Part shown: positions 1 to 64,000 of the stretch, in pieces
Layout: each line of letters begins with the position of its first letter
How positions within the stretch are numbered: the first letter of the stretch is position 1
Origin: an uncultured Streptococcus sp.
GTDB lineage: Bacteria; Bacillota; Bacilli; Lactobacillales; Streptococcaceae
NCBI GenBank assembly: GCA_938020365.1
Contig: CALIIB010000107.1
Span: 292-64,291 of the forward strand
Direction: 5' to 3'
DNA length: 64,000 nucleotides
Notes under the pieces: generated by a model
The model's database searches: none
Told to the model about the DNA's origin: nothing
The model's input: only the letters and a program-made list of their open reading frames with translations
Program-made: the position numbers and the translations under genes

Positions 1-77
1 TTAAAATTGCTAGTTTTTCCTGAAATTTTAAGTAATTCCCAAGCAATTTTTGAATTCAGACATTTTCAGCTTCTTTG

Positions 78-106
78 AAAAAAGAAAAAAACTGACCGAA
101 GTCAGC
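78..106 (-). terminator. Rho-independent terminator after tRNA-Leu
   Basis: Minus-strand hairpin CTGAC-TTCG-GTCAG (92-105), followed by a T-run (seen as an A-run at 78-91 on the + strand). Confidence 0.6.
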
Positions 107-114
107 TAATCCTA

Positions 115-200
115 TGCGGAGAGAGGGACTTGAACCCTCACGACCTAAAGCGGTCACAGGATCCTTAGTCCTGCGCGTCTGCCAATTCCGCCATCCCCGC
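115..200 (-). tRNA. tRNA-Leu, anticodon AAG (class II, long variable arm)
   Basis: 86-nt cloverleaf. Acceptor GCGGGGA/TCTCCGC with one G-T pair. D-loop AATTGGCAGA. Anticodon stem CAGGA/TCCTG with loop C-T-AAG-G-A. Long variable arm. T-arm GAGGG-TTCAAGT-CCCTC. Discriminator A. No encoded CCA. Confidence 0.85.
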
Positions 201-216
201 GATTGAGTACTTTACT

Positions 217-245
217 AGTATAACAGGATAATCTCCTCTTGTCAA
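217..245 (-). promoter_or_regulatory. Sigma-70 type promoter of tRNA-Leu
   Basis: On the minus strand: TTGACA (245-240), a 17-nt spacer, then TATACT (222-217), about 16 nt upstream of the tRNA 5' end. Confidence 0.6.
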
Positions 246-332
246 CACCTTTTTTTCAAAACTTTTTAAAAGTCTTTTCAAAAATAAAAATGAGACAGGA
301 CTCGTAAACACTGCCCCATCTCACTCTTTTCA

Positions 333-683
333 TTAATGTTTTTCTAAATTGCGGAGCATCTGATCAATCTTGTTACCGTACTCAATAGACTCATCTTTGA
401 CGAAAGTCAAATCTGGAATCTTATACATCTTGAGGTTTCGGCCCAGTTCACGCTTAATGGTGCCGGTTGCCTTTTCCAAGCCCAGCTGTGCCTTTTGATT
501 ATCCGAAGCCAAGTCACTCATGATGCTATAGTAGACCTTGGCCATAGACAGATCGCCCAGCATTTGGACATCGGTAATGGTCACACCTTGGACACGTGGA
601 TCACGGACTTTCTTTTGCAAAATCTCATTGACTTCGCGCTTGATTTCCATTCCTACACGGTCGGTACGAAAATGATTTGCCAT
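333..683 (-). CDS. rbfA: Ribosome-binding factor A
   Basis: 116-aa ORF with the typical RbfA N-terminus ([19 protein letters not shown]). Lies downstream of infB, as in other Firmicutes. Confidence 0.9.
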
Positions 684-718
684 AGGATTTCCTTTCTAAA
701 TTTTTTCTTCTGCAATAT

Positions 719-893
719 GAGGCTGGGACAAAAGTCCTAGCCTCTCAATTGTCTTTGGATTGTCGAGCAAGACGCAGTGGTTGAGTGGGCTCTACTACGC
801 TGATTTCATCAGCTTTTACAGCCCTACTCAACTGTGCGGAGGTGGGACGACGAAATCGAATTCTAACGAATTACCGATTTCTGTCCCAGTCTC
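719..893. repeat. MITE-like intergenic repeat, copy 1 of 3
   Basis: About 175 bp, near-identical to 38451-38627 and 38988-39171. Terminal inverted repeat GAGGCTGGGACAAAA / TTCTGTCCCAGTCTC. Internal long hairpin GTTGAGTGGGCT...AGCCCTACTCAAC. No ORF. Confidence 0.85.
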
Positions 894-1013
894 ATATGTT
901 TAGTTTTAGTTGAATGAAATTCGCTCTAAGCTCTTTGCGAAAAAGGAACTTGGACTAGAAGTATCGACTTCCATCAAATATGCTTTTCACTGAGAGTTTT
1001 CGACGGATTTCTC

Positions 1014-3821
1014 TTACTTCTTAATTTCTTCCATGATGTAGGCTTCAATCGTATCATCCACTTGGATATCGTTATAGCCGTCAATCATGAGACCACCTTC
1101 GCGGCCATTAGTGACTTCTTTCACATCATCCTTGAAGTGTTTCAAGCTAGCCAACTGACCGTCGTAAATTACGACGCCATCACGTATGACACGAACCTTA
1201 GAATCACGGGTAACTTTACCATTGATAACCATGAATCCACCGATAGTACCAACCTTGGAAACTTTGAAAGTTTCGCGGATAAGGGCTTCCCCGATGATTT
1301 TTTCTTGGTATTCTGGGTCCAGCATTCCTTTCATGGCATCTTCCATTTCTTCGATAACCTTATAGATAATGCTGTGAAGACGGATTTCTACATCATCAGC
1401 TTCTGCTTGCTGGCGAGCTTGTGGTGTAGGGCGAACGTTAAATCCAATGATAAAGGCATTTGAAGCTTCTGCCAAAGTTACATCGGATTCATTGATAGCA
1501 CCAACTGCTGAGTGGACAATGGTAATCTTAACGCCTTCCACTTCAATCTTCTGTAAGGAAGCAGCCAAGGCTTCTACAGAACCTTGTACATCAGCTTTGA
1601 TAATGACGTTAACAGACTTAACTTCACCGGCTTTAAGGGTATCAAAGAGATTTTCCAGACTGACACGATGAGTAGCTTGACGTTGTTTAAGAAGGGCACG
1701 TTTAGCACGTTCTTCACCAGCTGCACGCGCAGCTTTTTCATCTTCATAGACGGCAAAGTGATCACCTGCCATCGGAGTTTCATTCAAACCTGTGATGGAA
1801 ACCGGCGTAGATGGACCTGCCACTTTGACACGACGACCTAAGTCATTGGTCATAGCACGGACACGCCCGAAGGTATTTCCGACAACGATTGGATCTTGAA
1901 CATTCAGCGTACCTTGTTGGACAAGAAGGGTTGCAACTGCACCTTTTCCTTTATCCAAACGGGCTTCGATAACAGTACCGATAGCACGAACAGTCGGATC
2001 TGCCTTGAGTTCTTGAATTTCTGCTACAAGCAGAACTGTTTCCAAAAGCTCATCGATGTTTTGGTTGAATTTCGCAGAGATTTCAACAAACTCAGAATCT
2101 CCACCCCAAGCAGTAGACATGACACCATGCTCAGCCAATTCACCAATTACGCGCTCAGGATTGGCACCTGGCTTATCGATCTTGTTGATAGCCACAATAA
2201 TTGGCACATTAGCGGCTTTAGAGTGGTTGATCGCTTCAATAGTCTGAGGCATAACACCGTCATCAGCTGCTACGACCAAGATGGTAATATCGGTAACAGA
2301 TGCACCACGCGCACGCATCGAAGTAAAGGCCGCGTGTCCAGGCGTATCCAAGAAAGTAATCTTCTTGCCATTTTCCTCAATCTGGTAGGCACCGATATGC
2401 TGAGTGATACCACCCGCTTCACCTGTCGCAATGCGAGAGTTACGTAGAGTATCCAAGAGGGTTGTTTTACCATGGTCAACGTGTCCCATGATAGTTACAA
2501 CCGGCGGACGCTCTACCAATTCATCTGGATTGATATAGCCTTCTTCGACAAAGAAGCGCTCAATATCAGCTGTATCCACTTCTACCTTCTTCTTAGCTTC
2601 GATACCGTAGTCCACCATGAGGAGCTCAATAGTATCACCGTCAAGAGATTGGTTTTGCGTTGCCATCACGCCCATCATAAAGAGCTTCTTAACGATTTCA
2701 GCTGGCTCGCGCTTGATCCGTTTTGCGATTTCCGCAACGGTCATGCCATCTGTGTATTCGAATTCGCTTGGCAACTCATGGAACTTGCGTTCTGTAACAG
2801 GTTTTGGAACCTGATTCTGGTTACCTTTTCCTTTTTTATTTTTCTTATTGTTATTCCAGTTACTGTTTCTTTGATTTCTCACTTGATTTTGACTATTTCG
2901 ATTCTTTTGTTGTTTTCTTGGACCTTCTTCTTCGCGATCAAAATCATCGCGCTTCTTATCTGGTCGAGCTTGCTTTTTACGACGAGTATCTACCGCAGCT
3001 TGTGCTGGTGAAGGAGCAGCCGGTTGGACTGTTTCAGCTGGAGTAGCTTTAAATACTTCAGCAGTTGTTGGCTCTGCTTGGACTGGCTCTTTTCGTCTAT
3101 TCTGGCGTTCCTGCGCTTCTTTAGCTGCTTGAGCCTGTTTGAAACGCTCCTCACTAGAACGTGCGTACTCCGCATTTTGCTCTGCTTTCAGAGCTGCTGC
3201 CCGAGCCTTAAAGTCAATTTTCGGACCTTGAGGCTGTTGGCGGTTTTGACCGTTAAATCCTTGATGATTCTGACCATTCCGACGGCCATCTTGACCACGA
3301 TTATCACGACGGTCATTACGGCGCTCTTGGCGATCGTTGTTGGCCTTGCGGTCATGACGATCACGCTCATTACTTTCCTTCTGGTCAGAATTTTGTGGTT
3401 TCCGATTTTGTTGCTGCTTACGACGCTCTGCTTGTTCCTTGGCACGTGCTTCACGCTCTGCCTTAAAATTTCGACTTTGTGGTCGCGCTGGAGCCGGTTT
3501 GGCTGGAGCTTCAGCCGCCGCTGCTTCAACAACTTTTGGCTCTTCTTTTTTAACAGGGGCCACTTCTTTTTGGACTGGAGCAGCTGGTTTTTCAGCTACT
3601 TTATTTGGTGCTGGCTGGGAATTCACCTCTTTTTCTGGAAGAGGCTTAGCAACTTCTTTAGTCTTAGTCGCGAAGCTATCCTTGATGCGCTGGCTTGCTT
3701 CTTCTTCTACGCTGGAAGAATGGCTTTTGACTTCTAGCCCTAATTCCTTAGCCCGAGCTACTACCTCTTTACTTTCCTTCCCCAATTCTTTTGCGATTTC
3801 GTACAATCTAATTCTAGACAA
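1014..3821 (-). CDS. infB: Translation initiation factor IF-2
   Basis: 935 aa. G-domain motifs [17 protein letters not shown] and NKID. Low-complexity Lys/Glu/Gln/Arg-rich N-terminal region. Confidence 0.97.
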
Positions 3822-3837
3822 TTCTTGTCCTCCTCTT

Positions 3838-4137
3838 CTATTGCATAAGAGACCTCATTTTCTTTGTAAAACCAGCATCTGTGATGGCGGCTACTTTACG
3901 AGCTTTGCCAATCGCAGTGCTTAATTCCAGTGTTGAAAACACGGTTGACACTTCTATCTTGTAATAATGGCTTTTATCAGTAATCTTTTTCGTCAGATTC
4001 GGTCCGGCATCTTCAGCTAGAAAGATCAGATGAACCTTTCCTTCTTGGATGGCTTTGATGACCAATTCTTCTCCTGAAATGATGCGGCCAGCTCGCTGGG
4101 CCAAACCCAGCAAGTTTGCTAGTTTTTCTTTATTCAA
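3838..4137 (-). CDS. ylxQ: L7Ae/L30e-family RNA-binding protein YlxQ
   Basis: Motif [18 protein letters not shown]. The ORF track begins at 4179, but the conserved N-terminus [10 protein letters not shown] corresponds to a TTG at 4137, which overlaps the ylxR stop by 8 nt. Confidence 0.8.
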
Positions 4138-4426
4138 GACCCAACTCTCTTCTCTTGACCTTGTGATCGACATAGGCAATCAGCTCGTCGTAGAAACTTT
4201 CTTCTACTTCCATACTGAAACTACGATTAAAGACCCGTTTTTTCTTGGCCTGCTGAGCTTCTTCGTTATCTAGCTTGATATACGCACCTCGCCCATTGGC
4301 CTTGCCTGTCGGATCAATGAAGACCTGACCTTCTTTATTCTTGACGATGCGCAACAAATCACGCTTGTCAATCACTTCATTTGACACAACTGATTTTCTC
4401 AAAGGGATTTTTCTTGTTTTTGCCAT
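4130..4426 (-). CDS. ylxR: YlxR/RnpM family (DUF448) RNA-binding protein
   Basis: 98 aa with RKIPLRKSV...DPTGKANGRGAYI. Sits in the conserved nusA-ylxR-ylxQ-infB order. Confidence 0.85.
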   Translation of the reverse strand: MAKTRKIPLRKSVVSNEVIDKRDLLRIVKNKEGQVFIDPTGKANGRGAYIKLDNEEAQQAKKKRVFNRSFSMEVEESFYDELIAYVDHKVKRRELGLE

Positions 4427-4437
4427 ATCTGCCTCCC

Positions 4438-5682
4438 TTATTCTGCGGCTACTGCTTCACTTTCTTCGAGTTCGATTTCAGTTGCCACTTCTGTACCATC
4501 TGCCAGCTCTTCTGCTTCAAATTCTGCTGAAAGGGCATCTACTTCGGCTGGTACGTAATCTTGGCCAAATCCACCAAGCTCGTTGGCTGCTTCCATTGCT
4601 TCAAATTCGCTGGCTGACTTGATATCAATTCTAAAGCCAGTCAAATGAGCTGCCAAGCGAACGTTTTGACCACGACGGCCGATAGCCAGAGAAAGTTTAT
4701 TATCTGGCACAACAACCAAAGCTCGCTTGTTGTCTTCTGCATGGAAGATAACTTGATCGACCTCAGCTGGAGCAATGGCATTGTAGATGTACTCGGCTGG
4801 ATCGGCAACCCATTCGATGACATCGATATTTTCCTCAGTCGGGATCATACGACCACTTTTGGCATCGTATTTAGCTGGGTGGAATTTGCTGGTAATCTTC
4901 TTGATATTGGCACCACCACGTCCGACGATGGTTCCGATCGCATCCACGTTTGGATTGTGGCTGCGAACCGCTACCTTGGTCCGATCGCCCGCTTCCCGAG
5001 ACACGCTCATGATTTCCACAGTTCCGTCGTAAACCTCAGGAATTTCCTGCTCCATCAAGCGCTTGATCATTTCTGGATGGCTACGGCTAACGAAGACATT
5101 GACACCACGAGGATTGTCTTCTACCTTGTAGACAAAAACTTCGATACGGTCATGAGAGGCAAAGACCTCACCAGGAATCTGGTCTTGTTTAGATAATTGT
5201 GCTTCAATGGTGCCTAGATTGACATAGATAAAGCGATTATCAAAGCGCTCTACTGTTCCTGACATGATTTCATTTTCATGTTCTTTGTAGGTATTGTAAG
5301 TGATAGCACGAGTCTGCTTGCGCATCTTTTCCATGATGGTCTGCTTAGCAGATTGAGCTGCTACGCGGCCAAATTCAGCTGGCGCTTCTTCAAACTTGAT
5401 CTTGTCTCCTAGCTCATAGGCAGAGCTGATAGCCAAGGCATCCTTGAGACTGATTTCCAAGCGGCTGTCAAAGACCTCGTCCACGACTTCACGGACAGTA
5501 TAGACATGGAAATCACCTGTTTTTTCATTAAACTCAATGGCTGCGCTGTCTGCCTGACCGTAGCGACGACGATAAGCAGAGCGAAGGGATTCTGTCACTG
5601 CTTCGATAATATCTTCTTTTTTAATACCTTTGTCCTCTTCCAAAATACGGAAGGCCTCTAGCATTTCTTTACTCATCTTCAT
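4438..5682 (-). CDS. nusA: Transcription termination/antitermination factor NusA
   Basis: 414 aa. Has the MSKEMLEAFRILEEDKGI N-terminus and S1 and KH regions. The true start may be the ATG at 5676. Confidence 0.95.
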   Translation of the reverse strand: MKMSKEMLEAFRILEEDKGIKKEDIIEAVTESLRSAYRRRYGQADSAAIEFNEKTGDFHVYTVREVVDEVFDSRLEISLKDALAISSAYELGDKIKFEEAPAEFGRVAAQSAKQTIMEKMRKQTRAITYNTYKEHENEIMSGTVERFDNRFIYVNLGTIEAQLSKQDQIPGEVFASHDRIEVFVYKVEDNPRGVNVFVSRSHPEMIKRLMEQEIPEVYDGTVEIMSVSREAGDRTKVAVRSHNPNVDAIGTIVGRGGANIKKITSKFHPAKYDAKSGRMIPTEENIDVIEWVADPAEYIYNAIAPAEVDQVIFHAEDNKRALVVVPDNKLSLAIGRRGQNVRLAAHLTGFRIDIKSASEFEAMEAANELGGFGQDYVPAEVDALSAEFEAEELADGTEVATEIELEESEAVAAE

Positions 5683-5739
5683 GTAACTTTTGCTGAAGCA
5701 AAAGTATTCCTTTCTTCATTATATTATTGCGATTTTTCA

Positions 5740-6234
5740 CTAAAATTTAACGGCCAGTCTTGCTTTTGACACTAGATTATATGGAATTTCAACTTCTTTT
5801 TTGCGTGTTTTATCCATATATTCCATGAGCAAGACATCGTCTTCAAATCCAAGCAACGTTCCTTCGAAAACCTTGTTTTTATCCAGTGCCTTATAAAGAC
5901 TGACATGGATATAGCTTCCAACTGCAGCTGCCACAGCTTCCTTGGTCTTCAGCGGACGCTCCAAGCCTGGGCTAGTCACTTCCAGAAAATACTGGTCAGG
6001 AAAAGGATCGGGCTTGATAGAGTCCAACAGAGGACTGATAATATCGGTCAAATCTGCTGTATCATTGACCGTAATCCCCTCGGGCTTGTCTACAAAAACA
6101 CTGAGAACATGGTCACCGCCCATCTTGCCGTACTCAATATCTACTAATTCATAGGGTTCTTGGATGGCTGGCTCAATGACTTCTCTTACTAATTCAACAA
6201 TTGTTGCGATAAGACTGCACCTCCTCACAGACAA
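5740..6234 (-). CDS. rimP: Ribosome maturation factor RimP
   Basis: Conserved [14 protein letters not shown]...SPGLERPLK. The 5' end is uncertain: an AGGAGG at 6220-6225 lies inside the ORF-track N-terminus. Confidence 0.85.
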
Positions 6235-6374
6235 GAGGCGAAGATACTTCCTCGCCTCTCTTTTATATTCACTAAAATGATTATAGCATAGTCTGCCTTG
6301 AAAATCAAGGGATATACTTCCAATTCTCTACAAAGTCTAAAATAGACTAGATAGGATAACTGTAGCTAGGCGCC

Positions 6375-8252
6375 TTATTGATGGTCCGTCGATGCTGTTG
6401 TAGAGCTGCTGGAAGAGCTAGAGTGACTTTCACTCTCACTCGTGGTGCTACTGGAAGGCGATGACGACGATGAACGTTCGCTTGTACTAGAAGAACTTGT
6501 TACCGTACCGTCTGTCACGTAGAAAGTAATCTTGGTATTTGATTTCAATTTAATACCTTGACCAGCTGCTGGAGACTGGGATGTCACCAAATCAGCTTGA
6601 CTGGACTCCACGGAGCGATCAATCACTCGCTCAATACGAGACGAAGCGATTCCCATCTCCATCAGATAGGACCGCGCATAGGCATACGAAACTTGGAGAT
6701 GGCCAAAGTCCGGCATTGGAACAGTAGTCACTGTTTTAGCAACGGTCAGAGTAATCTGTTTATTGGACGTCACATCATAAGAAGAGCCTGCAGCTGGGGT
6801 TTGGCTGATGACCACTCCTTCTTCAGCATCAGAACTTTCTTCTTCTACAATCTTGATCAGCTTCTCAGGAATATTGTAAGTGCTTTTCAGATCTTCAATC
6901 GCCTCTGAGGACTTCTTACCAACGTAATTTTCTACTGTAAAGGTTTTTGCTCCTTTGGAGACAATCAAATCCACTTTACTGTTTTCACGACGTTGACTAT
7001 TAGCTGGTGGATCTGTCTTGATGATCTTACCTTCCGCCACTTTATCACTGTAGTCCTCCTTGATTTCTCCTACCTCAAGGCCCTTAGCAGTAATGGTCGA
7101 ACGAGCTTCCGCCACTGTTTGACCTGCTACATCTGGAACTGTAGTATTGGCAGGACTCTTGTAAATCAGAAAGAAGAAGGCTGCAAAAACTAAGAGAATA
7201 GCTAAGAACATAACTTTGTATCTAGCTCTTAAATGACGTTTTTTCGGCTTTTTAACTGGAGCTTTTAAAACAGAGGTCTCTCTCTTCACATCAGCTGCAG
7301 CTTTAGGAGCCACTGCTTCTGCGACAGGACTTGGAGCTGACTGAGGGATTGGAGGAACTTTTGGCAAAGTTTTAGTATCCGCCTTGGCCCCATCATCAAA
7401 GACCAGTTTCTTTTCATTTCGGCGATCATAAGATAAGCTACTGGACAAATCAACATACATCTCTGCAACAGATTGATAGCGATCGCTCAGCTTTTTAGCC
7501 GTTGCCTTAATGACCACATTTTCCAAGGCCTGAGGAACATTCGGATTTTCTGCGATGATTGAAGGCAGGGGCTTTTGGAAATGCTGCAAAGCAATCGTCA
7601 CAGCACTATCTCCGTCATAAGGGATATGCCCTGTCAGCATCTCGTAGAAAATAATCCCCATGGCATAAATATCGCTCTGAACAGTGGCTTTGGAACCCCG
7701 TGCCTGTTCTGGCGAAAGATAATGCACCGACCCCAGCATCGAATTGGTCTGGGTCAGGCTGGTCTCTGCGAAAGCCACGGCAATCCCAAAATCTGTTACC
7801 TTAGCATCGCCATCTGGTGTTAAGAGGACATTTTGTGGTTTTAGGTCACGGTGGACAATCCCGCGTGTATGCGCCAGGCGCATAGCCAGTAGGATTTGCC
7901 CCATGATTCTGACTGCTTCTTCGTTTGAAAGTGGAGAATTTTCTTTGATATAGCGCTTGAGGTCAAGGCCAGACACATATTCCATGGCCAGATACTGCTG
8001 ACCATCTTCTTCTCCAATATCGGAAATCCGGACAATGTAAGGATGATCCAAGTCCGCCATTGCTTTGGCTTCTCTTTGGAAGCGGGCAACTGCAATAGGA
8101 TCTGTCTGATAATTGGTTCTAAGAACCTTTACAGCAACCTCCTCACCATCAAGTATCAGATCTCGCGCCAGATAGACATCTGCCATGCCTCCACGGCCAA
8201 TCTGTTTGATGATTTTGTATCGCCCGGCAAAGATCTTGCCGATTTGAATCAT
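6375..8252 (-). CDS. stkP: Ser/Thr protein kinase with extracellular PASTA repeats
   Basis: 625 aa. Kinase motifs HRDLKPQN and DFGIA, a single TM segment, PASTA-like repeats and a Ser-rich C-terminal tail. The start overlaps the phpP stop (ATGA). Confidence 0.93.
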
Positions 8253-8989
8253 TCCTGTTCCTCCTTGTCAAAACGAACCAGGGCAACTGTGATATTATCC
8301 AGTCCTCCAGCATTGTTGGCAAAGCGAATTAAGGTTTCAGTTTTTTCAGATAAGCTGATATCGCTGGTGACAATATCATAAATTTCGCTGTCTGAAATCA
8401 TATTGGTCAGACCGTCACTGTTGAGCAGAAGGTAATCACCATCTTCTAACGTGATCATGCCATAGTCAGGCTGCACTTCGTCTTTTTGACCGATAGATTG
8501 AGTGATAATATTCTTCTGCGGATGGCGTTCCGCCTCTTCTTGTGTAATCTGTCCAGCCTTGAGCAAAGCATTAACAAGTGAATGGTCACTGGTTAATTGG
8601 CTATATTCCTCGCCACGAATCAAGCCAATGCGAGAATCACCAATATGAGCATAGATGGCTTGATTATCAATAATGGCTAAGGCTTCTAGCGTCGTGCCCA
8701 TGCCCTTGTATTCTTCGTCCTGACCAAATTGGTGGATACGCTGATTTTCTTGTTCCAAATGCTCTGCAAACCATTCACGGACTTGGTTCACTGAGTCAAT
8801 CTGGGTATCAACCCATGCAGCTCCTAAGTCTGTTACTGCCATCTCACTGGCAATGTTGCCAGCCCTGTGGCCACCCATACCATCAGCCAAGATAATCATG
8901 GTCTTGCCAGCCCGATTTACAAAAAGATTGGCATAATCCTGATTATTTGTCCGCTTTTGACCAACATCTGTTAATATTGAAATTTCCAT
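8249..8989 (-). CDS. phpP: PP2C-family Ser/Thr phosphatase
   Basis: 246 aa with ADGMGGH and DGLTN motifs. Translationally coupled to stkP. Confidence 0.93.
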
Positions 8990-9007
8990 ACTGTCAGTTT
9001 CCTCCTC

Positions 9008-10333
9008 TTAGTCCGATATCTTCCTAAATTGACTGATAAAAAATCCATCGCTTCCGTATAATTCCGGCGTAATCAAAATACAGCCGTCTTTCACGATATC
9101 TTCTCTTTCATGTTCTAGTCTAACTTGCTCAAAATTTGGATGTCTTTCTAGAAAATTCTTAACTACTTCAAAATTCTCTGCAGACACAATCGTGCAAGTA
9201 CTATAAGTTATTATACCACCTTTACGTAGACTTTGACAAACGCTGTCTAATATATCCAGCTGAATTTTTTGTAAATTTTCAAAATCGGCGTTTTCCTTAT
9301 TGTACTTAATGTCTGGTTTGCGGCGAATCAGACCAATTCCCGAGCAGGGGGCATCCACCAAAATCTTGTCGAAGGCATCTGGACCAAAAGTCTCAAACAC
9401 CTTGGTCGCATCTAGCTTTTTAGCGGTAATTTTATCTGCCAAGCCCAGACGTTCTGCATTTTGACGAATCAAGTCCAGCTTATGGTCGTAAAGATCCAAG
9501 GCTATAATTTGACCAGTCGTCAGGTAGGAAGCCATGTGCACTGCCTTGCCACCCGGCGCACTGCAGGCATCCAAAATCTGCTCATTCCCTTCAATTTGTA
9601 GAGTCGGAGCAACCAGCTGGCTAGACTCGTCTTGAATAGTGATCAAGCCTTTTTCAAAGAACTCATGACCAGCAAAATGGCCTTGCTTCTTGACCAAGGC
9701 TGAAGGAGCTAAGAGCGAATCGTCCGCACCCAAAACTGCTTTAATTTCTTCCTTTCGAGCCAAATCCGTCACTCGAATGCTAGCCTTGTTGCGCTCAAAG
9801 AGACTAGCAAAGATGGCTTCCGCGCGTTCTTCCCCGTATTCGTCAATCAAAACCTTGACCAGCCAGACCGGCAGAGAATACTGGACTGAGTAGCGCTTGT
9901 TCTTGCGGTTGATACTGGTCGGATCAGCTGCGCCTTCCCGCTCGATTTTCCGCAGGATGGCATTGACATATTTTTCACTGCCACGCTTGCGGCCTTTTGC
10001 AATCTCAACAGCTTCATTGACGACAGCATGCTGGGGGATTTTATCTAGATAGAGCATCTGGTAGAGGCTGAGCTCAAGCAGGATATAAAGCCAAGCATCC
10101 AGCTTGTCTCTGTCCTCCACCCAATGAGCCAGCTGCCATTCTAGAGTAATTTTGCGAGCGACCGTTCCATAAACCAGCTCCGTAACCAAGCTTTTATCAG
10201 CTGAACTGAGGCTATTTTGTTTCAGAGCCTTATTGAGGGCAATATTGGAATAAGCTCCCTCTTCAAAGACTTCTTCCAGAATTTGCAGAGCAAGCTCTCG
10301 GGCTCTGTTTTGCTTACTTTCCAAATTCATCAC
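9008..10333 (-). CDS. rsmB: 16S rRNA (cytosine967-C5)-methyltransferase
   Basis: 441 aa. N-terminal NusB-like region, SAM motif DACSAPGGK and catalytic TCT. Confidence 0.9.
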
Positions 10334-11252
10334 CTACTGCTAAACTCCGACCTAGACCGTTGAGAAAGTCCTTAATATCCATTTTGGGCTTGCCGAATGG
10401 CTGCACCGTCTTTAGAGAAAGGGCTCCCTGACCCGCTGCGACAACTAATTCTTTCTTGCTGATCGTCAAGATTTCACCTGGACGACCACTGCCTTCCGCT
10501 TGGCTAACTTCGTAAATCTTGAAGCGCTGACCAGCTAGCAGGGTATGGGCCACCGGCCAAGGATTCATGCCCCGAACCTGATTGAAAATCTGACGACTGG
10601 TCTTTGTCCAATCAATCCGCTCTTGATCTGGACTGATATTCGGTGAAAAAGTTACCAACTCTGGATCCTGAGGCTGAGCTTGAATCTCTCCCGCTACATA
10701 GGCTGGCAAGACTTCTAAAAGAAGATCGCGACCAATCACAGCTAGTTTTTCAAAGAGAGTTCCTACATTATCAGACTCTTCAATGGATGTTGCCCGACTG
10801 GCAATCATATCGCCAGCATCCATCTCCTTGACCATCTCCATAATGGTCACACCCGCTTCTTGGTCACCATTTATCAAGGCATAATGAATAGGTGCTCCGC
10901 CACGGTATTTAGGCAAGAGAGACGCATGGACATTCACTGCGAAGTTAACGCTGTCCAGCAATCGGCTAGGCAGAAATTGACCAAAGGCTGCTGTCACGAT
11001 GCCGTCAGCTCCCAAGTTCATAAGCTCTTCCAAGTCAGCGCTTTTAGCTAACTTTTCTGGTTGATAAACCGGCAAGCCGTTGGCTAAAGCCACTTCCTTG
11101 ACCGGTGTCATGCGGATTTCCTTTTTACGACCCACTGCTCGGTCTGGTTGAGTGACCACTGCTAAAATTTCATATTGTTCGCTTTCCAGCAGGCCTTTTA
11201 AGACCGTTGCTGAAAAGTCAGGCGTTCCCATAAAAATTAATTTCACTGTCAT
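10314..11252 (-). CDS. fmt: Methionyl-tRNA formyltransferase
   Basis: [14 protein letters not shown] motif. Start set at [11 protein letters not shown] (ATG at 11252, SD GAGGAA) rather than the upstream ORF-track start at 11282. Confidence 0.92.
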
Positions 11253-11352
11253 TTCCTCAAATCTGTCGCAGAAACCTGTCACCTGCGACTATTTTTCTTT
11301 CTATTATATCAAAAAAGCGAGCAAAGCTGACAGCTCTCGCTCACTTTTGCCA

Positions 11353-13758
11353 TCAGATAAAATTCTGGGGTTCATTATCAATACTGAGTCGCAGGTCCTT
11401 ATTTTCCGCTTGCTGCGTTAGTTCCAAAACCCGATTGAGCGTAGCTTGCAGATCATCCTCAAAGCGATACTTCAGTAAAATCTGATAGTGGTAGAGATTG
11501 TGAGTTCGAGCAATGGGCTTGGGTGTGGGGCCCAAAATTTGCACCTTATCCGATAAGCCACTCCGTAAAATATCCATGACCTGATAAGATTTCTTGACCA
11601 CCGTTTCCTCATCCTTGTGGGATAGGGTCAGCCCGACTGTGTAGTAATAAGGCGGATAGCCTAACTGCCGTCGAATTCCCATTTCATAAGCGTAGAAGCC
11701 TTCGTAATCCTGCTTTCTGGCAAAGTCAATGGCATAGTGATGCGGGTTGTAAGACTGGATAAAAACTTGTCCTGCTTTCTCAGCCCGACCTGCTCGACCT
11801 GCTACTTGAGTCAGCAGTTGAAAGGTTCGTTCTGAAGAGCGAAAATCTGGCAAATTCAGAGCCGTATCCGCATTGAGGACACCGACCAAGGTCACATTAG
11901 GAAAATCCAAGCCCTTGGCAATCATCTGAGTTCCTAGCAGAATATCTGCCTGCCCCTGACCAAAAGCCTCTAGGATTTCTTCGTGGCTCCCTTTCTTACG
12001 GGTCGTATCCACATCCATGCGCAGAATGCGAGCCTCTGGAAAGAGAGTCGTCAGCTCATCATAGGCCTTCTGCGTTCCCGTACCATAGTAGCGGATGCTG
12101 CGACTGGCACAATTAGGACAGGTTGGTGGAATTTCTTTGGTAAAGCCACAGTAGTGGCAGTTCATGGTCTTGGTATCCATATGCAAGGTCAGAGAAATAT
12201 CACAGTTGGGACAGGTGTCCACCGTGCCGCATTCCCGACACATGACAAAGCTAGAATAGCCTCGCCTGTTGAGCATGAGAACCGTCTGCTCACCCTTATT
12301 TAGACGATCCTGAATAGCTTCTAGCAGGACTGGAGTGAAATTACTAGCTTCATTTTGCCCGATGTAATCTCGGAAGTCTACCACTTGAACCTGAGGAATC
12401 TGCGCCAGCGGATTGGCCCGCTTGGTCAGCTGCAAAAAGTCATAGACTCCTCGGCTGGCTCTGGCCCTGCTTTCCAAACTCGGAGTCGCCGAACCCAGCA
12501 CTAAAACAGCTTGATTGTAACGAGCTCGCAGGAGAGCAACCTCTCTGGCATGGTAGCGAGGATTGGAATCCTGCTTGTAGGAGGACTCATGTTCCTCGTC
12601 AATGATGATGGCTCCGATATTTGTCAAGGGGGCAAAGATGGCCGAACGAGCACCAACAACGACCTGAGCTTCTCCTCGCTCCACCTTGCGCCACTCATCG
12701 TACTTCTCGCCATCAGATAGACCAGAATGCAAAATAGCTACCTTGTTACCAAAGCGCGAAATAAAGCGATCGGTCACCTGAGGAGTCAGGGAAATTTCCG
12801 GCACCAGCATAATCGCGGTCTTTCCTTGGATTAGAGCCTCCTCAATCACCTTGAGATAAACTTCGGTCTTGCCACTCCCCGTCACTCCTTCTAGCAAAAC
12901 GGGTTGAGCGTTTTCTTTACCGATTTTCCCACAAATCTCAGCGACCGCGATTGCTTGCTCCTCATTTAGAACCAGCTTTTTATCCTGTCGCTCCTTTTGG
13001 AAATGCGCCGCAGACCGGCTGACCTCTCTCTCTTCTGTATGGAGAAGATCCTTTTCTAAGAAAATGCTGACCGCTGCAGGTGAAAAGAGTTTGCGTAAGT
13101 CTTTGAGAAGACCTGATTGTGGATTTTCCAGCAGATAAGTCTGAAGTTCCTGCTGCTTTTTCGCTCGGGTAGAAGGCAGGAACTGAGTCAATTTCTCTCT
13201 GTTCACCTGATACCAAGTTTCTGTCTTGATATGCTTGCGGTCGATCGCTTGGTATTCCAAGCGAATCTTACCAGCCTGAGTCAACCGCATGAGCTTGGAC
13301 TGACTTTTCTTGTCCAAATCAGAAAAACGAAGACTAGCTTCCTGACCAAAAATGGCCTGCCGCTCCTCAGAAGAAAGCTGCTCCGTTGGATAAAGCAACT
13401 TGTCATAGCTGGAATTAAGAAGACTCGGCAACATGGCCTTCAGGATAGAAATTTTATAGGAAAAGACAGACTGGCGCAATTGGTCAGCTAGCCAGAGCTG
13501 CTCCGCATTGAGAACCGGCCTAAAGTCAAGAACTTCTGCAATATCTTTCAATTCTCCGATATGCACCGCCAAATCTTCAGCTTCCTCATCAACCAAGCCA
13601 ACAATCAGCCCCTGAATCAACCGACCGCCCTTGCCAAAAGGCACATGCACCCGCATCCCAGCTTCTAGCATCCCAGAAAACTCCTCTGGAACCGCATAGC
13701 TGTATGGTTTATCCGTCTGCATCAGAGGAACATCGACAATAATCTTGGCAACTTTCAC
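11353..13758 (-). CDS. priA: Primosomal replication protein N' (PriA helicase)
   Basis: 801 aa. Walker A GVTGSGKTEVY, DEEH box, and Cys-rich zinc-binding insert CRECG...CPNC...CHYCG...CPNC. Confidence 0.95.
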   Translation of the reverse strand: MKVAKIIVDVPLMQTDKPYSYAVPEEFSGMLEAGMRVHVPFGKGGRLIQGLIVGLVDEEAEDLAVHIGELKDIAEVLDFRPVLNAEQLWLADQLRQSVFSYKISILKAMLPSLLNSSYDKLLYPTEQLSSEERQAIFGQEASLRFSDLDKKSQSKLMRLTQAGKIRLEYQAIDRKHIKTETWYQVNREKLTQFLPSTRAKKQQELQTYLLENPQSGLLKDLRKLFSPAAVSIFLEKDLLHTEEREVSRSAAHFQKERQDKKLVLNEEQAIAVAEICGKIGKENAQPVLLEGVTGSGKTEVYLKVIEEALIQGKTAIMLVPEISLTPQVTDRFISRFGNKVAILHSGLSDGEKYDEWRKVERGEAQVVVGARSAIFAPLTNIGAIIIDEEHESSYKQDSNPRYHAREVALLRARYNQAVLVLGSATPSLESRARASRGVYDFLQLTKRANPLAQIPQVQVVDFRDYIGQNEASNFTPVLLEAIQDRLNKGEQTVLMLNRRGYSSFVMCRECGTVDTCPNCDISLTLHMDTKTMNCHYCGFTKEIPPTCPNCASRSIRYYGTGTQKAYDELTTLFPEARILRMDVDTTRKKGSHEEILEAFGQGQADILLGTQMIAKGLDFPNVTLVGVLNADTALNLPDFRSSERTFQLLTQVAGRAGRAEKAGQVFIQSYNPHHYAIDFARKQDYEGFYAYEMGIRRQLGYPPYYYTVGLTLSHKDEETVVKKSYQVMDILRSGLSDKVQILGPTPKPIARTHNLYHYQILLKYRFEDDLQATLNRVLELTQQAENKDLRLSIDNEPQNFI

Positions 13759-13809
13759 ACTCTCACCCCGCTTTCCCTAAACGAAAAATAAGATTGAGTA
13801 ACCCCAACC

Positions 13810-14124
13810 TTAAATTTTCTCACCCTCTTCTTTTTCTTTGGCAATTTGTTCTTTGATCTTGCGCTCTTCTTCTTCTTTACGCAAACGTTCTTCTTCCGCA
13901 CGACGGCGAACCGCTTCACGTTTTCCTTCTGGATCTGGGTGAATCACGACATTACCAGATTCAATTTCTTCTAAAGCGCGCAGCGTTGACTTCACTGATT
14001 TGAAATCTTGAGTTGGCTTAGCGCCAGCTTCTAGCTCATGGGCACGCTTAGCTTCTAAGATAACCAAAGAATATTTTGACGGTACCTTGTCCAACAAGGT
14101 ATCAATAGACGGCTTTAACATCAT
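13810..14124 (-). CDS. rpoZ: RNA polymerase omega subunit
   Basis: 104 aa, with [30 protein letters not shown] typical of RpoZ. Lies downstream of gmk. Confidence 0.9.
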
Positions 14125-14150
14125 AACTATTTACCTAATTTCTAACTTTA

Positions 14151-14801
<651 letters not shown>

Positions 14802-14895
14802 CTATCTAGTGTAACAAAATTACGCTCATATTTCAAGAAGATTCAAAGAGATTTCCTTGAGAATCCTCCAGAATTCTGCTAGATTTTAGACGCTT

Positions 14896-15429
14896 TTATT
14901 CATCAAATAAGCCTTGAAGGCTGGCGAAAGGACTATTGGCTTCTTTCTTCTCCATTTGCTGCTTTTGGTAGTCTTCCTCCGTCAGCACCTGCCAGTCATT
15001 TCCCGTAGGCATACTCGCACCAGCTTCCTCTTCAGGAGTCAAAACTTTTAACGGAATATGAAGTAAAATATTGTCCGCCACACTGGCTGCCAGATCGATC
15101 GAATCCCCCTCAAATGGTAGAACCAAATCATCTTCCAGCAAATCCTTTTGCACAGAGCCATCTTCGACAGAAGCAAAGACTTCATGAACCGTGTAGGATT
15201 CCTCCCTATCAACCGGAGCCATACTGCGACTAGAAGCGAGGGTAATCTTGTAGGTCAAGGTGTAATCCAAAAAATAAAGCCCATTTTCATACTGAGCCTG
15301 ACCTCTGGCCACGATTTTCTGGATATCTAACACTTCACGATTACGCTCTTGTAGCTCTTGCGCCAAATCAAATTCTTGGTCGAACTGCAAGCCGCCAGCA
15401 TTCTTCTTAATTTCTTGAATATTCAACAT
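14896..15429 (-). CDS. DUF177 / YceD-family protein
   Basis: 177-aa acidic protein of YceD-like size and composition. The assignment is by resemblance only. Confidence 0.55.
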   Translation of the reverse strand: MLNIQEIKKNAGGLQFDQEFDLAQELQERNREVLDIQKIVARGQAQYENGLYFLDYTLTYKITLASSRSMAPVDREESYTVHEVFASVEDGSVQKDLLEDDLVLPFEGDSIDLAASVADNILLHIPLKVLTPEEEAGASMPTGNDWQVLTEEDYQKQQMEKKEANSPFASLQGLFDE

Positions 15430-15513
15430 TTCAGCCTCGTTTTACATTATTTCTTCCTTCATTATATCATTTTCTCGACCAAATACCTATACCCCAAACA
15501 GCCAATGAAGCAA

Positions 15514-15550
15514 CTAAAAACAAAATCTCTCAGCCAGCTGGACTGAGAGA
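15514..15550 (-). terminator. Rho-independent terminator after the permease gene
   Basis: Minus-strand hairpin TCTCTCAG...CTGAGAGA (15526-15550), followed by TTTTGTTTTT. Confidence 0.7.
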
Positions 15551-15574
15551 CAACACGTTTTTCCTAAAAAGGGA

Positions 15575-16960
15575 TTATTTTCGGAATTTGAACTGGCTGT
15601 AAAGACCAAAGACGACAATCCAGACAGCTGATCCGATTGCTCCCACTACCGTTGACTCTTGTAAGAAAAGAGTGACAAAGACAAAGGCAAAGAAGAGCAT
15701 GGTCAAAGGATTGAGAAACTTGTAAGCTGGCATGAGATAACCATCTGCCATAAAATCTGGTGACTTACGATATTTGAGGTGGGCCAGCATAGTCAGACCA
15801 TAAATAGCGATGTAAACACCAGATGAGGAAGCCGTAATCAGAGCAAAGGAGTCCGATACTCCCGGAAGAATCTTGATAAAGGCCGCAAAGGCAATGGTAG
15901 CCGCTGAAGCCAAAATCGCATTCTGCGGAACATTTTGCCGAGATAGTTTCCCAGCTCCTATTTTCTCAAGAAAAGGATTGGGCGTATCGTGGGCAATCTG
16001 ATACAAATGGCGACCTGTTGAGTAGAGGGTCGAGTTCAGTGCGGAGGCCGCTGAGGTCAGAACCACGAAGTTAATCAAGGCTGCCGCCCATTTGAGACCC
16101 GCTAACTGAAAAACAATAACAAAGGGAGAGTCAGCCGTCGCTAGTTTTTCCCAAGGAATGATAGCCATAATGGCAAGGAGAGAACCCCCGTAAAACAAGA
16201 CAATCCGCAAAGGAATTTCTTTGATGGCCTTTGGCAAGACCGCCCGTGGATTAGCCGTTTCAGAAGTGGTAATCCCGATAAATTCAATGGCCTGATAGGC
16301 AAAGAAAACCATCTGGAAAGCCATGACAAAACTTACAAAGCCATTAGGGAAAAGCTGAAAACCTCGTCCAATATTCCCAAGACTAGCTACTCCGTGAGGC
16401 GTTTTAAAGCCTGTCAATACCATAAAGACAGCCGTTGCAATCAAAGCAATAATAGCTACAATCTTTATCATAGCAAACCAAAATTCGACCTCACCGAAAA
16501 CTCGAACCGCTATCAGATTGACCAAGCTAAGAAGAGCTAGAAAGACAAGCTGAATCATCCAAGCTGGCCAGTCAGGAAACCAGTACTGCACATACTGGGC
16601 AACAGCCGTAATCTCAGCCATTCCAATAAAAATCAGAGAAATCCAGTAGGACCAACCAGAAAAATACCCCCAGCCAGTTCCCAAATATTTGGTAATAAAG
16701 TTGATAAAGGTATGCTGGTCAGGGTCATAATAAAGCATTTCCCCAATCGCTCGCATCATCAGATACATGAAAAGGCCCGTCAGCATGTAAATCAAGATAA
16801 TGGATGGACCCGTCAGGCTAATCGAGCGTCCCGCCCCCAAGAAAAGTCCCGTGCCAATGGTTCCAGCAATGGCTATAATCTGAACATGCCGATTCTGTAA
16901 GCCACGTTTCATTCCATTTTTTTCTGTTTTCTCGTTATTTTTCAACTCATTTTCATTCAT
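15575..16960 (-). CDS. APC-superfamily amino acid permease
   Basis: 461 aa, about 12 TM segments. N-terminal signature LQNRHVQIIAIAGTIGTGLFLGAG is typical of AroP/CycA-type permeases. Confidence 0.85.
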   Translation of the reverse strand: MNENELKNNEKTEKNGMKRGLQNRHVQIIAIAGTIGTGLFLGAGRSISLTGPSIILIYMLTGLFMYLMMRAIGEMLYYDPDQHTFINFITKYLGTGWGYFSGWSYWISLIFIGMAEITAVAQYVQYWFPDWPAWMIQLVFLALLSLVNLIAVRVFGEVEFWFAMIKIVAIIALIATAVFMVLTGFKTPHGVASLGNIGRGFQLFPNGFVSFVMAFQMVFFAYQAIEFIGITTSETANPRAVLPKAIKEIPLRIVLFYGGSLLAIMAIIPWEKLATADSPFVIVFQLAGLKWAAALINFVVLTSAASALNSTLYSTGRHLYQIAHDTPNPFLEKIGAGKLSRQNVPQNAILASAATIAFAAFIKILPGVSDSFALITASSSGVYIAIYGLTMLAHLKYRKSPDFMADGYLMPAYKFLNPLTMLFFAFVFVTLFLQESTVVGAIGSAVWIVVFGLYSQFKFRK

Positions 16961-17165
16961 TCAATCATTTCCTTTCACAAATCGCTTTATTGTATCACAA
17001 TTCAAGCAATTCTGCTAGAAATTCTTTCATTTTTATCTATAAAAGTTAGAAAAAATATTTATTTTTATGCTGAGACCTGTTCATCTTCATCCTATGCTCT
17101 TAAAATCGTCTTCTCTCTTGTAGTAGATTTGGCCACGGATGATGTCCCTAAACTCAGTAAATCCC

Positions 17166-17864
17166 CTACTTCAAACTCCAGCCACCGTCGATTTTGATAA
17201 TCTCGCCCTGCATAGCAGCTGCCTTACCGCTTGCTAAAAAGAGGCTGATATCAGCTACTTCTTGAGGGTTCAGCCAGCGCTTGATCGGCGTTTCCTCAGC
17301 AACCCAGTCTGCCAGTCCGCCTGGCTCAAAATCTGCGGCAGTCATGGCTGTCTTGACAGCGCCTGGCGCCAAGCCAAAGACTTGGATATTTTTATCCGCA
17401 TAATCCAAGGCTATCTGCTTGGTCAAACCAGCCAGAGCATGCTTAGAGGCTGTATAGGCAGCACCGCCTCCGCCAGCCAAAAAACTAGCAATCGAGCACA
17501 TATTAATGATGATACCAGACTTTTTCTCCAGCATTTTCTGCAAGTAAAAGCGAGTGATTTTCATGGTTGCGGTCAGATTGAGCGCAAAAAGCTGCTCCCA
17601 ATCCTCGTCGCTGGTCTCGTGCAAGGGACGATAATCGTCCAAAATACCGGCCGTATTACAGAGAATATCCACTTCAGGCAAGCTAGTGAAGAGCGGTGTC
17701 AAATCCTCTGTCAAATCTATTTTAAAAAAACGTAGTTCATTTAGAAACCCCGGATTTTCACCCTTATCTACCCCATAAACGCGGTAGCCATTTTCCAAAA
17801 AGGTCAGAGCCTGAGCTCGGCCGATACCAGAGCTAGCTCCCGTTACCAGTACTGTCTTAGTCAT
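17166..17864 (-). CDS. SDR-family oxidoreductase
   Basis: 232 aa. Cofactor motif TGASSGIGRA and catalytic YTASKHAL. Confidence 0.85.
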   Translation of the reverse strand: MTKTVLVTGASSGIGRAQALTFLENGYRVYGVDKGENPGFLNELRFFKIDLTEDLTPLFTSLPEVDILCNTAGILDDYRPLHETSDEDWEQLFALNLTATMKITRFYLQKMLEKKSGIIINMCSIASFLAGGGGAAYTASKHALAGLTKQIALDYADKNIQVFGLAPGAVKTAMTAADFEPGGLADWVAEETPIKRWLNPQEVADISLFLASGKAAAMQGEIIKIDGGWSLK

Positions 17865-18093
17865 CCACTTCTACCCAATCTGTAGCGAGGACATCACAAG
17901 GAGTTGGACTCCACATGGAGAAGCCCTCCCCTTCGCCTGAAACATTGATGAGGAAATAAGGTGTCACCTCGAGAGCCACCCCATTCTGCTCAATCGTGTC
18001 AAAGAGCTGGACGTAGTTCTCTGCCCCACCCCAGCCTGTACGCACATATTTTTTCTTGGCCTTAAGGCCTGGTAAAATTTCTTCAAATGTCAT
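17857..18093 (-). CDS. DUF2829-family small protein
   Basis: 78 aa. The pattern LKAKKKYVRTGWGG...CDVLATDWVEV matches the remembered DUF2829 pattern (GKK-x-R-x-GW ... D-ll-A-x-DW). Overlaps the SDR start by 8 nt. Confidence 0.55.
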   Translation of the reverse strand: MTFEEILPGLKAKKKYVRTGWGGAENYVQLFDTIEQNGVALEVTPYFLINVSGEGEGFSMWSPTPCDVLATDWVEVDD

Positions 18094-18167
18094 GTTTTTC
18101 TCCTTTATCGTCTATAAACCTTGATTTGATAAGGTTTGTGAACCTCTGAAATGAGGTGGTTTTTAAA

Positions 18168-18189
18168 TTTGTTCACCTTTTTGTGGACT
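18168..18189. repeat. attL core (direct repeat)
   Basis: TTTGTTCACCTTTTTGTGGACT, identical to 31283-31304. Its last base overlaps the integrase stop codon. Confidence 0.85.
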
Positions 18190-19349
18190 TACAGGTCATT
18201 TATGGCTTTTTCGTAGTATGAAACAGCCTCTTTTTCTTTGTCCTTGGATAGGTGACTGTAGATGTCCATGGTCATAGCCAAGGTAGCATGGCCTAACCGA
18301 TATTGTAATTCTTTATAGCTGATGCCAGCATTGAGCAATAAACTAGCGTGAGTGTGGCGGAAGGCGTGAAAGGTAAAGCGGGGTATTCCAATCTCTTTGC
18401 AGCGCCGATCCAGGGAATCTTGCCTTGTGGCCATATTCTGATATTCCTTAGTCGGGATAGCAAATACTACAGACGGAGCACGCGCCCCATCTTCTACGAA
18501 TAGTTGCCTTTGCCTATTTTTGTAGAGCTTCAGCATATTGACTGTTTTCCGGTCAATACTAATCACTCTAACCCCTGCCTTACTTTTAGGTGGGCCTACT
18601 AGATCCACCAGCCTATTATAATTCTTTGATATGCTGATGGTCGCATTCTCCAAGTCAATATCAGACCACTCCAGAGCCACTGCTTCCCCAAAGCGACAGC
18701 CAGTCGCAAGCAGTAGGCTATACAGCACATAATCAAAATAATGACTGTATTTTTTGAATGCCAGCTTCTCCATATAGCCTAAAAGAGACTTCAAGTCCTC
18801 CGGAGCGATAAACTTGATTGCTTTACTCTCACGCTTTGGCTTCCTGGGCAGGATAATATCCCTCGCTGGGTTGAATGGCAAGAGCTGCAGTGAAACGCCA
18901 TATTTTAAGATACGACTATTTATCGAGTGAACCACGCCAAAGTGAACCAAGCGACTTGATAAGTCATTGATGAAACTCTGGATATAACTAGCGGCCAGTT
19001 TATCCAGCTTCATCTTTCCAAAGATTGGGACTAGGTGGCTATTCACCATTCTTTCTGTCGCTATGAAGGTTTGTGGTTTGACAGTCAGCCGGTAACTTTC
19101 TAGCCATAACTCAGCCAATTCTTGATAATTCTTCACCCGTACAGTTTTATGAACCGTTGACCCGTTCGCTTTAAAGTCAAGCTGCGCGTGCTGGGCTTTG
19201 CTCTTGACCTCTTTCCTTGTCCGTCCCGTGATACTGGTTTTTACTTTCTTACCTGTTACCTGATCCACTCCCAGATAGACACTTGCGCGATACACGTTGC
19301 TACCGTCTTTCTTTTTGACTTCTGTTATTTTCATGATATACCTTTCCAT
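18189..19349 (-). CDS. int: Tyrosine-type site-specific integrase
   Basis: 386 aa. C-terminal catalytic region ...CRFGEAVAL...HAFRHTHASLLL...LGHATLAMTMDIYSH (R..HxxR..Y). The start may be the ATG at 19334. Confidence 0.93.
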   Translation of the reverse strand: MERYIMKITEVKKKDGSNVYRASVYLGVDQVTGKKVKTSITGRTRKEVKSKAQHAQLDFKANGSTVHKTVRVKNYQELAELWLESYRLTVKPQTFIATERMVNSHLVPIFGKMKLDKLAASYIQSFINDLSSRLVHFGVVHSINSRILKYGVSLQLLPFNPARDIILPRKPKRESKAIKFIAPEDLKSLLGYMEKLAFKKYSHYFDYVLYSLLLATGCRFGEAVALEWSDIDLENATISISKNYNRLVDLVGPPKSKAGVRVISIDRKTVNMLKLYKNRQRQLFVEDGARAPSVVFAIPTKEYQNMATRQDSLDRRCKEIGIPRFTFHAFRHTHASLLLNAGISYKELQYRLGHATLAMTMDIYSHLSKDKEKEAVSYYEKAINDL

Positions 19350-19566
19350 CAGCAGGCAAGCTGTTATTAAAAAGATTTTAGATTGAATTAGGTTTATATC
19401 ATGCTAGGAGTTACGAGAACCCCTCTATTTTCGATTTTAAATAGTTAGACGGTAAATATACCAGAGAAGAAAACACGCGCTTAAACGGGCTTATATTGCG
19501 TTTTAAAACGTAGCATATTTTGGGTGAATAATCTAGGTCAAAAAATGAAATTGAGAGGATAGCAGA

Positions 19567-20553
19567 TTATTTATCTGATAGGTGCTTGATTTGTTTTTCA
19601 AAGTCCGAGTTTATCTTTTGGGTTTTGTTAAACAGTTGATACTCTGCTTTTGCTTTATCTTTCGCAGCCTTGTAAGTGATTTTCCCATGACCTTCTAAAA
19701 TATCGTATTCTTGGAAAGTCAAAAATCTGTCAATGCTTTGGGCTAGTTGCTGCATTGTCTGAGCTTTTCTTTGTTCAATTTGCCTTTCCAGGTAATCAAA
19801 GTAACTAGATATCCCTCGTTCAAGGGAACGGATCTGTTTTTCTGTTAGATAATTCTTTGCTATTTGGGTATCTGATTGCAATATACGACCGTTAGGGGAG
19901 TTTTTCCATGTTGTAAGACCCATGTTGTCTTTTGTATGATCTGCTTTCGTGTAGATGATTTCCGCAGCAGTTTGGCCAGTAATTGCATAATGGAACTTAT
20001 TCTGTACATCAGCATAGAATTGCTTAGTCAATGTACTTTGTGGAACATAGTCGATAGAGATTTCAGCGAAAATATCTGTAATCTGTAACCATATACGGCG
20101 CTCACTAGCCCGGATAGAGCGTACGCGCTCCAAGAGCTCACGGAAATAGTCTTTTTCCAGCAAGTTCTCGCCTTGCTTCAGACGCTCATCGTCCATGGCG
20201 AAACCTTTTATCATGTACTCACGAAGTACCGAAGTAGCCCACTGTCTAAACCTCGTAGCTTTTTGGGAATTGACACGGTAACCAACTGAAATGATAGCGT
20301 CAAGATTGTAGTAAGTGACTAGGTAATTCTTACCATCGGTCGCAGTTGTTTCCATTTTGGAAATAACTGAATTTTCTTCTAATTCGCCCTCTTCAAAGAT
20401 GTTTTTTAGGTGTTTACTGATTGCAGGAACACCGACATCAAAAAGTCTAGCCATTTCTTTCTGACTAGCCCAAATCGTTTCGCCTTTGATGATAACACTA
20501 GCTGTCTCGTTATCGTTGTCAGCGGTATAGATCAAGAATTGTAATTCGTTCAT
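19567..20553 (-). CDS. RhuM-family (virulence/DNA-binding) protein
   Basis: 328 aa. The N-terminus ...IWASQKEMARLFDVGVPAISKHLKNIFEEGEL...YNLDAIISVGYRVNSQKATRFRQWAT is characteristic of RhuM-family proteins. Confidence 0.75.
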   Translation of the reverse strand: MNELQFLIYTADNDNETASVIIKGETIWASQKEMARLFDVGVPAISKHLKNIFEEGELEENSVISKMETTATDGKNYLVTYYNLDAIISVGYRVNSQKATRFRQWATSVLREYMIKGFAMDDERLKQGENLLEKDYFRELLERVRSIRASERRIWLQITDIFAEISIDYVPQSTLTKQFYADVQNKFHYAITGQTAAEIIYTKADHTKDNMGLTTWKNSPNGRILQSDTQIAKNYLTEKQIRSLERGISSYFDYLERQIEQRKAQTMQQLAQSIDRFLTFQEYDILEGHGKITYKAAKDKAKAEYQLFNKTQKINSDFEKQIKHLSDK

Positions 20554-20717
20554 GAGTTCCTTTCTAAAAAATTATGAGTAGTTGAGTTACAAGCCTCTAA
20601 TATGGCGTTGAACTCCGAGCGAACGCCGAGAAATCACGCGCACTGGTGTTAAAATCGGCACTTTCGGCAGCCCTAAAAGAGTAAAAGGTTGATTTTTAGC
20701 TAGGTGGGCTGGGGTAG

Positions 20718-21332
20718 TTAAAAACCTTCATTTTTCCAATCCCTAACAAGAGGAAACATCTCTACTTTTATATCGGGAGTAAGATAGTTACCTGAGGTAC
20801 AATAATTCGAGATTTTTGTCTCTAATATATTTTTAATATCTGTTTGAAATTGTACAGGGATAGTAGATAAAAATTTTAAATTATCTTTGTAATCTTTTAC
20901 CTCTTTAGACAACTTTAGGTCGATATGAGGCTTTAAAGTCATATCAAATCCATCATGCATAGGTTCTTCATCAAACGAACCAGAGTATTCAATAGTTTTT
21001 ATTTTTGATCCATTTCTGTAAACATTCAAAAATGCATAAGCAGGATAATTGCCCCATTGCCAGCCTTCTTCAGGAATTGCTTGACTTTGACTTTCGTCCT
21101 CAAAGTCAACATCAAAAGTAAAATCAAAATCGTAAGGGATATAATCGAAAAAATCAGACGGACGAACGTCTAGAGCTCCGAGTAACTTATTTATTGTATC
21201 AATTCCTATTTTATCACTTTGGTTATTTGCTATTTTAGTTATTGTTGAACGCGCAATCCCAGTTTCATTGGATAAGTGAAGAGTTTTTATTCCTCTATCA
21301 ACCATAAGACGAGCAAGGTTATTTCTTAACAT
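20718..21332 (-). CDS. XRE-family HTH repressor with an unknown C-terminal domain (candidate island master repressor)
   Basis: 204 aa. N-terminal HTH LSNETGIARSTITKIANN. The roughly 130-aa C-terminal part matches no family I recognise. Divergent from the cro-like gene. The gene is AT-rich. Confidence 0.7.
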   Translation of the reverse strand: MLRNNLARLMVDRGIKTLHLSNETGIARSTITKIANNQSDKIGIDTINKLLGALDVRPSDFFDYIPYDFDFTFDVDFEDESQSQAIPEEGWQWGNYPAYAFLNVYRNGSKIKTIEYSGSFDEEPMHDGFDMTLKPHIDLKLSKEVKDYKDNLKFLSTIPVQFQTDIKNILETKISNYCTSGNYLTPDIKVEMFPLVRDWKNEGF

Positions 21333-21529
21333 AATTGAACTCCTTCATTGTTTAACAACATTGTAGCACAAACACTACAAAAAGAGAACTATAACTATCA
21401 AAAAAATATAAAAACTACATTTTGTTATTGACAACTACCAAAAAATATTGTAACATACACTTACCAAAGTGATAGCTAAACGCTACAAAAATATACTTTG
21501 ACCTAACAAAAAACCAAAGGAGGTTATCA
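21333..21529. promoter_or_regulatory. Divergent repressor/cro-like control region
   Basis: Rightward TTGACA (21428-21433), 17 nt, then TAACAT (21451-21456). Leftward extended -10 TGcTACAAT. Inverted repeat TTGTAG-N8-CTACAA (21359-21380), plus further CTACA(A/T) half-sites. Confidence 0.55.
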
Positions 21530-21727
21530 ATGAAGAATAATTTTCGCGTGATTTTGGCAAAAAAGCGCCTAAAAATTTCAACAGTTTCAATAGAAACAGG
21601 TATAGCAAGAAGTACTCTTATACCTTTTTATTATGAGCGTGATGTTAATCCAACCACAAAGACATTGTTAAAACTCGCTGACTATCTAGGCGTTACTATT
21701 GACGAACTACTAACACCAGAAGAATGA
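21530..21727 (+). CDS. Cro-like XRE-family HTH protein
   Basis: 65 aa with HTH VSIETGIARSTLIPFYY. SD AAAGGAGG lies upstream. Confidence 0.75.
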   Translation: MKNNFRVILAKKRLKISTVSIETGIARSTLIPFYYERDVNPTTKTLLKLADYLGVTIDELLTPEE

Positions 21728-21743
21728 GATAGGCAGGCAAACA

Positions 21744-22520
21744 ATGAAGAGGAACTACACGAGGGTCATTGATGAAATGCGAACCACTCACGGTCTGAAC
21801 TTGGTAGCTATCGGCCAACGAATAGGCATAGACCCCCGAACAGTTGGCAAGTGGGCACAGGGCAAGCATAAGCCCAACAAGGAAAGCAGAAAAAGACTAA
21901 ACAAGTTATACAGAGAGGTTAAGCAAGACATGACAACACAAGTAAGTATTTTTGAAGAGACAACAGACCAAGGGCAACTATTACAGGTTGTCACTACTAC
22001 TATTATTCACGGTCAGCCATTGGACATCTACGGCAGTGAACAGGAACCGCTATTTTTAGCTAGGGCGATTGCTGAGATGATTGACTACAGCAAAACATCA
22101 CAAGGATATTATGATGTGCAATCAATGCTAAGAAAAGTAGATGAAGATGAAAAAGTAAAAGGGACACCTTTGGACGGTACTACGGAAACTTTCCGTAGTG
22201 GTCAACAAGTTTGGTTTTTAACTGAGCATGGACTCTATGAGGTGCTTATGAGGTCAACCAAACCAAAAGCCAAAGAGTTTAAAAAAGTAATCAAGCACAT
22301 TCTGAAAGAAATCCGACTAAATGGCTACTACATGGCTGGGAAACTGGTGGAAGAACCACAGACCACTATAAAAGCCCCTGACACGTTGGCAGAGGCAGAG
22401 CGGTATTATATCGATACACTAGCCAAAGCCATTGCAGAGGCTCAAAATATGGACGAGAAGAGCCGTCTGACAAGCAAGCTAACCCGATTCATACAGGAGG
22501 TAGAACCACAATGGAACTAG
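21744..22520 (+). CDS. HTH + Bro-N domain protein (antirepressor-like)
   Basis: 258 aa. N-terminal HTH (IGIDPRTVGKWAQG), then a Bro-N-like core (...PLFLARAIAEMIDY...VWFLTEHGLYEVLMRSTKPKAKEFKKVI). Confidence 0.65.
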   Translation: MKRNYTRVIDEMRTTHGLNLVAIGQRIGIDPRTVGKWAQGKHKPNKESRKRLNKLYREVKQDMTTQVSIFEETTDQGQLLQVVTTTIIHGQPLDIYGSEQEPLFLARAIAEMIDYSKTSQGYYDVQSMLRKVDEDEKVKGTPLDGTTETFRSGQQVWFLTEHGLYEVLMRSTKPKAKEFKKVIKHILKEIRLNGYYMAGKLVEEPQTTIKAPDTLAEAERYYIDTLAKAIAEAQNMDEKSRLTSKLTRFIQEVEPQWN

Positions 22521-23140
22521 TCTACATGGACGGCAAGAAAGAGCCGTACACCACAAGCGAGATAATCTCTGAATGTGCTGGAGTACAGCACCACACTGTA
22601 ACACGCCTACTAAGAAATCACAAAGAGCGATTTACGGCGTTTGGATTTTATGGATTTGAAATCCATAAATTAGACGGAAAAGGACGACCTAAAAAGGTCT
22701 ATCGTTTAAACGAGCAACAAGCTACTCTACTAATCACTTACTTAGACAACACACCGCAAGTTGTTGAGTTCAAGACAAACCTAGTCAAAGCATTCTTTGA
22801 AATGCGGGACGAGCTAACTCAGTTTAAGCTGCAGCGTGCTTTAGAAAAGCCAAAGCGCAAGACTTTGCATGACAGCATAGAAAGCTGGAAGGAAGCTCCA
22901 AAGCACGCGCATAGCACCATTACAAACCTTTTGCTAAAAGGCACTAGCGGCATGAATAAAAAGCAACTGATGGCAGCGCGTGGCGGTCTGACAGGTATCG
23001 ATAGCTTGACCAGTACCGAGCTTGTCAGATACCAAGCCTTGGAAGATATGGCGATAGCTATGATTAACCTAGGCATGACCTATCAGGATATTAAGTCTAT
23101 GGTCTTCAGACCAAAAGAAAACGCACCACAAGGCGCGTGA
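22511..23140 (+). CDS. Rha-family phage regulatory protein
   Basis: 209 aa. EPYTTSEIISECAGVQHHTVTRLLRNHKERF...YRLNEQQATLLITYLDN is typical of the Phage_pRha family. Confidence 0.7.
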   Translation: MELVYMDGKKEPYTTSEIISECAGVQHHTVTRLLRNHKERFTAFGFYGFEIHKLDGKGRPKKVYRLNEQQATLLITYLDNTPQVVEFKTNLVKAFFEMRDELTQFKLQRALEKPKRKTLHDSIESWKEAPKHAHSTITNLLLKGTSGMNKKQLMAARGGLTGIDSLTSTELVRYQALEDMAIAMINLGMTYQDIKSMVFRPKENAPQGA

Positions 23141-23422
23141 GAGCAACAAAAAAGGCTTACCGAGACCAATCAGCAAAGCCTTTCGCACTATCACTAAAAC
23201 ATAATAAACAAGCAGGCAAGCTGTTATTAAAAGGGTTTTAGTAAAGATTTATACCTAGATTATAGCATATCTAGGACACTTTGACCATACGGAGAGCGCC
23301 AACTCTTTAAACTGGTACTTTCTCACGCTTTCAAACTTTGGCGAGTCTGAGCGTAGGGAAATCATGTATAAGAAACAACCATTCAAAAAACTCTAAATAC
23401 ATAAAAAATCGAGGTAAATACC

Positions 23423-23725
23423 ATGAAAAAACAAGACCAAAATCAAACAGTTGCTCTGACAGTTAAGCAAATCAAAGAACAAGGCCGACGTGCTACAAAC
23501 GTTATGACGAGAATAGATACTCTAAAAGGATATGCTAACAGTCTTATGCTAGCCATGGACAGCGAGCCAGATAGAACTGTTCTATTGAGCTGCCTAAATA
23601 ACTTTCTAAGCCAGGTATATGACCAGATGGATGTAGTGCATCAGGAACTAGACGCTGTGGCATATCAGCTACTGGAATGTGACAATCCAGAAGAACTAAA
23701 AGCCTATCTGAGCGCTAAAGGATGA
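23423..23725 (+). CDS. Hypothetical protein (helical)
   Basis: 100-aa ORF with SD GAGG, in the island early operon. No recognisable motif. Confidence 0.5.
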   Translation: MKKQDQNQTVALTVKQIKEQGRRATNVMTRIDTLKGYANSLMLAMDSEPDRTVLLSCLNNFLSQVYDQMDVVHQELDAVAYQLLECDNPEELKAYLSAKG

Positions 23726-23747
23726 AAAAACAGAGGGAGTTATTAAA

Positions 23748-23918
23748 ATGAGCGAGCTACTAGGTGCAATTTTAACACTACTACTTTTCTTTCTAGCTGG
23801 CGTATGTGCTGAGCTGTTTCACTCCTGGGCTATTGCTTACAGACGCCGAGGGTATATCACCAAACGGCAACTCAGAAAGATGGAAAAATGGCTTGAAACA
23901 ATGGAGGGCAGAGGATGA
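23748..23918 (+). CDS. Small membrane protein (56 aa; absent from the ORF track)
   Basis: Preceded by GGGAG. Sequence MSELLGAILTLLLFFLAGVCAELF... has one TM helix followed by a basic tail. Its stop overlaps the next ATG (ATGA). Confidence 0.5.
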   Translation: MSELLGAILTLLLFFLAGVCAELFHSWAIAYRRRGYITKRQLRKMEKWLETMEGRG

Positions 23919-24130
23919 CGGATAAAACGAATGATATTCTAGTGGACTATGAAGGGCTTTGCGGACAGTTAAAGGACATTCTGGAGGTTTTAGAATTAGC
24001 TAGCGCAGAGGAGGGGCAGAGAACTTTTCCCCTACTCCATACAGCTAACCACGCTCTAAAACAACTCATTTCAGAACACGACGCCCTAGCCGAGAAATAC
24101 CGAAAGGAGGGCGGCCATGACGGAGCTTGA
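23915..24130 (+). CDS. Hypothetical protein
   Basis: 71-aa ORF, translationally coupled on both sides. Confidence 0.5.
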   Translation: MTDKTNDILVDYEGLCGQLKDILEVLELASAEEGQRTFPLLHTANHALKQLISEHDALAEKYRKEGGHDGA

Positions 24131-24449
24131 AGAAAGAATTTTAAGATTGATACCCGTAGGGGCGGACGAGCCACGCGCAGGGCGGGATATAGCCAATGTG
24201 CTAGGGCTAGAGATGAGAGCCTTACGAGATCATATTCTCCGGCTTATCGTTCGCTATGGTATTCCCATTGTGGCCAAACGTGGGGCAAGTAACGGCTACT
24301 ATATCCCTGCTAACGATACCGAACGCCTAGTAGGTATCAGAGAGCTAAAGGCTCAGTATGACACAGAGGGAAAGCGTCTAGATGTGCTTATCAAAGCCGA
24401 TCTAGAAAGCTACAAAGAGCTGCTGAAGGGAGCTGATCAGAATGTTTAG
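24117..24449 (+). CDS. Winged-helix-like DNA-binding protein (hypothetical)
   Basis: 110 aa. The RAGRDIANVLGLEMRALRDHILRLIVRYGIPIV segment looks like a wHTH. The call is an inference. Confidence 0.45.
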   Translation: MTELEERILRLIPVGADEPRAGRDIANVLGLEMRALRDHILRLIVRYGIPIVAKRGASNGYYIPANDTERLVGIRELKAQYDTEGKRLDVLIKADLESYKELLKGADQNV

Positions 24450-24717
24450 TCTCAGCAAAGAAAGTGAATATGAGCTAACTCATGGCGTTCTGGAGCTTGT
24501 GGAGAACTATCTAGAAGCGCGTGAGAGTACAAAACCACGCTTGACAGGGTTAATTTCAGCCCAGCAAGCAATGGACGAACTGGATATAAAATATAAGACA
24601 TTGCAACGATGGGAAAAGGCGGGACTAAGACGATACAAGCCACCACTAGAGGATGCTAGGAAAATCTATTATAGAGTTTCGGACGTGCTGAAGTTTCTGG
24701 GGGTGGAAAATGGCTAG
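24442..24717 (+). CDS. Excisionase/MerR-type HTH protein (AlpA/Xis-like)
   Basis: 91 aa. ISAQQAMDELDIKYKTLQRWEKAGL...YYRVSDVLKFL resembles an HTH_17 excisionase fold. Confidence 0.55.
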   Translation: MFSLSKESEYELTHGVLELVENYLEARESTKPRLTGLISAQQAMDELDIKYKTLQRWEKAGLRRYKPPLEDARKIYYRVSDVLKFLGVENG

Positions 24718-24865
24718 CTTTGAAAGATTCCCCGGACAGAGAAAATCTGTCCGGACTACCAACGGCTACACTTGGAAAAATAGACAATTAACGCTTGAGC
24801 AACGCAAAGAGTTACAACAATTAAAGAAAATGAAAAAGAAACGATTGAAAAACCAGAAAGGATAA
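24710..24865 (+). CDS. Small basic protein (51 aa; absent from the ORF track)
   Basis: ATG overlaps the preceding stop. Sequence MASFERFPGQRKSVRTTNGYTWKNRQLTLEQRKELQQLKKMKKKRLKNQKG. Ends 3 nt before the rep ATG. Confidence 0.4.
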   Translation: MASFERFPGQRKSVRTTNGYTWKNRQLTLEQRKELQQLKKMKKKRLKNQKG

Positions 24866-24868
24866 CCA

Positions 24869-26098
24869 ATGACAGAAATTAAAAAACTAGGACAAGTTCC
24901 TGCTGAGACAATAGGGCCCTCTGCTAGCATTTTGACAGGATTGTTGAGACGCGGGCAAGTATTGGGTATATCGGCACCAAGAAGATCCTTAAAGACTAGC
25001 GTAGTTATTTCCCTAGCTCTATCTTTAGTCCAAGGGAGTAATTGGCTAGAGTGGAAGAGTAAAAGAGCTTTCAACGTCTTGTATATCAATACGAATCATA
25101 AAGAAAACGACTGTTTTAGTAAGTTCATGCAGATTGCCCAACTTTTAGAAGTTGAGCAAAAAGATCTTGACAATATTTCTATCTTAACTCTTCCAAAGTC
25201 AACGGCTTTAGAAGAGTTAGCCAAAGTTGTAAAAGATAAAGTACCAAACAACGCTTTTCAAGTGGTTATTATTGATAGTATTGATAATTTGAAATTACTA
25301 CAGTTTGGGGGCTCCTTAGGGGATTATTTGCAACAGATTAACCAACACGTAGGCGGCGGCCTGATCTATACACAAAGTCATAGAGATAGACCGAAAGGGA
25401 CTACGGAAAGTTCAGACTTTGCGCAGTGGTCAGAGTCTCTAGCTCATTGCGATAGCTTGTTGGAATTTTTCAAGATGGAATTAGATCCAGAATTGTTACG
25501 CCTAGAGAGGCTAGAAGCCGTCTGGGATTTGGCCAAGAATGTAATGACTACGCACAATAAAAGATATTTTCAGCTAAACGTAACAAATGATTATATCAGT
25601 TTTAAAAACAAGAGAGCAACAAGCGAGGATCTACGAAATCATATTGAGGTAGCGCTAGAACCTTTACCTACTGAACAGACGCAGGAAATTCTAACACATT
25701 TTGATAACATAGATTTGCCGTTAAAAACGCGAACTTATTGGAGACTTGAAGCAGTTACCTCGGAAGCTGATTACGACGGGGAGAAAAATTTTCTTTTCTA
25801 CTATCCACAGTTGATAAATGATAAGGAGAAAATATTAGCCTATCACGAACCAGGGTTACCACTTTCAAAAGAACAGAAAGAAAAAGCATGGGCTAATGAA
25901 GAAACGAAAGAAAAAGCGACAAACAAATTAAAATCTATGATAGCAAACTTTGAACAGGCGAATAATAGACTACCCAATAAGTCAGAGCTTTCTCGTTTTG
26001 CCAAAATCAGCAGACCTACCTTAGACAAATTGATTGATGAATCCGATAATAACATAGTGGTCGTCGATGGAATGATACAAGAAAACCCTGCTTATTAA
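24869..26098 (+). CDS. Replication initiator, RepA/AAA_25-like ATPase with an atypical P-loop
   Basis: 409 aa. P-loop-like GISAPRRSLKTS and Walker B VVIIDSID. Immediately followed by the iteron field, as with SaPI/PICI Rep-ori pairs. Confidence 0.6.
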   Translation: MTEIKKLGQVPAETIGPSASILTGLLRRGQVLGISAPRRSLKTSVVISLALSLVQGSNWLEWKSKRAFNVLYINTNHKENDCFSKFMQIAQLLEVEQKDLDNISILTLPKSTALEELAKVVKDKVPNNAFQVVIIDSIDNLKLLQFGGSLGDYLQQINQHVGGGLIYTQSHRDRPKGTTESSDFAQWSESLAHCDSLLEFFKMELDPELLRLERLEAVWDLAKNVMTTHNKRYFQLNVTNDYISFKNKRATSEDLRNHIEVALEPLPTEQTQEILTHFDNIDLPLKTRTYWRLEAVTSEADYDGEKNFLFYYPQLINDKEKILAYHEPGLPLSKEQKEKAWANEETKEKATNKLKSMIANFEQANNRLPNKSELSRFAKISRPTLDKLIDESDNNIVVVDGMIQENPAY

Positions 26099-26109
26099 CA
26101 ACTTTAAAC

Positions 26110-26362
26110 ATGTAAAGAGTTGTAAACTTTACAAATGTAAAAGTTGTAAAAAGGTGTAAAAAAAGTGTAAAAATTTTACATGATTTTACACCTTTACAAA
26201 CGTAAAATTTACAATCCTTTACAACTCATTGTAAAAGATGTAAAACAATTGTTTTTTTTACACTTGTAAATTATAAAACATAACTCAAAAAGCGTTGGTG
26301 TTATTGGATTTTTTAGGAGTTGTAAAGGGTTGTAAACACTTGTAAATTTTACAGATGTAAAA
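26110..26362. repeat. Iteron field / predicted island replication origin
   Basis: More than 20 copies of (T)GTAAA(A) and its complement TTTACA within about 250 bp, in two clusters (26110-26275 and 26318-26362). Confidence 0.75.
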
Positions 26363-26366
26363 CAAG

Positions 26367-26407
26367 GGACATGACTAGAATAGCCTAGCGTCAATTCTAG
26401 TTTGTCC
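26367..26407. other. 13-bp interrupted inverted repeat next to the ori
   Basis: GGACA-tg-ACTAGAAT ... ATTCTAGT-t-TGTCC. Confidence 0.5.
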
Positions 26408-26421
26408 AATTTTCGTGAAAT

Positions 26422-26492
26422 GTGGAAGTAAGGAGCAGGAACAGGGGCGATTGAGCTACGCCCCCTGTAACCCTGTCCTTTAACACTTCCAC
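26422..26492. other. GC-rich long imperfect hairpin (about 27 bp paired)
   Basis: Outer stem GTGGAAGT/ACTTCCAC, then AAGGA/TCCTT, CAGG/CCTG and CAGGGGCG/CGCCCCCTG around a 9-nt loop. Paired by hand. Confidence 0.5.
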
Positions 26493-26533
26493 GTTGCGCG
26501 GATATATATTGTAAAAAATGGAGTAGTGAACTA

Positions 26534-27010
26534 GTGGTAAAGAAGAGATTAAATAAACGAGTTATCCAAGACAAAAATTTTTTAGCCTTCAAGTCAATGC
26601 CCTACATGGAAAATATTGGAGAGGTTATTAAGTGGGCTGGTGAGAACGAACCGATGAGATATATTTTTGATAGAGTAAGAAAGTATTTAGTATTTGATAA
26701 AGCTATTTGTAAGTGGCAAGGTAGGAATTATGGAAAGCAGTCCAGGGAGTTGCTTTCTAAAACCCCACGTTTAAGGTACATCACAAAGAGTATATATGAG
26801 AAGATGGAAGAAAGTGAATTGGATCTTCTTCCACCACAAAATGGAGGTTCTGCTTCTTATATTTCTGAATGGGAAACTTTTAAAAACAGTGAGCTTGTCC
26901 AGACCTTGAAGCATGAAGACAAACTACTAAAATATTTTGTAATTTTAGCTATACAACAGGGGTATATTATTCTCGATAACCGTAAAAAATTTGTTGGTAT
27001 TGATTATTGA
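26534..27010 (+). CDS. Hypothetical protein (island cargo 1)
   Basis: 158-aa ORF from a GTG start; an alternative ATG lies at 26597. Overlaps the next ORF frame by 4 nt. No recognisable motif. Confidence 0.5.
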   Translation: MVKKRLNKRVIQDKNFLAFKSMPYMENIGEVIKWAGENEPMRYIFDRVRKYLVFDKAICKWQGRNYGKQSRELLSKTPRLRYITKSIYEKMEESELDLLPPQNGGSASYISEWETFKNSELVQTLKHEDKLLKYFVILAIQQGYIILDNRKKFVGIDY

Positions 27011-27033
27011 AAAATAGAAAAAGGAGAAATAAC

Positions 27034-27567
27034 ATGACATTAAAAAAATTTTCAGACAAAGCAAAAACATTCACTTTCACTTACGATTTTAAAGACCTAG
27101 ATACTGCTATGGTAGCAGGTCACGCGCTACTGGGATATATGACTGGAACATATTTCCAGCCTACAATCTCATTGACCTACAAGGATAAGGGAACGCTGGG
27201 CGCTGAGTATGTGGAGGATAAGAAGTTAAACAAGACCTTTAAGCGCATTTGTGACAGTTTCAAAGACTATTACAACCAACCAGTGGACGATGAAGCATTT
27301 GAAGAGCGTTACAAACAGGCGCGCGTGCTTCAACTCAAAGAGTCAGAGGACTTTGAAAGTTTGCTGAACAAGGTCGCAGCCTACGAGCTAGAGCTATTAG
27401 ACTATGCTGATTGCTTGCTTTCTGATAAGCCTATCCCTATGGAATCTATGACCGCTTTTGGTACGTTGGAAACGCTGGGCGATGAAAGTATTAGTCTACT
27501 CAAAAAGTTGGACGTAGAAGGCGAATATAAAGGCCTTGCTGGTTATGTGGCAGAGTCAGAAAGCTAG
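27034..27567 (+). CDS. Hypothetical acidic protein (island cargo 2)
   Basis: ATG at 27034 preceded by AAAGGAG. 177 aa with a strongly acidic C-terminal half. Followed by a terminator. Confidence 0.6.
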   Translation: MTLKKFSDKAKTFTFTYDFKDLDTAMVAGHALLGYMTGTYFQPTISLTYKDKGTLGAEYVEDKKLNKTFKRICDSFKDYYNQPVDDEAFEERYKQARVLQLKESEDFESLLNKVAAYELELLDYADCLLSDKPIPMESMTAFGTLETLGDESISLLKKLDVEGEYKGLAGYVAESES

Positions 27568-27576
27568 AACTATTAA

Positions 27577-27598
27577 GAGAGGCCTCAGCCTCTTTTTG
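27577..27598 (+). terminator. Rho-independent terminator
   Basis: AGAGGC-ctca-GCCTCT followed by TTTTT. Confidence 0.7.
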
Positions 27599-27652
27599 TG
27601 GCTTAATTGCTACTTATCCCAATAGATTTGGGGTTTTCTGTATATAGATATT

Positions 27653-28180
27653 TTGGAGCAGATGGAAACTATAAAATCAATAGCCATAGAGACATTTATA
27701 AAGCCTATGAAAATCAATAATATCTCTCATGGTATAGCTAAATTAGACAGCAAAAAACTAGAAATAGACTTAGATAATTTATGGATCACCCTTGGCAAAG
27801 ACTACTTTGATTTAGATAGAATATCAGGGACTAAGGGAGGCTATCTCTACTTCTTTCTATGCCCTATCTGCAGCAAGCGGTGCAGAAAACTCTTTAAGCG
27901 ACATATACTTTATGGTTGTGGATCATGCCAGAAAATACATAAGTCAACCCTAAACCGCAGTAAGACAGATTGCCAATACTATTGGGAGAGAGCACTGAGA
28001 GAGGCTAGAAAGGTAGAGCCGGGCTGGAGTCCCAAACGTGGCGGATATATGTTTGATGCTTTTCCTGAACGACCTAAGTATATGAAACGCGCCAGGTATT
28101 ATAAGCACTATCAAAAATTCCTGAACTATACTAGAAAAGGTGACAGTCTTTGGATGAATGGTTTGGGTAGATTGAGGTAG
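27653..28180 (+). CDS. Hypothetical basic zinc-ribbon protein (island cargo 3)
   Basis: 175 aa from a TTG start; an ATG lies at 27662. CPIC-x15-CGSC motif in a Lys/Arg/Tyr-rich sequence. Confidence 0.55.
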   Translation: MEQMETIKSIAIETFIKPMKINNISHGIAKLDSKKLEIDLDNLWITLGKDYFDLDRISGTKGGYLYFFLCPICSKRCRKLFKRHILYGCGSCQKIHKSTLNRSKTDCQYYWERALREARKVEPGWSPKRGGYMFDAFPERPKYMKRARYYKHYQKFLNYTRKGDSLWMNGLGRLR

Positions 28181-28431
28181 CTTCTCGGCAACTAAACGGA
28201 ATAGCTAAAGTTCTAAAAAATACCAGATTTTGGGTTATGCTGCGCGTGCTCGAACCTCGAGCGAACATAGAGAAATAGCAAAATATCCCCTGTCATTTAT
28301 CAAGCAGAGAAGGAACAAATATCTCGCCTTATCTGTTTACAACATGCTTTCAAACATGGACAATTATGGACATAACCCGCCAGTCGTCTAAAATATAAAA
28401 AGCCAAGACGCCCCGCCTCAGCTTGATCGAT

Positions 28432-28785
28432 TCATGCTTCAAAAATGAAGTTATAGAGTTGAACAACCTTCTGAAAGCTCGGTGTGTCCATGGTGGTGAT
28501 TTTTTGCGCCTGGCGTTCTCGAAAGTCGAAGGTGTAGAGCTGGAGCGGATTCACTGAGCCGTCTACCTCAGAGGATAGAACAGGAACCAGCAAGCCTAGC
28601 TTTTCTAGTTTCTTCTGGCCATGCGTAACAGGGCAGACGGCAACGAAGCCAGTGCGTTCTGAGTATTCCTTACGAGATACCACCACGGCAGGGCGGCGCT
28701 TCTGTATCTCACGCCCAACAGATGGATCAAAGTCTATCCAGATGATATCCTGCTTTTCTGGGATATAGTTAGATTTCGCTGTCAA
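28432..28785 (-). CDS. mazF: MazF/PemK-family endoribonuclease toxin
   Basis: 117 aa. The IIWIDFDPSVGREIQKRRPAVVVS...VCPVT pattern is typical of PemK/MazF. Confidence 0.85.
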   Translation of the reverse strand: MTAKSNYIPEKQDIIWIDFDPSVGREIQKRRPAVVVSRKEYSERTGFVAVCPVTHGQKKLEKLGLLVPVLSSEVDGSVNPLQLYTFDFRERQAQKITTMDTPSFQKVVQLYNFIFEA

Positions 28786-28984
28786 GTACTTTCACCCCTT
28801 CAAAGTCATTTTCCATACGGAGATCAGCCGCTTCAGCGAATGGATCTGCAATCTTTGGAGCTAGGACAATCACATTATCAACGCCCTTGTAAACGACCAT
28901 TTCTTGACCTTCCGGGACATCAAGCGCCTTAGGAATGGTCACAGTCAGAGAGTTCCCAACTTTACGGGTTTTTACTGTATTCAT
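28769..28984 (-). CDS. mazE: MazE/AbrB-SpoVT-family antitoxin
   Basis: MNTVKTRKVGNSLTVTIPKAL (SpoVT/AbrB swapped hairpin). ATG at 28984 with SD AAAGGAG. Overlaps the mazF start. Confidence 0.8.
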   Translation of the reverse strand: MNTVKTRKVGNSLTVTIPKALDVPEGQEMVVYKGVDNVIVLAPKIADPFAEAADLRMENDFEGVKVLDSEI

Positions 28985-29117
28985 TTCTTTTCTCCTTTGT
29001 TTGTATATATAAAGTATATACCGAAAAAGAGAGAAAAGCAAGCAAAAAGCCAGCCTTGCGACTGACTCCTTGGTATAGATTTAATAGATTTATTATACCA
29101 CAAGAGGAGGCCAAAGC

Positions 29118-29552
29118 GTGACACCAGAGCAAGTAAAAGCAAAGTTAGAAGGTATTAGATGGTTAGATAAAGAGATTCAGAGTTTGCAGTTAGAACTTCA
29201 GTATTTAGATCAAGGTTTATTTAAAAAATCAACTCTGACACAAACCAAAGTCCAGACTAGTAGAGTGAACAATACAGAGAATGAACTTGTCTATGTTTTG
29301 AAGTTGAAAGAAGATATACAAAACAGACTCTCCAATCTAATCAATGAACGTTTAGAAACTTCTAAACTCATTGACAAGCTGAGCGATCCTCTTGAAAGGT
29401 CAGTATTGCGGATGTTCTATGTCAATCACTTGGAAATATGGAATATCGAAGACAAGATAGAAAAGTCAAAAACTACAATTTACAGGATAAAGAGTTCAGG
29501 AATAAAGAAGCTTGCTAAGCTCATGGATGATAGAGCTTCTAAACTTACTTAG
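29118..29552 (+). CDS. DUF1492 / ArpU-like sigma-70 region-4-type transcriptional regulator
   Basis: 144 aa from a GTG start with SD GAGGAGG. Coiled-coil N-terminus. C-terminal LERSVLRMFYVNHL...KTTIYRIKSSGIKKLAKL resembles a sigma region 4 HTH. Confidence 0.55.
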   Translation: MTPEQVKAKLEGIRWLDKEIQSLQLELQYLDQGLFKKSTLTQTKVQTSRVNNTENELVYVLKLKEDIQNRLSNLINERLETSKLIDKLSDPLERSVLRMFYVNHLEIWNIEDKIEKSKTTIYRIKSSGIKKLAKLMDDRASKLT

Positions 29553-30005
29553 CAAAGCAGCTGCTTCCGCTGCTTGCCTTTTGGCCAAATGCTTCAGGCT
29601 ATCACTTATACTGTTCAACATTCGGAAACTACCCCTATTTTTTGAACGGGGCTATATTGTTTCGGTTTTAAAGGACGCGGCCTTTTCCGTGCGAAAAATT
29701 CCCTTTTTGAAACTTTAAAGCCATAATATAAACATGATAAGACCAACCTTTCAAGCTAGTCTAACAGCTACAATACTACCCCTTTCTGCTTCAGAGTTGA
29801 TTCATAAGGTGCGTTACCCCCCGCCCCTATGTGGTGGATAAGAGAGCCGCAACAAACTCTCGTCTTACATCACGCGCCATTTTTTCAAATTTTTAGGTAG
29901 GGGGGTAGAACCTAAAAAACATTGATAATACAAGATTTTTAGTCTCGTTATACATAAAAGCGCTCCTGTTTTAGGACTTGTTTCACCGCTAATATCGCCT
30001 TTTAG

Positions 30006-30034
30006 TTGAATACGTGTAACACGTATGATATAAT
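30006..30034 (+). promoter_or_regulatory. hicAB promoter with embedded palindromic operator
   Basis: TTGAAT (30006-30011), 17 nt, then TATAAT (30029-30034). The spacer contains the perfect palindrome ACGTGT-A-ACACGT (30012-30024). Confidence 0.65.
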
Positions 30035-30059
30035 TATCTTGTCAGGAGGTAAAAGCGCT

Positions 30060-30242
30060 ATGCCTATGACACAAAAAGAAATGGTTAAGTTACTGACTGC
30101 CCACGGTTGGATAAAGACCAAAGGCGGCAAGGGGTCGCACGTTAAGCTTGAAAAAGCTGGAGAGCGACCTATAACCATTCCCCACGGTGAGATTAACAAA
30201 TACACCGAAAGGGGTATCAAAAAGCAAGCAGGGCTGTTATAG
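30060..30242 (+). CDS. hicA: HicA-family mRNA interferase toxin
   Basis: MPMTQKEMVKLLTAHGWIKTKGGKGSHVKLEK...ITIPHG. SD AGGAGG lies 8 nt upstream of the ATG at 30060. Confidence 0.85.
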   Translation: MPMTQKEMVKLLTAHGWIKTKGGKGSHVKLEKAGERPITIPHGEINKYTERGIKKQAGLL

Positions 30243-30279
30243 TGACAGCCTACCGCTTGTTTTCTTTTGGAGGTAAACT

Positions 30280-30732
30280 ATGCTTGTCACTTATCCAGCT
30301 TTATTTTATTATGATGATACAGATGGAGCTAATGCTCCTTACTTTGTCACTTTCCCAGACTTTGAGCATTCAGCAACCCAAGGTGAGGATATGGCAGACG
30401 CTATGGCAATGGCTAGCGATTGGTTAGGTATTAACCTAGCGGACTATATCGAGAATGGGCGAGATATTCCCACTCCTAGCCCTATTAACACCTTATCTTT
30501 AGCTGATAATAATCCTTTTCGCGATGATGAGGGTATAACACTGACTTATGACCCCAGCAAATCCTTTGTCTCAATGGTTATGGTTGACGTTGCCGAGTAT
30601 CTAGGCAGCCAAGAGCCTGTAAAGAAAACACTCACTATCCCACGTTGGGCAGATAATCTAGGGCGTGAATTAGGTTTGAACTTCTCACAGACCCTAACAG
30701 ACGCTATTGCTGATAAAAAAATCCATGCTTAA
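30280..30732 (+). CDS. hicB: HicB-family antitoxin
   Basis: 150 aa. N-terminal YPALFYYDDTD..YFVTFPDF..ATQGEDMADAMAMASDWL is a HicB fold. C-terminal RHH-like TIPRWADNLGRELGLNFSQTL. Confidence 0.85.
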   Translation: MLVTYPALFYYDDTDGANAPYFVTFPDFEHSATQGEDMADAMAMASDWLGINLADYIENGRDIPTPSPINTLSLADNNPFRDDEGITLTYDPSKSFVSMVMVDVAEYLGSQEPVKKTLTIPRWADNLGRELGLNFSQTLTDAIADKKIHA

Positions 30733-30848
30733 TAATTAACTATGATATAATTGACTTATAAACAGAGCTTTTCCATCTCCCCTTGAAACAGACTTTTCTG
30801 CGGTAGGAGGTGGGACGGTTCTGTTTTTACCATAAAGGAGTATTTAAC

Positions 30849-31058
30849 ATGGCAAAAGTTAAAGAAAAATGGAACCCAACAATATCCCATATTGTCCCTA
30901 AAGGTACCAAACTAGCAGACGGTACAATATTAGACAAAGAAACAGCCTTAACACAAGAAGAATTTGCTAAAAATCCCCCTGTTATTCCGAAAGGACACTC
31001 TTTTTATAATATTTGGAATAGAATTCTCAGAGAAAAGATAGAAAAAGACGAATTATAA
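30849..31058 (+). CDS. Hypothetical small protein
   Basis: 69 aa from the ATG at 30849, with SD AAAGGAG. No motif recognised. Confidence 0.5.
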   Translation: MAKVKEKWNPTISHIVPKGTKLADGTILDKETALTQEEFAKNPPVIPKGHSFYNIWNRILREKIEKDEL

Positions 31059-31117
31059 AAATACAGTAGGCTTGCGCGTGATAATCGCGTGAATCAGTAT
31101 TGTTGACGTTAACATAA

Positions 31118-31145
31118 TTGATAACCACGCGCTCCATGGTATAAT
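31118..31145 (+). promoter_or_regulatory. Strong outward-facing promoter at the island right end
   Basis: TTGATA, 16 nt, then TGgTATAAT (extended -10). No SD-led ORF lies downstream. Confidence 0.55.
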
Positions 31146-31212
31146 ATACCTATCAGCAATCAGAAACTAAAGTATGGAAAAGTATGTACATATTTCGTCA
31201 GAAAACAAAAAA

Positions 31213-31238
31213 AGCACCTTGTGGGGTGCTAGTTTCTT
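31213..31238 (+). terminator. Terminator-like hairpin 1
   Basis: AGCACC-ttgtgg-GGTGCT followed by AGTTTCTT. Confidence 0.5.
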
Positions 31239-31263
31239 GCCTGCTGAACTCATCAAATTTCAC

Positions 31264-31285
31264 GCCCTTTTTGAGGGCTTTTTTT
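31264..31285 (+). terminator. Rho-independent terminator abutting attR
   Basis: GCCCT-ttttg-AGGGC followed by TTTTTTT. The T-run runs into the att repeat. Confidence 0.65.
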
Positions 31286-31304
31286 GTTCACCTTTTTGTG
31301 GACT
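31283..31304. repeat. attR core (direct repeat)
   Basis: TTTGTTCACCTTTTTGTGGACT, identical to 18168-18189. Confidence 0.85.
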
Positions 31305-31488
31305 CCTGAAGAATATCAAAGATGAACTAATATTGGTATTCTTGCTGTAAACCGCTATAAACCACTGTAAAGAGACACTAAAGAATATATAAAATCATGG
31401 TTTTTCTAAATTTCTTCAAATGTCATAGTTTTCTCCTTTTGTTTATTAATACTCTTATCAAAATATGCTACTAGCAGTCATAGGTATT

Positions 31489-31947
31489 TTAGACCCTTTT
31501 CTCCATCTCCACAAAGAGATGAATATCACCATTGCTTTCCTGCGGGATGCGCCTCACCACTTCAAAGCCCATGTTGAGATAAAGCTGTTGGGCTCGGTGA
31601 TTGAAATCAGCCACGGATAGACTTATGACTCGGGACGCAAAATTTTCCATAATAAAGTCCAGAATTTCCTGCAAAAATACAGCGCCCTGACCTTTTCCGC
31701 AGTGCTCCGGCTTCATCCCCAAACCAAGCTCCAAAGTTCGCTCTCCTTTCTGCTCTAAGCAGAAAAATCCATAGAGTTCTCCTTCACTCAGGACTTGATA
31801 ATAACGGTCTCCACGCGCTTCTAGGGATATTATTTCTTCATAATCCTCCAGATCATTTTCCATATCATAAAAGTCATAAGGCGCCTCGTAATGCCAATCA
31901 TTGGCAATTTCTAAAGCATGCTGCTGAGTTAATTGTTCGATCTTCAT
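31489..31947 (-). CDS. GNAT-family N-acetyltransferase
   Basis: 152 aa with the acetyl-CoA motif ...HCGKGQGAVFL. Confidence 0.8.
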   Translation of the reverse strand: MKIEQLTQQHALEIANDWHYEAPYDFYDMENDLEDYEEIISLEARGDRYYQVLSEGELYGFFCLEQKGERTLELGLGMKPEHCGKGQGAVFLQEILDFIMENFASRVISLSVADFNHRAQQLYLNMGFEVVRRIPQESNGDIHLFVEMEKRV

Positions 31948-31962
31948 CTTCTCCTCTTTTCT

Positions 31963-32388
31963 CTAAAATCCCCAATAAAATCGTTTCTGGTCTTCTTTTT
32001 CGCTGCAGCCAAGACTGCGGTAAAATTCATGGGCTGAAGAGCGAGAAATACCTGAATTAATCCGAATCCCTGTGTAGCCTGCGGCTTTTGCCTCTTCACG
32101 CAAAGTTTGCATCAGCGCTCTGCCATGTCCCTGCCCTTGAAAATCCTGAGCGACGGCCAAAGCCAAGAGATTGAGCAAGGACGGGAAATAGAGACAGTCG
32201 TAGCTAGCCGCATGAGCGTAGCCTATGACCTGATCGTCTTCTTCAACTACCAAAATCAAATGCTGGTCATTCTCTAGCAGCCTCTTCAGTTGAGCCTCCG
32301 TCGCTTCCCTATCAAAGTCATAGCCCAGACACTCAGCATTAAGTCGCTGAATAGCTGCGGCGTCTCTTAGTTTTACCTTACGAATCAT
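31963..32388 (-). CDS. GNAT-family N-acetyltransferase
   Basis: 141 aa with the motif VAQDFQGQGHGRALM. Confidence 0.85.
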   Translation of the reverse strand: MIRKVKLRDAAAIQRLNAECLGYDFDREATEAQLKRLLENDQHLILVVEEDDQVIGYAHAASYDCLYFPSLLNLLALAVAQDFQGQGHGRALMQTLREEAKAAGYTGIRINSGISRSSAHEFYRSLGCSEKEDQKRFYWGF

Positions 32389-32451
32389 CTGTCACCTCGT
32401 TCTTCTCTTTATTATAGCAGAAAAGCAGTCTCTTTGACTGCTTTCAATGAA

Positions 32452-33396
32452 CTATTCTCCCATCTGTCCCTTCAACCAAGACTCCGCCTCTTCTAAAGGC
32501 TGGTCTGTTAGGACATCGGGCTGGATTGCCACATTCTCATAAAGCTTGCCCGTACGATCTAGGATACTCGAGGTAGTCAAGAGTAAAACTGCTCCATCAT
32601 ACAGTTGATAATAATTATTTCCCGTAGTATAGCTTGCCGTTGGCTGACCAAAAATTTTAACATTTTCAAGTCCCTTAAAAGCTAAAACAGTCATCTCTCC
32701 TGAGCTTCCTGTACGTTCATTGGCAAGGACGGCTATTGGCACTTTCTTTGCTTTCTCATCAGTCTGCTCCAGACCAAGCTGCTTAAGGATATCTGATCGA
32801 GAAACCGCGCTCTTGCTTCCATTTTTATAAACGAATTGAAAGAGGTCTTCATCAGGCAAAAGAGAGGACAGCCCAGCAATCATCGGATACATATTCCCGC
32901 CAGTATTGTCTCTCAAATCCACAAGAACCGCCTGATAGTCATCCTTTTTAAGAGCTGCTGACAGCTTGTTGGCATAAGCTTTCGCTGCCTGTGCGTCACC
33001 AGTGAAAGCAGGAACTTTTACATAGAGAATACCCTCCCGATTCTGCACTTCAGGCTGATTTTTGCTTTCTGGACTGTTTTCAGGATTATCCTGTGGGCTT
33101 AAAAAATAAGAATGCTTCCCGCCAGCCTCTTTGGTTAATTTTTCCAAGACAGGATAGGTGTCTTGATAAGTCTTGGCTGATTCAAGCTTCTCTAAAGCTT
33201 TCTTTTTCTCATTTTCCCAATCTTTATCCGTATAAAGACCAAAATCAAGCTTTTTCACAACCGAGCGAGCGTAGTCCTGCGGACTAGGTGGAAAAAGAAA
33301 AATTCCATAGTCTGGACCAAAGTAGACTAGAAAACCTATTAAAAGAGCAAGCAAAACCAGTACTGTTCCCAAGCAACCTAAAAGAACTTTTTTCAT
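32452..33396 (-). CDS. S41-family peptidase, membrane-anchored
   Basis: Motifs VLVDLRDNTGGN and TGSSGEM. Start set at MKKVLLGCLG (ATG at 33396), because the predicted -10 at 33433-33438 lies downstream of the ORF-track start. Confidence 0.8.
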   Translation of the reverse strand: MKKVLLGCLGTVLVLLALLIGFLVYFGPDYGIFLFPPSPQDYARSVVKKLDFGLYTDKDWENEKKKALEKLESAKTYQDTYPVLEKLTKEAGGKHSYFLSPQDNPENSPESKNQPEVQNREGILYVKVPAFTGDAQAAKAYANKLSAALKKDDYQAVLVDLRDNTGGNMYPMIAGLSSLLPDEDLFQFVYKNGSKSAVSRSDILKQLGLEQTDEKAKKVPIAVLANERTGSSGEMTVLAFKGLENVKIFGQPTASYTTGNNYYQLYDGAVLLLTTSSILDRTGKLYENVAIQPDVLTDQPLEEAESWLKGQMGE

Positions 33397-33466
33397 AATT
33401 GCACAACCTTTCTTGTGAGGATTCCTGAGCTGATTATAGCAAAATAGAGACACGTTTTCCATGTCT

Positions 33467-33510
33467 CTATCTTACATTTATCATCGTCAATCTTACATTT
33501 TTGTAAGATT
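33467..33510 (-). promoter_or_regulatory. Bce-type response-regulator operator (inverted repeat plus proximal half-site)
   Basis: Perfect inverted repeat AATCTTACA-TTTT-TGTAAGATT (33489-33510), plus ATCTTACA (33469-33476). Lies about 50 nt upstream of TATAAT (33438-33433, minus strand). Confidence 0.6.
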
Positions 33511-33533
33511 ATTTTATTTTAATCTACAAAAGC

Positions 33534-33803
33534 TTATTTCCATCTTTCACTCTTGGAAAAGGCAATTATGAGACCAGAACCAGCTAGAACCGCTAAAATA
33601 ACAAGACAGATATTTTTCAGAGGATATAGCCAGTCTTTATTTTCCTCATGCCATCTTGACTTCCAAAGGCCAACATAATCAGCGCTCATATGTTCGGGTT
33701 GATTCAGCTGGATATTGATTACAATAGCTAGTAAGATAAGGGCAAGTAAAGCAAGCGCAATCAGCCAAACTTTCTTCTTTTTCGTTAGGTTAAAATTCTT
33801 CAT
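33534..33803 (-). CDS. Small membrane protein (2 TM)
   Basis: 89 aa with two hydrophobic helices. No family recognised. Confidence 0.55.
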   Translation of the reverse strand: MKNFNLTKKKKVWLIALALLALILLAIVINIQLNQPEHMSADYVGLWKSRWHEENKDWLYPLKNICLVILAVLAGSGLIIAFSKSERWK

Positions 33804-33845
33804 TCTTTTCTCCTTCTACTTTCTGTTTAAAAGAACTTTTTTATA

Positions 33846-35246
33846 CTACTTTTCTTTCACTTCTATTTCTGAATGACGATAGCCATAGCCAAAGTAAATC
33901 AAAATTCCCAAAAGCAGGGCAATGCCAAAGGCCAACCAAGTGTCCCACGTGTATTGAGTCATAAAGGAAAGGCAGATGACAATGGACAAAATCGGAGTTA
34001 GAGGCACCAGCGGAGTTTTAAACTCTCCTGCCTTGGGCTGCCCCTTTTCCTTCCGCAACTTCAAAATGGCAAAGGCCAGCATAATCAAATAGGCCAACGT
34101 ACAGATGTTGAGGAAAGAGGCAATGCTAGCAAGAGGAAAGATACCCGCACAGATAGCCGAGGCAATCCCCACCAAGACAGTAGCATTTTGGGGCACGCGG
34201 CTAGTAGCAGTCAATTCCTTGAAAGACCGCGGTAAAAGTCCATCACGCGCTATGCTGTAAATCATCCGAGACAAGGCATAGGTCATGGAGATACAGACCG
34301 TGATCAGGGTCAAAATAGCCACGATAGAGACATAATTGGCCGCCCAATCCAGCCCAATACTGCGAAGGGAGAAGGCTACTGCATCTGGGACATTTAGCTT
34401 GGTATAGTGGACCAAGCCTGTCAAGACCAAGGTTACTAAGATATAGAGGATGGTCACAATCCCAAGGGAAAGAACAATGCCGCGCGGAACATTTTTTTGA
34501 GGCTCTTTGATCTCATCCACAGACATAGAAATCGACTCAAAGCCCAGAAAAGCAAAGAACATCAGAGAAGCTCCAGCCATAATCCCCGTCTGACCGCCAT
34601 AGATCTGACCAAAACCGAAAGGTGCAAAGTTGGACCAATTCTCAGGTCGAAGATGGAAAAGCCCAACGAGAATAAAGAGAGCCAAGGCTGAGAATTTGAG
34701 GACGACCAAGGCTGAGTTAAAGCGCAGGGCAGCTTTTGAGTTTAGAAGTACCACGCCTGTCACAAAGACCAAAACCAGAATAGGCAACAAATCCACATAA
34801 GTCCCTGCTTTTGGATTGAATGTGCCATTCAAGGCTGTCGGTAGCTGGATATGAAAGCCGCTCAAAAGCCCTTTCAAGTAAGAACCCCAGCCAGAAGCTA
34901 CACCTGATATAGCTGTCATAAATTCCATAATGGTCAGCCAACCAGCCAGCCAAGCCGGAAATTCTCCTAAAACAGCGTAAATATAGCTGTAAGCTCCGCC
35001 ATTAGCCGGAACTCGAGAGGCAAACTCCGCATAAAATAGGGCAGAGATGCTGACACATAGGGCAGAAATCACGATCGACACAATCAGAGCTGGACCAGCA
35101 TAAGTCGCCGCACCAATTCCTGTAACCGTGAAAATCCCTGTACCAACCATGGCACCGATCCCTAAAAGAATCAAATCCATCAGTTTCAGGTGCCGCCGCA
35201 TTCCCGTCCTGTTTTTACTGGCATCTTTTTTTCGAAAAATATTCAT
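33846..35246 (-). CDS. APC-family amino acid / cationic amino acid permease
   Basis: About 466 aa and 12-14 TM segments. N-terminal LILLGIGAMVGTGIFTVTG signature. ATG at 35246 with SD GGAGGGAG. Confidence 0.85.
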   Translation of the reverse strand: MNIFRKKDASKNRTGMRRHLKLMDLILLGIGAMVGTGIFTVTGIGAATYAGPALIVSIVISALCVSISALFYAEFASRVPANGGAYSYIYAVLGEFPAWLAGWLTIMEFMTAISGVASGWGSYLKGLLSGFHIQLPTALNGTFNPKAGTYVDLLPILVLVFVTGVVLLNSKAALRFNSALVVLKFSALALFILVGLFHLRPENWSNFAPFGFGQIYGGQTGIMAGASLMFFAFLGFESISMSVDEIKEPQKNVPRGIVLSLGIVTILYILVTLVLTGLVHYTKLNVPDAVAFSLRSIGLDWAANYVSIVAILTLITVCISMTYALSRMIYSIARDGLLPRSFKELTATSRVPQNATVLVGIASAICAGIFPLASIASFLNICTLAYLIMLAFAILKLRKEKGQPKAGEFKTPLVPLTPILSIVICLSFMTQYTWDTWLAFGIALLLGILIYFGYGYRHSEIEVKEK

Positions 35247-35376
35247 AAAATCTCCCTCCAAAGCATAGATGGTTTATTATATCATAGATTATTGGATTTA
35301 CCAAAATCTCTTTTAAAATGCCACTTTATCGTTTGGCAAAGAAATACAAAATAAGAAGCTGGGAAAACCCAACTTC

Positions 35377-37365
35377 TTACATAGAGACAATTTTACGATA
35401 ACTGCGAGAAGTAATCATGAAGACAATCACATAGCTGATAAAGAAGATTGCACAGACACCCAGTGTCACAGCCAGCATGAGAGCTGAGTTAAGAACACCA
35501 AGAGCAGACAAGATCAAGCTCAGCATATGATAGGCAAAGGTCAGATGGATAAAGGCAAAGGCCAGCGGCAGGAAGAAAACAATCAAGATCTGTTTCCGAA
35601 TGGTTTGTCTGATTTGCTTCTCATCCAGACCGACCTTTTGTAGAATCACAAAGCGATCCCGATCCTCGTACCCTTCTGAAATCTGCTTGTAGTAGATGAT
35701 GAGGATGGTTCCCAGCATAAAGACGATTGATAGGAAGATACCGATGAAGAACATGCCACCCAGCATACCTTTGATTTCTTGCTTATCAAAAGCCGTTACC
35801 GAACCATATACCGCTTGATTTTCAGGCAAGGTCTGATTAAACTGCTGCAATTTTTCTTGATAAGCATCCCTCAGATTACGCTGTTCTTCCGTTGACAGCT
35901 TTGTATCAAGCCAGCCATAATAATTAAGGTTTACAGCATATTTATCTGTCATTGCAGAGAATATTTGGTCAGGATTTTTAAGAACCATGTAGATTTTCTC
36001 TGGGACGATCATGTTCATCTGATCAGGTAAATGGCCAAAGATAAAGTCTTCTTTGAGTTCTTCCTTGATTTTAAAGGTCTGGCCAGCCAGCTGTAAGTCT
36101 TGCTTGGAATCTAACTTCACACCTTGCTGATAAAGTGCCACTTCATCATCCCCAAGATCAAGACTTTTCCCCGTCATACTCTGATAATCCGCTTCTGAAA
36201 TAGCCAAAATATACGTTTTCGGTGTGACAAATTTTTGAGCGGCAGCATTGATATCGAGCTGGTTGCCAGCACGACTTGTCACTCCCATCGTATAGTATGG
36301 ATAGACACCTTTCTTAGTGACTGGTAACTGTTGCTCATTCACAAACTCTGTCAGCACTTGGTCCATCTGCTCACCTGTGGTTCCTTTTCCTTGAATGCTA
36401 AAATCATGAGGAAACATAGCCTTTTGCATGTAGTCACCGCCAGCATAGATATTAGCTCCGCCAGATAAGGTTACCAAAACCATGGTTGATAGGATGGCAA
36501 TTGTTGCCAAGCCCACCGCATTTTTCTTCATGCGGAAAATCAGGTTGGAAACGGAAATCATGTTATTAGGTTGGTAATAATAGGACTTCCTTTTTTTCAA
36601 AAATTGTAGAAAGACTGTAATTCCAGCATTAAAGAGTAGATAGGTGCCTAGAATCACAAAGAGCACTGCGACAAAGAATGTAAAGACTGCTGACAAGGGA
36701 TTGGTCACTCCTAGTGCAAGGAAATAACCGTATGCCAAGGCTGCAAGCCCCAGTAGTGTCTGCAGGAATAAAAAGCGACTTTTCTTTTCTCCGCTATTCT
36801 TCTCTTTGACCAATTGCAACGCATCAAGCTTTCTCAGACGCAGACCATTGCTAATCATCAAGCAGAAAAAGACAAAGGCATAGAAAACAGCAACCGCGAT
36901 AACGACAGCAGGCTGAAAAGTTGACACCAAGACGACCTTTATCGCCATGATTTTTAGCAAGAGAGCATAGATCAACTGGTCAAATAAGAGCCCAATCCCT
37001 AGTCCAAGGATAAGGGTGACCAGACCAAATACTAGTAATTCAATTACCACCATGACAAAGAGGTGGAATTTATTGAGCCCTAGCACACTGTAGAGGCCCA
37101 GCTCTTTGGAGCGATTCTTGAAAACAAAGCTATTAGCATAAAAGACGATAATGCTGGTCGTGATGCTGACAATCACCATCCCAAAAGATAGCACCATAGA
37201 AACGGCGCTTGCCCCCGTCATTTTTACTAAATTAGGATTAAAGGTCAGGGAGAAAAAGATGTAGGAGATGGCGATAGCCAGACAAGTCGCCAGAGCGAAA
37301 GGATAATAAAGCTTACGATTTTTGATTAAGTTAGAAAGCGCAAGCTTACTAGTTAATCTAAGCAT
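35377..37365 (-). CDS. BceB-type (FtsX-domain) ABC permease, copy 1
   Basis: About 662 aa and 10 TM segments, with a large extracellular domain between TM7 and TM8. Start MLRLTSKLALSNLIKNRKLYYPF overlaps the ATPase stop by 8 nt. Confidence 0.88.
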   Translation of the reverse strand: MLRLTSKLALSNLIKNRKLYYPFALATCLAIAISYIFFSLTFNPNLVKMTGASAVSMVLSFGMVIVSITTSIIVFYANSFVFKNRSKELGLYSVLGLNKFHLFVMVVIELLVFGLVTLILGLGIGLLFDQLIYALLLKIMAIKVVLVSTFQPAVVIAVAVFYAFVFFCLMISNGLRLRKLDALQLVKEKNSGEKKSRFLFLQTLLGLAALAYGYFLALGVTNPLSAVFTFFVAVLFVILGTYLLFNAGITVFLQFLKKRKSYYYQPNNMISVSNLIFRMKKNAVGLATIAILSTMVLVTLSGGANIYAGGDYMQKAMFPHDFSIQGKGTTGEQMDQVLTEFVNEQQLPVTKKGVYPYYTMGVTSRAGNQLDINAAAQKFVTPKTYILAISEADYQSMTGKSLDLGDDEVALYQQGVKLDSKQDLQLAGQTFKIKEELKEDFIFGHLPDQMNMIVPEKIYMVLKNPDQIFSAMTDKYAVNLNYYGWLDTKLSTEEQRNLRDAYQEKLQQFNQTLPENQAVYGSVTAFDKQEIKGMLGGMFFIGIFLSIVFMLGTILIIYYKQISEGYEDRDRFVILQKVGLDEKQIRQTIRKQILIVFFLPLAFAFIHLTFAYHMLSLILSALGVLNSALMLAVTLGVCAIFFISYVIVFMITSRSYRKIVSM

Positions 37366-38125
37366 GAGCTTCCACCTCACTTGCCATAACCGTCAGAGTA
37401 TCGGAAATCTCTTGGAACATCTGCCGCTCGGTCTTGTTGCCGCGGAAGATTTGATTGTAGAGAATCCCATCCTTGATAAAGAGCACCCGCTTGGCCCGAC
37501 TAGCTGCCGAAGTCGAGTGGGTTACCATGAGAATGGTTTGGCCGCGATCATTGATGTCGTCAAAGACATCCAAGAGAGCCGCCGAAGACTTAGAATCCAG
37601 CGCTCCTGTTGGCTCATCCGCCAACAAGATCTCAGGCTCAGTGATAATAGCGCGGGCTACCGCCACCCGCTGCTTTTGACCACCAGAAATTTCATATGGA
37701 AACTTCTCTTGGAGTTTATTTATCCCCAGTTCGTTGCAGGTCGTAACTAGCTTTTGCATCATTTCGGTAATAGGACGACGAGAGAGCACCAAAGGCAGCA
37801 GGATATTATCCTTGACCGATAAGGTATCCAGCAAGTTAAAATCTTGAAAGACAAAGCCTAATTTTTCTCGGCGGAAGCTGGAAGCCTGGCTGTTTTTGAT
37901 GGTTGCTGTGTCAGTTCCGTTAAGAAAGACGCGGCCCTCAGTTGGCTTGTCCAGCATGGCTAGGATGTTGAGCAGGGTAGATTTCCCAGAACCTGATTCC
38001 CCCATGATGGCGACATATTCGCCTTTCTCCACTGTAAAGTGAATGTCCTTTAGCGCCTCTACTTGGCTGCCCTGAAAGCGAGTTTTATAAATCTTTTTCA
38101 CGTGTTGTACATCTAATAATGTCAT
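37358..38125 (-). CDS. BceA-type ABC ATPase, copy 1
   Basis: 255 aa. Walker A GESGSGKST, signature SGGQKQR and Walker B LLADEPT. Confidence 0.93.
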   Translation of the reverse strand: MTLLDVQHVKKIYKTRFQGSQVEALKDIHFTVEKGEYVAIMGESGSGKSTLLNILAMLDKPTEGRVFLNGTDTATIKNSQASSFRREKLGFVFQDFNLLDTLSVKDNILLPLVLSRRPITEMMQKLVTTCNELGINKLQEKFPYEISGGQKQRVAVARAIITEPEILLADEPTGALDSKSSAALLDVFDDINDRGQTILMVTHSTSAASRAKRVLFIKDGILYNQIFRGNKTERQMFQEISDTLTVMASEVEAHA

Positions 38126-38290
38126 ACTTGAACCTCTTTTTTTATTTATATGTAAAATGGTTATTTAGCTTAGCTTTCAATGCTTTATTAGCTGGCTCTG
38201 CTCCAAGATTACCTGAGCCACTGCCCCTACTGAAAGCAAACTAAAAACGATACTATTATCATACCGAAAAGCCCGATAAGTTTCCATAAG

Positions 38291-38331
38291 CTAATCTTTC
38301 ATTTTGGACGCTAATCTTACATTTTTGTCAC
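38291..38331 (-). promoter_or_regulatory. Bce-type operator/promoter module upstream of BceAB copy 1
   Basis: Minus strand reads GTGACAAAAATGTAAGATT-N8-AAAATGAAAGATTAG. The same architecture occurs at 38872-38912, 54308-54352 and 33467-33510. Confidence 0.6.
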
Positions 38332-38450
38332 TTAGCGATTTTCCCGTTATGGAAAAACCTGATGTTCATTAGAGAGAGCAGGCTGTATGATTTGGGCTGC
38401 TTTCCCAGTTTGCCTCTTTAAACTTTCAGTTACATTTGGGCAAAAAGGCG

Positions 38451-38627
38451 GTAGGACTGGGAAAAAAGGCCTAGCCTCTCAATTGTCTTTGGATTGTCGA
38501 GCAAGACGCAGTGGTTGAGTGGGCTCTACTACGCTGATTTCATCAGCTTTTACAGCCCTACTCAACTGTGCGGAGGTGGGACGACGAAATCGAATTCTAA
38601 CGAATGACCGATTTCTGTCCCACTCTC
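38451..38627. repeat. MITE-like intergenic repeat, copy 2 of 3
   Basis: Near-identical to 719-893 and 38988-39171. The left terminal repeat is slightly degenerate. Confidence 0.85.
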
Positions 38628-38651
38628 CAGCCCCTTCACTGCATCTGCTTC

Positions 38652-38783
38652 TTAATGACTATATTGTAGCCAGAAATAATACTGGCTTGATGCACAACCC
38701 AGTCTGGTTTTTTCGATTTCTTCTTTGGAAATCTTTTGCGCCATTTGTGTTTTTTGTTTATGGTTGAAGAGATTTGTTTTCAT
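38652..38783 (-). CDS. Candidate 43-aa small protein (absent from the ORF track)
   Basis: SD AAAGGAGG lies 6 nt upstream of the ATG at 38783. Sequence MKTNLFNHKQKTQMAQKISKEEIEKTRLGCASSQYYFWLQYSH. Preceded by a Bce-type operator/promoter module. Confidence 0.45.
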   Translation of the reverse strand: MKTNLFNHKQKTQMAQKISKEEIEKTRLGCASSQYYFWLQYSH

Positions 38784-38871
38784 AGTGGGCCTCCTTTTAT
38801 TTGGATATTATTTGTGATTTGTTTTTCCTTACATCTATATGATATAAAATTCCCCGTCCCGCTACCATCGA

Positions 38872-38912
38872 ATAACCTTTCATTTTAGGATTTAAACTTA
38901 CATTTTTGTCAT
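38872..38912 (-). promoter_or_regulatory. Bce-type operator/promoter module upstream of the 43-aa ORF
   Basis: Minus strand reads ATGACAAAAATGTAAGTTT-N8-AAAATGAAAGGTTAT, closely matching the module upstream of BceAB copy 1. Confidence 0.55.
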
Positions 38913-38987
38913 CTTAAACAGAAAGTTTGACGATTGATAGTTCAGTTGCTCTATTTTCTACAATTCCCCAGAAAAAAACAGCAAAAG

Positions 38988-39171
38988 AGGCTGGGACAAA
39001 AGTCCTAGCCTCTCAATTGTCTTTGGATTGTCGAGCAAGACGCAGTGGTTGAGTGGGCTCTACTACGCTGATTTCATCAGCTTTTACAGCCCTACTCAAC
39101 TGTGCGGAGGTGGGACGACGAAATCGAATTCTAACGAATTCCCGATTTCTGTCCCACTCTCTTCATTCGAC
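38988..39171. repeat. MITE-like intergenic repeat, copy 3 of 3
   Basis: Near-identical to 719-893, in the same orientation. Confidence 0.85.
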
Positions 39172-39205
39172 AGCTTTAGTTGTCAAGATTAATCTTCTAC
39201 GAGAC

Positions 39206-42200
39206 TTAATCTTCTTTTTTCTTTAGTTTTGCTACAAGACTAGCTACTAAGCTTAACAATCCCATTCCTGCCAGTGCTGCTAGCTGTGCAGAACGGTTTC
39301 CTGTGTTTGGCAAACGACCACTGTCTGTTTGACTTACTTTTCTAGCTTCCAAGTTTGTTTCTTTAGCCTTTGGCTCTTCCTCAGCTTTTGCTGGTGCTTG
39401 AGCAGGTCTTTCTGCAGCTGGCTGAGTCGGACTTTGACCTTTCTCAACTTCTACAATCCGAGTTTCGCCCTTACCAGTCTCTTCCGGTTTTTGAAGAGTC
39501 ACATGATGATGTTCAGGTGATGGCTGAGAATCTTCTTTCTTCGTTCCGACCAGTACGATTCGATCTGTCGGAGCTTGGAGAACTTCTCGTAGCTTTTCTT
39601 CTCGCTTACCATCTGGATAAACTTCTGTGAGAACTCGTTCCTGACCATTTTGGCCTTCTTGAACTACACGACTTTCTCCTCGTTTGAGCGTCGGATCCTC
39701 TTTTTCAACTGTTTGGAAGTTGAGCTCTTGTTCGAGAACCTCTAGACTTGGAAGTTCCTCTTGAACAGCAGCTGCAGTTTTCCCAGTCACTGGTTTTTCC
39801 TTGGTCAATTGGATGCGGTATTCCTTAACCTGCTTACCATTTTCTGAAACAAGGCGCACCAAGACTGGCAAATGATCATCTCCACTATCCACAACCGTTG
39901 AAGCTACTTGGTCGCTCTCTGCTACTGTAATCTTCGGACGTTGACCAGTATAGGTCACTTGGTAATTCTGACGCTCTTGAGAGAAGTCTAGCAGTTCTTT
40001 TCCATCTACCAAAATCTTAGAATTTGTACTTTCCTTAGCCAATTCGCTTGGTGCCAAGAAGGTCATTTCCGTCAGAGCAACTCCATTCTTGTCATTTTTT
40101 CTTTCCATTCGCCATCTCATCGCTTTCGACTTGACAGCCTTAAAGCTTGCTGTAAGTTCCGTGCCTGCCTGGATTTCCTGGTTGATGTTATATGGAACAG
40201 CCTCCCAGTTGTCAGGGTTGTTAAACGGATGATTCGGCTCGTAGGCTTGGTAGTTTGAGTAATAGACAGGAGCATCAAAATCCGGTCCAACATAGCGCTC
40301 TAAAACAAGCTTAGATGGTGCATCTGTTCCGCTATCGGCAAAGAAGCGCAGTTTGGCTTGAACGACCGTCCGCTCGACAATCTTGCCTTGGTTCTTGAAG
40401 ATGACACCTACTGAGACTTCTGGATTCGCTGACGGAGTGGCAGACCAGTTGGTCCAACGACGACTGTCATCATGATCCCCATCATTGATATAGTCCACAC
40501 GGTCATGAGAACCTGGGTCAATATCATTGGTTGCTGAAGCAAAGGCTTGATTGCCATTTTCATCATAATATGGATTGTCTGACACAGACGCGCCTTGCTT
40601 ACCGGTCACTCGGACAGAGAGTTCGACAGGTAGGCCACTACCTAGCAGGCGACCTCGAACAGTAAATTCGCCAGCTTTTGCCAGATTTTCAGCTGGAACT
40701 GGCTCCCATTCAACAGTCAGGTCTTTGACTTCATAGTCTGATTTACCAGTGAAGTAAACAGGAACTTTGTTTGGCAAGTCTAGGCTTTGACCTAGGTGAA
40801 GCAAGCGAGACTGTTTCACCGCTGCTAATGGCTTGCGAGCCAGCAAGTCTTTATCATTTGTAAAGTGGAGGCGGTATTCCCCGAGGATATCCCCATTTTC
40901 TGCTTTCACGACAACACGGACAGGATCTCCCTCATGGACACCTGGCACGACTGTTGCCAGACCATTATTGCTGACACTAGCAGTTACTGCTGGTACTTGC
41001 CCGTCGTTAGCTGGGAGATAATAGTCAGTCAAGCTTGGGTTAAAGTTTGGCAAGTCTTGACCAGCCACTTGGATATGAGTTTCTGCCTCTTTCGCTGCCG
41101 CCACTTGTTTAGAGAAGATTTGGACTTCTGTGATCGAGGTTCCCCACTTGTCATCCGCTCTCATCATACGAATCCGAAGGGCATAAGTATCGACTTTATC
41201 AAAGTTAAAGTGATTCATTTCCCCAGCTTTGAGCTGATCTGGAGCTTTGAGGTTGGTCACTGGTTTCCAGTTGGCAGCATCGTTGAAGACATGCTCTTCG
41301 CTTTCGACAAAGCTAGGATTTTTAGGCGCGGTCGGCACGGCCTTGCCAGCATAATACTCGATCACGTAGGATTTCGGAGCACCAACTCCGTGATCTTCGT
41401 GGAAGGCTACGTTCAGATTGTCTACTGCCCGCTTAGTCATAATACCAGAATCTCCAAAGAGAACGCCCACTGAAGCCTCATCTTGACGGTTCCAGTTTGT
41501 CCAACGATTGGCTGGTTGGTCATTGTAAGAAATCACCTTATCATTGACATAAGATACTAGGTCACTTGGATTGGAGTCCGAAGCAAAGGCCAGTGGCAAT
41601 TCTGAGCCTGTCCATTGGTCCGAAATATTGGCTCCATTTTCAGTCTTAGCAGAGACACGGACATGGAGTTTGGTTGGCAACTGACTGCCTTCTACCTGAC
41701 CAGTGACCGTGAAGACGCCTTCTTTTTGATATTGACTTGGCGAAATAGCGTCCCAAGTAACTTTTGCTGAGGAAACTTGGCCATTTGAATGGTAGGTCCG
41801 GACACTCTCTGGCAGGTGTGGTGCTTCCGCAAGTGGAGTTGTCACGCTGACTTCCTCTACTGCGACAATGCCTTCCACAGACACCTTGGCACGCGCTTCC
41901 TGCTCAATACCTTCAACTTTTCCGACCACTTCAAAAGTGTGGTAGCGATTAAGTTTTTCTTTTTCGACAGCCTGCCAAGTAACCTTATGAACTTTAGGGA
42001 AACCTTTGTCGTACTCAACCGTCACGGTTGTTGGCAGTTTTGGTTCTTGATGCAAGTCTGTTACCACATGGACTGGGCGGACTGCTTGAACCACTTTCTT
42101 CTCCGTATTGGCTTGAATCGCTAGTTCCACTTGCCCTTCAGCACCGTCATACTCTGCTTTCAGAGTCACATTTCCTGGCTTGTGCAGTTCTAAAGTTCCT

Positions 42201-45200
42201 TTACGAACGGCAACTTCTCCTTCACCTTTCGTAGAGAAGGCCACCTTATCAGCCTGTAAAACTGCCTGAGTGCCATCTTGATAGTGAGCCAAAACAGTTA
42301 ATTGGACAGTCTGGTCTTCTTTGAGACCGTCAGCTTGCTCAACTTGGAGACTCAAATGGTCAATTTTCGGTGCTTCTTCTAGGAATTGCACTGCATAAGT
42401 TTGCAGGGCTCCACCATCTTTTGGCTGGACATAAATATTTGCGCGCATACCGTTTGAAGCACTAGCTTGAACCACTGTCACATCCGCATTTTCAGCTGTA
42501 GCCGCCACTGAAGGGAGTTGCGCTCCATAGGCAAGGCTTTGATAATGGACTGGTTTTTGACTAGTCAGGTCCGATACTGCCTCACCACCCACAGTCACTA
42601 GTGGCGTCACAGGTCCAGCTGCTTGCCCTTCTTCAACGAGCAAGGTAGCAGAAATGGTATCGCCTGCTAGATGACCTGTCATTGGAATACGAGAACCTGC
42701 CACAGACAATTTAGCTTGATCTTCTGGCGCGATTTCCCATCTATCTACATCATAATGTTCGACACTGCCGTCAGTTAGAGCAAGAGGGATCGACTTGTCT
42801 ACACTGTTCAAGTCCGTTCCAGGAGCTACTCGTTTGATGACTGGCAATTCTCTTTCAACAGCTAAAACTTCCACTCGTGCTTCTACTTGGCGGCCGTCTG
42901 CCTCTCCTTTGACGGTTACAATACCTGAATGGCTAACGTCTGCTTGTGACCAAGTCACAGGGCGTTCCGCACGACTACCGTCACTGTAAACAAAAGGAAC
43001 TGTCGCGGGCAAGCTTGGAGCTTGTCCCAAAACTGTACGAACGTTTGGCACTTCTGTACCTAAAACGGTCTTTTCTTTCTGCTCATCTTTGCCAGTAAAG
43101 ACCGTTACTTGGTCTGATTTTAATAAACCAGAATGGGCAGTCAGCGTGAATTTACCGGCTTGGTCTGTTGATTTGACAATGGAAACTCCCTTACCGTTAA
43201 AGGCTTTGCGAATCCAAGAACCGTCTGCTTGTTCCTTGTAACGTTCACGACTGGCTTGCTCACCATTGTCTACACCGACAAGCTGGCCTTGTCCATGCAA
43301 CTGGAAGCGAACCAGGTTATTGGCCGTTGGCACGACATTGCCGTTACGATCGACGATTTCATAGTAGATATAGGTCAAGTCTTTTCCATCTGCTGCGATA
43401 GCGTGCTCTTCCTTGACCAAGCGCACTCCTGCTGGCTGACCTGCTGTGACAATCTTGTCGCGGGCGATTTCTTTACCTTGCTCGTCACGAGCTACAGCTT
43501 CCAAAGTGCCTGGCTGATAAGCCACTTTCCACTCAAGGTAGAGTTCTTGAGGATTTGCTCCTTCTTGGTAGCTGCGGCCATCGCTGGTTTCTTTTTTATT
43601 AAATTTCTTAACTCCCAAAGATTGGTTGTTCAAGTACAATTCGACGCTAGCAGCGTTGGAGTATGCACGGACTGGTATTTTATTTTCAGCATCTGCAACA
43701 TTGTCTGCCAAGTCTTGATCTTCCCAGTTCCAGTGAGGAAGCAGGTGAACCATCGGTTTCTTCTTAGCTGAAACCCACTGACTTTGGTAAAGATAATAGT
43801 CATTTTTCGGAATACCCGCCGTGTCCACTATTCCGAAATAAGAGCTCTTTACAGGTGTGCTGTTTTGGTTGTGCCAAGGAGTTGGCTCGCCGATATAGTC
43901 TGTACCTGTCCAAATAAATTGTCCTGCGTAGCCCGCATTGTCTCGGTCAAAGGTCCAAGAAGCAGTTGCCGTTTTACCCCAGCCAACACGGTCATTTCCA
44001 TAGTCAGACTGCTCATAGTTGCGCCAAGATTGATTGCTTCCAACCCATTCTTGCTCTGGATGGAAATAGCTGCCACGCGTACGAGTAGCTGAAGATGTTT
44101 CAGAACCATAAATCAGCCAGTTTGGATGTTTGGCACGTAAGGCTTTGTAATTATCTTCTGAGTAGTTAAAGCCAACTGCATCCAATTCATCTGCGATCTT
44201 TTCATGACCACCGCTACCATCACCAAAGCGGAATTTGTCAGCTCCCATCGTGACATAGCGGGTCTTATCAACTGACTTGATGACCTTGACTAAGCGTTTA
44301 ACAGTCGCTAACGAATGAGCATCGCCATTAGCCTCACCGATTTCATTTCCGATTGACCACATAACGATAGCAGGATTATTTTTGCCTCTTTCAACCATGG
44401 TCCGCAGGTCATAATCAGACCATTTTTCACCCTTTTTAGCTTCTGGGTGAGTCGCATCTTTTTCAAAGAAACGACCGTAATCATAAGGCTTCTTGCCTCC
44501 ATACCAAGTGTCAAAAGCCTCTTCTTGGACCATCAGACCAAGCTCCGCCGCAATCTGCAAAGTCTGCTCACTGGCAGGATTGTGGGTCGTACGAATGGAG
44601 TTGACGCCCATTTCCTTCATTTGCTTGAGGCGACGGTACTCTGCCTTATAGTTTTCCTCTGCTCCTAGAGCCCCATGGTCATGGTGCAAGGATACTCCGT
44701 GGAACTTGACCTTCTGGCCATTAAGAGAGAAGCCTTCGTTTGGAGTCCAGTTGTAATAACGATAGCCAAACAAGTCTTTCTTAGCATCAACTAGCTGACC
44801 ATCACGATAGACCCGTGTTACCAACTCATACAAGGCAGGCTTGTCATTAAACACAGTCCACAGTTCCGGCTTTTCTACTTCTAAACTTGCTTGAATGGTA
44901 CTGCTCTCGTGGGCTTTTATTTTTTGGCTAGCAGTGCGGATGAGGTCTGTGACTGCCTCACCACCACGTCTGATAATCTGATATTCTGCTGTGATTTCGT
45001 GGTCTTTATCGTCTGTGTTGACAATCTTACTGGTCACATGAGTTGCAACCTTACCGTCTTGTTGTTTCTCAAGCTCTGGCGTTAAGATAGTCGTACCATT
45101 TTTCTCAACATGAACCTTATCTGTCACTCGTAAACTCACATCACGGTAGATCCCGCTTCCTGAATACCAACGGCTGCTTGGTTGCTTGTTGACAACGTGC

Positions 45201-46006
45201 ACAGCGATGACATTTTCCCGACCATCCTTGTGGAGGTATTTAGTAATATCGTATGAAAATTGATTGTAGCCATTAGGATAATGCCCGACCAGCTGGCCAT
45301 TGACAAAGACTTGCGAATCCATATAGACACCATCAAATGTGAGACGAACATTTTTATCAAGGTCTTTTTCGTCTAATTTCAGAGGCTTACGATACCAAGC
45401 ATCTCCACCATTGAGCTGGCCACCTTCATTCTGTGCAGGCGACTCATGGTCAAAATCAAAGTGGATACTCCAGTCATGAGGCAGATCCAATTTTTTCCAT
45501 GATGTGACATCCGTCTCAGCTTGGACAGCTTCCTTAGCATTAGCATTTAATTTAAAGTGCCAATTCTGATTAAAATTCACTTTTCTGTCTTCGATCATTT
45601 GGCTCACTTCTTCCTTGGTCGCAGATTTTATCTCAGGCTGCGCAGCTTTTTCTTGAGTAGCTTCTTGTGCATTCTCTTTTACTCCATTTTGAGATGTTGT
45701 TGAAACTTCCTCCACCGCTTTAGAAAGCTGAGGACTTTCTTCTTTTTTCTCCTCCTGAGAATGCACAACAGGCTCAGCTGCCTGATGTGTCACTGCTTCA
45801 GCAGTCACTTCTTCCTCAACGGGCTTTTCCTCCGTGGGCTTTTCTGCAGCAATCAACGCAGTTGTCTCCTCGGCATAAACTGGACTTGCTCCCGCCACAC
45901 TTGCTCCAAATAAGAGGAAGCACGTCCCAATCACTATCGAGCAAACGCCAATAGAAAACTTCCTTATGCTATAAATTCTCTTTCGATTCCAATGATCCTT
46001 TCCCAT
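39206..46006 (-). CDS. bgaA: Cell-wall-anchored GH2 beta-galactosidase (BgaA-like), 2266 aa
   Basis: YSIRK-type signal peptide (RIYSIRKFSIGV). GH2 catalytic region (NSIRTTHNP, WSIGNEI, YGSETSS). Multiple Ig-like/carbohydrate-binding repeats. C-terminal LPNTG followed by a hydrophobic helix and KKKED. Confidence 0.9.
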   Translation of the reverse strand: MGKDHWNRKRIYSIRKFSIGVCSIVIGTCFLLFGASVAGASPVYAEETTALIAAEKPTEEKPVEEEVTAEAVTHQAAEPVVHSQEEKKEESPQLSKAVEEVSTTSQNGVKENAQEATQEKAAQPEIKSATKEEVSQMIEDRKVNFNQNWHFKLNANAKEAVQAETDVTSWKKLDLPHDWSIHFDFDHESPAQNEGGQLNGGDAWYRKPLKLDEKDLDKNVRLTFDGVYMDSQVFVNGQLVGHYPNGYNQFSYDITKYLHKDGRENVIAVHVVNKQPSSRWYSGSGIYRDVSLRVTDKVHVEKNGTTILTPELEKQQDGKVATHVTSKIVNTDDKDHEITAEYQIIRRGGEAVTDLIRTASQKIKAHESSTIQASLEVEKPELWTVFNDKPALYELVTRVYRDGQLVDAKKDLFGYRYYNWTPNEGFSLNGQKVKFHGVSLHHDHGALGAEENYKAEYRRLKQMKEMGVNSIRTTHNPASEQTLQIAAELGLMVQEEAFDTWYGGKKPYDYGRFFEKDATHPEAKKGEKWSDYDLRTMVERGKNNPAIVMWSIGNEIGEANGDAHSLATVKRLVKVIKSVDKTRYVTMGADKFRFGDGSGGHEKIADELDAVGFNYSEDNYKALRAKHPNWLIYGSETSSATRTRGSYFHPEQEWVGSNQSWRNYEQSDYGNDRVGWGKTATASWTFDRDNAGYAGQFIWTGTDYIGEPTPWHNQNSTPVKSSYFGIVDTAGIPKNDYYLYQSQWVSAKKKPMVHLLPHWNWEDQDLADNVADAENKIPVRAYSNAASVELYLNNQSLGVKKFNKKETSDGRSYQEGANPQELYLEWKVAYQPGTLEAVARDEQGKEIARDKIVTAGQPAGVRLVKEEHAIAADGKDLTYIYYEIVDRNGNVVPTANNLVRFQLHGQGQLVGVDNGEQASRERYKEQADGSWIRKAFNGKGVSIVKSTDQAGKFTLTAHSGLLKSDQVTVFTGKDEQKEKTVLGTEVPNVRTVLGQAPSLPATVPFVYSDGSRAERPVTWSQADVSHSGIVTVKGEADGRQVEARVEVLAVERELPVIKRVAPGTDLNSVDKSIPLALTDGSVEHYDVDRWEIAPEDQAKLSVAGSRIPMTGHLAGDTISATLLVEEGQAAGPVTPLVTVGGEAVSDLTSQKPVHYQSLAYGAQLPSVAATAENADVTVVQASASNGMRANIYVQPKDGGALQTYAVQFLEEAPKIDHLSLQVEQADGLKEDQTVQLTVLAHYQDGTQAVLQADKVAFSTKGEGEVAVRKGTLELHKPGNVTLKAEYDGAEGQVELAIQANTEKKVVQAVRPVHVVTDLHQEPKLPTTVTVEYDKGFPKVHKVTWQAVEKEKLNRYHTFEVVGKVEGIEQEARAKVSVEGIVAVEEVSVTTPLAEAPHLPESVRTYHSNGQVSSAKVTWDAISPSQYQKEGVFTVTGQVEGSQLPTKLHVRVSAKTENGANISDQWTGSELPLAFASDSNPSDLVSYVNDKVISYNDQPANRWTNWNRQDEASVGVLFGDSGIMTKRAVDNLNVAFHEDHGVGAPKSYVIEYYAGKAVPTAPKNPSFVESEEHVFNDAANWKPVTNLKAPDQLKAGEMNHFNFDKVDTYALRIRMMRADDKWGTSITEVQIFSKQVAAAKEAETHIQVAGQDLPNFNPSLTDYYLPANDGQVPAVTASVSNNGLATVVPGVHEGDPVRVVVKAENGDILGEYRLHFTNDKDLLARKPLAAVKQSRLLHLGQSLDLPNKVPVYFTGKSDYEVKDLTVEWEPVPAENLAKAGEFTVRGRLLGSGLPVELSVRVTGKQGASVSDNPYYDENGNQAFASATNDIDPGSHDRVDYINDGDHDDSRRWTNWSATPSANPEVSVGVIFKNQGKIVERTVVQAKLRFFADSGTDAPSKLVLERYVGPDFDAPVYYSNYQAYEPNHPFNNPDNWEAVPYNINQEIQAGTELTASFKAVKSKAMRWRMERKNDKNGVALTEMTFLAPSELAKESTNSKILVDGKELLDFSQERQNYQVTYTGQRPKITVAESDQVASTVVDSGDDHLPVLVRLVSENGKQVKEYRIQLTKEKPVTGKTAAAVQEELPSLEVLEQELNFQTVEKEDPTLKRGESRVVQEGQNGQERVLTEVYPDGKREEKLREVLQAPTDRIVLVGTKKEDSQPSPEHHHVTLQKPEETGKGETRIVEVEKGQSPTQPAAERPAQAPAKAEEEPKAKETNLEARKVSQTDSGRLPNTGNRSAQLAALAGMGLLSLVASLVAKLKKKED

Positions 46007-46029
46007 AGGATCCTCCTCCTTTTTCTTTT

Positions 46030-46080
46030 AGTAACCGCTTCCATTCTTAAGAAAACGTTTTACTTTTTATAATCGTTTCC
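46030..46080 (-). promoter_or_regulatory. Cluster of cre-like (CcpA) sites in the bgaA 5' region
   Basis: AGTAACCGCTTCCA (46030-46043), AAGAAAACGTTTTACT (46049-46064) and TATAATCGTTTCC (46068-46080) approximate WTGNAANCGNWNNCW. Confidence 0.4.
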
Positions 46081-46190
46081 CTCCTATTTTATAAAACAAG
46101 ATAGCTTATCTCAATAAACTAAGAAGCTTTTTTATATTTTTGAGCGTTTTTCCTAAAATTAGGAGAAAACAAACTTTATCGAACATTCCT

Positions 46191-46221
46191 ATAAAAAGGA
46201 TGAGTGATTATCACCCATCCT
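46191..46221 (-). terminator. Rho-independent terminator after the NrdI-like gene
   Basis: Minus-strand hairpin AGGATGGGTGAT-aat-ATCACTCATCCT followed by TTTTTAT. Confidence 0.7.
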
Positions 46222-46255
46222 TTCCTTATAGATTTATCATATAAATAATCTGTTC

Positions 46256-46603
46256 TTAGAGTTTAGCCAAGTATTCCTGCACAAGTTTGATGTCGTCTTC
46301 CTTGCCACCTCGGTCAATATCGCAGATGTGCGGCAGCCCATATTTTTCGATAATCAAAGGTGTCGCCCCGCAGAAGGTCCGTCCATGCTTCACCGAATCT
46401 CCATTATTGACAAAACCCTTAATCAAGCTTGAATGTTTCTTAATAAAGCGCTTAGTGGACCAGGGAATTTTCCCAGCCCCAGCATTTCGCGTAATGAGAA
46501 TGCAAGGCTCTTCCAACTTTTCCTTGATAGTTTGTGTCGGATGACCCAGTGATTCTGCAAATTGCTTCCCAACACCCGTTACTGAATCATAAACTATAAT
46601 CAT
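46256..46603 (-). CDS. NrdI-like flavodoxin-family protein
   Basis: 115 aa. The N-terminus MIIVYDSVTGVGKQFAESL resembles the NrdI/flavodoxin FMN loop. The assignment is by resemblance. Confidence 0.55.
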   Translation of the reverse strand: MIIVYDSVTGVGKQFAESLGHPTQTIKEKLEEPCILITRNAGAGKIPWSTKRFIKKHSSLIKGFVNNGDSVKHGRTFCGATPLIIEKYGLPHICDIDRGGKEDDIKLVQEYLAKL

Positions 46604-46612
46604 TTCCTCTAC

Positions 46613-46960
46613 CTACTTTCTCAATAAAAGCACTGCCAGAAAAGCAGCAAATCCTATAACCGCCACATCCGATAGCAGTTGTAAGAGAAATGCTAAATCA
46701 GGCATACTGTGAATATAGAGCAAGATACTGATCGTCGTCAAGGCCAAGACCACCAGCTTGACAGCTACTGCTACACCTGGCATCACAAGCAATCCAATCA
46801 AGGTACAAATAAGGCCACCAATCAGAAATGACTGAAAGCCCAAGCTTAGGCCAAAGCCAAATTCCACCCCGCCATAACCAAGGGTCAAAAAACCAATCGC
46901 AACTAGGCAAACTCCCAAAATAGTCCTTCCACTCAACAGCATTCCACCTTGTTTCATCAT
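46613..46960 (-). CDS. Small integral membrane protein (3-4 TM)
   Basis: 115 aa and highly hydrophobic. Lies 9 nt upstream of the NrdI-like gene. Confidence 0.6.
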   Translation of the reverse strand: MMKQGGMLLSGRTILGVCLVAIGFLTLGYGGVEFGFGLSLGFQSFLIGGLICTLIGLLVMPGVAVAVKLVVLALTTISILLYIHSMPDLAFLLQLLSDVAVIGFAAFLAVLLLRK

Positions 46961-46980
46961 TATTTCCTCACTTTCTAACT

Positions 46981-47008
46981 TGAATGAATACTTTCAAAAG
47001 TTCATTCA
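46981..47008. promoter_or_regulatory. Palindromic operator TGAATGAA-N12-TTCATTCA (site 1)
   Basis: 28-bp palindrome. The same design occurs at 47084-47111 and 47720-47747. Lies just upstream of the membrane protein gene. Confidence 0.6.
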
Positions 47009-47083
47009 TATCTTCTTAAAAAAATATTTTCCTCTAATTTTCTTTCTCCATCGCTCTATATCACACAAATCCACCTCCTTGCT

Positions 47084-47111
47084 TGAATGAATTCTTTTAT
47101 AAATTCATTCA
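47084..47111. promoter_or_regulatory. Palindromic operator (site 2)
   Basis: TGAATGAATTCTTTTATAAATTCATTCA. Confidence 0.6.
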
Positions 47112-47137
47112 CATCATCTTCCGATAAAAGGAAATTC

Positions 47138-47704
47138 TTATTTAGCAAAAATTCCCTTTAAAAAATATTTCACCAATGTCTCGATAGTCTCAAAATAACC
47201 TGGAAAATCCTGCTCTGTCACATGCATATCAATGTAGTAGATCAAATCGTAAGCCTTCATGAGTTGAGCGACTTCCTCTTGTGAAAAGCCCTTCTCCTGC
47301 AAACGCTGGCTGAAAGTCCGAATCAGAAACTGGTGAAAAGCATTGGCCGCGCGGCCAGCATCCTGATTGTAATAGTCGTGCAAGATCTGAGAAATGCCCG
47401 GCTTGCTCCACTCAGCCAAAATTTTATTAGGCGAAATCAATTCAAAAGTGACTGCAAAAAGCTGCTCAACGACTGCCTCTGGCTCACCCTGCCAATCCAC
47501 GCGCTGCATGGTTTCCTCACGTATCCGATTATTTTCAGCTATATAGACCTCTAAAAAAATAGCTTCCTTGGACTCATAATACTTATAAAAGGAGCCAACT
47601 GCCATACGGGCACGCTTGGTAATATCTGAAATATTCGTCTTTTTATAGCCCTTCTCAGCAAAGACCTGCCTAGCCTCAGCCAATAATTCAGCTTTTTTGT
47701 CCAT
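47138..47704 (-). CDS. TetR/AcrR-family transcriptional regulator
   Basis: 188 aa. N-terminal HTH ...ISDITKRARMAVGSFYKYYESKEAIF. Confidence 0.9.
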   Translation of the reverse strand: MDKKAELLAEARQVFAEKGYKKTNISDITKRARMAVGSFYKYYESKEAIFLEVYIAENNRIREETMQRVDWQGEPEAVVEQLFAVTFELISPNKILAEWSKPGISQILHDYYNQDAGRAANAFHQFLIRTFSQRLQEKGFSQEEVAQLMKAYDLIYYIDMHVTEQDFPGYFETIETLVKYFLKGIFAK

Positions 47705-47719
47705 GACCTTCTCCTTTTA

Positions 47720-47747
47720 TGAATGAATTAAATTTTCTATTCATTCA
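47720..47747. promoter_or_regulatory. Palindromic operator (site 3, autoregulatory position)
   Basis: TGAATGAATTAAATTTTCTATTCATTCA, starting 16 nt upstream of the tetR ATG. Confidence 0.6.
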
Positions 47748-47887
47748 AATTATAACACTTTAAAAATCTTTGTCAAGAAAAACGGAAATCGTACTTTAAA
47801 AGGAAGACGGCAGTTTGAGACAATAGCTCCTTTGTTAAATAAAAAACAAACAAGTTCTCAAAAAAACTTGCTTGCGTCTTGGATACA

Positions 47888-48289
47888 TTAGTGTTTTCTA
47901 CGATTTTTCAAGGCCTCGTTGATTTTCTTGGTTTTAATCATCGAATCAATAGTGACAAGAAACCAAACCAAGAGGTAAATCAAAACAAAACTTAGCCAGA
48001 AGAACCAGCCAAAAAGCATATTACCCCAGCCATTGCAGATCACAGCTAGACAAACGATGGTCGCTGTCACTACAAAGTGGCAGAAAAGTAGGAAAGGAAA
48101 TGGAAAGCGATCTGTCGCATCAAAGATATAGCTTGCTACTCCGATTAAGGCGCTGACAAGGAGAACACTGAGAATTGAGCTAGGAGTCAACAAAAATGTT
48201 TTTCCTGAGAACAGGCCTACCAGCAGAAAGACCAAACTACCTGTTCTCAGACCATCCTGCATACCGATCAGAATTTTTTTAAAGGTCAT
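47888..48289 (-). CDS. DUF3021-family membrane protein
   Basis: Start at MTFKKILIGMQDG (ATG at 48289, SD AGGAGG). 4 TM segments. This is the usual partner of small LytTR regulators. Confidence 0.7.
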   Translation of the reverse strand: MTFKKILIGMQDGLRTGSLVFLLVGLFSGKTFLLTPSSILSVLLVSALIGVASYIFDATDRFPFPFLLFCHFVVTATIVCLAVICNGWGNMLFGWFFWLSFVLIYLLVWFLVTIDSMIKTKKINEALKNRRKH

Positions 48290-48299
48290 GATTTTCCTC

Positions 48300-48741
48300 C
48301 TAAATTCCCAAATAGTCCATAAGCAGCTTGACATAGCGGCGACTGACATCGGTTTTGAGCTGATTGGTTAGCTTAGCAGTCATGTTGCCCGAAAAGCTAT
48401 CCGACAAGGATTCCAGATGATCTATGTTAATGACTGCATGCCGCGACACCTGAATGAAATTGCGACTATTGAGACGATTTTGAAAACGAGTCAGCGTTTC
48501 TGTCGTTGTATAAACGCCCTCGGTGCTATAAATCATCAAGGTTGTCTGATTGATATCGGCCAGGATAATATCTTCCGTCTTGAGCATGACCAGCTTATCA
48601 TCCGACTTAATAGGCAGCAGCCTTATAGTGTTCCAGATAGTCTAGGACGGTCTTGGCCTCGCCAGCCAACTGATCCGCTTTCACGACGACCAGCGGGTCT
48701 TGGGAAGAAATCTGAGCATCTTCTTCAAATCTTGTCTGCAA
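48300..48741 (-). pseudogene. LytTR-family regulator split by a frameshift
   Basis: The N-terminal 44 codons run from TTG at 48741 (SD GGAGG) to the stop at 48607. The LytTR DNA-binding part (48300-48587) continues in another frame, which stays open upstream across the stop. Confidence 0.6.
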
Positions 48742-48761
48742 ACCTAGGCCTCCTACTTTCT

Positions 48762-49625
48762 TTACTTGAAGCTCATCCGTCGATTCAGCAGCCAATTTTG
48801 ACCTAGCCAGAACAGGGCTGCTACCGTGAGCACTACTCCAACTATATAGTATGTTTCTTGGCTTGTCAAGAGCTTTTGCCATTCGATACGGATACCTAGG
48901 AGCTTCTCAAAGTCTTGCTGGAGCTGACCCTGACCAGCAAAAACTTCTGTCAGAGAATCCTTCATCAGGACTTGTCTGAAGAGGGAAGCCATGTAGGTTG
49001 AGGGAGTCAGTTTCATGAGATTTTGGGCAAGGCTGGGCAGAGTCCCAATCGGAATATAGGTTCCCACTAGAAAACCAGAAGCTGCACCAATGACTGTCGC
49101 GTATTGTCCCAAGGAATTCACCGATTTGAAATAAGGAACAACTAGCGCATTGAGGAGACTTGCCAGCAAGCTATTGAGCATCATGAGGCCGACCAGCTGG
49201 GGAAGAAGCCCCCAGTCAAAGGAAATCTTGTCTGCTAGAATAAAGTAGGTCAGCATGACAGCAAACATGAAGACTTGCATGACAAAACCAATCACAAGGG
49301 CACTGATTAAGTAGCTAAACCTCAAGCCCCATTGCCCCAAATCTGTGATAAAGAGGTCGGCAGTCACCTTTCTTTCTCGATCTTCAGTTTGTTGTGAAAA
49401 AGCTGATAGGGTGGTTGTCAAGGCGGTGACAGCCAGCGTTCCGCTAATCAACCAAAAGTCGAGCAGTTCCGCCGCATGGCTACTGTCTGACCAAGAGCCT
49501 TTCATGTTGTTCTTTAGGAAAACCAGATATAAAACAAAGGGAATAATAGCTCCAAAGAGAGAGAGAACCACCCCACTATGATTGCGAAAATAAAGTAAAA
49601 AATTTCGTTTGATCAACATTAACAT
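48762..49625 (-). CDS. ABC-2-type transporter permease
   Basis: 287 aa with 6 TM segments. Immediately downstream of the ATPase, with no gap. Confidence 0.8.
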   Translation of the reverse strand: MLMLIKRNFLLYFRNHSGVVLSLFGAIIPFVLYLVFLKNNMKGSWSDSSHAAELLDFWLISGTLAVTALTTTLSAFSQQTEDRERKVTADLFITDLGQWGLRFSYLISALVIGFVMQVFMFAVMLTYFILADKISFDWGLLPQLVGLMMLNSLLASLLNALVVPYFKSVNSLGQYATVIGAASGFLVGTYIPIGTLPSLAQNLMKLTPSTYMASLFRQVLMKDSLTEVFAGQGQLQQDFEKLLGIRIEWQKLLTSQETYYIVGVVLTVAALFWLGQNWLLNRRMSFK

Positions 49626-50492
49626 TTAACGTACCTCTCTTCCTGTCAGAGCCATAAAGGCATCATCCATGGTTCCGGTTTGGAATTCAAATTGTTCAAT
49701 ATAGGAGCCAAGCTGGCTCAGCAACATCAGCGCTTCTTGGGTCGTCTCTGGATAAAAGAAAAACTCATTTTCCTTGCCTTGCTCCCATTCGCAGCGAGTC
49801 TGCAAAGCAACCTTCAAGCCCTCTGAATCTGAGGTCAGAATCCGCAAAACATTGCGGGCATAGCGCTCCTTGATCTGGTCAGCAGAGCCTTGCGCAATGA
49901 CTTGACCATGGTCTACGATATAGATCTTATCCGCATCGTCGGCTTCATTGAGATAGTGGGTGGTCAAAACTACGGTCATCTTTTCCTTCTGCTGCAGGTC
50001 TTTAAGCAGCTTCCAGATACTTTCTCTAGTCTGGATATCCAGGCCTGTCGTCGGCTCATCTAGAAAAAGTAAGTCGGGACTATTGAGCAGCGCACGGGCA
50101 ATGTCCACCCGACGCTTTTGTCCACCAGAAAGGGTCCCGTAGCGTTGTTTGGCAAAGCTAGCCAGTCCTAGTTGCTCGATCAATTGCTCAATCTTACCAG
50201 TTTCCACCTGCTTGTACTGCTTAGCACGGATTCGCAGATTTTCAACTACTGTCAAATTGGCATCTAGCACACTATTTTGAAAGACTACGCCCAGCTTGGT
50301 TTGTTCTGCATAAATGATTTGTCCTGATGTCGGCTGCAAAAGTCCAATCAGAATCTGAATCGTTGTCGACTTGCCTGCTCCATTAGGGCCTAGAATGGCT
50401 GTGAAACTGCCTGACTCAATTTCTAAATTCAGGCCATTTACTGCTACCTTGTCTCCATAAACTTTGGTCAGATTTTTTACTTGGACTAACAT
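49626..50492 (-). CDS. ABC transporter ATP-binding protein
   Basis: Start at MLVQVKNLTKVYG (ATG at 50492, SD AGGAGAA). Walker A GPNGAGKST, signature SGGQKRR and Walker B LFLDEPT. Confidence 0.9.
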   Translation of the reverse strand: MLVQVKNLTKVYGDKVAVNGLNLEIESGSFTAILGPNGAGKSTTIQILIGLLQPTSGQIIYAEQTKLGVVFQNSVLDANLTVVENLRIRAKQYKQVETGKIEQLIEQLGLASFAKQRYGTLSGGQKRRVDIARALLNSPDLLFLDEPTTGLDIQTRESIWKLLKDLQQKEKMTVVLTTHYLNEADDADKIYIVDHGQVIAQGSADQIKERYARNVLRILTSDSEGLKVALQTRCEWEQGKENEFFFYPETTQEALMLLSQLGSYIEQFEFQTGTMDDAFMALTGREVR

Positions 50493-50641
50493 GTTCTTTT
50501 CTCCTGTCTTAACTTCTGAGACTATGATAGCAAGTCTTTTTTGAAAAATCTCGGCTTTTTGGACAAGCGGTAAAATGAGGGAGATGAGAGGTAAAAATCC
50601 AGACATTAAAAAATCCCCGACCAGAGGTCAGGGATTTGCCC

Positions 50642-52642
50642 TTAGCGAGCGACAATCTTGCGGTAACTGCGAGAAGTTAGTAAGAATACTAAAATATAGG
50701 TCAGGAGGAAGACGCCGCAAGTTGCAAGTGTTGTCTGGATTAAGAGAGGAAGATTGGTCACTCCCAATAGAGCAACAATCAAGCGCAACATATGAAAGAC
50801 AGCTACTATATGTAGAAAAGCAAAGATGAGAGGTAGGAAGAAAACAGTCAAAATCTGCTTGCGAATGGTGCTTCTAGTCTGCTTTTCATCTAAACCAACT
50901 TTTTGCAAGATGATAAAGCCATCACGGTCTTCATAGCCTTCAGAGATTTGCTTGTAGTAAATCACAAGAACAGCTCCTAGAAGGAAGATAACTGATAGGA
51001 AGACTCCGATGAAGAGCAAGGTTCCAGTAAGTTCCTGATAGCTCTTTTCTGCGCTATGACGATCACTAGCCATTGCGTAGCTACCATCTTGGGCCTGTTC
51101 CTGATCCAAAGTGTCCCTCAGTCCCAGCTGGACTTGCTCGACAAATGTCTTACTACCCTTAGTCTCCGAAGCAACTCCAATGTAGTAATAGTGTGCAACA
51201 TTAAGCCCTACTTCTTTACTATCATTGACCACCATATAGAGGCCCTGTTCCATGGCCACGTCGTTTGGATTAGGGATTTCCCCATGCGTGAAATTCGACG
51301 GTAAAAGCTGCTTAATCTTCCAGTCTTTACCATTTACTCGGAGAGGTTTATCCTTATTTAAGGAAACATTTTTTCCATAGACAAGAGTTTCATCATCTGC
51401 CAAGTCTATCTTTTTCCCTGTCATTTTTTCATAATCCTGACGATTGATAACTGTAATCGTGCCAGCAGACTTGGTCAAGATACTTGGATCCGAATCCAGC
51501 TCGCTTTGCGCTGGAACCGTGATATCATTTCCAGCTAGTTTCATGATGAAGGCTGATTGATAGAGATAGGTAGTATATCTTGGCTTCTTCAGGCCTGTGT
51601 CCTGAGCGACCTGCTGAACCTTATCCAACAGAGCTTCCGTCTGATCGGTCGATTTTGGCAAGACGACGCTAACATTGTAATCCTTTGGATGCAAGGTAGT
51701 AATATAATCCTGACCTCCAACATAGATATTGATTGTACCAACCAGAGTCACTAGGAGCATGGTAGATAGAATGGAGATGGTTGCCAATCCTGCCGCATTC
51801 TTACGCATCCGCGAGATGAGATTGGAAACAGAAATGAAATTCTGCGTTTTGTAGTAGTAGCCTTTGCGCTTTTTGAGAAATTGCAATAGTGTAATCGAAC
51901 CGGCATTAAAAAGCAGATAGGTTGCTAGGATAACCATGATCACAGCTACAAAGAAATTGCCGATAGCAGCGACAGGTTTGGTAACGGTCAAAGCCATGTA
52001 ATAAGCCACTCCCATGAGCAAGAGCCCCAGCAAGGTTTGCACCCAAAGGAAGCGTCCCTTCTTCTCGCCTGCTTTCTTTTCTTTCATTAGGTTAAGAGAG
52101 CTATAGCGTAGAAGGCGGGTCGAGTTGAGCAACAAAATCACCGCAAAAGCGACACCCAGACTGGCCAGAGTCATCCAAACATTCTGCCATTGGAAGGTCG
52201 AGGCAAGAACGGCCGGCATTCCCATCAATTTCAAAAGAACGGCGTAGAGCATCTTATCTAAAGCTAGACCAGACAAGATACCTAGACCAACTGTAGCTAG
52301 ATAAAAGACACAGAGTTCAAAGAAGGTCATAAGCAGCAGGTGACGCTTTTCCATCCCCAGCACGCTATAAACACCGAGCTCCCGCGAACGGTTCTTCATG
52401 ACAAAGCTATTGGCATAGGTGATAAGGATGAGCACCGCAATCTGAATGACCTGGATACCAAATTGCAAGGTCATGCGAGCTGCTGTACCACCATAAGAGG
52501 TCTCCATATTTGGACTGTGAGCCAGTGAGACAAAACTATACAGAATCGCTGTCGCCAGTACCGTCGCCAAGGCAAATGGATAATACAAACTGCGATTTTT
52601 GATCAGATTTGATAAAGCCAGTTTACTCGTTAGTTTGAACAT
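50642..52642 (-). CDS. BceB-type (FtsX-domain) ABC permease, copy 2
   Basis: About 666 aa. The TM regions are similar to copy 1, but the extracellular domain is strongly divergent. Start at MFKLTSKLALSNLIKNRSLYYPF. Confidence 0.88.
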   Translation of the reverse strand: MFKLTSKLALSNLIKNRSLYYPFALATVLATAILYSFVSLAHSPNMETSYGGTAARMTLQFGIQVIQIAVLILITYANSFVMKNRSRELGVYSVLGMEKRHLLLMTFFELCVFYLATVGLGILSGLALDKMLYAVLLKLMGMPAVLASTFQWQNVWMTLASLGVAFAVILLLNSTRLLRYSSLNLMKEKKAGEKKGRFLWVQTLLGLLLMGVAYYMALTVTKPVAAIGNFFVAVIMVILATYLLFNAGSITLLQFLKKRKGYYYKTQNFISVSNLISRMRKNAAGLATISILSTMLLVTLVGTINIYVGGQDYITTLHPKDYNVSVVLPKSTDQTEALLDKVQQVAQDTGLKKPRYTTYLYQSAFIMKLAGNDITVPAQSELDSDPSILTKSAGTITVINRQDYEKMTGKKIDLADDETLVYGKNVSLNKDKPLRVNGKDWKIKQLLPSNFTHGEIPNPNDVAMEQGLYMVVNDSKEVGLNVAHYYYIGVASETKGSKTFVEQVQLGLRDTLDQEQAQDGSYAMASDRHSAEKSYQELTGTLLFIGVFLSVIFLLGAVLVIYYKQISEGYEDRDGFIILQKVGLDEKQTRSTIRKQILTVFFLPLIFAFLHIVAVFHMLRLIVALLGVTNLPLLIQTTLATCGVFLLTYILVFLLTSRSYRKIVAR

Positions 52643-53402
52643 AATCGCCCACCTCACTTGCCATGACCGTCAATGTATCGGAAATTTCTTGGAACATCTG
52701 CCGCTCGGTCTTGTTGCCGCGAAAGATTTGGTTATAAAGAATCCCGTCCTTGATAAAGAGCACCCGCTTGGCCCGACTGGCTGCCGAGGTCGAGTGGGTC
52801 ACCATGAGAATAGTCTGGCCGCGGTCGTTGATGTCGTCAAAGACATCTAAAAGAGCAGCCGAAGACTTAGAATCCAAGGCTCCCGTCGGCTCGTCCGCCA
52901 GCAAAATCTCAGGCTCTGTGATGATGGCGCGGGCTACTGCCACCCGTTGCTTCTGACCACCGGAAATTTCATAAGGGAACTTCTCTTGGAGTTTGTTAAT
53001 TCCCAGCTCGTTGCAAGTCGTGACCAGCTTTTGCATCATCTCGGTAATGGGACGACGAGAGAGGACTAGCGGCAGCAGGATATTATCCTTAACCGATAAT
53101 GTATCCAGCAGGTTGAAATCTTGAAAGACAAAGCCTAATTTCTCCCGGCGGAAGCTGGAAGCTTGGCTGTTTTTGATGGTTGCCGTGTCAGTTCCGTTGA
53201 GAAAGACGCGGCCCTCAGTCGGCTTGTCCAGCATAGCTAGGATATTGAGCAGGGTGGATTTCCCAGAGCCTGATTCCCCCATGATGGCGACATATTCGCC
53301 TTTTTCTACCGTAAAGTGAATGTCCTTCAGCGCCTCTACTTGGCTACCCTGAAAACGGGTTTTATAAATCTTTTTCACGTGTTGTACGTCTAATAATGTC
53401 AT
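52623..53402 (-). CDS. BceA-type ABC ATPase, copy 2
   Basis: Protein identical to copy 1 over 251 aa (MTLLD...MASEV). Only the last residues differ, where the permease start overlaps. Confidence 0.93.
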   Translation of the reverse strand: MTLLDVQHVKKIYKTRFQGSQVEALKDIHFTVEKGEYVAIMGESGSGKSTLLNILAMLDKPTEGRVFLNGTDTATIKNSQASSFRREKLGFVFQDFNLLDTLSVKDNILLPLVLSRRPITEMMQKLVTTCNELGINKLQEKFPYEISGGQKQRVAVARAIITEPEILLADEPTGALDSKSSAALLDVFDDINDRGQTILMVTHSTSAASRAKRVLFIKDGILYNQIFRGNKTERQMFQEISDTLTVMASEVGDYVQTNE

Positions 53403-53486
53403 CATTTTCTCCTTTTTCTATAATTCCATTTTAATACAGAAACAGCTTTATTTCCATATTTTACTAATTTTTAAATGCCGAAATTT

Positions 53487-54245
53487 TTATCTCTGCACCA
53501 GATAAGCGATCAGTGCGATGATCCAGAGATGGGCTGGGTAAAAGATATAAAAGAAATACTTGCCCCACTTGCCATTGTAGCCTCGCTCGCCATTGTAGAG
53601 ATGGAGGAAGGGCAAGACGGTAATAAAGGCCCAGTCTGAATTGTAGAGCATCATCGAAATGGTGGCTCCCATGGTTGGGTAGATTTCAATGCTCAGACAG
53701 AAGAGTAGAAAAGCCAAGACCATGTAAGAAAGAGTTCTGAGGGCAGGCTGATTGCGGAAGATATAGCTAATCAGCATCAAAGGAATAATGGTCAGGCCAC
53801 CTTCTGTCAAAAAAACTCCTGCCAAACCAATTAAAACTGCCGCTCCAATCCGCAAATAGCGCTTCTCATCCATAACCTCTTCACCATTTTTGGAAAAACC
53901 AAATACTAGATTGAGCACTAGAACGCCACAGGCTAGACTGAGAAAGATATTATTCTCAAGATGAATTCCCTTGCTATGAAAGAGCATGGTCAGGATGCTA
54001 TTGCCCAGCTGCATGATAGCCGCCCAGATAAATAAGCGTGCATTGTAGGCCAAGCGGTTGCGCGTATGCAGAAAGCCTTCTACTGCGCTAAAGGCAAACC
54101 AAGCACCTACACAGCGGGTTAGCAGGTGGAAAATCCCGTCCCAGCCTGTTGGTAACAGCCCCGGAATCTTATCAATATGATCAAAAATCATTAAAAAGGC
54201 CATGAAGAACTTGAGTTGGAAAGCATTTAATCCCCTTGTTTTCAT
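53487..54245 (-). CDS. TraX-family membrane protein
   Basis: 252 aa and multi-TM. The N-terminus FQLKFFMAFLMIFDHI is typical of the TraX family. First gene of the operon containing BceAB copy 2. Confidence 0.6.
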   Translation of the reverse strand: MKTRGLNAFQLKFFMAFLMIFDHIDKIPGLLPTGWDGIFHLLTRCVGAWFAFSAVEGFLHTRNRLAYNARLFIWAAIMQLGNSILTMLFHSKGIHLENNIFLSLACGVLVLNLVFGFSKNGEEVMDEKRYLRIGAAVLIGLAGVFLTEGGLTIIPLMLISYIFRNQPALRTLSYMVLAFLLFCLSIEIYPTMGATISMMLYNSDWAFITVLPFLHLYNGERGYNGKWGKYFFYIFYPAHLWIIALIAYLVQR

Positions 54246-54307
54246 TTCGTATCTCCTTGTCTTCTTTATACATCTATCTTACAAAAAAAGAAAGGTCGGT
54301 ACCATAA

Positions 54308-54352
54308 CCTAACCTTTCAATTTCACTTGCCAATCTTACAAACTTGTAAGAA
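54308..54352 (-). promoter_or_regulatory. Bce-type operator/promoter module upstream of TraX-BceAB copy 2
   Basis: Minus strand reads TTCTTACAAGTTTGTAAGATT-N8-AAATTGAAAGGTTAGG. A proximal TCTATCTTACA box lies at 54273-54283. The module sits just 3' of the kinase stop codon. Confidence 0.6.
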
Positions 54353-54356
54353 TGCC

Positions 54357-55337
54357 CTATTCAAATATCATTTTCTTCTCAGAAAAGTTAATCATGACAG
54401 TCGTTCCCTGTCCTACCTGCGAAGCGATGCTAATCTGGTGCCCCAGTTCATCTGCGATTTTCTTGGACAGATAAAGCCCCAAGCCAGACGATTGCTGGGT
54501 CAAACGACCATTATAGCCTGAAAATCCTCGCTCGAAAACCCGCAGCAAATCCGCATCCTGAATCCCCAGACCGCTGTCTTTGATATAAAGCGTATCCTCC
54601 TGAAAATAAATTTCAATTCCGCCTTGACTGGTGTATTTCAGACTATTTGACAGCACTTGCTCCAAAATCACGACGAACCATTTCTTATCCGTGATGATGG
54701 TTCGGTCCAGATCATGCAGACTGAGGCTCAGCCCCTTTTGGATAAAGAAAATCGCGTACTTCTTGACAATCTCCTTGACCAAGTCTTCAGCATTTTCCTT
54801 TTTCAAGACCAAATCCTCGTGGAAACTCTCCAAACGAAGATACTGCAAGACGATATTGACATAGGACTCAATCTTAAAGAGTTCTTGCTCCAGCTGGTTC
54901 TTGACCTTCTTGTCCTCAATCTCTCCGACCAGCAAGGAACTAGCCGCAATAGGTGTCTTGATCTGATGGGCCCAGAGCGTATAATAGTCCATCAGGTCAT
55001 TTAACTTCTCCCTCTCCTCAATTGCACGGTTCTTCTTATCCATTTCCAAAAGAGCCAGTTTCTCAAAAAGGAGAGCCTCTAAGGCTGTCTGAGCCCGACC
55101 AGAGGCATAAAAGAGCTGGTTGCGGTATTCCTTATAGGCGCTAGCTAGATCCATTCCCAAGAAAAAGCTAGCGAGGAGAAAGGCTAAGAGCAGCTGATAC
55201 TCTAGCAGACTGCGCCCATCCTCAAAAATAAAGGCAAACATCCCCATAACCGAAAATATAACTAACAAGAGCGACAAAATAAAGCGACGGGAGTAGAGAT
55301 GATGCTTCAAAAAGAAAAATTTATCCTGCATGTCCAT
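54357..55337 (-). CDS. Intramembrane-sensing histidine kinase (BceS-like)
   Basis: 326 aa. Two N-terminal TM helices with almost no extracellular loop. H-box HQIKTPI and G-box GLGLYL. Confidence 0.88.
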   Translation of the reverse strand: MDMQDKFFFLKHHLYSRRFILSLLLVIFSVMGMFAFIFEDGRSLLEYQLLLAFLLASFFLGMDLASAYKEYRNQLFYASGRAQTALEALLFEKLALLEMDKKNRAIEEREKLNDLMDYYTLWAHQIKTPIAASSLLVGEIEDKKVKNQLEQELFKIESYVNIVLQYLRLESFHEDLVLKKENAEDLVKEIVKKYAIFFIQKGLSLSLHDLDRTIITDKKWFVVILEQVLSNSLKYTSQGGIEIYFQEDTLYIKDSGLGIQDADLLRVFERGFSGYNGRLTQQSSGLGLYLSKKIADELGHQISIASQVGQGTTVMINFSEKKMIFE

Positions 55338-56007
55338 TGGTCAAACCATATCCTATCCCTTTTTTCGTCTCAATAAAATGCTTCAGACCGTGCTCCTCCA
55401 GCTTCTTGCGCAGGCGGGCAACATTGACGGACAAGGTATTGTCATCGATAAAGAAATCGCTGTTCCAGAGCTCCTTCATCAAGTCATCACGCGCCACGAT
55501 ACTACCGGAATGCTCAAAGAGCACCCGCAAGATCTGAAATTCATTCTTGGTCAGCGTCACAAGCTCGCCCTCATAAACCAAATCCATGGATTTAAGGTTT
55601 AAAATCACGCCCTGATATTCCAAAAGGCTTTGATCCGTCCCGAACTCATACGAACGTCGCAGCAGGCCTTGAACCTTTGCCAGAAAGACATTATTGTCAA
55701 AAGGCTTGGTCACATAGTCATCTGCGCCCATATTGATGGCCATGACGATATCCATGGACTGGTCGCGCGAAGATAGAAACATAATCGGCACCGTCGAAAT
55801 CTTCCGAATTTCCTGGCACCAATGGTAGCCGTTAAAGAGAGGCAGGCCAATATCCATCAGCACCAGCTGAGGCTCCTCCTTGACAAATGTTGTCAAAACC
55901 TGCATAAAATCCTCAATTGCCACAACCTGATAGCCCCATTGCTCCAGCATTTTTTTGATCATTTGACGGATGACCGCATCATCCTCGACCAGTAAAATCT
56001 TGTGCAT
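55321..56007 (-). CDS. OmpR-family response regulator (BceR-like)
   Basis: 228 aa. Receiver domain (LLVEDD...LMDIGLP) plus a winged-helix output domain. Overlaps the kinase start. Confidence 0.92.
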   Translation of the reverse strand: MHKILLVEDDAVIRQMIKKMLEQWGYQVVAIEDFMQVLTTFVKEEPQLVLMDIGLPLFNGYHWCQEIRKISTVPIMFLSSRDQSMDIVMAINMGADDYVTKPFDNNVFLAKVQGLLRRSYEFGTDQSLLEYQGVILNLKSMDLVYEGELVTLTKNEFQILRVLFEHSGSIVARDDLMKELWNSDFFIDDNTLSVNVARLRKKLEEHGLKHFIETKKGIGYGLTNGHAG

Positions 56008-56129
56008 TGCATTTCCTCACTCATTTTTCTTACTGCTATTATATCAAATTCTCCCTTAAATCACAGAGACTTTTTTAATTTGAAATTCATTTTGTTTTCA
56101 GAAAATTTCAAGAAATTATTCAAGAAGTG

Positions 56130-56158
56130 TTGACAAAGACAGAGTAAAAAGATAAAAT
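56130..56158 (+). promoter_or_regulatory. Promoter of the NRAMP-like gene
   Basis: TTGACA (56130-56135), 17 nt, then TAAAAT (56153-56158). Confidence 0.55.
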
Positions 56159-56212
56159 AACACTACATTCAGAATTGTCTGAAAATTCATTTTTTATAAT
56201 AAGGAGATTATT

Positions 56213-57472
56213 ATGCTAGAACAAACTCAGACATCTACTTGGCAGTCTAAACTAAAAGCCCTTGGGCCTGGGATCCTCATGGCTTCTGCTGCTGTTGGTG
56301 GCTCTCACATTGTTTCCTCTGCCCAAGCAGGCGCCAAGTATGGCTGGGCTTTGATGGGACTGGTCATCTTGGCCAACCTCTTTAAATATCCCTTCTTCCG
56401 CTTCGGTGCTGAGTACACCTTAGAAACTGGTCACAGCTTGGTTGAAGGCTATGCCCAAAAAGGAAAAGTCTACTTAGGCATCTTCTTCGTTTTAAATGTA
56501 TTCTCCGCCTTGGTCAATACAGCAGGGGTCGGGATTCTCTGTGCTGCCATTGTCGCCAGCGCCTTTCCAAATGCCCTTGGACTCAGCATTACTCAATGGT
56601 CTCTGATCCTCATCATCCTGATCTGGGCAATGCTACTCTTTGGTGGCTACAAGTTCCTTGATGGCCTTGCTAAATGGATCATGTCCGCTCTAACCTTTGC
56701 AACTGTTATTGCGGTTATCGTTGCTATTATCAAGCATCCTGAGTACGGAGCAGACTTCGTTGAAAAGACACCTTGGCAGATGGCTGCCTTACCTTTCATC
56801 GTTTCTCTCATGGGCTGGATGCCAGCTCCAATCGAGATTTCAGCAATCAACTCCCTCTGGACTGCTGAGAAAGGAAAATCTGTCAATATCTCTGTCACGG
56901 ACGGACTTTTTGACTTTAACGTTGGCTATATCGGTACGGCCATTCTAGCCATCTTCTTCGTCGCTATGGGGGCTCTCGTCCAGTATCCAACTGGTCAGCC
57001 AGTTCAAGATGCTGGCGCTGCCTACATCCAGCAATTCGTTGGGATGTACGCATCTGTCCTTGGTGATTGGACACGGATTCTGATTACTTTCATTGCCTTT
57101 CTCTGTATCTTCGGTACCGTTATTACCGTAATCGATGGCTATTCTCGTGTAAACGCTGAATCCCTACGCCTCCTTCTCAACGAAAAGAAGACTTCTCAAA
57201 AAAATCTGCATATCTGGATGACAGCTACAGCCATTATCGGTGGCATTATCATCTACTTCTTCCAAGGTAGTGTAGCCCTCATGCTTCGTTTTGCTATGAT
57301 TGCTTCCTTCCTGACTACTCCATTTTTTGCCCTCCTAAACTATCTCCTCGTTACAAGCGAGAATAAACATCTGAGCAAATGGCTAAAAGGTCTTTCCATC
57401 CTTGGTTTGATCTTCCTCTTTGGCTTCGCCTTATTCTTTATCTACGCCATCCTCATCGGTAAGGCTTACTAG
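56213..57472 (+). CDS. NRAMP/SLC11-related transporter with non-canonical metal-site residues
   Basis: 419 aa and about 11 TM segments. LGPGILMASAAVGGSHIVSSAQAGAKYGW aligns to MntH [28 protein letters not shown], with GGSH in place of DPGN. The TM6 region reads WMPAP. Confidence 0.7.
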   Translation: MLEQTQTSTWQSKLKALGPGILMASAAVGGSHIVSSAQAGAKYGWALMGLVILANLFKYPFFRFGAEYTLETGHSLVEGYAQKGKVYLGIFFVLNVFSALVNTAGVGILCAAIVASAFPNALGLSITQWSLILIILIWAMLLFGGYKFLDGLAKWIMSALTFATVIAVIVAIIKHPEYGADFVEKTPWQMAALPFIVSLMGWMPAPIEISAINSLWTAEKGKSVNISVTDGLFDFNVGYIGTAILAIFFVAMGALVQYPTGQPVQDAGAAYIQQFVGMYASVLGDWTRILITFIAFLCIFGTVITVIDGYSRVNAESLRLLLNEKKTSQKNLHIWMTATAIIGGIIIYFFQGSVALMLRFAMIASFLTTPFFALLNYLLVTSENKHLSKWLKGLSILGLIFLFGFALFFIYAILIGKAY

Positions 57473-57477
57473 ATCAA

Positions 57478-57529
57478 AAGAGCTGGAAATTCTGAAGAAT
57501 ATCTTCAGGTTTCCGCTCTTTTCTTTTTT
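57478..57529 (+). terminator. Rho-independent terminator
   Basis: Long hairpin AGAGC-GGAAA-CTGAAG ... CTTCAG-TTTCC-GCTCT followed by TTTCTTTTTT. Confidence 0.75.
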
Positions 57530-57591
57530 CCTTTCTGACAACCTGCCCCACTTATGCTATACTGGAAGAAGATAGAATATTGGAGATAAAT

Positions 57592-58818
57592 ATGGGAATA
57601 ATTTTTGATTACCTAGACCAAGTAGCTTACGATAGTATCTACGAGACCCCCTTTAATGAACTGGATATGCTGATGCTGACGGAAATAACTTATCTGCCTT
57701 TTGACCAGATTGTATCTGATCAGATGTCCCCTGATTGTACTTGCCGCTTGTTTGAAGCTGCTGAAAAACTGCCCCAAGATTTGTCCATGTTGGTTACTAA
57801 AAATCGCTTGAAACTTTTAGAAAAGATAACTAGCTCAACTCGCTTCAAAAATATTAAGCTCATGGGCTATGTCAATGATATTGATCCTGATGTCCAAAAG
57901 CAGTTTGCAGCTATGATTTTCAAAATCAAGCCTGAGACCTATGTCCTGACCTTCCGCGGAACTGATGATTCCATTATTGGCTGGAAAGAGGACTTCCACA
58001 TGACTTATATGGATCAGGTACCAGCTCAAAAAACGGCGGTCAATTATCTGCGAAAAGCCATGGATGCTCTGCCTGGTCAGTTCATCCTGACTGGTCACTC
58101 AAAGGGCGGAAATCTAGCCTCCTACGCTGCTAGTCAGATCGAGCCAGAATATCAAGAGCGGATTCAGATCATTTACAGCTATGATGCCCCTGGACTGAAT
58201 CACTCGGTCATCACCAGTCAAGGCTACCAAACTATTTCAGACAAGATAAAGCGCTACATTCCGCAAGGCTCTATCGTCGGAATGATGCTCGAAACACCTA
58301 AGCAGGCTCAGATTGTCAAAAGTACAGCTATCGGCGGTCTGGCCCAGCACGATACCTTCACTTGGCAGATTGCTGACCATACTTTTATCCTGCTGGACAA
58401 CCTCAATCCAGACAGCCTTCAAGTAGATAAAACTCTGAAAAACTGGGTAGATAGCGTTTCTGATGAGGAATTAAAAGACTTTTTCGATCTCTTTTTCGGC
58501 CTCATCCTGGATGCTGGTATCAGCTCTATCAATGACCTCACCAAGCTGGAAAATTTCAACAAAATCTTGGCTGTTTTTGAAAATGCCAATGCTCTCACAG
58601 ATGAGGAGCGGGATATGCTGACGCGATTAGCCAAACTGCTGGTAGACATGCGCTACCAGTCTTGGAAGGACGACATGAACCTGCTGAAGCCTGCAGAAAT
58701 CCAAAAAGAAATCCGAGAAAACATTTCTCAGTTGGTCAATCAGCTCCCTTTTGTCAATACTGAAAAGCCAAAGGAAGAGACCCCTGACACTACTGAAGAA
58801 GATACTTTGCTCTCTTAA
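57592..58818 (+). CDS. DUF2974 (Mbeg1-like) alpha/beta-hydrolase/lipase-family protein
   Basis: ATG at 57592 with SD GGAG 6 nt upstream. GHSKGG nucleophile elbow. The FRGTDDSIIGWKEDF motif is typical of DUF2974. Confidence 0.7.
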   Translation: MGIIFDYLDQVAYDSIYETPFNELDMLMLTEITYLPFDQIVSDQMSPDCTCRLFEAAEKLPQDLSMLVTKNRLKLLEKITSSTRFKNIKLMGYVNDIDPDVQKQFAAMIFKIKPETYVLTFRGTDDSIIGWKEDFHMTYMDQVPAQKTAVNYLRKAMDALPGQFILTGHSKGGNLASYAASQIEPEYQERIQIIYSYDAPGLNHSVITSQGYQTISDKIKRYIPQGSIVGMMLETPKQAQIVKSTAIGGLAQHDTFTWQIADHTFILLDNLNPDSLQVDKTLKNWVDSVSDEELKDFFDLFFGLILDAGISSINDLTKLENFNKILAVFENANALTDEERDMLTRLAKLLVDMRYQSWKDDMNLLKPAEIQKEIRENISQLVNQLPFVNTEKPKEETPDTTEEDTLLS

Positions 58819-58861
58819 ATATGGGTATATCAAAGCCTAGCTAATTATAACCACCCGTCTA

Positions 58862-58916
58862 TGAACCGCACCCCAAAAGTTAGATTTTTTATGTCTAACT
58901 TTTGGGGTGCGGTTCA
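58862..58916. repeat. Perfect 23-bp-stem palindrome between convergent genes
   Basis: TGAACCGCACCCCAAAAGTTAGA - 9 nt - TCTAACTTTTGGGGTGCGGTTCA. Confidence 0.8.
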
Positions 58917-58977
58917 GTAGGAGGGTATTTTTCTCGAACTTAGCGGTGCAAGATGGATTAATAGTCACATAAATATA

Positions 58978-59016
58978 AAAATTCGAGAGTAAAATTAATT
59001 TTTATTCTCGAATTTT
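58978..59016 (-). terminator. Terminator-like hairpin after the AT-rich membrane protein gene
   Basis: AAAATTCGAGA ... TCTCGAATTTT with a T-rich tail on the minus strand. Confidence 0.5.
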
Positions 59017-59019
59017 ATC

Positions 59020-60147
59020 TTACTGAAGGGCATTAGAAAAATTTTCCACAAACTCTTTTAAGTCATCTCTATAATTTTTCAAAAATTGAATCAAGTCTGA
59101 TTTACCAACTATTTTCATATCTTTTATTTTATTGTATTGCTTTCTCTGCTCTTCAAAACCTTGTTCATACTGTTTTCTCATCATTTGAAATGTAGTCTCG
59201 TCATATAAAACAGTACCTTTGATAGCATTTTCATATTGAGCCATATAGTCATCTAAAATTTTTTGGTACATAGTCAAATAATCTCCATAGGTTTGAATTG
59301 ACTCAATTGTCTCATCAGAGACATCTTGTGGTGAAAACACCTGATTTGACTCAGACGAACCATTTGTAGTAACTGATGATGGAGAGGTTAGAAGACCAGT
59401 TTCATTCTTATCGGGCAGTTTTACAGAAGAGATAATATTCTCAAATATTTTTGAATATTCTTTATCAAAAGATTTTGAAGTTGCAAGAACAAAAGTGATC
59501 AGTAAATCGTTATGAGTTAGCGATACAAGTTTTCCCTCTTTTTTACCTTTTACATTCATAATAATATCCCAAGAAAATGCAGGATGGCCATTAACCATCA
59601 TCTTACTTTCACTAGTTTCTATGACATCCGTATTATTATTTTCGAATCCTTCAATGAAATCTTTTCTGATTTCTGTATTTTCCAAAGAAATATTATCCCT
59701 AGAATCAACTGATACTAGAAATAAACTTCCCTCTTCAGGATAAAAATATATAATCTTTTCATTACTATTCGAGGTTGCCCTCTTCCAAGTGCTCGGAACA
59801 GAAAAATTAATGTCCTTAAAAGTCAGCTCTGTCATTTCTTCTTGACTAGAAGATTCTTTATTCCCTTCGTCCTCATTTGTTTGGCTCTGAATTACTTGAT
59901 GTTTTTCTTGATGATAAACATCGCCCATTAAGTAAGCCATAGGGATAGAGACGATGGAAAGGATAAGACCTATAACAGCTAGAAGTTTTTGCGATACCGT
60001 TTTCTGTGACAGGTATAAAATCCCGCATACAAATCCCAGAAGGGCTAGAAGAAGAGATAAAGTACGCATGCTATTTAGACAAGCTATTAACAAAGCCATA
60101 GCTCCTAAAATTGTTGATACCAAAGCCAATTTTTCTTTTTTCATCAT
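59020..60147 (-). CDS. Hypothetical membrane-anchored protein (AT-rich gene)
   Basis: 375 aa. Three N-terminal TM helices, a Ser/Glu-rich linker, a beta-rich domain and a helical C-terminal domain. Clearly more AT-rich than its neighbours. Confidence 0.65.
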   Translation of the reverse strand: MMKKEKLALVSTILGAMALLIACLNSMRTLSLLLALLGFVCGILYLSQKTVSQKLLAVIGLILSIVSIPMAYLMGDVYHQEKHQVIQSQTNEDEGNKESSSQEEMTELTFKDINFSVPSTWKRATSNSNEKIIYFYPEEGSLFLVSVDSRDNISLENTEIRKDFIEGFENNNTDVIETSESKMMVNGHPAFSWDIIMNVKGKKEGKLVSLTHNDLLITFVLATSKSFDKEYSKIFENIISSVKLPDKNETGLLTSPSSVTTNGSSESNQVFSPQDVSDETIESIQTYGDYLTMYQKILDDYMAQYENAIKGTVLYDETTFQMMRKQYEQGFEEQRKQYNKIKDMKIVGKSDLIQFLKNYRDDLKEFVENFSNALQ

Positions 60148-60176
60148 TTAACTCCTAGAACCTTTTCATTAGGTAT

Positions 60177-60199
60177 TATATATATATATATATATATAT
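60177..60199. repeat. (TA)11 dinucleotide microsatellite in a promoter spacer
   Basis: 23 nt of alternating T/A. It lies between the minus-strand TTGACA (60209-60204) and the TATAAT-like end of the tract, about 30 nt upstream of the 59020-60147 gene. Confidence 0.9.
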
Positions 60200-60230
60200 G
60201 AATTGTCAAGTGTTTTTTAAAAATTATTCA

Positions 60231-60258
60231 CAAAAAATCCCAGCATATTGCTGGGATT
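60231..60258 (-). terminator. Rho-independent terminator after metG
   Basis: Minus-strand AATCCCAGC-aatat-GCTGGGATT followed by TTTTTTG. Confidence 0.8.
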
Positions 60259-60321
60259 CATTACTAATTATGTTGGTTTGCTAATCAACATTTCCTATTA
60301 TAGAAATTGTTCTAAATAACA

Positions 60322-62319
60322 TTACCCAATCAAACTTCCATTTGGGACTTTCTCGTCCACAGTTAGGAGAGTCAGTTGGTCGCCGTGCTCGGCTGAGAGG
60401 ATCATACCTTGACTGATGCGGCCCATCATTTTGCGCGGTTTGAGGTTGGCCACAATTTGGACTTTCTTACCGACCAGTTCTTGCTCGTTTGGATAGTATT
60501 TAGCAATACCAGAGAGGATTTGACGGTCTTCGCCGTCTCCTGCATCCAAGCGGAACTGGAGCAGCTTGTCAGAGCCTTCAACTTTAGAAACTTCTTTGAC
60601 TTCTGCGACACGGATTTCTACCTTATCAAAGTCGTCAAATTTGATTTCCTTGCGGTTAAGTTTAAGCTCCACTTCTTCGGGCTTCCATTCTTTTTCAACC
60701 GCAGGTTTGTTGCCTTCCATTTGTTCCTTGATATAGGCAATTTCTTCTTCCATATCCAGACGTGGGAAGATTGGCGTTCCTTTTTCTACAACTGTCAGAC
60801 CTGCTGGGAGCTGGTCAATTGCTAGGTTTTCCAACGAAACTGCTTGAGGCAAGCCCAGTTGACTGAGAACAGCCTTGCTGGTTTCCATCATAAACGGCTC
60901 AATCATATGGGCAACAACACGGAGGCTGGCTGCCAAGTGGCTCATGACTGCTGCCAGTTCTTTGACCTTGGCTTTATCTTTTGCCAGAACCCAAGGAGCG
61001 GTCTCATCGATATATTTATTGGTGCGGGAGATGAGCGTCCAGACTGCTTCTAAGGCGCGTGGGTAATCAACTGCATCCATGTGTTTGTAGTAGTCAGCGA
61101 TGGATTGGGCTGCCACTTGAGCCAGAGCACCATCAAAGTCTGTTACATTTTCTTCATAGGCCGGCACTTGACCGTCAAAGTACTTGTTAATCATGGAAAC
61201 AGTTCGGTTGAGCAGGTTTCCAAGGTCGTTGGCTAGCTCATAGTTGATACGGCCAACATAATCTTCTGGTGTGAAGGTTCCATCAGATCCAACCGGAAGA
61301 CTGCGCATGAGGTAATAGCGCAAAGCATCCAAGCCATAGCGTTCGACCAGCATTTCAGGATAGATCACGTTTCCTTTAGACTTAGACATCTTGCCATCCT
61401 TCATGACAAACCAACCATGGCCAATCAAACGTTCTGGTAATTTCACATCCAACATCATAAGGAGGACTGGCCAGTAGATGGAGTGGAAACGAAGGATGTC
61501 TTTCCCAACCATGTGGAAGACTGTTCCGTTCCAGAACTTATCAAAGTTACCGTGCTCATCTTGACCGTAACCAAGAGCAGTCACATAGTTGAGCAGGGCA
61601 TCGAACCAAACATAGACAACATGTCTTGGATTAGATGGCACAGGCACGCCCCAAGTAAAGGTTGTACGAGAAACTGCCAAATCTTCCAGGCCCGGCTCGA
61701 TAAAGTTTTTCAGCATTTCATTGAGACGGCCGTCTGGCGTAATGAAGTCAGGATGAGATTTGAAAAATTCTACCAAGCGGTCTTGGTACTTGCTGAGACG
61801 GAGGAAGTAAGACTCTTCTGAAACCCACTCCACTTCATGTCCAGATGGCGCAATTCCGCCCGTTACATTTCCAGCTTCATCACGGAAAACTTCAGCCAGC
61901 TGGCTTTCAGTGAAGAATTCCTCATCAGATACAGAATACCAACCTGAATATTCACCCAAGTAGATATCATCTTGAGCTAAGAGACGTTCAAAGACATCAG
62001 CCACAATCTTTTCATGGTAGTCATCGGTCGTTCGGATAAATTTATCATACGAAATGTCCAGCAGTTTCCAGAGTTCCTTGACCCCAACTGCCATACCATC
62101 GACGTAAGCTTGAGGACTGATACCAGCTTCCTCAGCTTTTTGCTGGATTTTTTGACCGTGCTCATCAAGACCAGTCAGATAGAAAACATCATAGCCCATG
62201 AGACGCTTGTAGCGAGCCAAGACGTCGCAGGCAATGGTCGTATAGGCAGACCCGATATGGAGCTTGCCAGACGGGTAATAAATAGGTGTCGTAATATAAA
62301 ACGATTGTTTTGTAGTCAT
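60322..62319 (-). CDS. metG: Methionyl-tRNA synthetase (with C-terminal tRNA-binding domain)
   Basis: 665 aa. HIGH-type motif LHIGSAYT and the KMSKS motif. C-terminal EMAP/Trbp111-like domain. Confidence 0.96.
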
Positions 62320-62508
62320 TTTTTAATCCTTTCAAGGCTAATGAAACCTTTTTTGATAACACTTCATTATATCATATTTCCTAGCGATTGAAAGAGGGGA
62401 CTCCTCCTTCTTCTAGCCTTTTTGTAGCTTTACAATCACTTTGCTATAAATCAACTCTATCTTTTGGTATAATAAACTCAGGAAATTTCTACTAGAAAAG
62501 GACATTTT

Positions 62509-63336
62509 ATGAAACTCATTTCTTGGAACATTGACTCTCTCAACGCTGCCTTAACCAGTGATTCTGCCCGCGCTCAGCTCTCTCAGGCTGTCCTTCGGAC
62601 CTTGCAAGCAGAAAATGCGGATATCATCGCTATTCAGGAAACGAAGCTTTCCGCTAAAGGACCGACTAAAAAACATCTTGAGATTTTAGAAGACCTCTTC
62701 CCAGGCTATGAAAACACTTGGCGCTCCTCTCAAGAGCCAGCCCGCAAAGGCTATGCTGGAACTATGTTTCTCTACAAAAAAGAACTGACACCAATCGTGA
62801 CCTTCCCAGAAATCGGTGCTCCGTCAACCATGGATGCTGAAGGTCGCATCATTACGCTGGAATTTGACGACTTCTTCGTCACTCAGGTCTATACGCCTAA
62901 TGCTGGCGATGGCCTCAAACGCTTGGAAGAACGTCAGGTCTGGGATGTCAAATACGCTGAATACTTGGCATCACTGGATGAACAAAAACCAGTCCTCGCA
63001 ACTGGAGACTACAATGTAGCTCACAAGGAAATCGACTTGGCCAATCCAGCCAGCAACCGCCGTTCACCAGGCTTTACCGATGAAGAGCGTGCCGGTTTCA
63101 CTAACCTACTGGCTAAAGGCTTTACCGATACCTTCCGCCACTTGCACGGCGATATCCCTAACCAATACACTTGGTGGGCGCAGCGCAGCAAGACTTCTAA
63201 AATCAACAACACAGGATGGAGAATCGACTACTGGCTGACCAGCAATCGCGTGGCTGACAAGGTGATCAAGTCTGATATGATTGACTCTGGTGCACGGCAA
63301 GACCACACTCCGATTGTCATGGAAATTGAACTTTAA
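62509..63336 (+). CDS. exoA: Exodeoxyribonuclease III family AP endonuclease
   Basis: 275 aa with MKLISWNIDSLNAAL...IQETK...GDYNVAH...WRIDYW...SDHTPIVMEI-type motifs. Confidence 0.93.
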   Translation: MKLISWNIDSLNAALTSDSARAQLSQAVLRTLQAENADIIAIQETKLSAKGPTKKHLEILEDLFPGYENTWRSSQEPARKGYAGTMFLYKKELTPIVTFPEIGAPSTMDAEGRIITLEFDDFFVTQVYTPNAGDGLKRLEERQVWDVKYAEYLASLDEQKPVLATGDYNVAHKEIDLANPASNRRSPGFTDEERAGFTNLLAKGFTDTFRHLHGDIPNQYTWWAQRSKTSKINNTGWRIDYWLTSNRVADKVIKSDMIDSGARQDHTPIVMEIEL

Positions 63337-63347
63337 GGAGGAATCCG

Positions 63348-63734
63348 ATGGACTATCAGGCTGTTATCCCCGAATTTATGGTATCTGACATCGAACAGTC
63401 GCGCCACTTCTACTGCGACTTACTGGGCTTCTCTATCGAATACGAGCGTCCCGAGGAGAAATTTCTCTTCCTTTCGCTTGAAGACTGCCAGCTTATGCTA
63501 GAAGAAGGCAGCGCAGAAGAATTAGCCCAACTGACCTATCCTTTCGGGCGTGGTGTCAATATTTCCTTTGGCATCGAAGATGTCCCTCAGCTCCACCAAA
63601 AACTGCTGGAAGCTGACTATCCCATCCATCGTCCGCTGACCAAAAGAGAATTTCGAGTGGGAGATAGCTTTATTTATCCCCATGAATTTGGGGTTTTGGA
63701 TCCAGATGGATATTTTCTACGATTTAGTGAATAA
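63348..63734 (+). CDS. VOC (glyoxalase/bleomycin-resistance) family protein
   Basis: 128 aa with FYCDLLGF...DPDGYFLRF patterns. Confidence 0.7.
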   Translation: MDYQAVIPEFMVSDIEQSRHFYCDLLGFSIEYERPEEKFLFLSLEDCQLMLEEGSAEELAQLTYPFGRGVNISFGIEDVPQLHQKLLEADYPIHRPLTKREFRVGDSFIYPHEFGVLDPDGYFLRFSE

Positions 63735-63799
63735 GAAAAAAGAGGCTGCTAGCCCCTTTTTTCTATTTACAAATAGGTTGCTCGAATCCGCTCATACTA

Positions 63800-64000
63800 T
63801 TAGAGAGTATTTTGTAGTGGAAAGCGTCCAAAGTTCTGTTCCTTAAGTGCAGGATTTCCTAACTGATAGACCTTATCAGCCTGCTGAGTTAGACTATCCC
63901 ATGGCTCTTTGCCAATACGGCTGACCAGTTCAACTTTTCCCTTAAGCTTGGACAAATGCCGACGCCCCTGCTCGGAAAATCCTAAGATATGAATCCCTGA
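63800..64000 (-). CDS. 3' end of a gene that continues beyond the window (product unknown)
   Basis: Open minus-strand frame from the window edge to TAA at 63800-63802 (...[36 protein letters not shown]...FPLQNTL). Confidence 0.5.

Follow-up and report, generated by a model that had tools for sequence, protein, structure and literature searches.

A probable PICI-like phage satellite of Streptococcus cristatus inserted at a 32-bp core, with putative integrase arm sites and two cos-region homologues

The 64-kb window analyzed here (the whole stretch of 64,000 nucleotides) contains a compact island (Table 1) whose ORFs are all intact, with a coding share of 79%. Pfam and PHROGs searches support the gene calls of a preliminary description made from the DNA letters (integrase, XRE/cro switch, Bro-N, Rha, Xis-like HTH, and Rep ATPase). 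Its claim that capsid, portal, tail, terminase, and lysin genes are missing also holds: Pfam, PHROGs, and NCBIfam return no match to these families among the island ORFs, and fold searches with two uncharacterized ORFs (177 and 175 aa) find no virion-like folds. No helper prophage is found inside the window.

Table 1. Features of the island and its ends, with positions in the window.
Feature	Position	Strand	Basis or remark
attL core, 32 nt	18075-18106	.	30/32 repeat of 31408-31439; once per empty site (L005, L008, L133, L134)
Left (int-proximal) attP arm, 61 nt	18107-18167	.	alignment of 31 int-proximal junctions
Left 22-mer copy	18168-18189	.	pair of tandem 11-mers (AGTCCACAAAA-AGGTGAACAAA in gene orientation); candidate arm-type sites for Int
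Tyrosine integrase (int)	18189-19349	-	Pfam Phage_integrase 1.4e-24, Phage_int_SAM_3 3.8e-17
int promoter and leader with CUUGCCUGCUG motif	19350-19405	-	extended -10, CATGATATAAA
RhuM-family protein, accessory, defence candidate	19567-20553	-	Pfam Virulence_RhuM 2.9e-101; PADLOC PDC-S05 5e-151
Stl-like master repressor candidate (XRE)	20718-21332	-	Pfam N-terminal HTH_26; C-terminal domain without family
Divergent promoter/operator region, CTACAAAAA-type repeats	21333-21529	.	face-to-face promoter-like sites 21428-21456(+), 21434-21405(-)
cro-like HTH_26 regulator	21530-21727	+	Pfam 7.4e-11; divergent from repressor candidate
Bro-N/HTH protein, antirepressor-like	21744-22520	+	Pfam Bro-N 3.8e-17
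Rha protein, antirepressor-like	22511-23140	+	Pfam Phage_pRha 9.3e-18
Mid-island promoter (TGCTATAAT) and CUUGCCUGCU leader module	23211-23287	-	promoter scan; 31-nt direct repeat of 19351-19381
Small early ORFs	23423-24865	+	PHROGs 2113, 10458, 66
PHROG 2113 protein	24117-24449	+	
Xis-like HTH protein	24442-24717	+	PHROG 66 'excisionase and transcriptional regulator' 1.4e-5; weak Pfam HTH_17/MerR_1
Rep, AAA_25/DnaB-like helicase-initiator	24869-26098	+	Pfam AAA_25 6.4e-8
Replication origin (predicted)	26100-26365	.	two iteron sets (TGTAAA/TTTACA) around AT-rich spacer
Three uncharacterized proteins	26534-27010, 27034-27567, 27653-28180	+	occupy the slot of interference or packaging genes in PICIs
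MazF toxin	28432-28785	-	Pfam PemK_toxin 1.2e-20
MazE antitoxin	28769-29041	-	Pfam MazE_antitoxin 1.6e-6
DUF1492/ArpU-like, sigma-70 region-4-like transcription regulator	29118-29552	+	Pfam DUF1492 4.6e-16; PHROG 36 'transcriptional regulator' 9e-25; weak NCBIfam ArpU
cos-region homologue A	29612-29721	+	resembles the region between HNH and terS in 315.2-type Streptococcus phages
cos-region homologue B	29816-29898	+	resembles annotated phage 7201 cos site and DT1 cohesive-end junction
HicA toxin and HicB antitoxin	30006-30732	+	Pfam HicA_toxin 2.7e-14, HicB_lk_antitox 8.9e-8
BOW99_gp33-family small protein	30810-31058	+	NCBIfam NF047423 5.6e-17
Conserved small transcription unit, candidate sRNA	31118-31282	+	promoter, hairpins, terminator
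Right 22-mer copy	31283-31304	.	candidate arm-type site pair, distal arm
Right attP arm, 103 nt	31305-31407	.	contiguous with core and left arm in L146
attR core	31408-31439	.	matches attB in same-species empty sites exactly

The integrase has 241 relatives in Streptococcus genomes, and translation probably begins at the internal MKITEV (~19334). Upstream of int, a promoter/leader module is present at 59 of 61 loci, and a stem predicted in the leader sequesters the Shine-Dalgarno sequence; a second, same-sense copy occurs at 53 of the 61. The CUUGCCUGCUG motif is located behind three promoters.

Rep aligns to positions 341-738 of the 747 in PHROG 2597, has no detected primase domain, and has a homologue in Javan319 annotated as a replicative DNA helicase. 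The iteron field reported directly after Rep is confirmed, with 21 TGTAAA/TTTACA hexamers in 26090-26370 against ~0.17 expected, phased at ~10 bp around a central spacer of 75% A+T. Three ORFs follow that have zero Pfam, NCBIfam, or PADLOC matches. The 177-aa and 175-aa proteins (27034-27567 and 27653-28180) have homologues only in Streptococcus, and their AlphaFold models (pLDDT 65.7 and 82.8) show no virion-like fold. Together with RhuM, MazEF, and HicAB, these three proteins may represent accessory or interference cargo, possibly with the defence role suggested previously.

A small transcription unit at the right end is kept in 45 distinct right ends. It comprises, in order, an extended -10 promoter (scoring 11/12), a covarying hairpin, an invariant hairpin (AGUUC-[UUGCCUGCU]-GAACU), and a covarying terminator; terminators are predicted. 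Pairing reaches 96.7%, compared with ≤34% in slid controls (0/500 shuffles; RNAalifold and pair counts). The unit has no match in Rfam.

The island is bounded by an outer 32-nt direct repeat that the preliminary description overlooked. This core contains the ribosome-binding site, the ATG, and the first six codons of a Tad2-like (DUF2829) gene on the minus strand. It places the island ends at 18075/18107 and 31407/31439, giving a length of 13,333 bp. Empty sites were expected to hold a single 22-bp repeat (the 22-mer of Table 1). Instead, those from the same species (L133 and L134) and from related species (L005 and L008) hold one 32-bp core and zero 22-mers. When the window flanks are fused at one core, they form a single 2,048-bp alignment (95%) that spans the junction. 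Comparison of occupied and empty sites thus shows insertion by site-specific recombination into the 32-bp core, with the 5' end of the Tad2-like gene rebuilt. Furthermore, a metagenome contig (ODYD01009031.1; L146) has the order right arm-core-left arm, an attP-type junction, although it stops 23 nt beyond the core and could represent a tandem array, or a chimera if assembled with k ≤ 32. Those 23 nt are the first of the left arm, in which a conserved block (AAATCAAsGTTTATAGAC) adjoins the core in the alignment of int-proximal junctions. The 103-nt spacing of the right arm is matched in an S. castoreus locus (L023).

We interpret region 18075-31439 as a PICI-like phage satellite of S. cristatus and a member of the streptococcal 'satellite prophage'/StCI family, with a probability of roughly 0.78. 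A PICI-like satellite had been proposed for this DNA before; the integrase-borne int-stl-cro-xis-rep-ori order without virion genes agrees with that proposal, although its boundaries were misplaced. Of the five PICI core components in SatelliteFinder, the island has only three. It belongs to a family already catalogued, the Streptococcus satellite prophages of Rezaei Javan et al. 2019, which include Javan114 and Javan62 (PMC6813308), and so cannot count as undescribed. It is matched mosaically by 157 Streptococcus phage-database records, mostly "satellite phage Javan" entries, with Javan114 from S. cristatus as the top match.

Javan114 (MK448321, S. cristatus CC5A) and Javan62 share with the island its host genus, the same integrase (~93% nucleotide identity), the same right-end 22-mer, and a backbone of int, regulators, Rha, small ORFs, replicase, FIG01115581 protein, and MazEF. 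The Javan match is nonetheless mosaic and covers 41% of the island. At the left end the island carries RhuM where Javan114 and Javan62 carry other cargo; its Rep is helicase-only, whereas theirs combine primase and helicase; and the island has HicAB and a second cos-type segment in addition. The S. thermophilus StCIs of Morency et al. 2026, which are SatelliteFinder Type C/D, also have int, Stl-type regulators, and a replication module, and lack terS and capsid genes (PMC13376191). They differ in species, integration sites, and cargo, and their excision and Stl-inducer interaction were shown experimentally (PMC13376191). A 7201/DT1-type cos segment is common to the island and to Javan604 of S. 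thermophilus strain DGCC7710.

Two phage cos-region homologues lie in the non-coding gap at 29553-30005: A, of the 315.2 type, and B, of the 7201/DT1 type. Homologue A has ~82% identity to phages of ~40 kb, and homologue B has 78% identity to AF145054 11271-11353, a span including the 'cos site' feature; of the phage regions compared (78-82% similarity), the 7201/DT1 site alone has been defined by experiment. The genes neighboring the A-type region in 315.2 encode HNH, Terminase_4, and TerL. In homologue B, the equivalent of the 13-nt overhang differs from DT1 at 5 positions. DUF1492, previously listed as cargo, is indeed present but is probably not cargo; the gene adjoins these two homologues.

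Satellites without terS that carry a copy of the helper cos site, namely SaPIbov5/SaPIbov4 and EcCICFT073, are packaged by HNH-type cos phages, and two cos sites are reported in SaPIbov4 and EcCICFT073 (PMC5052747, PMC6092414). The island likewise lacks terS and has phage cos-site homologues. It differs from these satellites in that no Ccm-like capsid homologue was found and in that its cos segments are not duplicates, each being similar to a different phage lineage. As cos-region copies are present in the island, terS would therefore not be needed for packaging.

An alternative is the StCI model, in which a phage would trigger excision and replication and natural transformation would be the main route of spread, with the cos-like DNA a relic or a regulatory region and not a working packaging site. 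We regard this as possible, if doubtful. S. cristatus is one of the naturally competent oral streptococci, the island lacks terS and any capsid-remodelling gene, and no island attP or circle is found in the virome collection. Moreover, a phage protein acts as the inducer of S. thermophilus StCIs, and the transfer demonstrated for them is by competence, without packaging (PMC13376191). On the other hand, many satellites keep the two separate cos-region homologues in their non-coding DNA, which argues for selection, and the island, at 13.3 kb, has roughly a third of the length of a helper genome (35-41 kb). Packaging and transformation are not mutually exclusive.

The 22-bp direct repeat noted previously (TTTGTTCACCTTTTTGTGGACT) is real and perfect: it occurs exactly twice (chance expectation 0), 61 nt inside the left core and 103 nt inside the right. 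As also noted, the int stop touches the left copy, sharing 1 nt with it. Directly after the int stop, the 22-mer is unchanged in ~28 islands whose integrases are 63-100% identical, while the spacer drifts, and it recurs at the distal ends or arms of many islands. An int lineage at 52% identity carries GGGGAGCAAAAAGGGGAGCAAA at the equivalent position and again distally, beside a different core; other int lineages have further variants (L033, L038, L079, and L080). We infer that each 22-mer comprises two 11-bp arm-type integrase-binding sites in tandem, with one such pair on each attP arm. Integrase residues 1-75 have no Pfam match to an arm-binding domain. As in lambda-family and Tn916-type recombination, the core is flanked on both arms by direct-repeat sites away from the crossover, and the motifs covary with integrase lineage. 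Two features differ: the left putative site abuts the int stop codon, and conservation is unusually strict, with 22/22 positions identical across integrases only 63% identical.

The 22-mers could alternatively be cos-site mimics and not integrase sites, since CCACAAAAAGGTG within them matches the cos overhang of DT1 (CCACCACAAGGTG) at 11 of 13 positions. Two similar 13-mers (12/13) occur in StCI-301, where Morency et al. interpret this related sequence as a possible cos site and describe 'two putative cos sites' (PMC13376191). Yet similarity to the real DT1 cos flanks ends with the 13-mer, the island has a far longer and closer cos homologue at another place, and every IMG/VR contig with the exact 22-mer is satellite-sized (≤23 kb). 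Other int lineages (GGGGAGCAAAA twice, GGTGAACTAAAA twice) have lost the cos-like sequence and keep the tandem 11-mer, two-arm layout. Mimicry is thus improbable, and arm-type sites remain our preferred reading.

Its many genes with phage homologues (Bro-N, Rha, DUF1492, and HTH regulators) and its cos region could suggest that the island is a decayed prophage and not an autonomous satellite. This is very improbable, given its intact ORFs, the lack of virion, lysis, or terminase fragments, the precise empty sites and attP junction, and a compact architecture that recurs in >150 elements from many species.

There is next to no chance that the 22-mers are themselves attL and attR, with an island of 18168-31304, as the preliminary description proposed. 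They do bracket the genes as a perfect repeat touching the int stop, and GenBank Javan114 is trimmed near these points; the deposited Javan records run from the int stop to 21 nt past the right 22-mer, and so contain neither the arms nor the true core. However, the 22-mer is missing from all 10 loci fetched via the Tad2-like protein, empty sites included. Same-species empty sites align straight across the 32-bp core, the attP-type contig joins the arms at that core with both 22-mers internal, and the identical 22-mer flanks islands with different cores and target genes. The empty sites refute the 22-mer as an att core. It is equally hard to credit an integrative mobilizable element moved by conjugation: the integrase, Rep-like ATPase, and TA modules occur in some such elements, but Pfam, PHROGs, and NCBIfam detect no relaxase, coupling-protein, or oriT-associated family in any ORF, and phage-type regulators and cos homologues are present.

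For the island as a phage satellite, we propose the following cycle. The Stl-like HTH repressor, opposite the cro-like gene, would keep the island silent until a helper-phage protein relieves repression, by analogy with S. thermophilus StCI-301. The rightward operon would then supply the Bro-N and Rha regulators, the Xis-like HTH protein, and the Rep helicase, and Rep would fire the iteron origin immediately 3' of its gene. HNH-type cos phages may cleave the resulting concatemers at one or other of the two cos-region copies and package them.

The island of this uncultured Streptococcus is bounded by an imperfect repeat lying outside the perfect one. The preliminary description had taken the 22-mer TTTGTTCACCTTTTTGTGGACT as attL and attR, and the window does hold exactly two copies of it (18168-18189 and 31283-31304; no shuffle gave a match). 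A repeat search also identified an outer 32-nt direct repeat (30/32 identical; 18075-18106 and 31408-31439), which comprises the ribosome-binding site, ATG, and first six codons of a Tad2-like gene. The plus strand thus reads core, 61 nt, 22-mer, island, 22-mer, 103 nt, core. We find that empty sites hold one 32-bp core and no 22-mer, rather than the single 22-mer that had been anticipated. At two loci retrieved through the identical Tad2-like protein (L005 and L008), the Tad2-like gene directly follows the GNAT gene, and the 22-mer is absent from all 10 loci fetched through this protein, these two included. Two same-species loci retrieved through the identical GNAT protein (L133 and L134) have a 62-bp intergenic region, with a junction continuous through one core and no 22-mer in the aligned stretch. 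At base level, the empty site tracks the right flank of the window, one core, and then the left flank. When the window flanks were joined at one core to build a synthetic empty site, this sequence gave a single 2,048-bp alignment (95%) spanning the junction.

With the 32-bp core as the true attachment site, the island therefore occupies 18107-31439, or 13,333 bp with one core counted, and its ends are the outer cores, not the 22-mers at which it had been delimited. About 25 islands occupy the same gene start across species. attB is the same as attR at a variant stretch (...AAAACTATG...), where attL reads ...AAAAACATG.... Because attB and attR share this variant and attL differs, the exchange would have taken place downstream of these bases, and the crossover would lie inside ATGACATTTGAAGAAATTT. 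A metagenome scan for the attP-specific pattern of right arm, core, and left arm returned one contig, ODYD01009031.1. Along the right arm and core, this contig aligns with a sister island at 96% identity; past the core it matches the left arm (23/23 nt), not the chromosome, and ends after these 23 nt. Such a junction is what a circle, a concatemer, or a tandem would give. IMG/VR scans for two 22-mers 185 to 210 nt apart (the attP signature) and for the exact arm-core-arm junction gave no match.

The deposited Javan114 record (MK448321) runs from the int stop codon to a point 21 nt past the right 22-mer (record positions 1 and 13588-13630), so that neither arm is included, nor the real att core. 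Limits across the Javan collection of streptococcal satellite phages may be systematically short. The most obvious perfect repeat is internal to the element and forms a delimiting trap: because it lies inside, neither repeat-based limits nor the deposited Javan records take in the arms and the real core.

We infer that the 22-mers serve as arm-type sites bound by Int on the P and P′ arms: this fits their placement, number, and orientation, and the way they covary with the integrase. Integrase relatives were drawn from species-representative genomes, and an identical Int was found in an S. cristatus MAG, which makes S. cristatus the likeliest source of the window. About 28 islands of many Streptococcus species (Int identity 63% to 100%) share an unchanged 22-mer that begins at the int stop codon; among these islands the spacer beside it drifts, and the chromosomal cores show as many as five mismatches. 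Distal-arm copies are present in Javan114, in an S. castoreus island (L023, also 103 nt from the core), and in many IMG/VR satellite-sized contigs, some of which have other arms and cores. The 22-mer consists of two tandem 11-mers, AGTCCACAAAA and AGGTGAACAAA. An integrase lineage of ~52% identity carries GGGGAGCAAAA-AGGGGAGCAAA in its place, and this pair recurs at the far island end beside a different core, AAAAGGCCGATTTTGTAGTATAATA. Further integrase lineages hold GGTGAACTAAAA twice, GGGTGAACAAAA-AGGGGAACAAA, or GTACGAAAAAA-GGTACACAAAA at this position. Heterobivalent tyrosine integrases combine an N-terminal arm-binding domain with repeated sites on both attP arms. The putative sites of the island would fit, being on two arms, in direct orientation, and covarying with lineage. 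Residues 1-75 of Int are conserved, yet match no Pfam arm-binding family at E ≤ 0.01. The 22-mers could instead be cos-like sites, after the S. thermophilus satellite StCI-301, in which two 13-mers resemble the DT1 cos overhang (Morency et al.; PMC13376191). The 22-mer does include an 11/13 match to this overhang, but it shows no further similarity to the real DT1 cos flanks, and the variant motifs of other integrase lineages lack the cos-like sequence. On both grounds, we regard a cos-like role as improbable.

The island integrates at the start of a chromosomal Tad2-like gene (Thoeris anti-defence 2-like; DUF2829, now Pfam “Tad2-like”), which overlaps an SDR gene. The identical protein, 78 aa long, appears in 9,712 indexed assembly blocks. 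The insertion splits the Tad2-like/SDR pair from the upstream GNAT genes and leaves it 83 nt behind int, with no minus-strand terminator predicted between int and the Tad2-like gene. A mobile element sits at the start codon of a chromosomal Tad2-like (anti-Thoeris-type) gene and severs this gene from its upstream operon. Three further complete streptococcal genomes, likewise retrieved by way of the Tad2-like protein (L002, L003, and L010; ~5000-9900), have a variable TipC and DUF443 cluster with a 318- to 321-aa protein between GNAT and the Tad2-like gene. In one genome (L008, 10940-12496), an AbiH gene is inserted 3′ of the SDR gene. The Tad2-like neighborhood is a variable, defence-type hotspot even without a satellite. 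The sole tRNA of the window, a tRNA-Leu (anticodon aag; 115-200, minus strand), is unrelated to the att site.

Pfam, PHROGs, and NCBIfam searches upheld the gene calls previously made by eye. Besides the genes listed in the table, the island encodes Bro-N, Rha, an AAA_25 Rep, MazEF, DUF1492, HicAB, and an “excisionase-type” protein with a weak HTH_17/MerR match.

Features of the island and its target gene, by position in the window
Feature	Coordinates	Strand	Remarks
Tad2-like gene	17857-18106	-	integration target
Tyrosine integrase	18189-19349	-	Pfam Phage_integrase and SAM_3; stop codon shares 1 base with the 22-mer
RhuM	19567-20553	-	
HTH_26 repressor-like gene	20718-21332	-	divergent from cro-like gene
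cro-like HTH_26 gene	21530-21727	+	
175-aa protein	27653-28180	+	
315.2-type cos segment	29612-29721		
7201/DT1-type cos segment	29816-29898		
Small transcription unit (candidate sRNA)	31118-31282	+	island right end

The island was compared with the SatelliteFinder core set for phage-inducible chromosomal islands (PICIs), that is, integrase, regulator, primase-replicase, capsid morphogenesis, and terS (PMC10085698), together with the features of Fillol-Salom 2018 (PMC6092414). A terminal integrase is present, as are a specific attachment site that other strains have empty (the 32-bp core; L005, L008, L133, and L134), a divergent candidate Stl/Rpr-like repressor and cro/str-like gene with promoter-like sites facing each other, and a primase-replicase module with an iteron origin directly downstream. 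The leftward HTH_26 protein is the candidate master repressor (Stl/Rpr-like). Four CTAC(A/C)AAAAA-type repeats, candidate operators, surround the facing promoters in the stl-cro intergenic region (21360-21500). Rep matches the helicase half of PHROG 2597, and no primase domain was found with the module. The iteron field reported right behind rep is borne out by 21 TGTAAA/TTTACA hexamers in 281 nt (~0.17 expected). These form two sets with ~10-bp spacing that flank a 75% A+T spacer, as in the SaPI-type origin layout.

No Terminase family, and hence no terS, was detected in Pfam, PHROGs, or NCBIfam, and the annotated “terS” fragment of Javan62 had no real tblastn match in the island. Neither a family nor a fold for capsid morphogenesis, including a Ccm-type homologue for small capsids, was found among the ORFs examined (folds for the 175-aa and 177-aa proteins). 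Pfam, PHROGs, and NCBIfam revealed none of the tail, holin, portal, or head-tail genes that SatelliteFinder forbids. Searches of the ORFs of unknown function (PHROGs, PADLOC, NCBIfam, PDB sequences, and, for the 175-aa and 177-aa proteins, folds) uncovered no hidden virion or terminase homologue, in agreement with the preliminary description. With three of the five core components (integrase, regulator, and primase-replicase) and no forbidden virion genes, the island corresponds to SatelliteFinder “Type C”, to which most S. thermophilus satellites (StCIs) are reported to belong. The satellite interpretation stands; the attachment sites and boundaries first assigned to the island do not, and its proposed packaging route had been overlooked.

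The island matches 157 phage-database records, all of them from Streptococcus, in a mosaic pattern. The best 25 of these 157 are “Streptococcus satellite phage Javan” records and the 12.9-kb “phage MissB2”, headed by Javan114 of S. cristatus (41% coverage, 93.5% identity) and Javan62. Rezaei Javan et al. 2019 (PMC6813308) described the Javan satellites as satellite prophages, and the island has nucleotide homology and gene order in common with them. Full-size phages match only its cos-region segment, not structural modules. The island is a new mosaic member of an already catalogued kind of satellite and is itself ordinary, given that deposited streptococcal satellites number in the hundreds and that PICIs of the cos type have been described before. 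Two sister islands at the same site (L136 and L139) lack HicAB, and the attP-type contig has 657 nt of different DNA in place of window 29722-31122. Cargo appears to be swapped at a hotspot that extends from the first cos segment to the sRNA-like unit.

Two proteins, of 175 and 177 aa, belong to families restricted to Streptococcus (AlphaFold pLDDT 82.8 and 65.7, respectively). PDB sequence searches with four island proteins returned nothing significant. The 175-aa protein has four conserved cysteines (CxxC...CxxC), and its predicted model combines a well-predicted beta-rich N-domain with a helical hairpin. Its best fold matches in PDB and BFVD had E values of 0.3 and 0.04 (TM ≤ 0.24). Low-probability matches to the ADP-ribose-binding WWE domain recurred in both databases, none of them significant, and this identity was rejected. 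For the 177-aa protein, only a generic ferredoxin-like/Pcc1-like N-domain was recovered (E = 2.6e-3). Elsewhere in the window, 1023-2516 has ~71% nucleotide identity to the unannotated short “Listeria phage LM 4-11-1/4-14-1” records, a match that probably reflects conserved bacterial DNA in those records, not phage DNA.

Between DUF1492 and hicA, a non-coding gap of 453 bp holds homologues of two kinds of phage cos region. The first shares ~82% identity with the stretch between HNH and terS in phages of ~40 kb, such as 315.2, in which the neighboring genes were verified as HNH, Terminase_4, and TerL. The second aligns with the DT1 cohesive-end junction and is 78% identical to a phage 7201 segment that lies between an HNH gene and terS and includes the annotated “cos site”. 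Other satellites hold one, the other, or both. By homology, the island has the SaPIbov5-class feature of a putative helper-phage cos copy replacing terS. SaPIbov5 is a satellite without terS that borrows the helper cos site, and two cos sites have been reported for SaPIbov4 and EcCICFT073 (PMC5052747, PMC6092414). At 13.3 kb, the island is about one-third the size of a 35- to 41-kb helper genome. From the cos homologues, these precedents, and this size ratio, we propose that HNH-cos phages would package the island by a cos-type route. Transfer might also, and not exclusively, proceed by transformation after phage-induced amplification, as shown for StCIs. No helper prophage was found in the remainder of the window. 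The attP-type contig and the cos homologues may bear, indirectly, on helper induction and packaging into phage-like particles.

The candidate sRNA unit at the right end comprises an extended -10 promoter (11/12; 31118-31145), a hairpin, the invariant block TTCTTGCCTGCTGAACTC, and a terminator with a T-run leading into the right 22-mer. Its middle hairpin is invariant (AGUUC-[UUGCCUGCU]-GAACU). The unit is kept in 45 distinct right ends, a distant int lineage included, and RNAalifold predicts three hairpins. Among 23 distinct right-end sequences, 96.7% of cells pair (at most 34% with partners slid), hairpin 1 has two pairs with a complete switch (GC/AU 12:11; UA/CG 12:10), and the covariation score was reached by none of 500 shuffles. 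The two covarying hairpins, the first and the terminator, could be nothing more than terminators; what speaks for an RNA is that the promoter is conserved and the middle hairpin does not vary. Rfam searches of the island at E ≤ 1 left the unit unmatched, and no paper on its invariant 18-mer was found in the searchable literature. Sub-threshold Rfam matches to an L20 leader (29549-29647) and a CRISPR repeat were taken as chance.

The loop motif CUUGCCUGCUG also occurs, as the reverse complement, in the int leader (19351-19361) and a mid-island leftward module (23211-23221), both copies being parts of a 31-nt direct repeat (19351-19381 and 23211-23241). The motif CTTGCCTGCTG lies behind three extended -10 promoters, always in transcribed orientation, with its third copy at 31237-31247. 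Within 90 nt upstream of int, CUUGCCUGCUG is found in 59 of 61 integrase loci, and 53 of the 61 have a second same-sense copy. The three-copy motif is not in Rfam, and its sequence was not found in the searchable literature. A complementary 8-mer overlies the Bro-N ribosome-binding site (21733-21740; predicted duplex -26.1 kcal/mol), and a complementary hairpin, CAGC-AGGCAA-GCUG, lies in the rightward early transcript (23210-23223). The int leader is predicted to sequester the int Shine-Dalgarno sequence; both strands of its stem are invariant and so lend no compensatory support.

The CUUGCCUGCUG motif could be part of an RNA-RNA or a protein-operator circuit. One tentative model, to which we give roughly three chances in ten, is an RNA control circuit common to streptococcal satellites, in which loop-loop pairing couples derepression to integrase translation. 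The constitutive right-end sRNA (~31150-31282), the int leader, and the mid-island leftward transcript would all present the loop, and the induced rightward early transcript would supply the complementary hairpin. Pairing would then act on int translation through the putatively sequestered Shine-Dalgarno sequence, with the right-end RNA as a competitor or immunity factor. Such a circuit would be loosely analogous to the P4 CI RNA or the P1 c4 RNA.

The right-end unit and the CUUGCCUGCUG motif could be a general regulatory feature of the streptococcal satellite family. Borrowed cos regions from two phage lineages, in turn, offer a testable account of packaging in many terS-less “Type C” streptococcal satellites.

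What the first reader, a model, noticed from the sequence alone, without database searches (positions are those of the whole stretch)
26534..28180. Three-gene cargo block of unknown function directly downstream of the island origin
In SaPI/PICI elements the position after ori normally holds helper-exploitation genes for capsid remodelling, terminase small subunit functions and interference. Here it holds:
- a 158-aa protein (26534-27010);
- a tightly coupled 177-aa protein with a very acidic C-terminal half (27034-27567), ended by a clean terminator;
- a separately transcribed, very basic 175-aa protein with a CPIC-x15-CGSC zinc ribbon (27653-28180).

I recognise none of these as a known family, and there is no terS. 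Either these proteins carry out packaging hijack or interference in a new way, or they are accessory anti-phage or anti-defence cargo. The acidic protein could, for example, be a DNA mimic.
Basis: inference. Interest (0 to 1): 0.65.

Follow-up and report, generated by a model that had tools for sequence, protein, structure and literature searches.

The report
Backbone genes of a cos-type streptococcal satellite
The three unknown genes are real and conserved, but they are backbone parts of a small streptococcal phage satellite rather than cargo; the satellite carries a copied phage packaging-region sequence instead of its own terminase gene, and its zinc-ribbon gene sits where helper phages keep their HNH nuclease gene and belongs to a large uncharacterised family.

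Summary
All three ORFs exist as described, match no curated family, and are under purifying selection (dN/dS 0.12-0.24).

The "cargo block" reading does not hold. The island (18168-31304, 13.1 kb, 22-bp att repeats) is a PICI-type satellite, and its actual cargo is RhuM, MazEF and HicAB.

- **Gene A** always travels with the rep409/iteron-ori cassette (24/24 loci).
- **Gene B** is one of at least three unrelated acidic proteins that fill a fixed slot. The slot ends in a conserved terminator.
- **Gene C** is conserved in 108 phage-collection records, nearly all streptococcal satellites, including SpyCIM1. It belongs to an unnamed Zn-ribbon family (1085 clusters at 50% identity) that lies next to mobile-element replicases across phyla. 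Its confident model (pLDDT 86.7) has no structural neighbour.

The missing terS has a likely explanation. A 96-bp element (29621-29716) is about 82% identical to the HNH-terS intergenic region of full-length streptococcal phages. Where phages have HNH upstream of this element, satellites have C.

Proposed mechanism, not shown: the helper's terminase packages the island through this cos-like site. C acts at that site, and B is a helper-specific binding factor.

The parts
18168..18189 (.). attL: 22-bp direct repeat TTTGTTCACCTTTTTGTGGACT, the left end of the island
   Evidence: It has an exact 22-bp repeat at 31283-31304. It abuts the integrase gene.
18189..19349 (-). Tyrosine integrase
   Evidence: Pfam Phage_integrase 1.4e-24 and Phage_int_SAM_3 3.8e-17.
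24869..26098 (+). rep409: AAA_25-type replication helicase with no primase domain
   Evidence: Pfam AAA_25 6.4e-8. PHROG 2597 'DNA primase' 4.9e-34, matching only the C-terminal half of that profile.
26100..26362 (.). Iteron origin: 21 TGTAAA/TTTACA repeats
   Evidence: Read directly from the sequence and by motif count. It is conserved in all rep409 loci.
26366..26493 (+). Two conserved hairpins between the iterons and gene A, function unknown (regulatory RNA or a single-strand initiation signal)
   Evidence: RNA fold z = -4.7. Conserved in all rep409 loci. Five base pairs keep pairing through compensatory changes in the single divergent locus L098.
26534..27010 (+). Gene A, 158 aa: a companion of the rep409-ori cassette
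   Evidence: rep409 lies upstream in 24/24 loci that encode A, even where identities fall to 40% (rep409) and 49% (A). A also occurs without B and C. dN/dS is 0.18. The only family hit is the unnamed phrog_16687.
27034..27567 (+). Gene B, 177 aa, acidic: a conserved N-terminal beta-beta-alpha-beta-beta-alpha domain (about residues 1-85) followed by a variable acidic helical C-terminal domain
   Evidence: 267 homologues, and hits in 164 phage-collection records (all Streptococcus, essentially all satellites). Many records match only one half of B. AF2 pLDDT is 63. Fold hits are weak and of ferredoxin/Pcc1 type. dN/dS is 0.24.
27578..27599 (+). Intrinsic terminator that ends the A-B unit
   Evidence: dG -15.2 kcal/mol, z = -2.9. 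A terminator is conserved at this position whichever gene lies upstream.
27620..27647 (+). Conserved motif upstream of C, CAATAGATTTGGG(G)TTTTCTGTATATAG: a likely promoter or operator for C
   Evidence: Conserved in S. pyogenes, S. suis and mitis-group loci regardless of the upstream gene. It occurs once in the window. In IMG/VR it is found only in contigs of 7-15 kb. It is absent from phage packaging regions.
27653..28180 (+). Gene C, 175 aa (or 172 aa from ATG 27662): a basic Zn-ribbon protein and a conserved satellite core gene
   Evidence: 115 close homologues. Hits in 108 phage-collection records (all Streptococcus, nearly all satellites). A profile search finds 1085 clusters at 50% identity with E <= 1e-3. 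AF2 pLDDT is 86.7 with no PDB or BFVD neighbour. dN/dS is 0.12.
28432..29041 (-). MazF/PemK toxin (28432-28785) and MazE antitoxin (28769-29041): cargo inserted between C and ltrB
   Evidence: Pfam PemK_toxin 1.2e-20 and MazE_antitoxin 1.6e-6. Present only in the window-like subgroup of loci.
29118..29552 (+). LtrB-family (DUF1492, ArpU-like) late-gene activator homologue
   Evidence: Pfam DUF1492 4.6e-16 and PHROG 36 9.4e-25. DUF1492 is the LtrB family of late activators (PMC3753634).
29621..29716 (+). cos-like element, homologous to the HNH-terS intergenic region of full-length streptococcal phages
   Evidence: About 82% identity to phages Javan522, phiGBSVK-D and OlisA3, lying between their HNH and terS genes. 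The 26-nt core is found in 74 IMG/VR contigs, flanked by HNH and terS in long contigs and preceded by C in short ones. It does not fold as RNA (z = -0.13).
30006..30732 (+). HicA (30006-30242) and HicB (30280-30732) toxin-antitoxin cargo
   Evidence: Pfam HicA_toxin 2.7e-14 and HicB_lk_antitox 8.9e-8.
31283..31304 (.). attR: the second copy of the 22-bp direct repeat

Best explanation
The three ORFs are three separately evolving backbone pieces of a 13.1-kb cos-type streptococcal phage satellite (PICI). They are not one cargo block.

1. **A** belongs to the rep409/iteron-ori replicon cassette. It probably helps that replicon replicate or be maintained.
2. **B** is one of several unrelated acidic, largely helical proteins that occupy a fixed slot ending in a conserved terminator. 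It has a conserved N-terminal domain and a variable acidic C-terminal domain. It is most likely a protein-binding factor matched to particular helper phages, acting in interference or as an adaptor.
3. **C** is a conserved DNA-binding-type zinc-ribbon protein with its own conserved upstream motif. It is coupled to a phage-derived cos-like element.

In helper-type phages the order is HNH endonuclease, element, terS. In satellites it is C, then the element, with no terS.

**Proposed mechanism.** After induction the island replicates from its iteron origin. The helper's TerS/TerL/HNH machinery recognises the island's copy of the cos-like region and packages it, so the island needs no terS. C acts at or near that site, or on the terminase complex, and so favours the island over the helper.

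**Shown here:** the gene reality, the synteny, the modularity, the breadth of the C family, and the homology and position of the cos-like element.

**Inferred:** that the element is a working cos site, and every molecular activity proposed for A, B and C.

**Confidence by part:** about 0.8 that the genes are backbone rather than cargo and that the island is a cos-type satellite; about 0.35 for C acting in packaging at cos; about 0.3 for B as a helper-binding factor.
For: **The element is a PICI.**
- It has att repeats, an integrase, a divergent Cro/C1 repressor pair, an excisionase-like HTH protein, rep plus iterons, and no structural genes.

**B and C are backbone genes.**
- The order rep, B, C, ltrB recurs from mitis-group elements to SpyCIM1.
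- B matches 164 phage-collection records and C matches 108. The published streptococcal satellite set holds 348 (PMC6813308).
- dN/dS is 0.12-0.24.
- Homologues of B (77%) and C (71%) lie in SpnSP33, whose full gene set was reported as expressed (PMC6813308).

**A is linked to rep409.**
- The two co-occur in 24/24 loci.

**The B slot.**
- Among 82 loci it holds B in 53, the unrelated acidic B2 in 26, another acidic protein in 1, A in 1 and terS in 1.
- B and B2 are unrelated (hhalign probability 0.1%).
- S. suis satellites carry a terS (phrog_4102, 7e-32) directly after B or an A-like gene, or between B and C. This marks the region as the packaging zone.

**C and the cos-like element.**
- Window 29621-29716 is about 82% identical to the HNH-terS intergenic DNA of full-length phages.
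- In IMG/VR contigs of 30 kb or more that carry the 26-nt core, HNH lies upstream in 17/20 and terS downstream in 19/20.
- In contigs of 19 kb or less, C lies upstream in 32/43 and there is no terS in 34/43.
- In 22 of 82 genomic loci the element starts within 171 nt of the C stop.
- C subtype tracks the element type (Fisher p = 8e-9) but not B versus B2 (p = 0.81).
- A second satellite group carries a different segment that matches the DNA just downstream of the HNH gene in phage Javan487.

**Precedent.**
- cos-type SaPIs lack terS. They carry a phage cos site plus conserved genes of obscure function (PMC5052747).
Against: - No experiment or structural match assigns an activity to A, B or C.
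- The shared 96-bp element could be a late-promoter or regulator-binding region rather than cos. No virion DNA ends were examined.
- In this window the element lies 1.4 kb from C, with mazEF and ltrB between them.
- The type-1 element was detected in only 29 of 82 C-bearing loci.
- The adjacency of C and the element, and their co-variation, could reflect shared descent rather than function. The Fisher test ignores phylogeny.
- Outside Streptococcus, C homologues sit next to replicases, and no phage-like DNA was found downstream of two that were tested. This fits a replication role equally well.
- Some terS-bearing S. suis satellites appear to lack C.
Confidence: 0.45

Rival explanations
1. C is a replication accessory protein of mobile-element replicons, for example a factor that recognises the origin or priming site, or a helicase partner. 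In Streptococcus it merely happens to lie near the cos-like element.
For: Across phyla, C homologues lie just downstream of unrelated mobile-element replicases (DUF5906, D5_N, DUF3987, DUF927, AAA_25, Prim-Pol, DnaB_C, RepB_primase, VapE), together with AlpA-like and integrase genes. Very small elements such as L105 keep C next to a DnaD-like rep gene. Zinc ribbons are common in priming proteins (general knowledge).
Against: In Streptococcus, C is separated from rep by another gene, a terminator and its own conserved upstream motif. C subtype does not follow rep type: rep409 occurs with C at 79-81% identity, while the 97% C sits next to a different replicase. C subtype does co-vary with the downstream element. 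One accessory protein serving so many unrelated replicases would be unusual.
Confidence: 0.2
2. C is a transcription factor: a satellite zinc-finger regulator that works like P4 delta or Ogr. It would switch on helper late genes or satellite genes, possibly together with LtrB.
For: C is a basic protein of about 170 aa with a zinc ribbon, has its own regulated-looking promoter region, and lies close to an LtrB-family late-activator homologue. P4-type satellites encode a zinc-finger transactivator of similar size (general knowledge).
Against: C and 60 family members gave no Pfam Ogr_Delta hit. The fold search found no transcription factor. The island already encodes an LtrB-type activator. The motif upstream of C is absent from phage packaging regions.
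Confidence: 0.2
3. The genes, B above all, are accessory anti-phage or anti-defence cargo, with the acidic B acting as a DNA mimic.
For: The slot upstream of C holds alternative unrelated acidic proteins, a pattern typical of arms-race genes. S. thermophilus satellites confer phage resistance by an unidentified mechanism (PMC13376191).
Against: PADLOC finds nothing. B and C keep fixed synteny across species rather than behaving as swappable cargo. The island's recognisable cargo lies elsewhere. B's net charge is modest, and its model matches no known DNA mimic, though the model is of low confidence. Interference with the helper would count as satellite backbone function, not as cargo.
Confidence: 0.12
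4. B, possibly together with C, redirects helper capsid size. It would act as an alternative scaffold in the manner of CpmB, Sid or Ccm, so that a 13-kb genome fits a cos-packaged head.
For: A cos-packaged 13.1-kb element, about one third the size of helper-type phages of 38-45 kb, needs either small capsids or packaging as multimers (inference; PMC5052747). All proteins that occupy the B slot are acidic and largely helical, as scaffolding proteins are.
Against: There is no sequence or fold similarity to any capsid or scaffold protein. Helper-type phages that carry HNH usually use capsid delta-domains rather than separate scaffolds (general knowledge). The broad conservation of C argues against a capsid-specific role for C.
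Confidence: 0.12

Closest known systems
cos-type SaPIs (SaPIbov5, SaPIbov4) and their 'operon I-like' region
   Same: A satellite with no functional terS of its own that carries a copy of the helper's cos region downstream of the replication module, together with conserved genes of obscure function. The helpers are cos phages (PMC5052747) that encode an HNH endonuclease (general knowledge).
   Different: There is no Ccm or any HK97-fold protein here, and A, B and C are unrelated to SaPI proteins at the sequence level. The element here lies next to a zinc-ribbon gene. Function as a cos site has not been shown.
Streptococcal satellite prophages and chromosomal islands (SpyCIM1, the Javan satellites, SpnSP33, StCI)
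   Same: The same kind of element. SpyCIM1 has a B-like gene, a C homologue and the same cos-like element in the same order. In the literature these genes are listed only as being of unknown function, and no terminase is reported (PMC4129442).
   Different: This island uses the rep409-plus-A replicon instead of a primase-type module. It also has MazEF and ltrB between C and the element. It is a mosaic: rep409, A and B resemble S. oralis/mitis elements, while C through hicAB resemble S. cristatus elements.
Phage HNH packaging endonucleases (HK97 gp74 and phi12 type)
   Same: The same genomic position, immediately upstream of the shared element. Both are small proteins with four cysteines.
   Different: C has no H-N-H motif, and its two CxxC pairs are only 15 residues apart. 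The hhalign probability is below 2% and there is no Pfam HNH hit. C is not a member of this family.
P4 delta / P2 Ogr zinc-finger late-gene transactivators
   Same: A satellite-encoded, basic, zinc-binding protein of about 170 aa.
   Different: There is no Ogr_Delta profile hit for C or for 60 family members. C has one ribbon rather than two Ogr-like units. This is a resemblance only, and it could not be tested further.
Satellite factors that redirect or interfere with packaging (SaPI Ppi, E. coli PICI Rpp)
   Same: This is the proposed way of working for B and C: small satellite proteins that bind helper packaging proteins and bias packaging towards the satellite.
   Different: No homology could be tested here beyond the negative PHROG and Pfam searches. 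The comparison is functional analogy only.

Membership tests
PICI / phage satellite (element level) | Small integrated element with flanking att repeats and an integrase | tested here: met
   22-bp direct repeats at 18168 and 31283 give a 13,137-bp element, and Pfam identifies an integrase.
PICI / phage satellite (element level) | Divergent repressor/Cro-type regulators, a replication protein with an adjacent iteron origin, and no virion structural genes | tested here: met
   An HTH_26 pair lies at 20718-21332(-) and 21530-21727(+). rep409 is followed by TGTAAA iterons. No structural family was found among the island proteins scanned.
PICI / phage satellite (element level) | Induction and high-frequency transfer by a helper phage | not testable with these tools
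   This needs experiments.
cos-type satellite (as SaPIbov5) | No functional terS of its own, but a copy of the helper phage's cos region | tested here: met
   No TerS hit was found for the island proteins tested. The 96-bp element is homologous to the HNH-terS intergenic DNA of full-length phages.
cos-type satellite (as SaPIbov5) | The element is cleaved by the helper terminase to give cohesive ends | not testable with these tools
   This needs sequencing of virion DNA termini.
Terminase small subunit (for A, B, C) | Profile similarity to TerS families | tested here: not met
   There are no Pfam or PHROG TerS hits. The hhalign probability is 1.4% or less against the helper P27-type TerS and the satellite phrog_4102 TerS.
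HNH endonuclease (for C) | Beta-beta-alpha-metal core with H-N-H residues between the Cys pairs | tested here: not met
   There is no Pfam HNH hit, the Cys pairs are 15 residues apart, no His or Asn is invariant across the family, and the hhalign probability is below 2%.
Ogr/Delta zinc-finger activators (for C) | Match to the Ogr_Delta profile | tested here: not met
   No hit for C or for 60 diverse family members.
Known anti-phage defence systems (for A, B, C) | Match to a PADLOC model | tested here: not met
   No hits at E <= 1.
DNA-mimic proteins (for B) | Dense surface negative charge that imitates the DNA backbone, or a fold like Ocr, ArdA or similar proteins | tested here: inconclusive
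   B has pI 4.6 and a net charge of about -11 over 177 aa. The PDB fold search lists no DNA mimic, but the model is of low confidence (pLDDT 63).
SaPI capsid-remodelling proteins (CpmA, CpmB, Ccm) | Sequence or fold similarity to these proteins or to an HK97 capsid protein | tested here: inconclusive
   No PHROG or Pfam hit was found, and neither is in the PDB fold lists for B or C. A was not modelled. The libraries may not contain the SaPI proteins.
LtrB (DUF1492) late activators (neighbouring gene 29118-29552) | Match to DUF1492 above Pfam's cut-off | tested here: met
   59.3 bits against a cut-off of 21.5. The family was defined in PMC3753634.

The most novel reading that the evidence does not exclude
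C founds a phylum-spanning, previously unnamed class of satellite or island proteins that act at the packaging site. In streptococcal satellites, C would take the place that the HNH accessory nuclease holds in helper phages. It would redirect the helper terminase to the satellite's cos copy, or block cutting of the helper's own cos. The interchangeable acidic proteins in the B slot would be its helper-specific partners.
Probability: 0.25. Interest if true: 0.85.

Novelty: new variant of a known kind. Interest (0 to 1): 0.6.

Why it matters
Streptococcal satellites such as SpyCI, SpnSP and StCI are very common in pathogens and in dairy starter strains. How they use or block their helper phages has remained open since they were described. 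The literature lists the genes after the replication module as unknown and notes that no terminase is present (PMC4129442). The mechanism behind StCI-conferred phage resistance is also still unknown (PMC13376191).

This analysis turns that question into testable parts:

- a candidate cos site shared with HNH-type phages, which also predicts which phages are the helpers;
- a conserved zinc-ribbon gene that sits where the phage HNH gene would be;
- a slot of interchangeable acidic proteins.

The C family is also large, at about 1085 clusters at 50% identity. It has no name or structural relative, and it lies next to mobile-element replicases in many phyla. It could therefore serve as a marker for finding satellite-like islands that current tools miss.

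Tried and rejected
- **Curated libraries.** Pfam, PHROGs, NCBIfam and PADLOC scans and a PDB sequence search of A, B and C gave nothing usable.
- **Fold searches.** Foldseek of the C model against PDB and BFVD, and of the B model against PDB, gave no hit at E <= 0.001. The weak WWE, Cas12 and serine-integrase hits for C, and the Pcc1, DCoH and ferredoxin hits for B, are treated as generic.
- **Remote C relatives.** Pfam and PHROG scans of 60 remote relatives gave only generic zinc-ribbon hits (Zn_ribbon_IS1595, best E = 9e-5). Longer family members showed no informative fusion domains. Every source name found was 'hypothetical protein'.
- **C as a degenerate HNH or a TerS.** Rejected by profile comparison.
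- **B and B2 as diverged homologues.** Rejected (hhalign probability 0.1%).
- **The motif upstream of C as a late promoter shared with phages.** Rejected. It is absent from phage packaging regions and is found only in contigs of 7-15 kb.
- **Rfam.** Nothing above threshold in the island.
- **DT1-type cos sequence (CCACNACAAGGTG).** Absent from the island.
- **Extending the C-cos adjacency beyond Streptococcus.** The DNA downstream of C in Secundilactobacillus gave no phage match, and in Acinetobacter only chance matches.
- **Immediate neighbours of remote C homologues.** Mostly unannotated, so not informative.
Full report
**1. Observation**

- A: 26534-27010, GTG start, 158 aa, pI 9.5.
- B: 27034-27567, ATG start with an AAAGGAGA ribosome-binding site, beginning 23 nt after the A stop. 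It has 177 aa and pI 4.6, and its C-terminal half has pI 4.3.
- C: 27653-28180, 175 aa from TTG. The ATG at 27662 would give 172 aa, the length of its closest database relative (97% identical). pI is 9.8, and the CPIC-x15-CGSC motif is present.
- A strong intrinsic terminator follows B at 27578-27599 (dG -15.2 kcal/mol, z = -2.9).
- None of the three matches Pfam, NCBIfam, PADLOC or PDB sequences. The only PHROG hit is an unnamed family for A.
- All three are under purifying selection. Median dN/dS is 0.18 for A, 0.24 for B and 0.12 for C.

**2. The element**

- A 22-bp direct repeat at 18168-18189 and 31283-31304 bounds a 13,137-bp island.
- From left to right it carries an integrase, a RhuM-family gene, a divergent Cro/C1-type repressor pair, Bro/Rha-type regulators and an excisionase-like HTH protein.
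- These are followed by an AAA_25 helicase-type replication protein (rep409) and about 21 TGTAAA iterons.
- Then come A, B and C, a MazEF pair on the opposite strand, a DUF1492 protein and HicAB.
- DUF1492 is the LtrB family of late-gene activators in streptococcal phages (PMC3753634).
- The island is therefore a PICI-type satellite. Its recognisable cargo is RhuM, MazEF and HicAB, not A, B and C.

**3. B and C are backbone genes**

- B has 267 database homologues and C has 115, all streptococcal.
- In the phage collection, B matches 164 records and C matches 108. All are Streptococcus and nearly all are satellite prophages. The published streptococcal set contains 348 satellites (PMC6813308).
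- The order replication module, B, C, DUF1492 holds from S. mitis elements to SpyCIM1 of S. pyogenes SF370.
- Published work on SpyCI lists these genes only as being of unknown function and notes that no terminase is present (PMC4129442).
- SpnSP33 (MK448640) carries B (77%) and C (71%) homologues. Its full gene set was reported as expressed in planktonic culture (PMC6813308).

**4. A belongs to the replicon**

- A is rare, with 24 homologues and 5 phage-collection records.
- In all 24 loci that encode A, rep409 and its iteron origin lie directly upstream. This holds even in S. acidominimus, where rep409 is 40% identical and A is 49% identical.
- A also occurs in elements that lack B, or both B and C.
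- Between the iterons and A lie two conserved hairpins (26366-26493). Five base pairs keep pairing through compensatory changes in the one divergent locus.
- A is therefore best read as part of the rep409-ori cassette.

**5. The slot upstream of C**

Among 82 C-bearing loci, the gene ending 35-92 nt upstream of C is distributed as follows.

| Gene upstream of C | Loci |
|---|---|
| B | 53 |
| B2, an unrelated 152-aa acidic protein | 26 |
| another acidic 215-aa protein | 1 |
| A | 1 |
| terS (phrog_4102, E = 7e-32), with B just before it | 1 |

- B and B2 show no profile similarity (probability 0.1%).
- B is itself modular. Its N-terminal roughly 85 residues and its acidic C-terminal half are found separately in different satellites. 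The AF2 model is only moderate (pLDDT 63) and has a generic beta-beta-alpha-beta-beta-alpha N-terminal domain.
- Whichever gene occupies the slot, the intergenic DNA keeps a terminator followed by the motif CAATAGATTTGGGTTTTTCYATATAG. This includes S. pyogenes and S. suis.
- The motif occurs only in contigs of 7-15 kb and not in phage packaging regions.
- Several S. suis satellites carry the same terS directly after B or after an A-like gene. This marks the zone as the packaging region.

**6. The C family**

- The AF2 model of C is confident (pLDDT 86.7). It has a beta-rich N-terminal domain containing the zinc ribbon, followed by helices. It has no significant neighbour in PDB or BFVD.
- A profile search of 1.84 billion representative proteins found 1085 clusters at E <= 1e-3.
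- Across a diverse 61-sequence sample of the family, the invariant residues are the four cysteines. G62, P71, R76, P138, P141, M144 and Y149 are nearly invariant. No catalytic-type residue is conserved.
- Remote members give only generic zinc-ribbon hits and are named 'hypothetical' wherever a name exists.
- A genome scan confirmed 350 loci, from Lactobacillales and Bacillaceae to Acinetobacter, Moraxella, Methylobacter, Acidobacteriota and Dehalococcoidia.
- In those loci the C homologue typically lies just downstream of a mobile-element replicase from one of many unrelated families. AlpA-like and integrase genes are nearby, and C is often the last gene before cargo or host genes.

**7. Why there is no terS**

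- The non-coding DNA after the DUF1492 gene contains a 96-bp element (29621-29716). It is about 82% identical to DNA in the full-length phages Javan522 (S. pyogenes), phiGBSVK-D (S. agalactiae) and OlisA3 (S. oralis).
- In all three phages the element lies between the HNH endonuclease gene and terS. By analogy with HNH-dependent cos phages (general knowledge; PMC5052747), this is where the cos site is expected.
- SpyCIM1 has the same element starting 3 nt after its C homologue.
- The exact 26-nt core occurs in 74 IMG/VR contigs, split as below.

| Contig size | Gene upstream of the core | Gene downstream of the core |
|---|---|---|
| 30 kb or more (n = 20) | HNH in 17 | terS in 19 |
| 19 kb or less (n = 43) | C in 32 | no terS in 34 |

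- In the genomic loci the element was found in 29 of 82. It is always downstream of C on the same strand, and in 22 loci it lies within 171 nt of the C stop. In the window-like group, MazEF and ltrB are inserted between C and the element.
- C subtype tracks the presence of this element (p = 8e-9, not corrected for phylogeny). It is independent of whether B or B2 lies upstream (p = 0.81).
- A second satellite group carries a different segment that matches the DNA just downstream of the HNH gene in phage Javan487.
- The element does not fold as RNA (z = -0.13).
- C is not an HNH protein or a TerS (probability 1.8% or less).

**8. Interpretation**

- The island is best read as a cos-type satellite, like SaPIbov5. 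That SaPI lacks a functional terS and carries a phage cos site plus conserved genes of obscure function (PMC5052747).
- The window's island is a mosaic. Its rep409, A and B are 99%, 99% and 90% identical to S. oralis/mitis elements. C through HicAB are about 97% identical to S. cristatus elements. The junction falls in the B-C intergenic region.
- The unit that stays together is therefore C plus the element, not A, B and C.
- I propose that the helper's terminase packages the island through the copied site. C would act at that site or on the terminase complex, B would be a helper-specific binding factor, and A would serve the rep409 replicon.
- These activities are inferred, not shown. The main rivals are a replication role for C, supported by its neighbours across phyla, and a delta/Ogr-like regulatory role.
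- How S. thermophilus satellites confer phage resistance is still unknown (PMC13376191), so these genes are reasonable candidates to test.

**9. Verdict**

The cargo interpretation is not supported, and the hijack interpretation is plausible but unproven.

The element is a new variant of a known kind. Two points deserve follow-up:

- the large unnamed C family;
- the position of C, which replaces HNH upstream of a shared packaging-region element.

Noticed in passing
window 29621-29716: A 96-bp non-coding element is about 82% identical to the HNH-terS intergenic region of full-length streptococcal phages. It is also found directly after the C homologue in SpyCIM1. It is a candidate pirated cos site.
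   Followed up: yes
window 26366-26493: Two conserved hairpins lie between the ori iterons and gene A (fold z = -4.7). Five base pairs keep pairing through compensatory changes in the single divergent locus L098. No Rfam family matches. The element could be a regulatory RNA or a single-strand initiation signal for a replicon that lacks a primase.
   Followed up: partly
window 27567-27653 versus loci L004 and L012: The island is a mosaic. rep409, A and B are 99%, 99% and 90% identical to S. oralis/mitis elements, while C, mazEF, ltrB and hicAB are about 97% identical to S. cristatus elements. The junction lies in the conserved B-C intergenic region.
   Followed up: partly
L083 9447-9947; Javan588 8771-9153; Javan594 9365-9760: Some S. 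suis satellites carry a terS (phrog_4102, about 70% identical to the terS of full phages). It lies between B and C, or directly after B or an A-like gene. These are pac-type variants of the same backbone.
   Followed up: partly
L101 8827-9462 and 9681-10211: The Enterococcus malodoratus and E. avium elements carry two tandem C-family paralogues.
   Followed up: no
L110 7841-8689; L168 9412-10227: In proteobacterial loci a second unknown protein of about 270-280 aa, with an N(S/A)LRHG(I/V)LS motif, lies next to the C homologue, on either side of it.
   Followed up: no
L105 5078-10010: A very small element in Ureibacillus, about 5 kb, holds an integrase, regulators, an excisionase-like gene, a DnaD-like rep gene, a C homologue and one further gene. 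C is thus kept even in minimal elements.
   Followed up: no
window 19567-20553 (-), 28432-29041 (-), 30006-30732 (+): The island's recognisable accessory genes are a RhuM-family protein next to the integrase, a MazF/MazE pair and a HicA/HicB pair.
   Followed up: partly
window 28230-28391: A 53-aa ORF in the 250-nt spacer after C is also present in L004. The spacer matches only other satellites. Whether the ORF codes for a protein was not assessed.
   Followed up: no
window 24869-26098: rep409 matches only the C-terminal (helicase) half of the PHROG 'DNA primase' profile, and the island has no recognisable primase domain.
   Followed up: no
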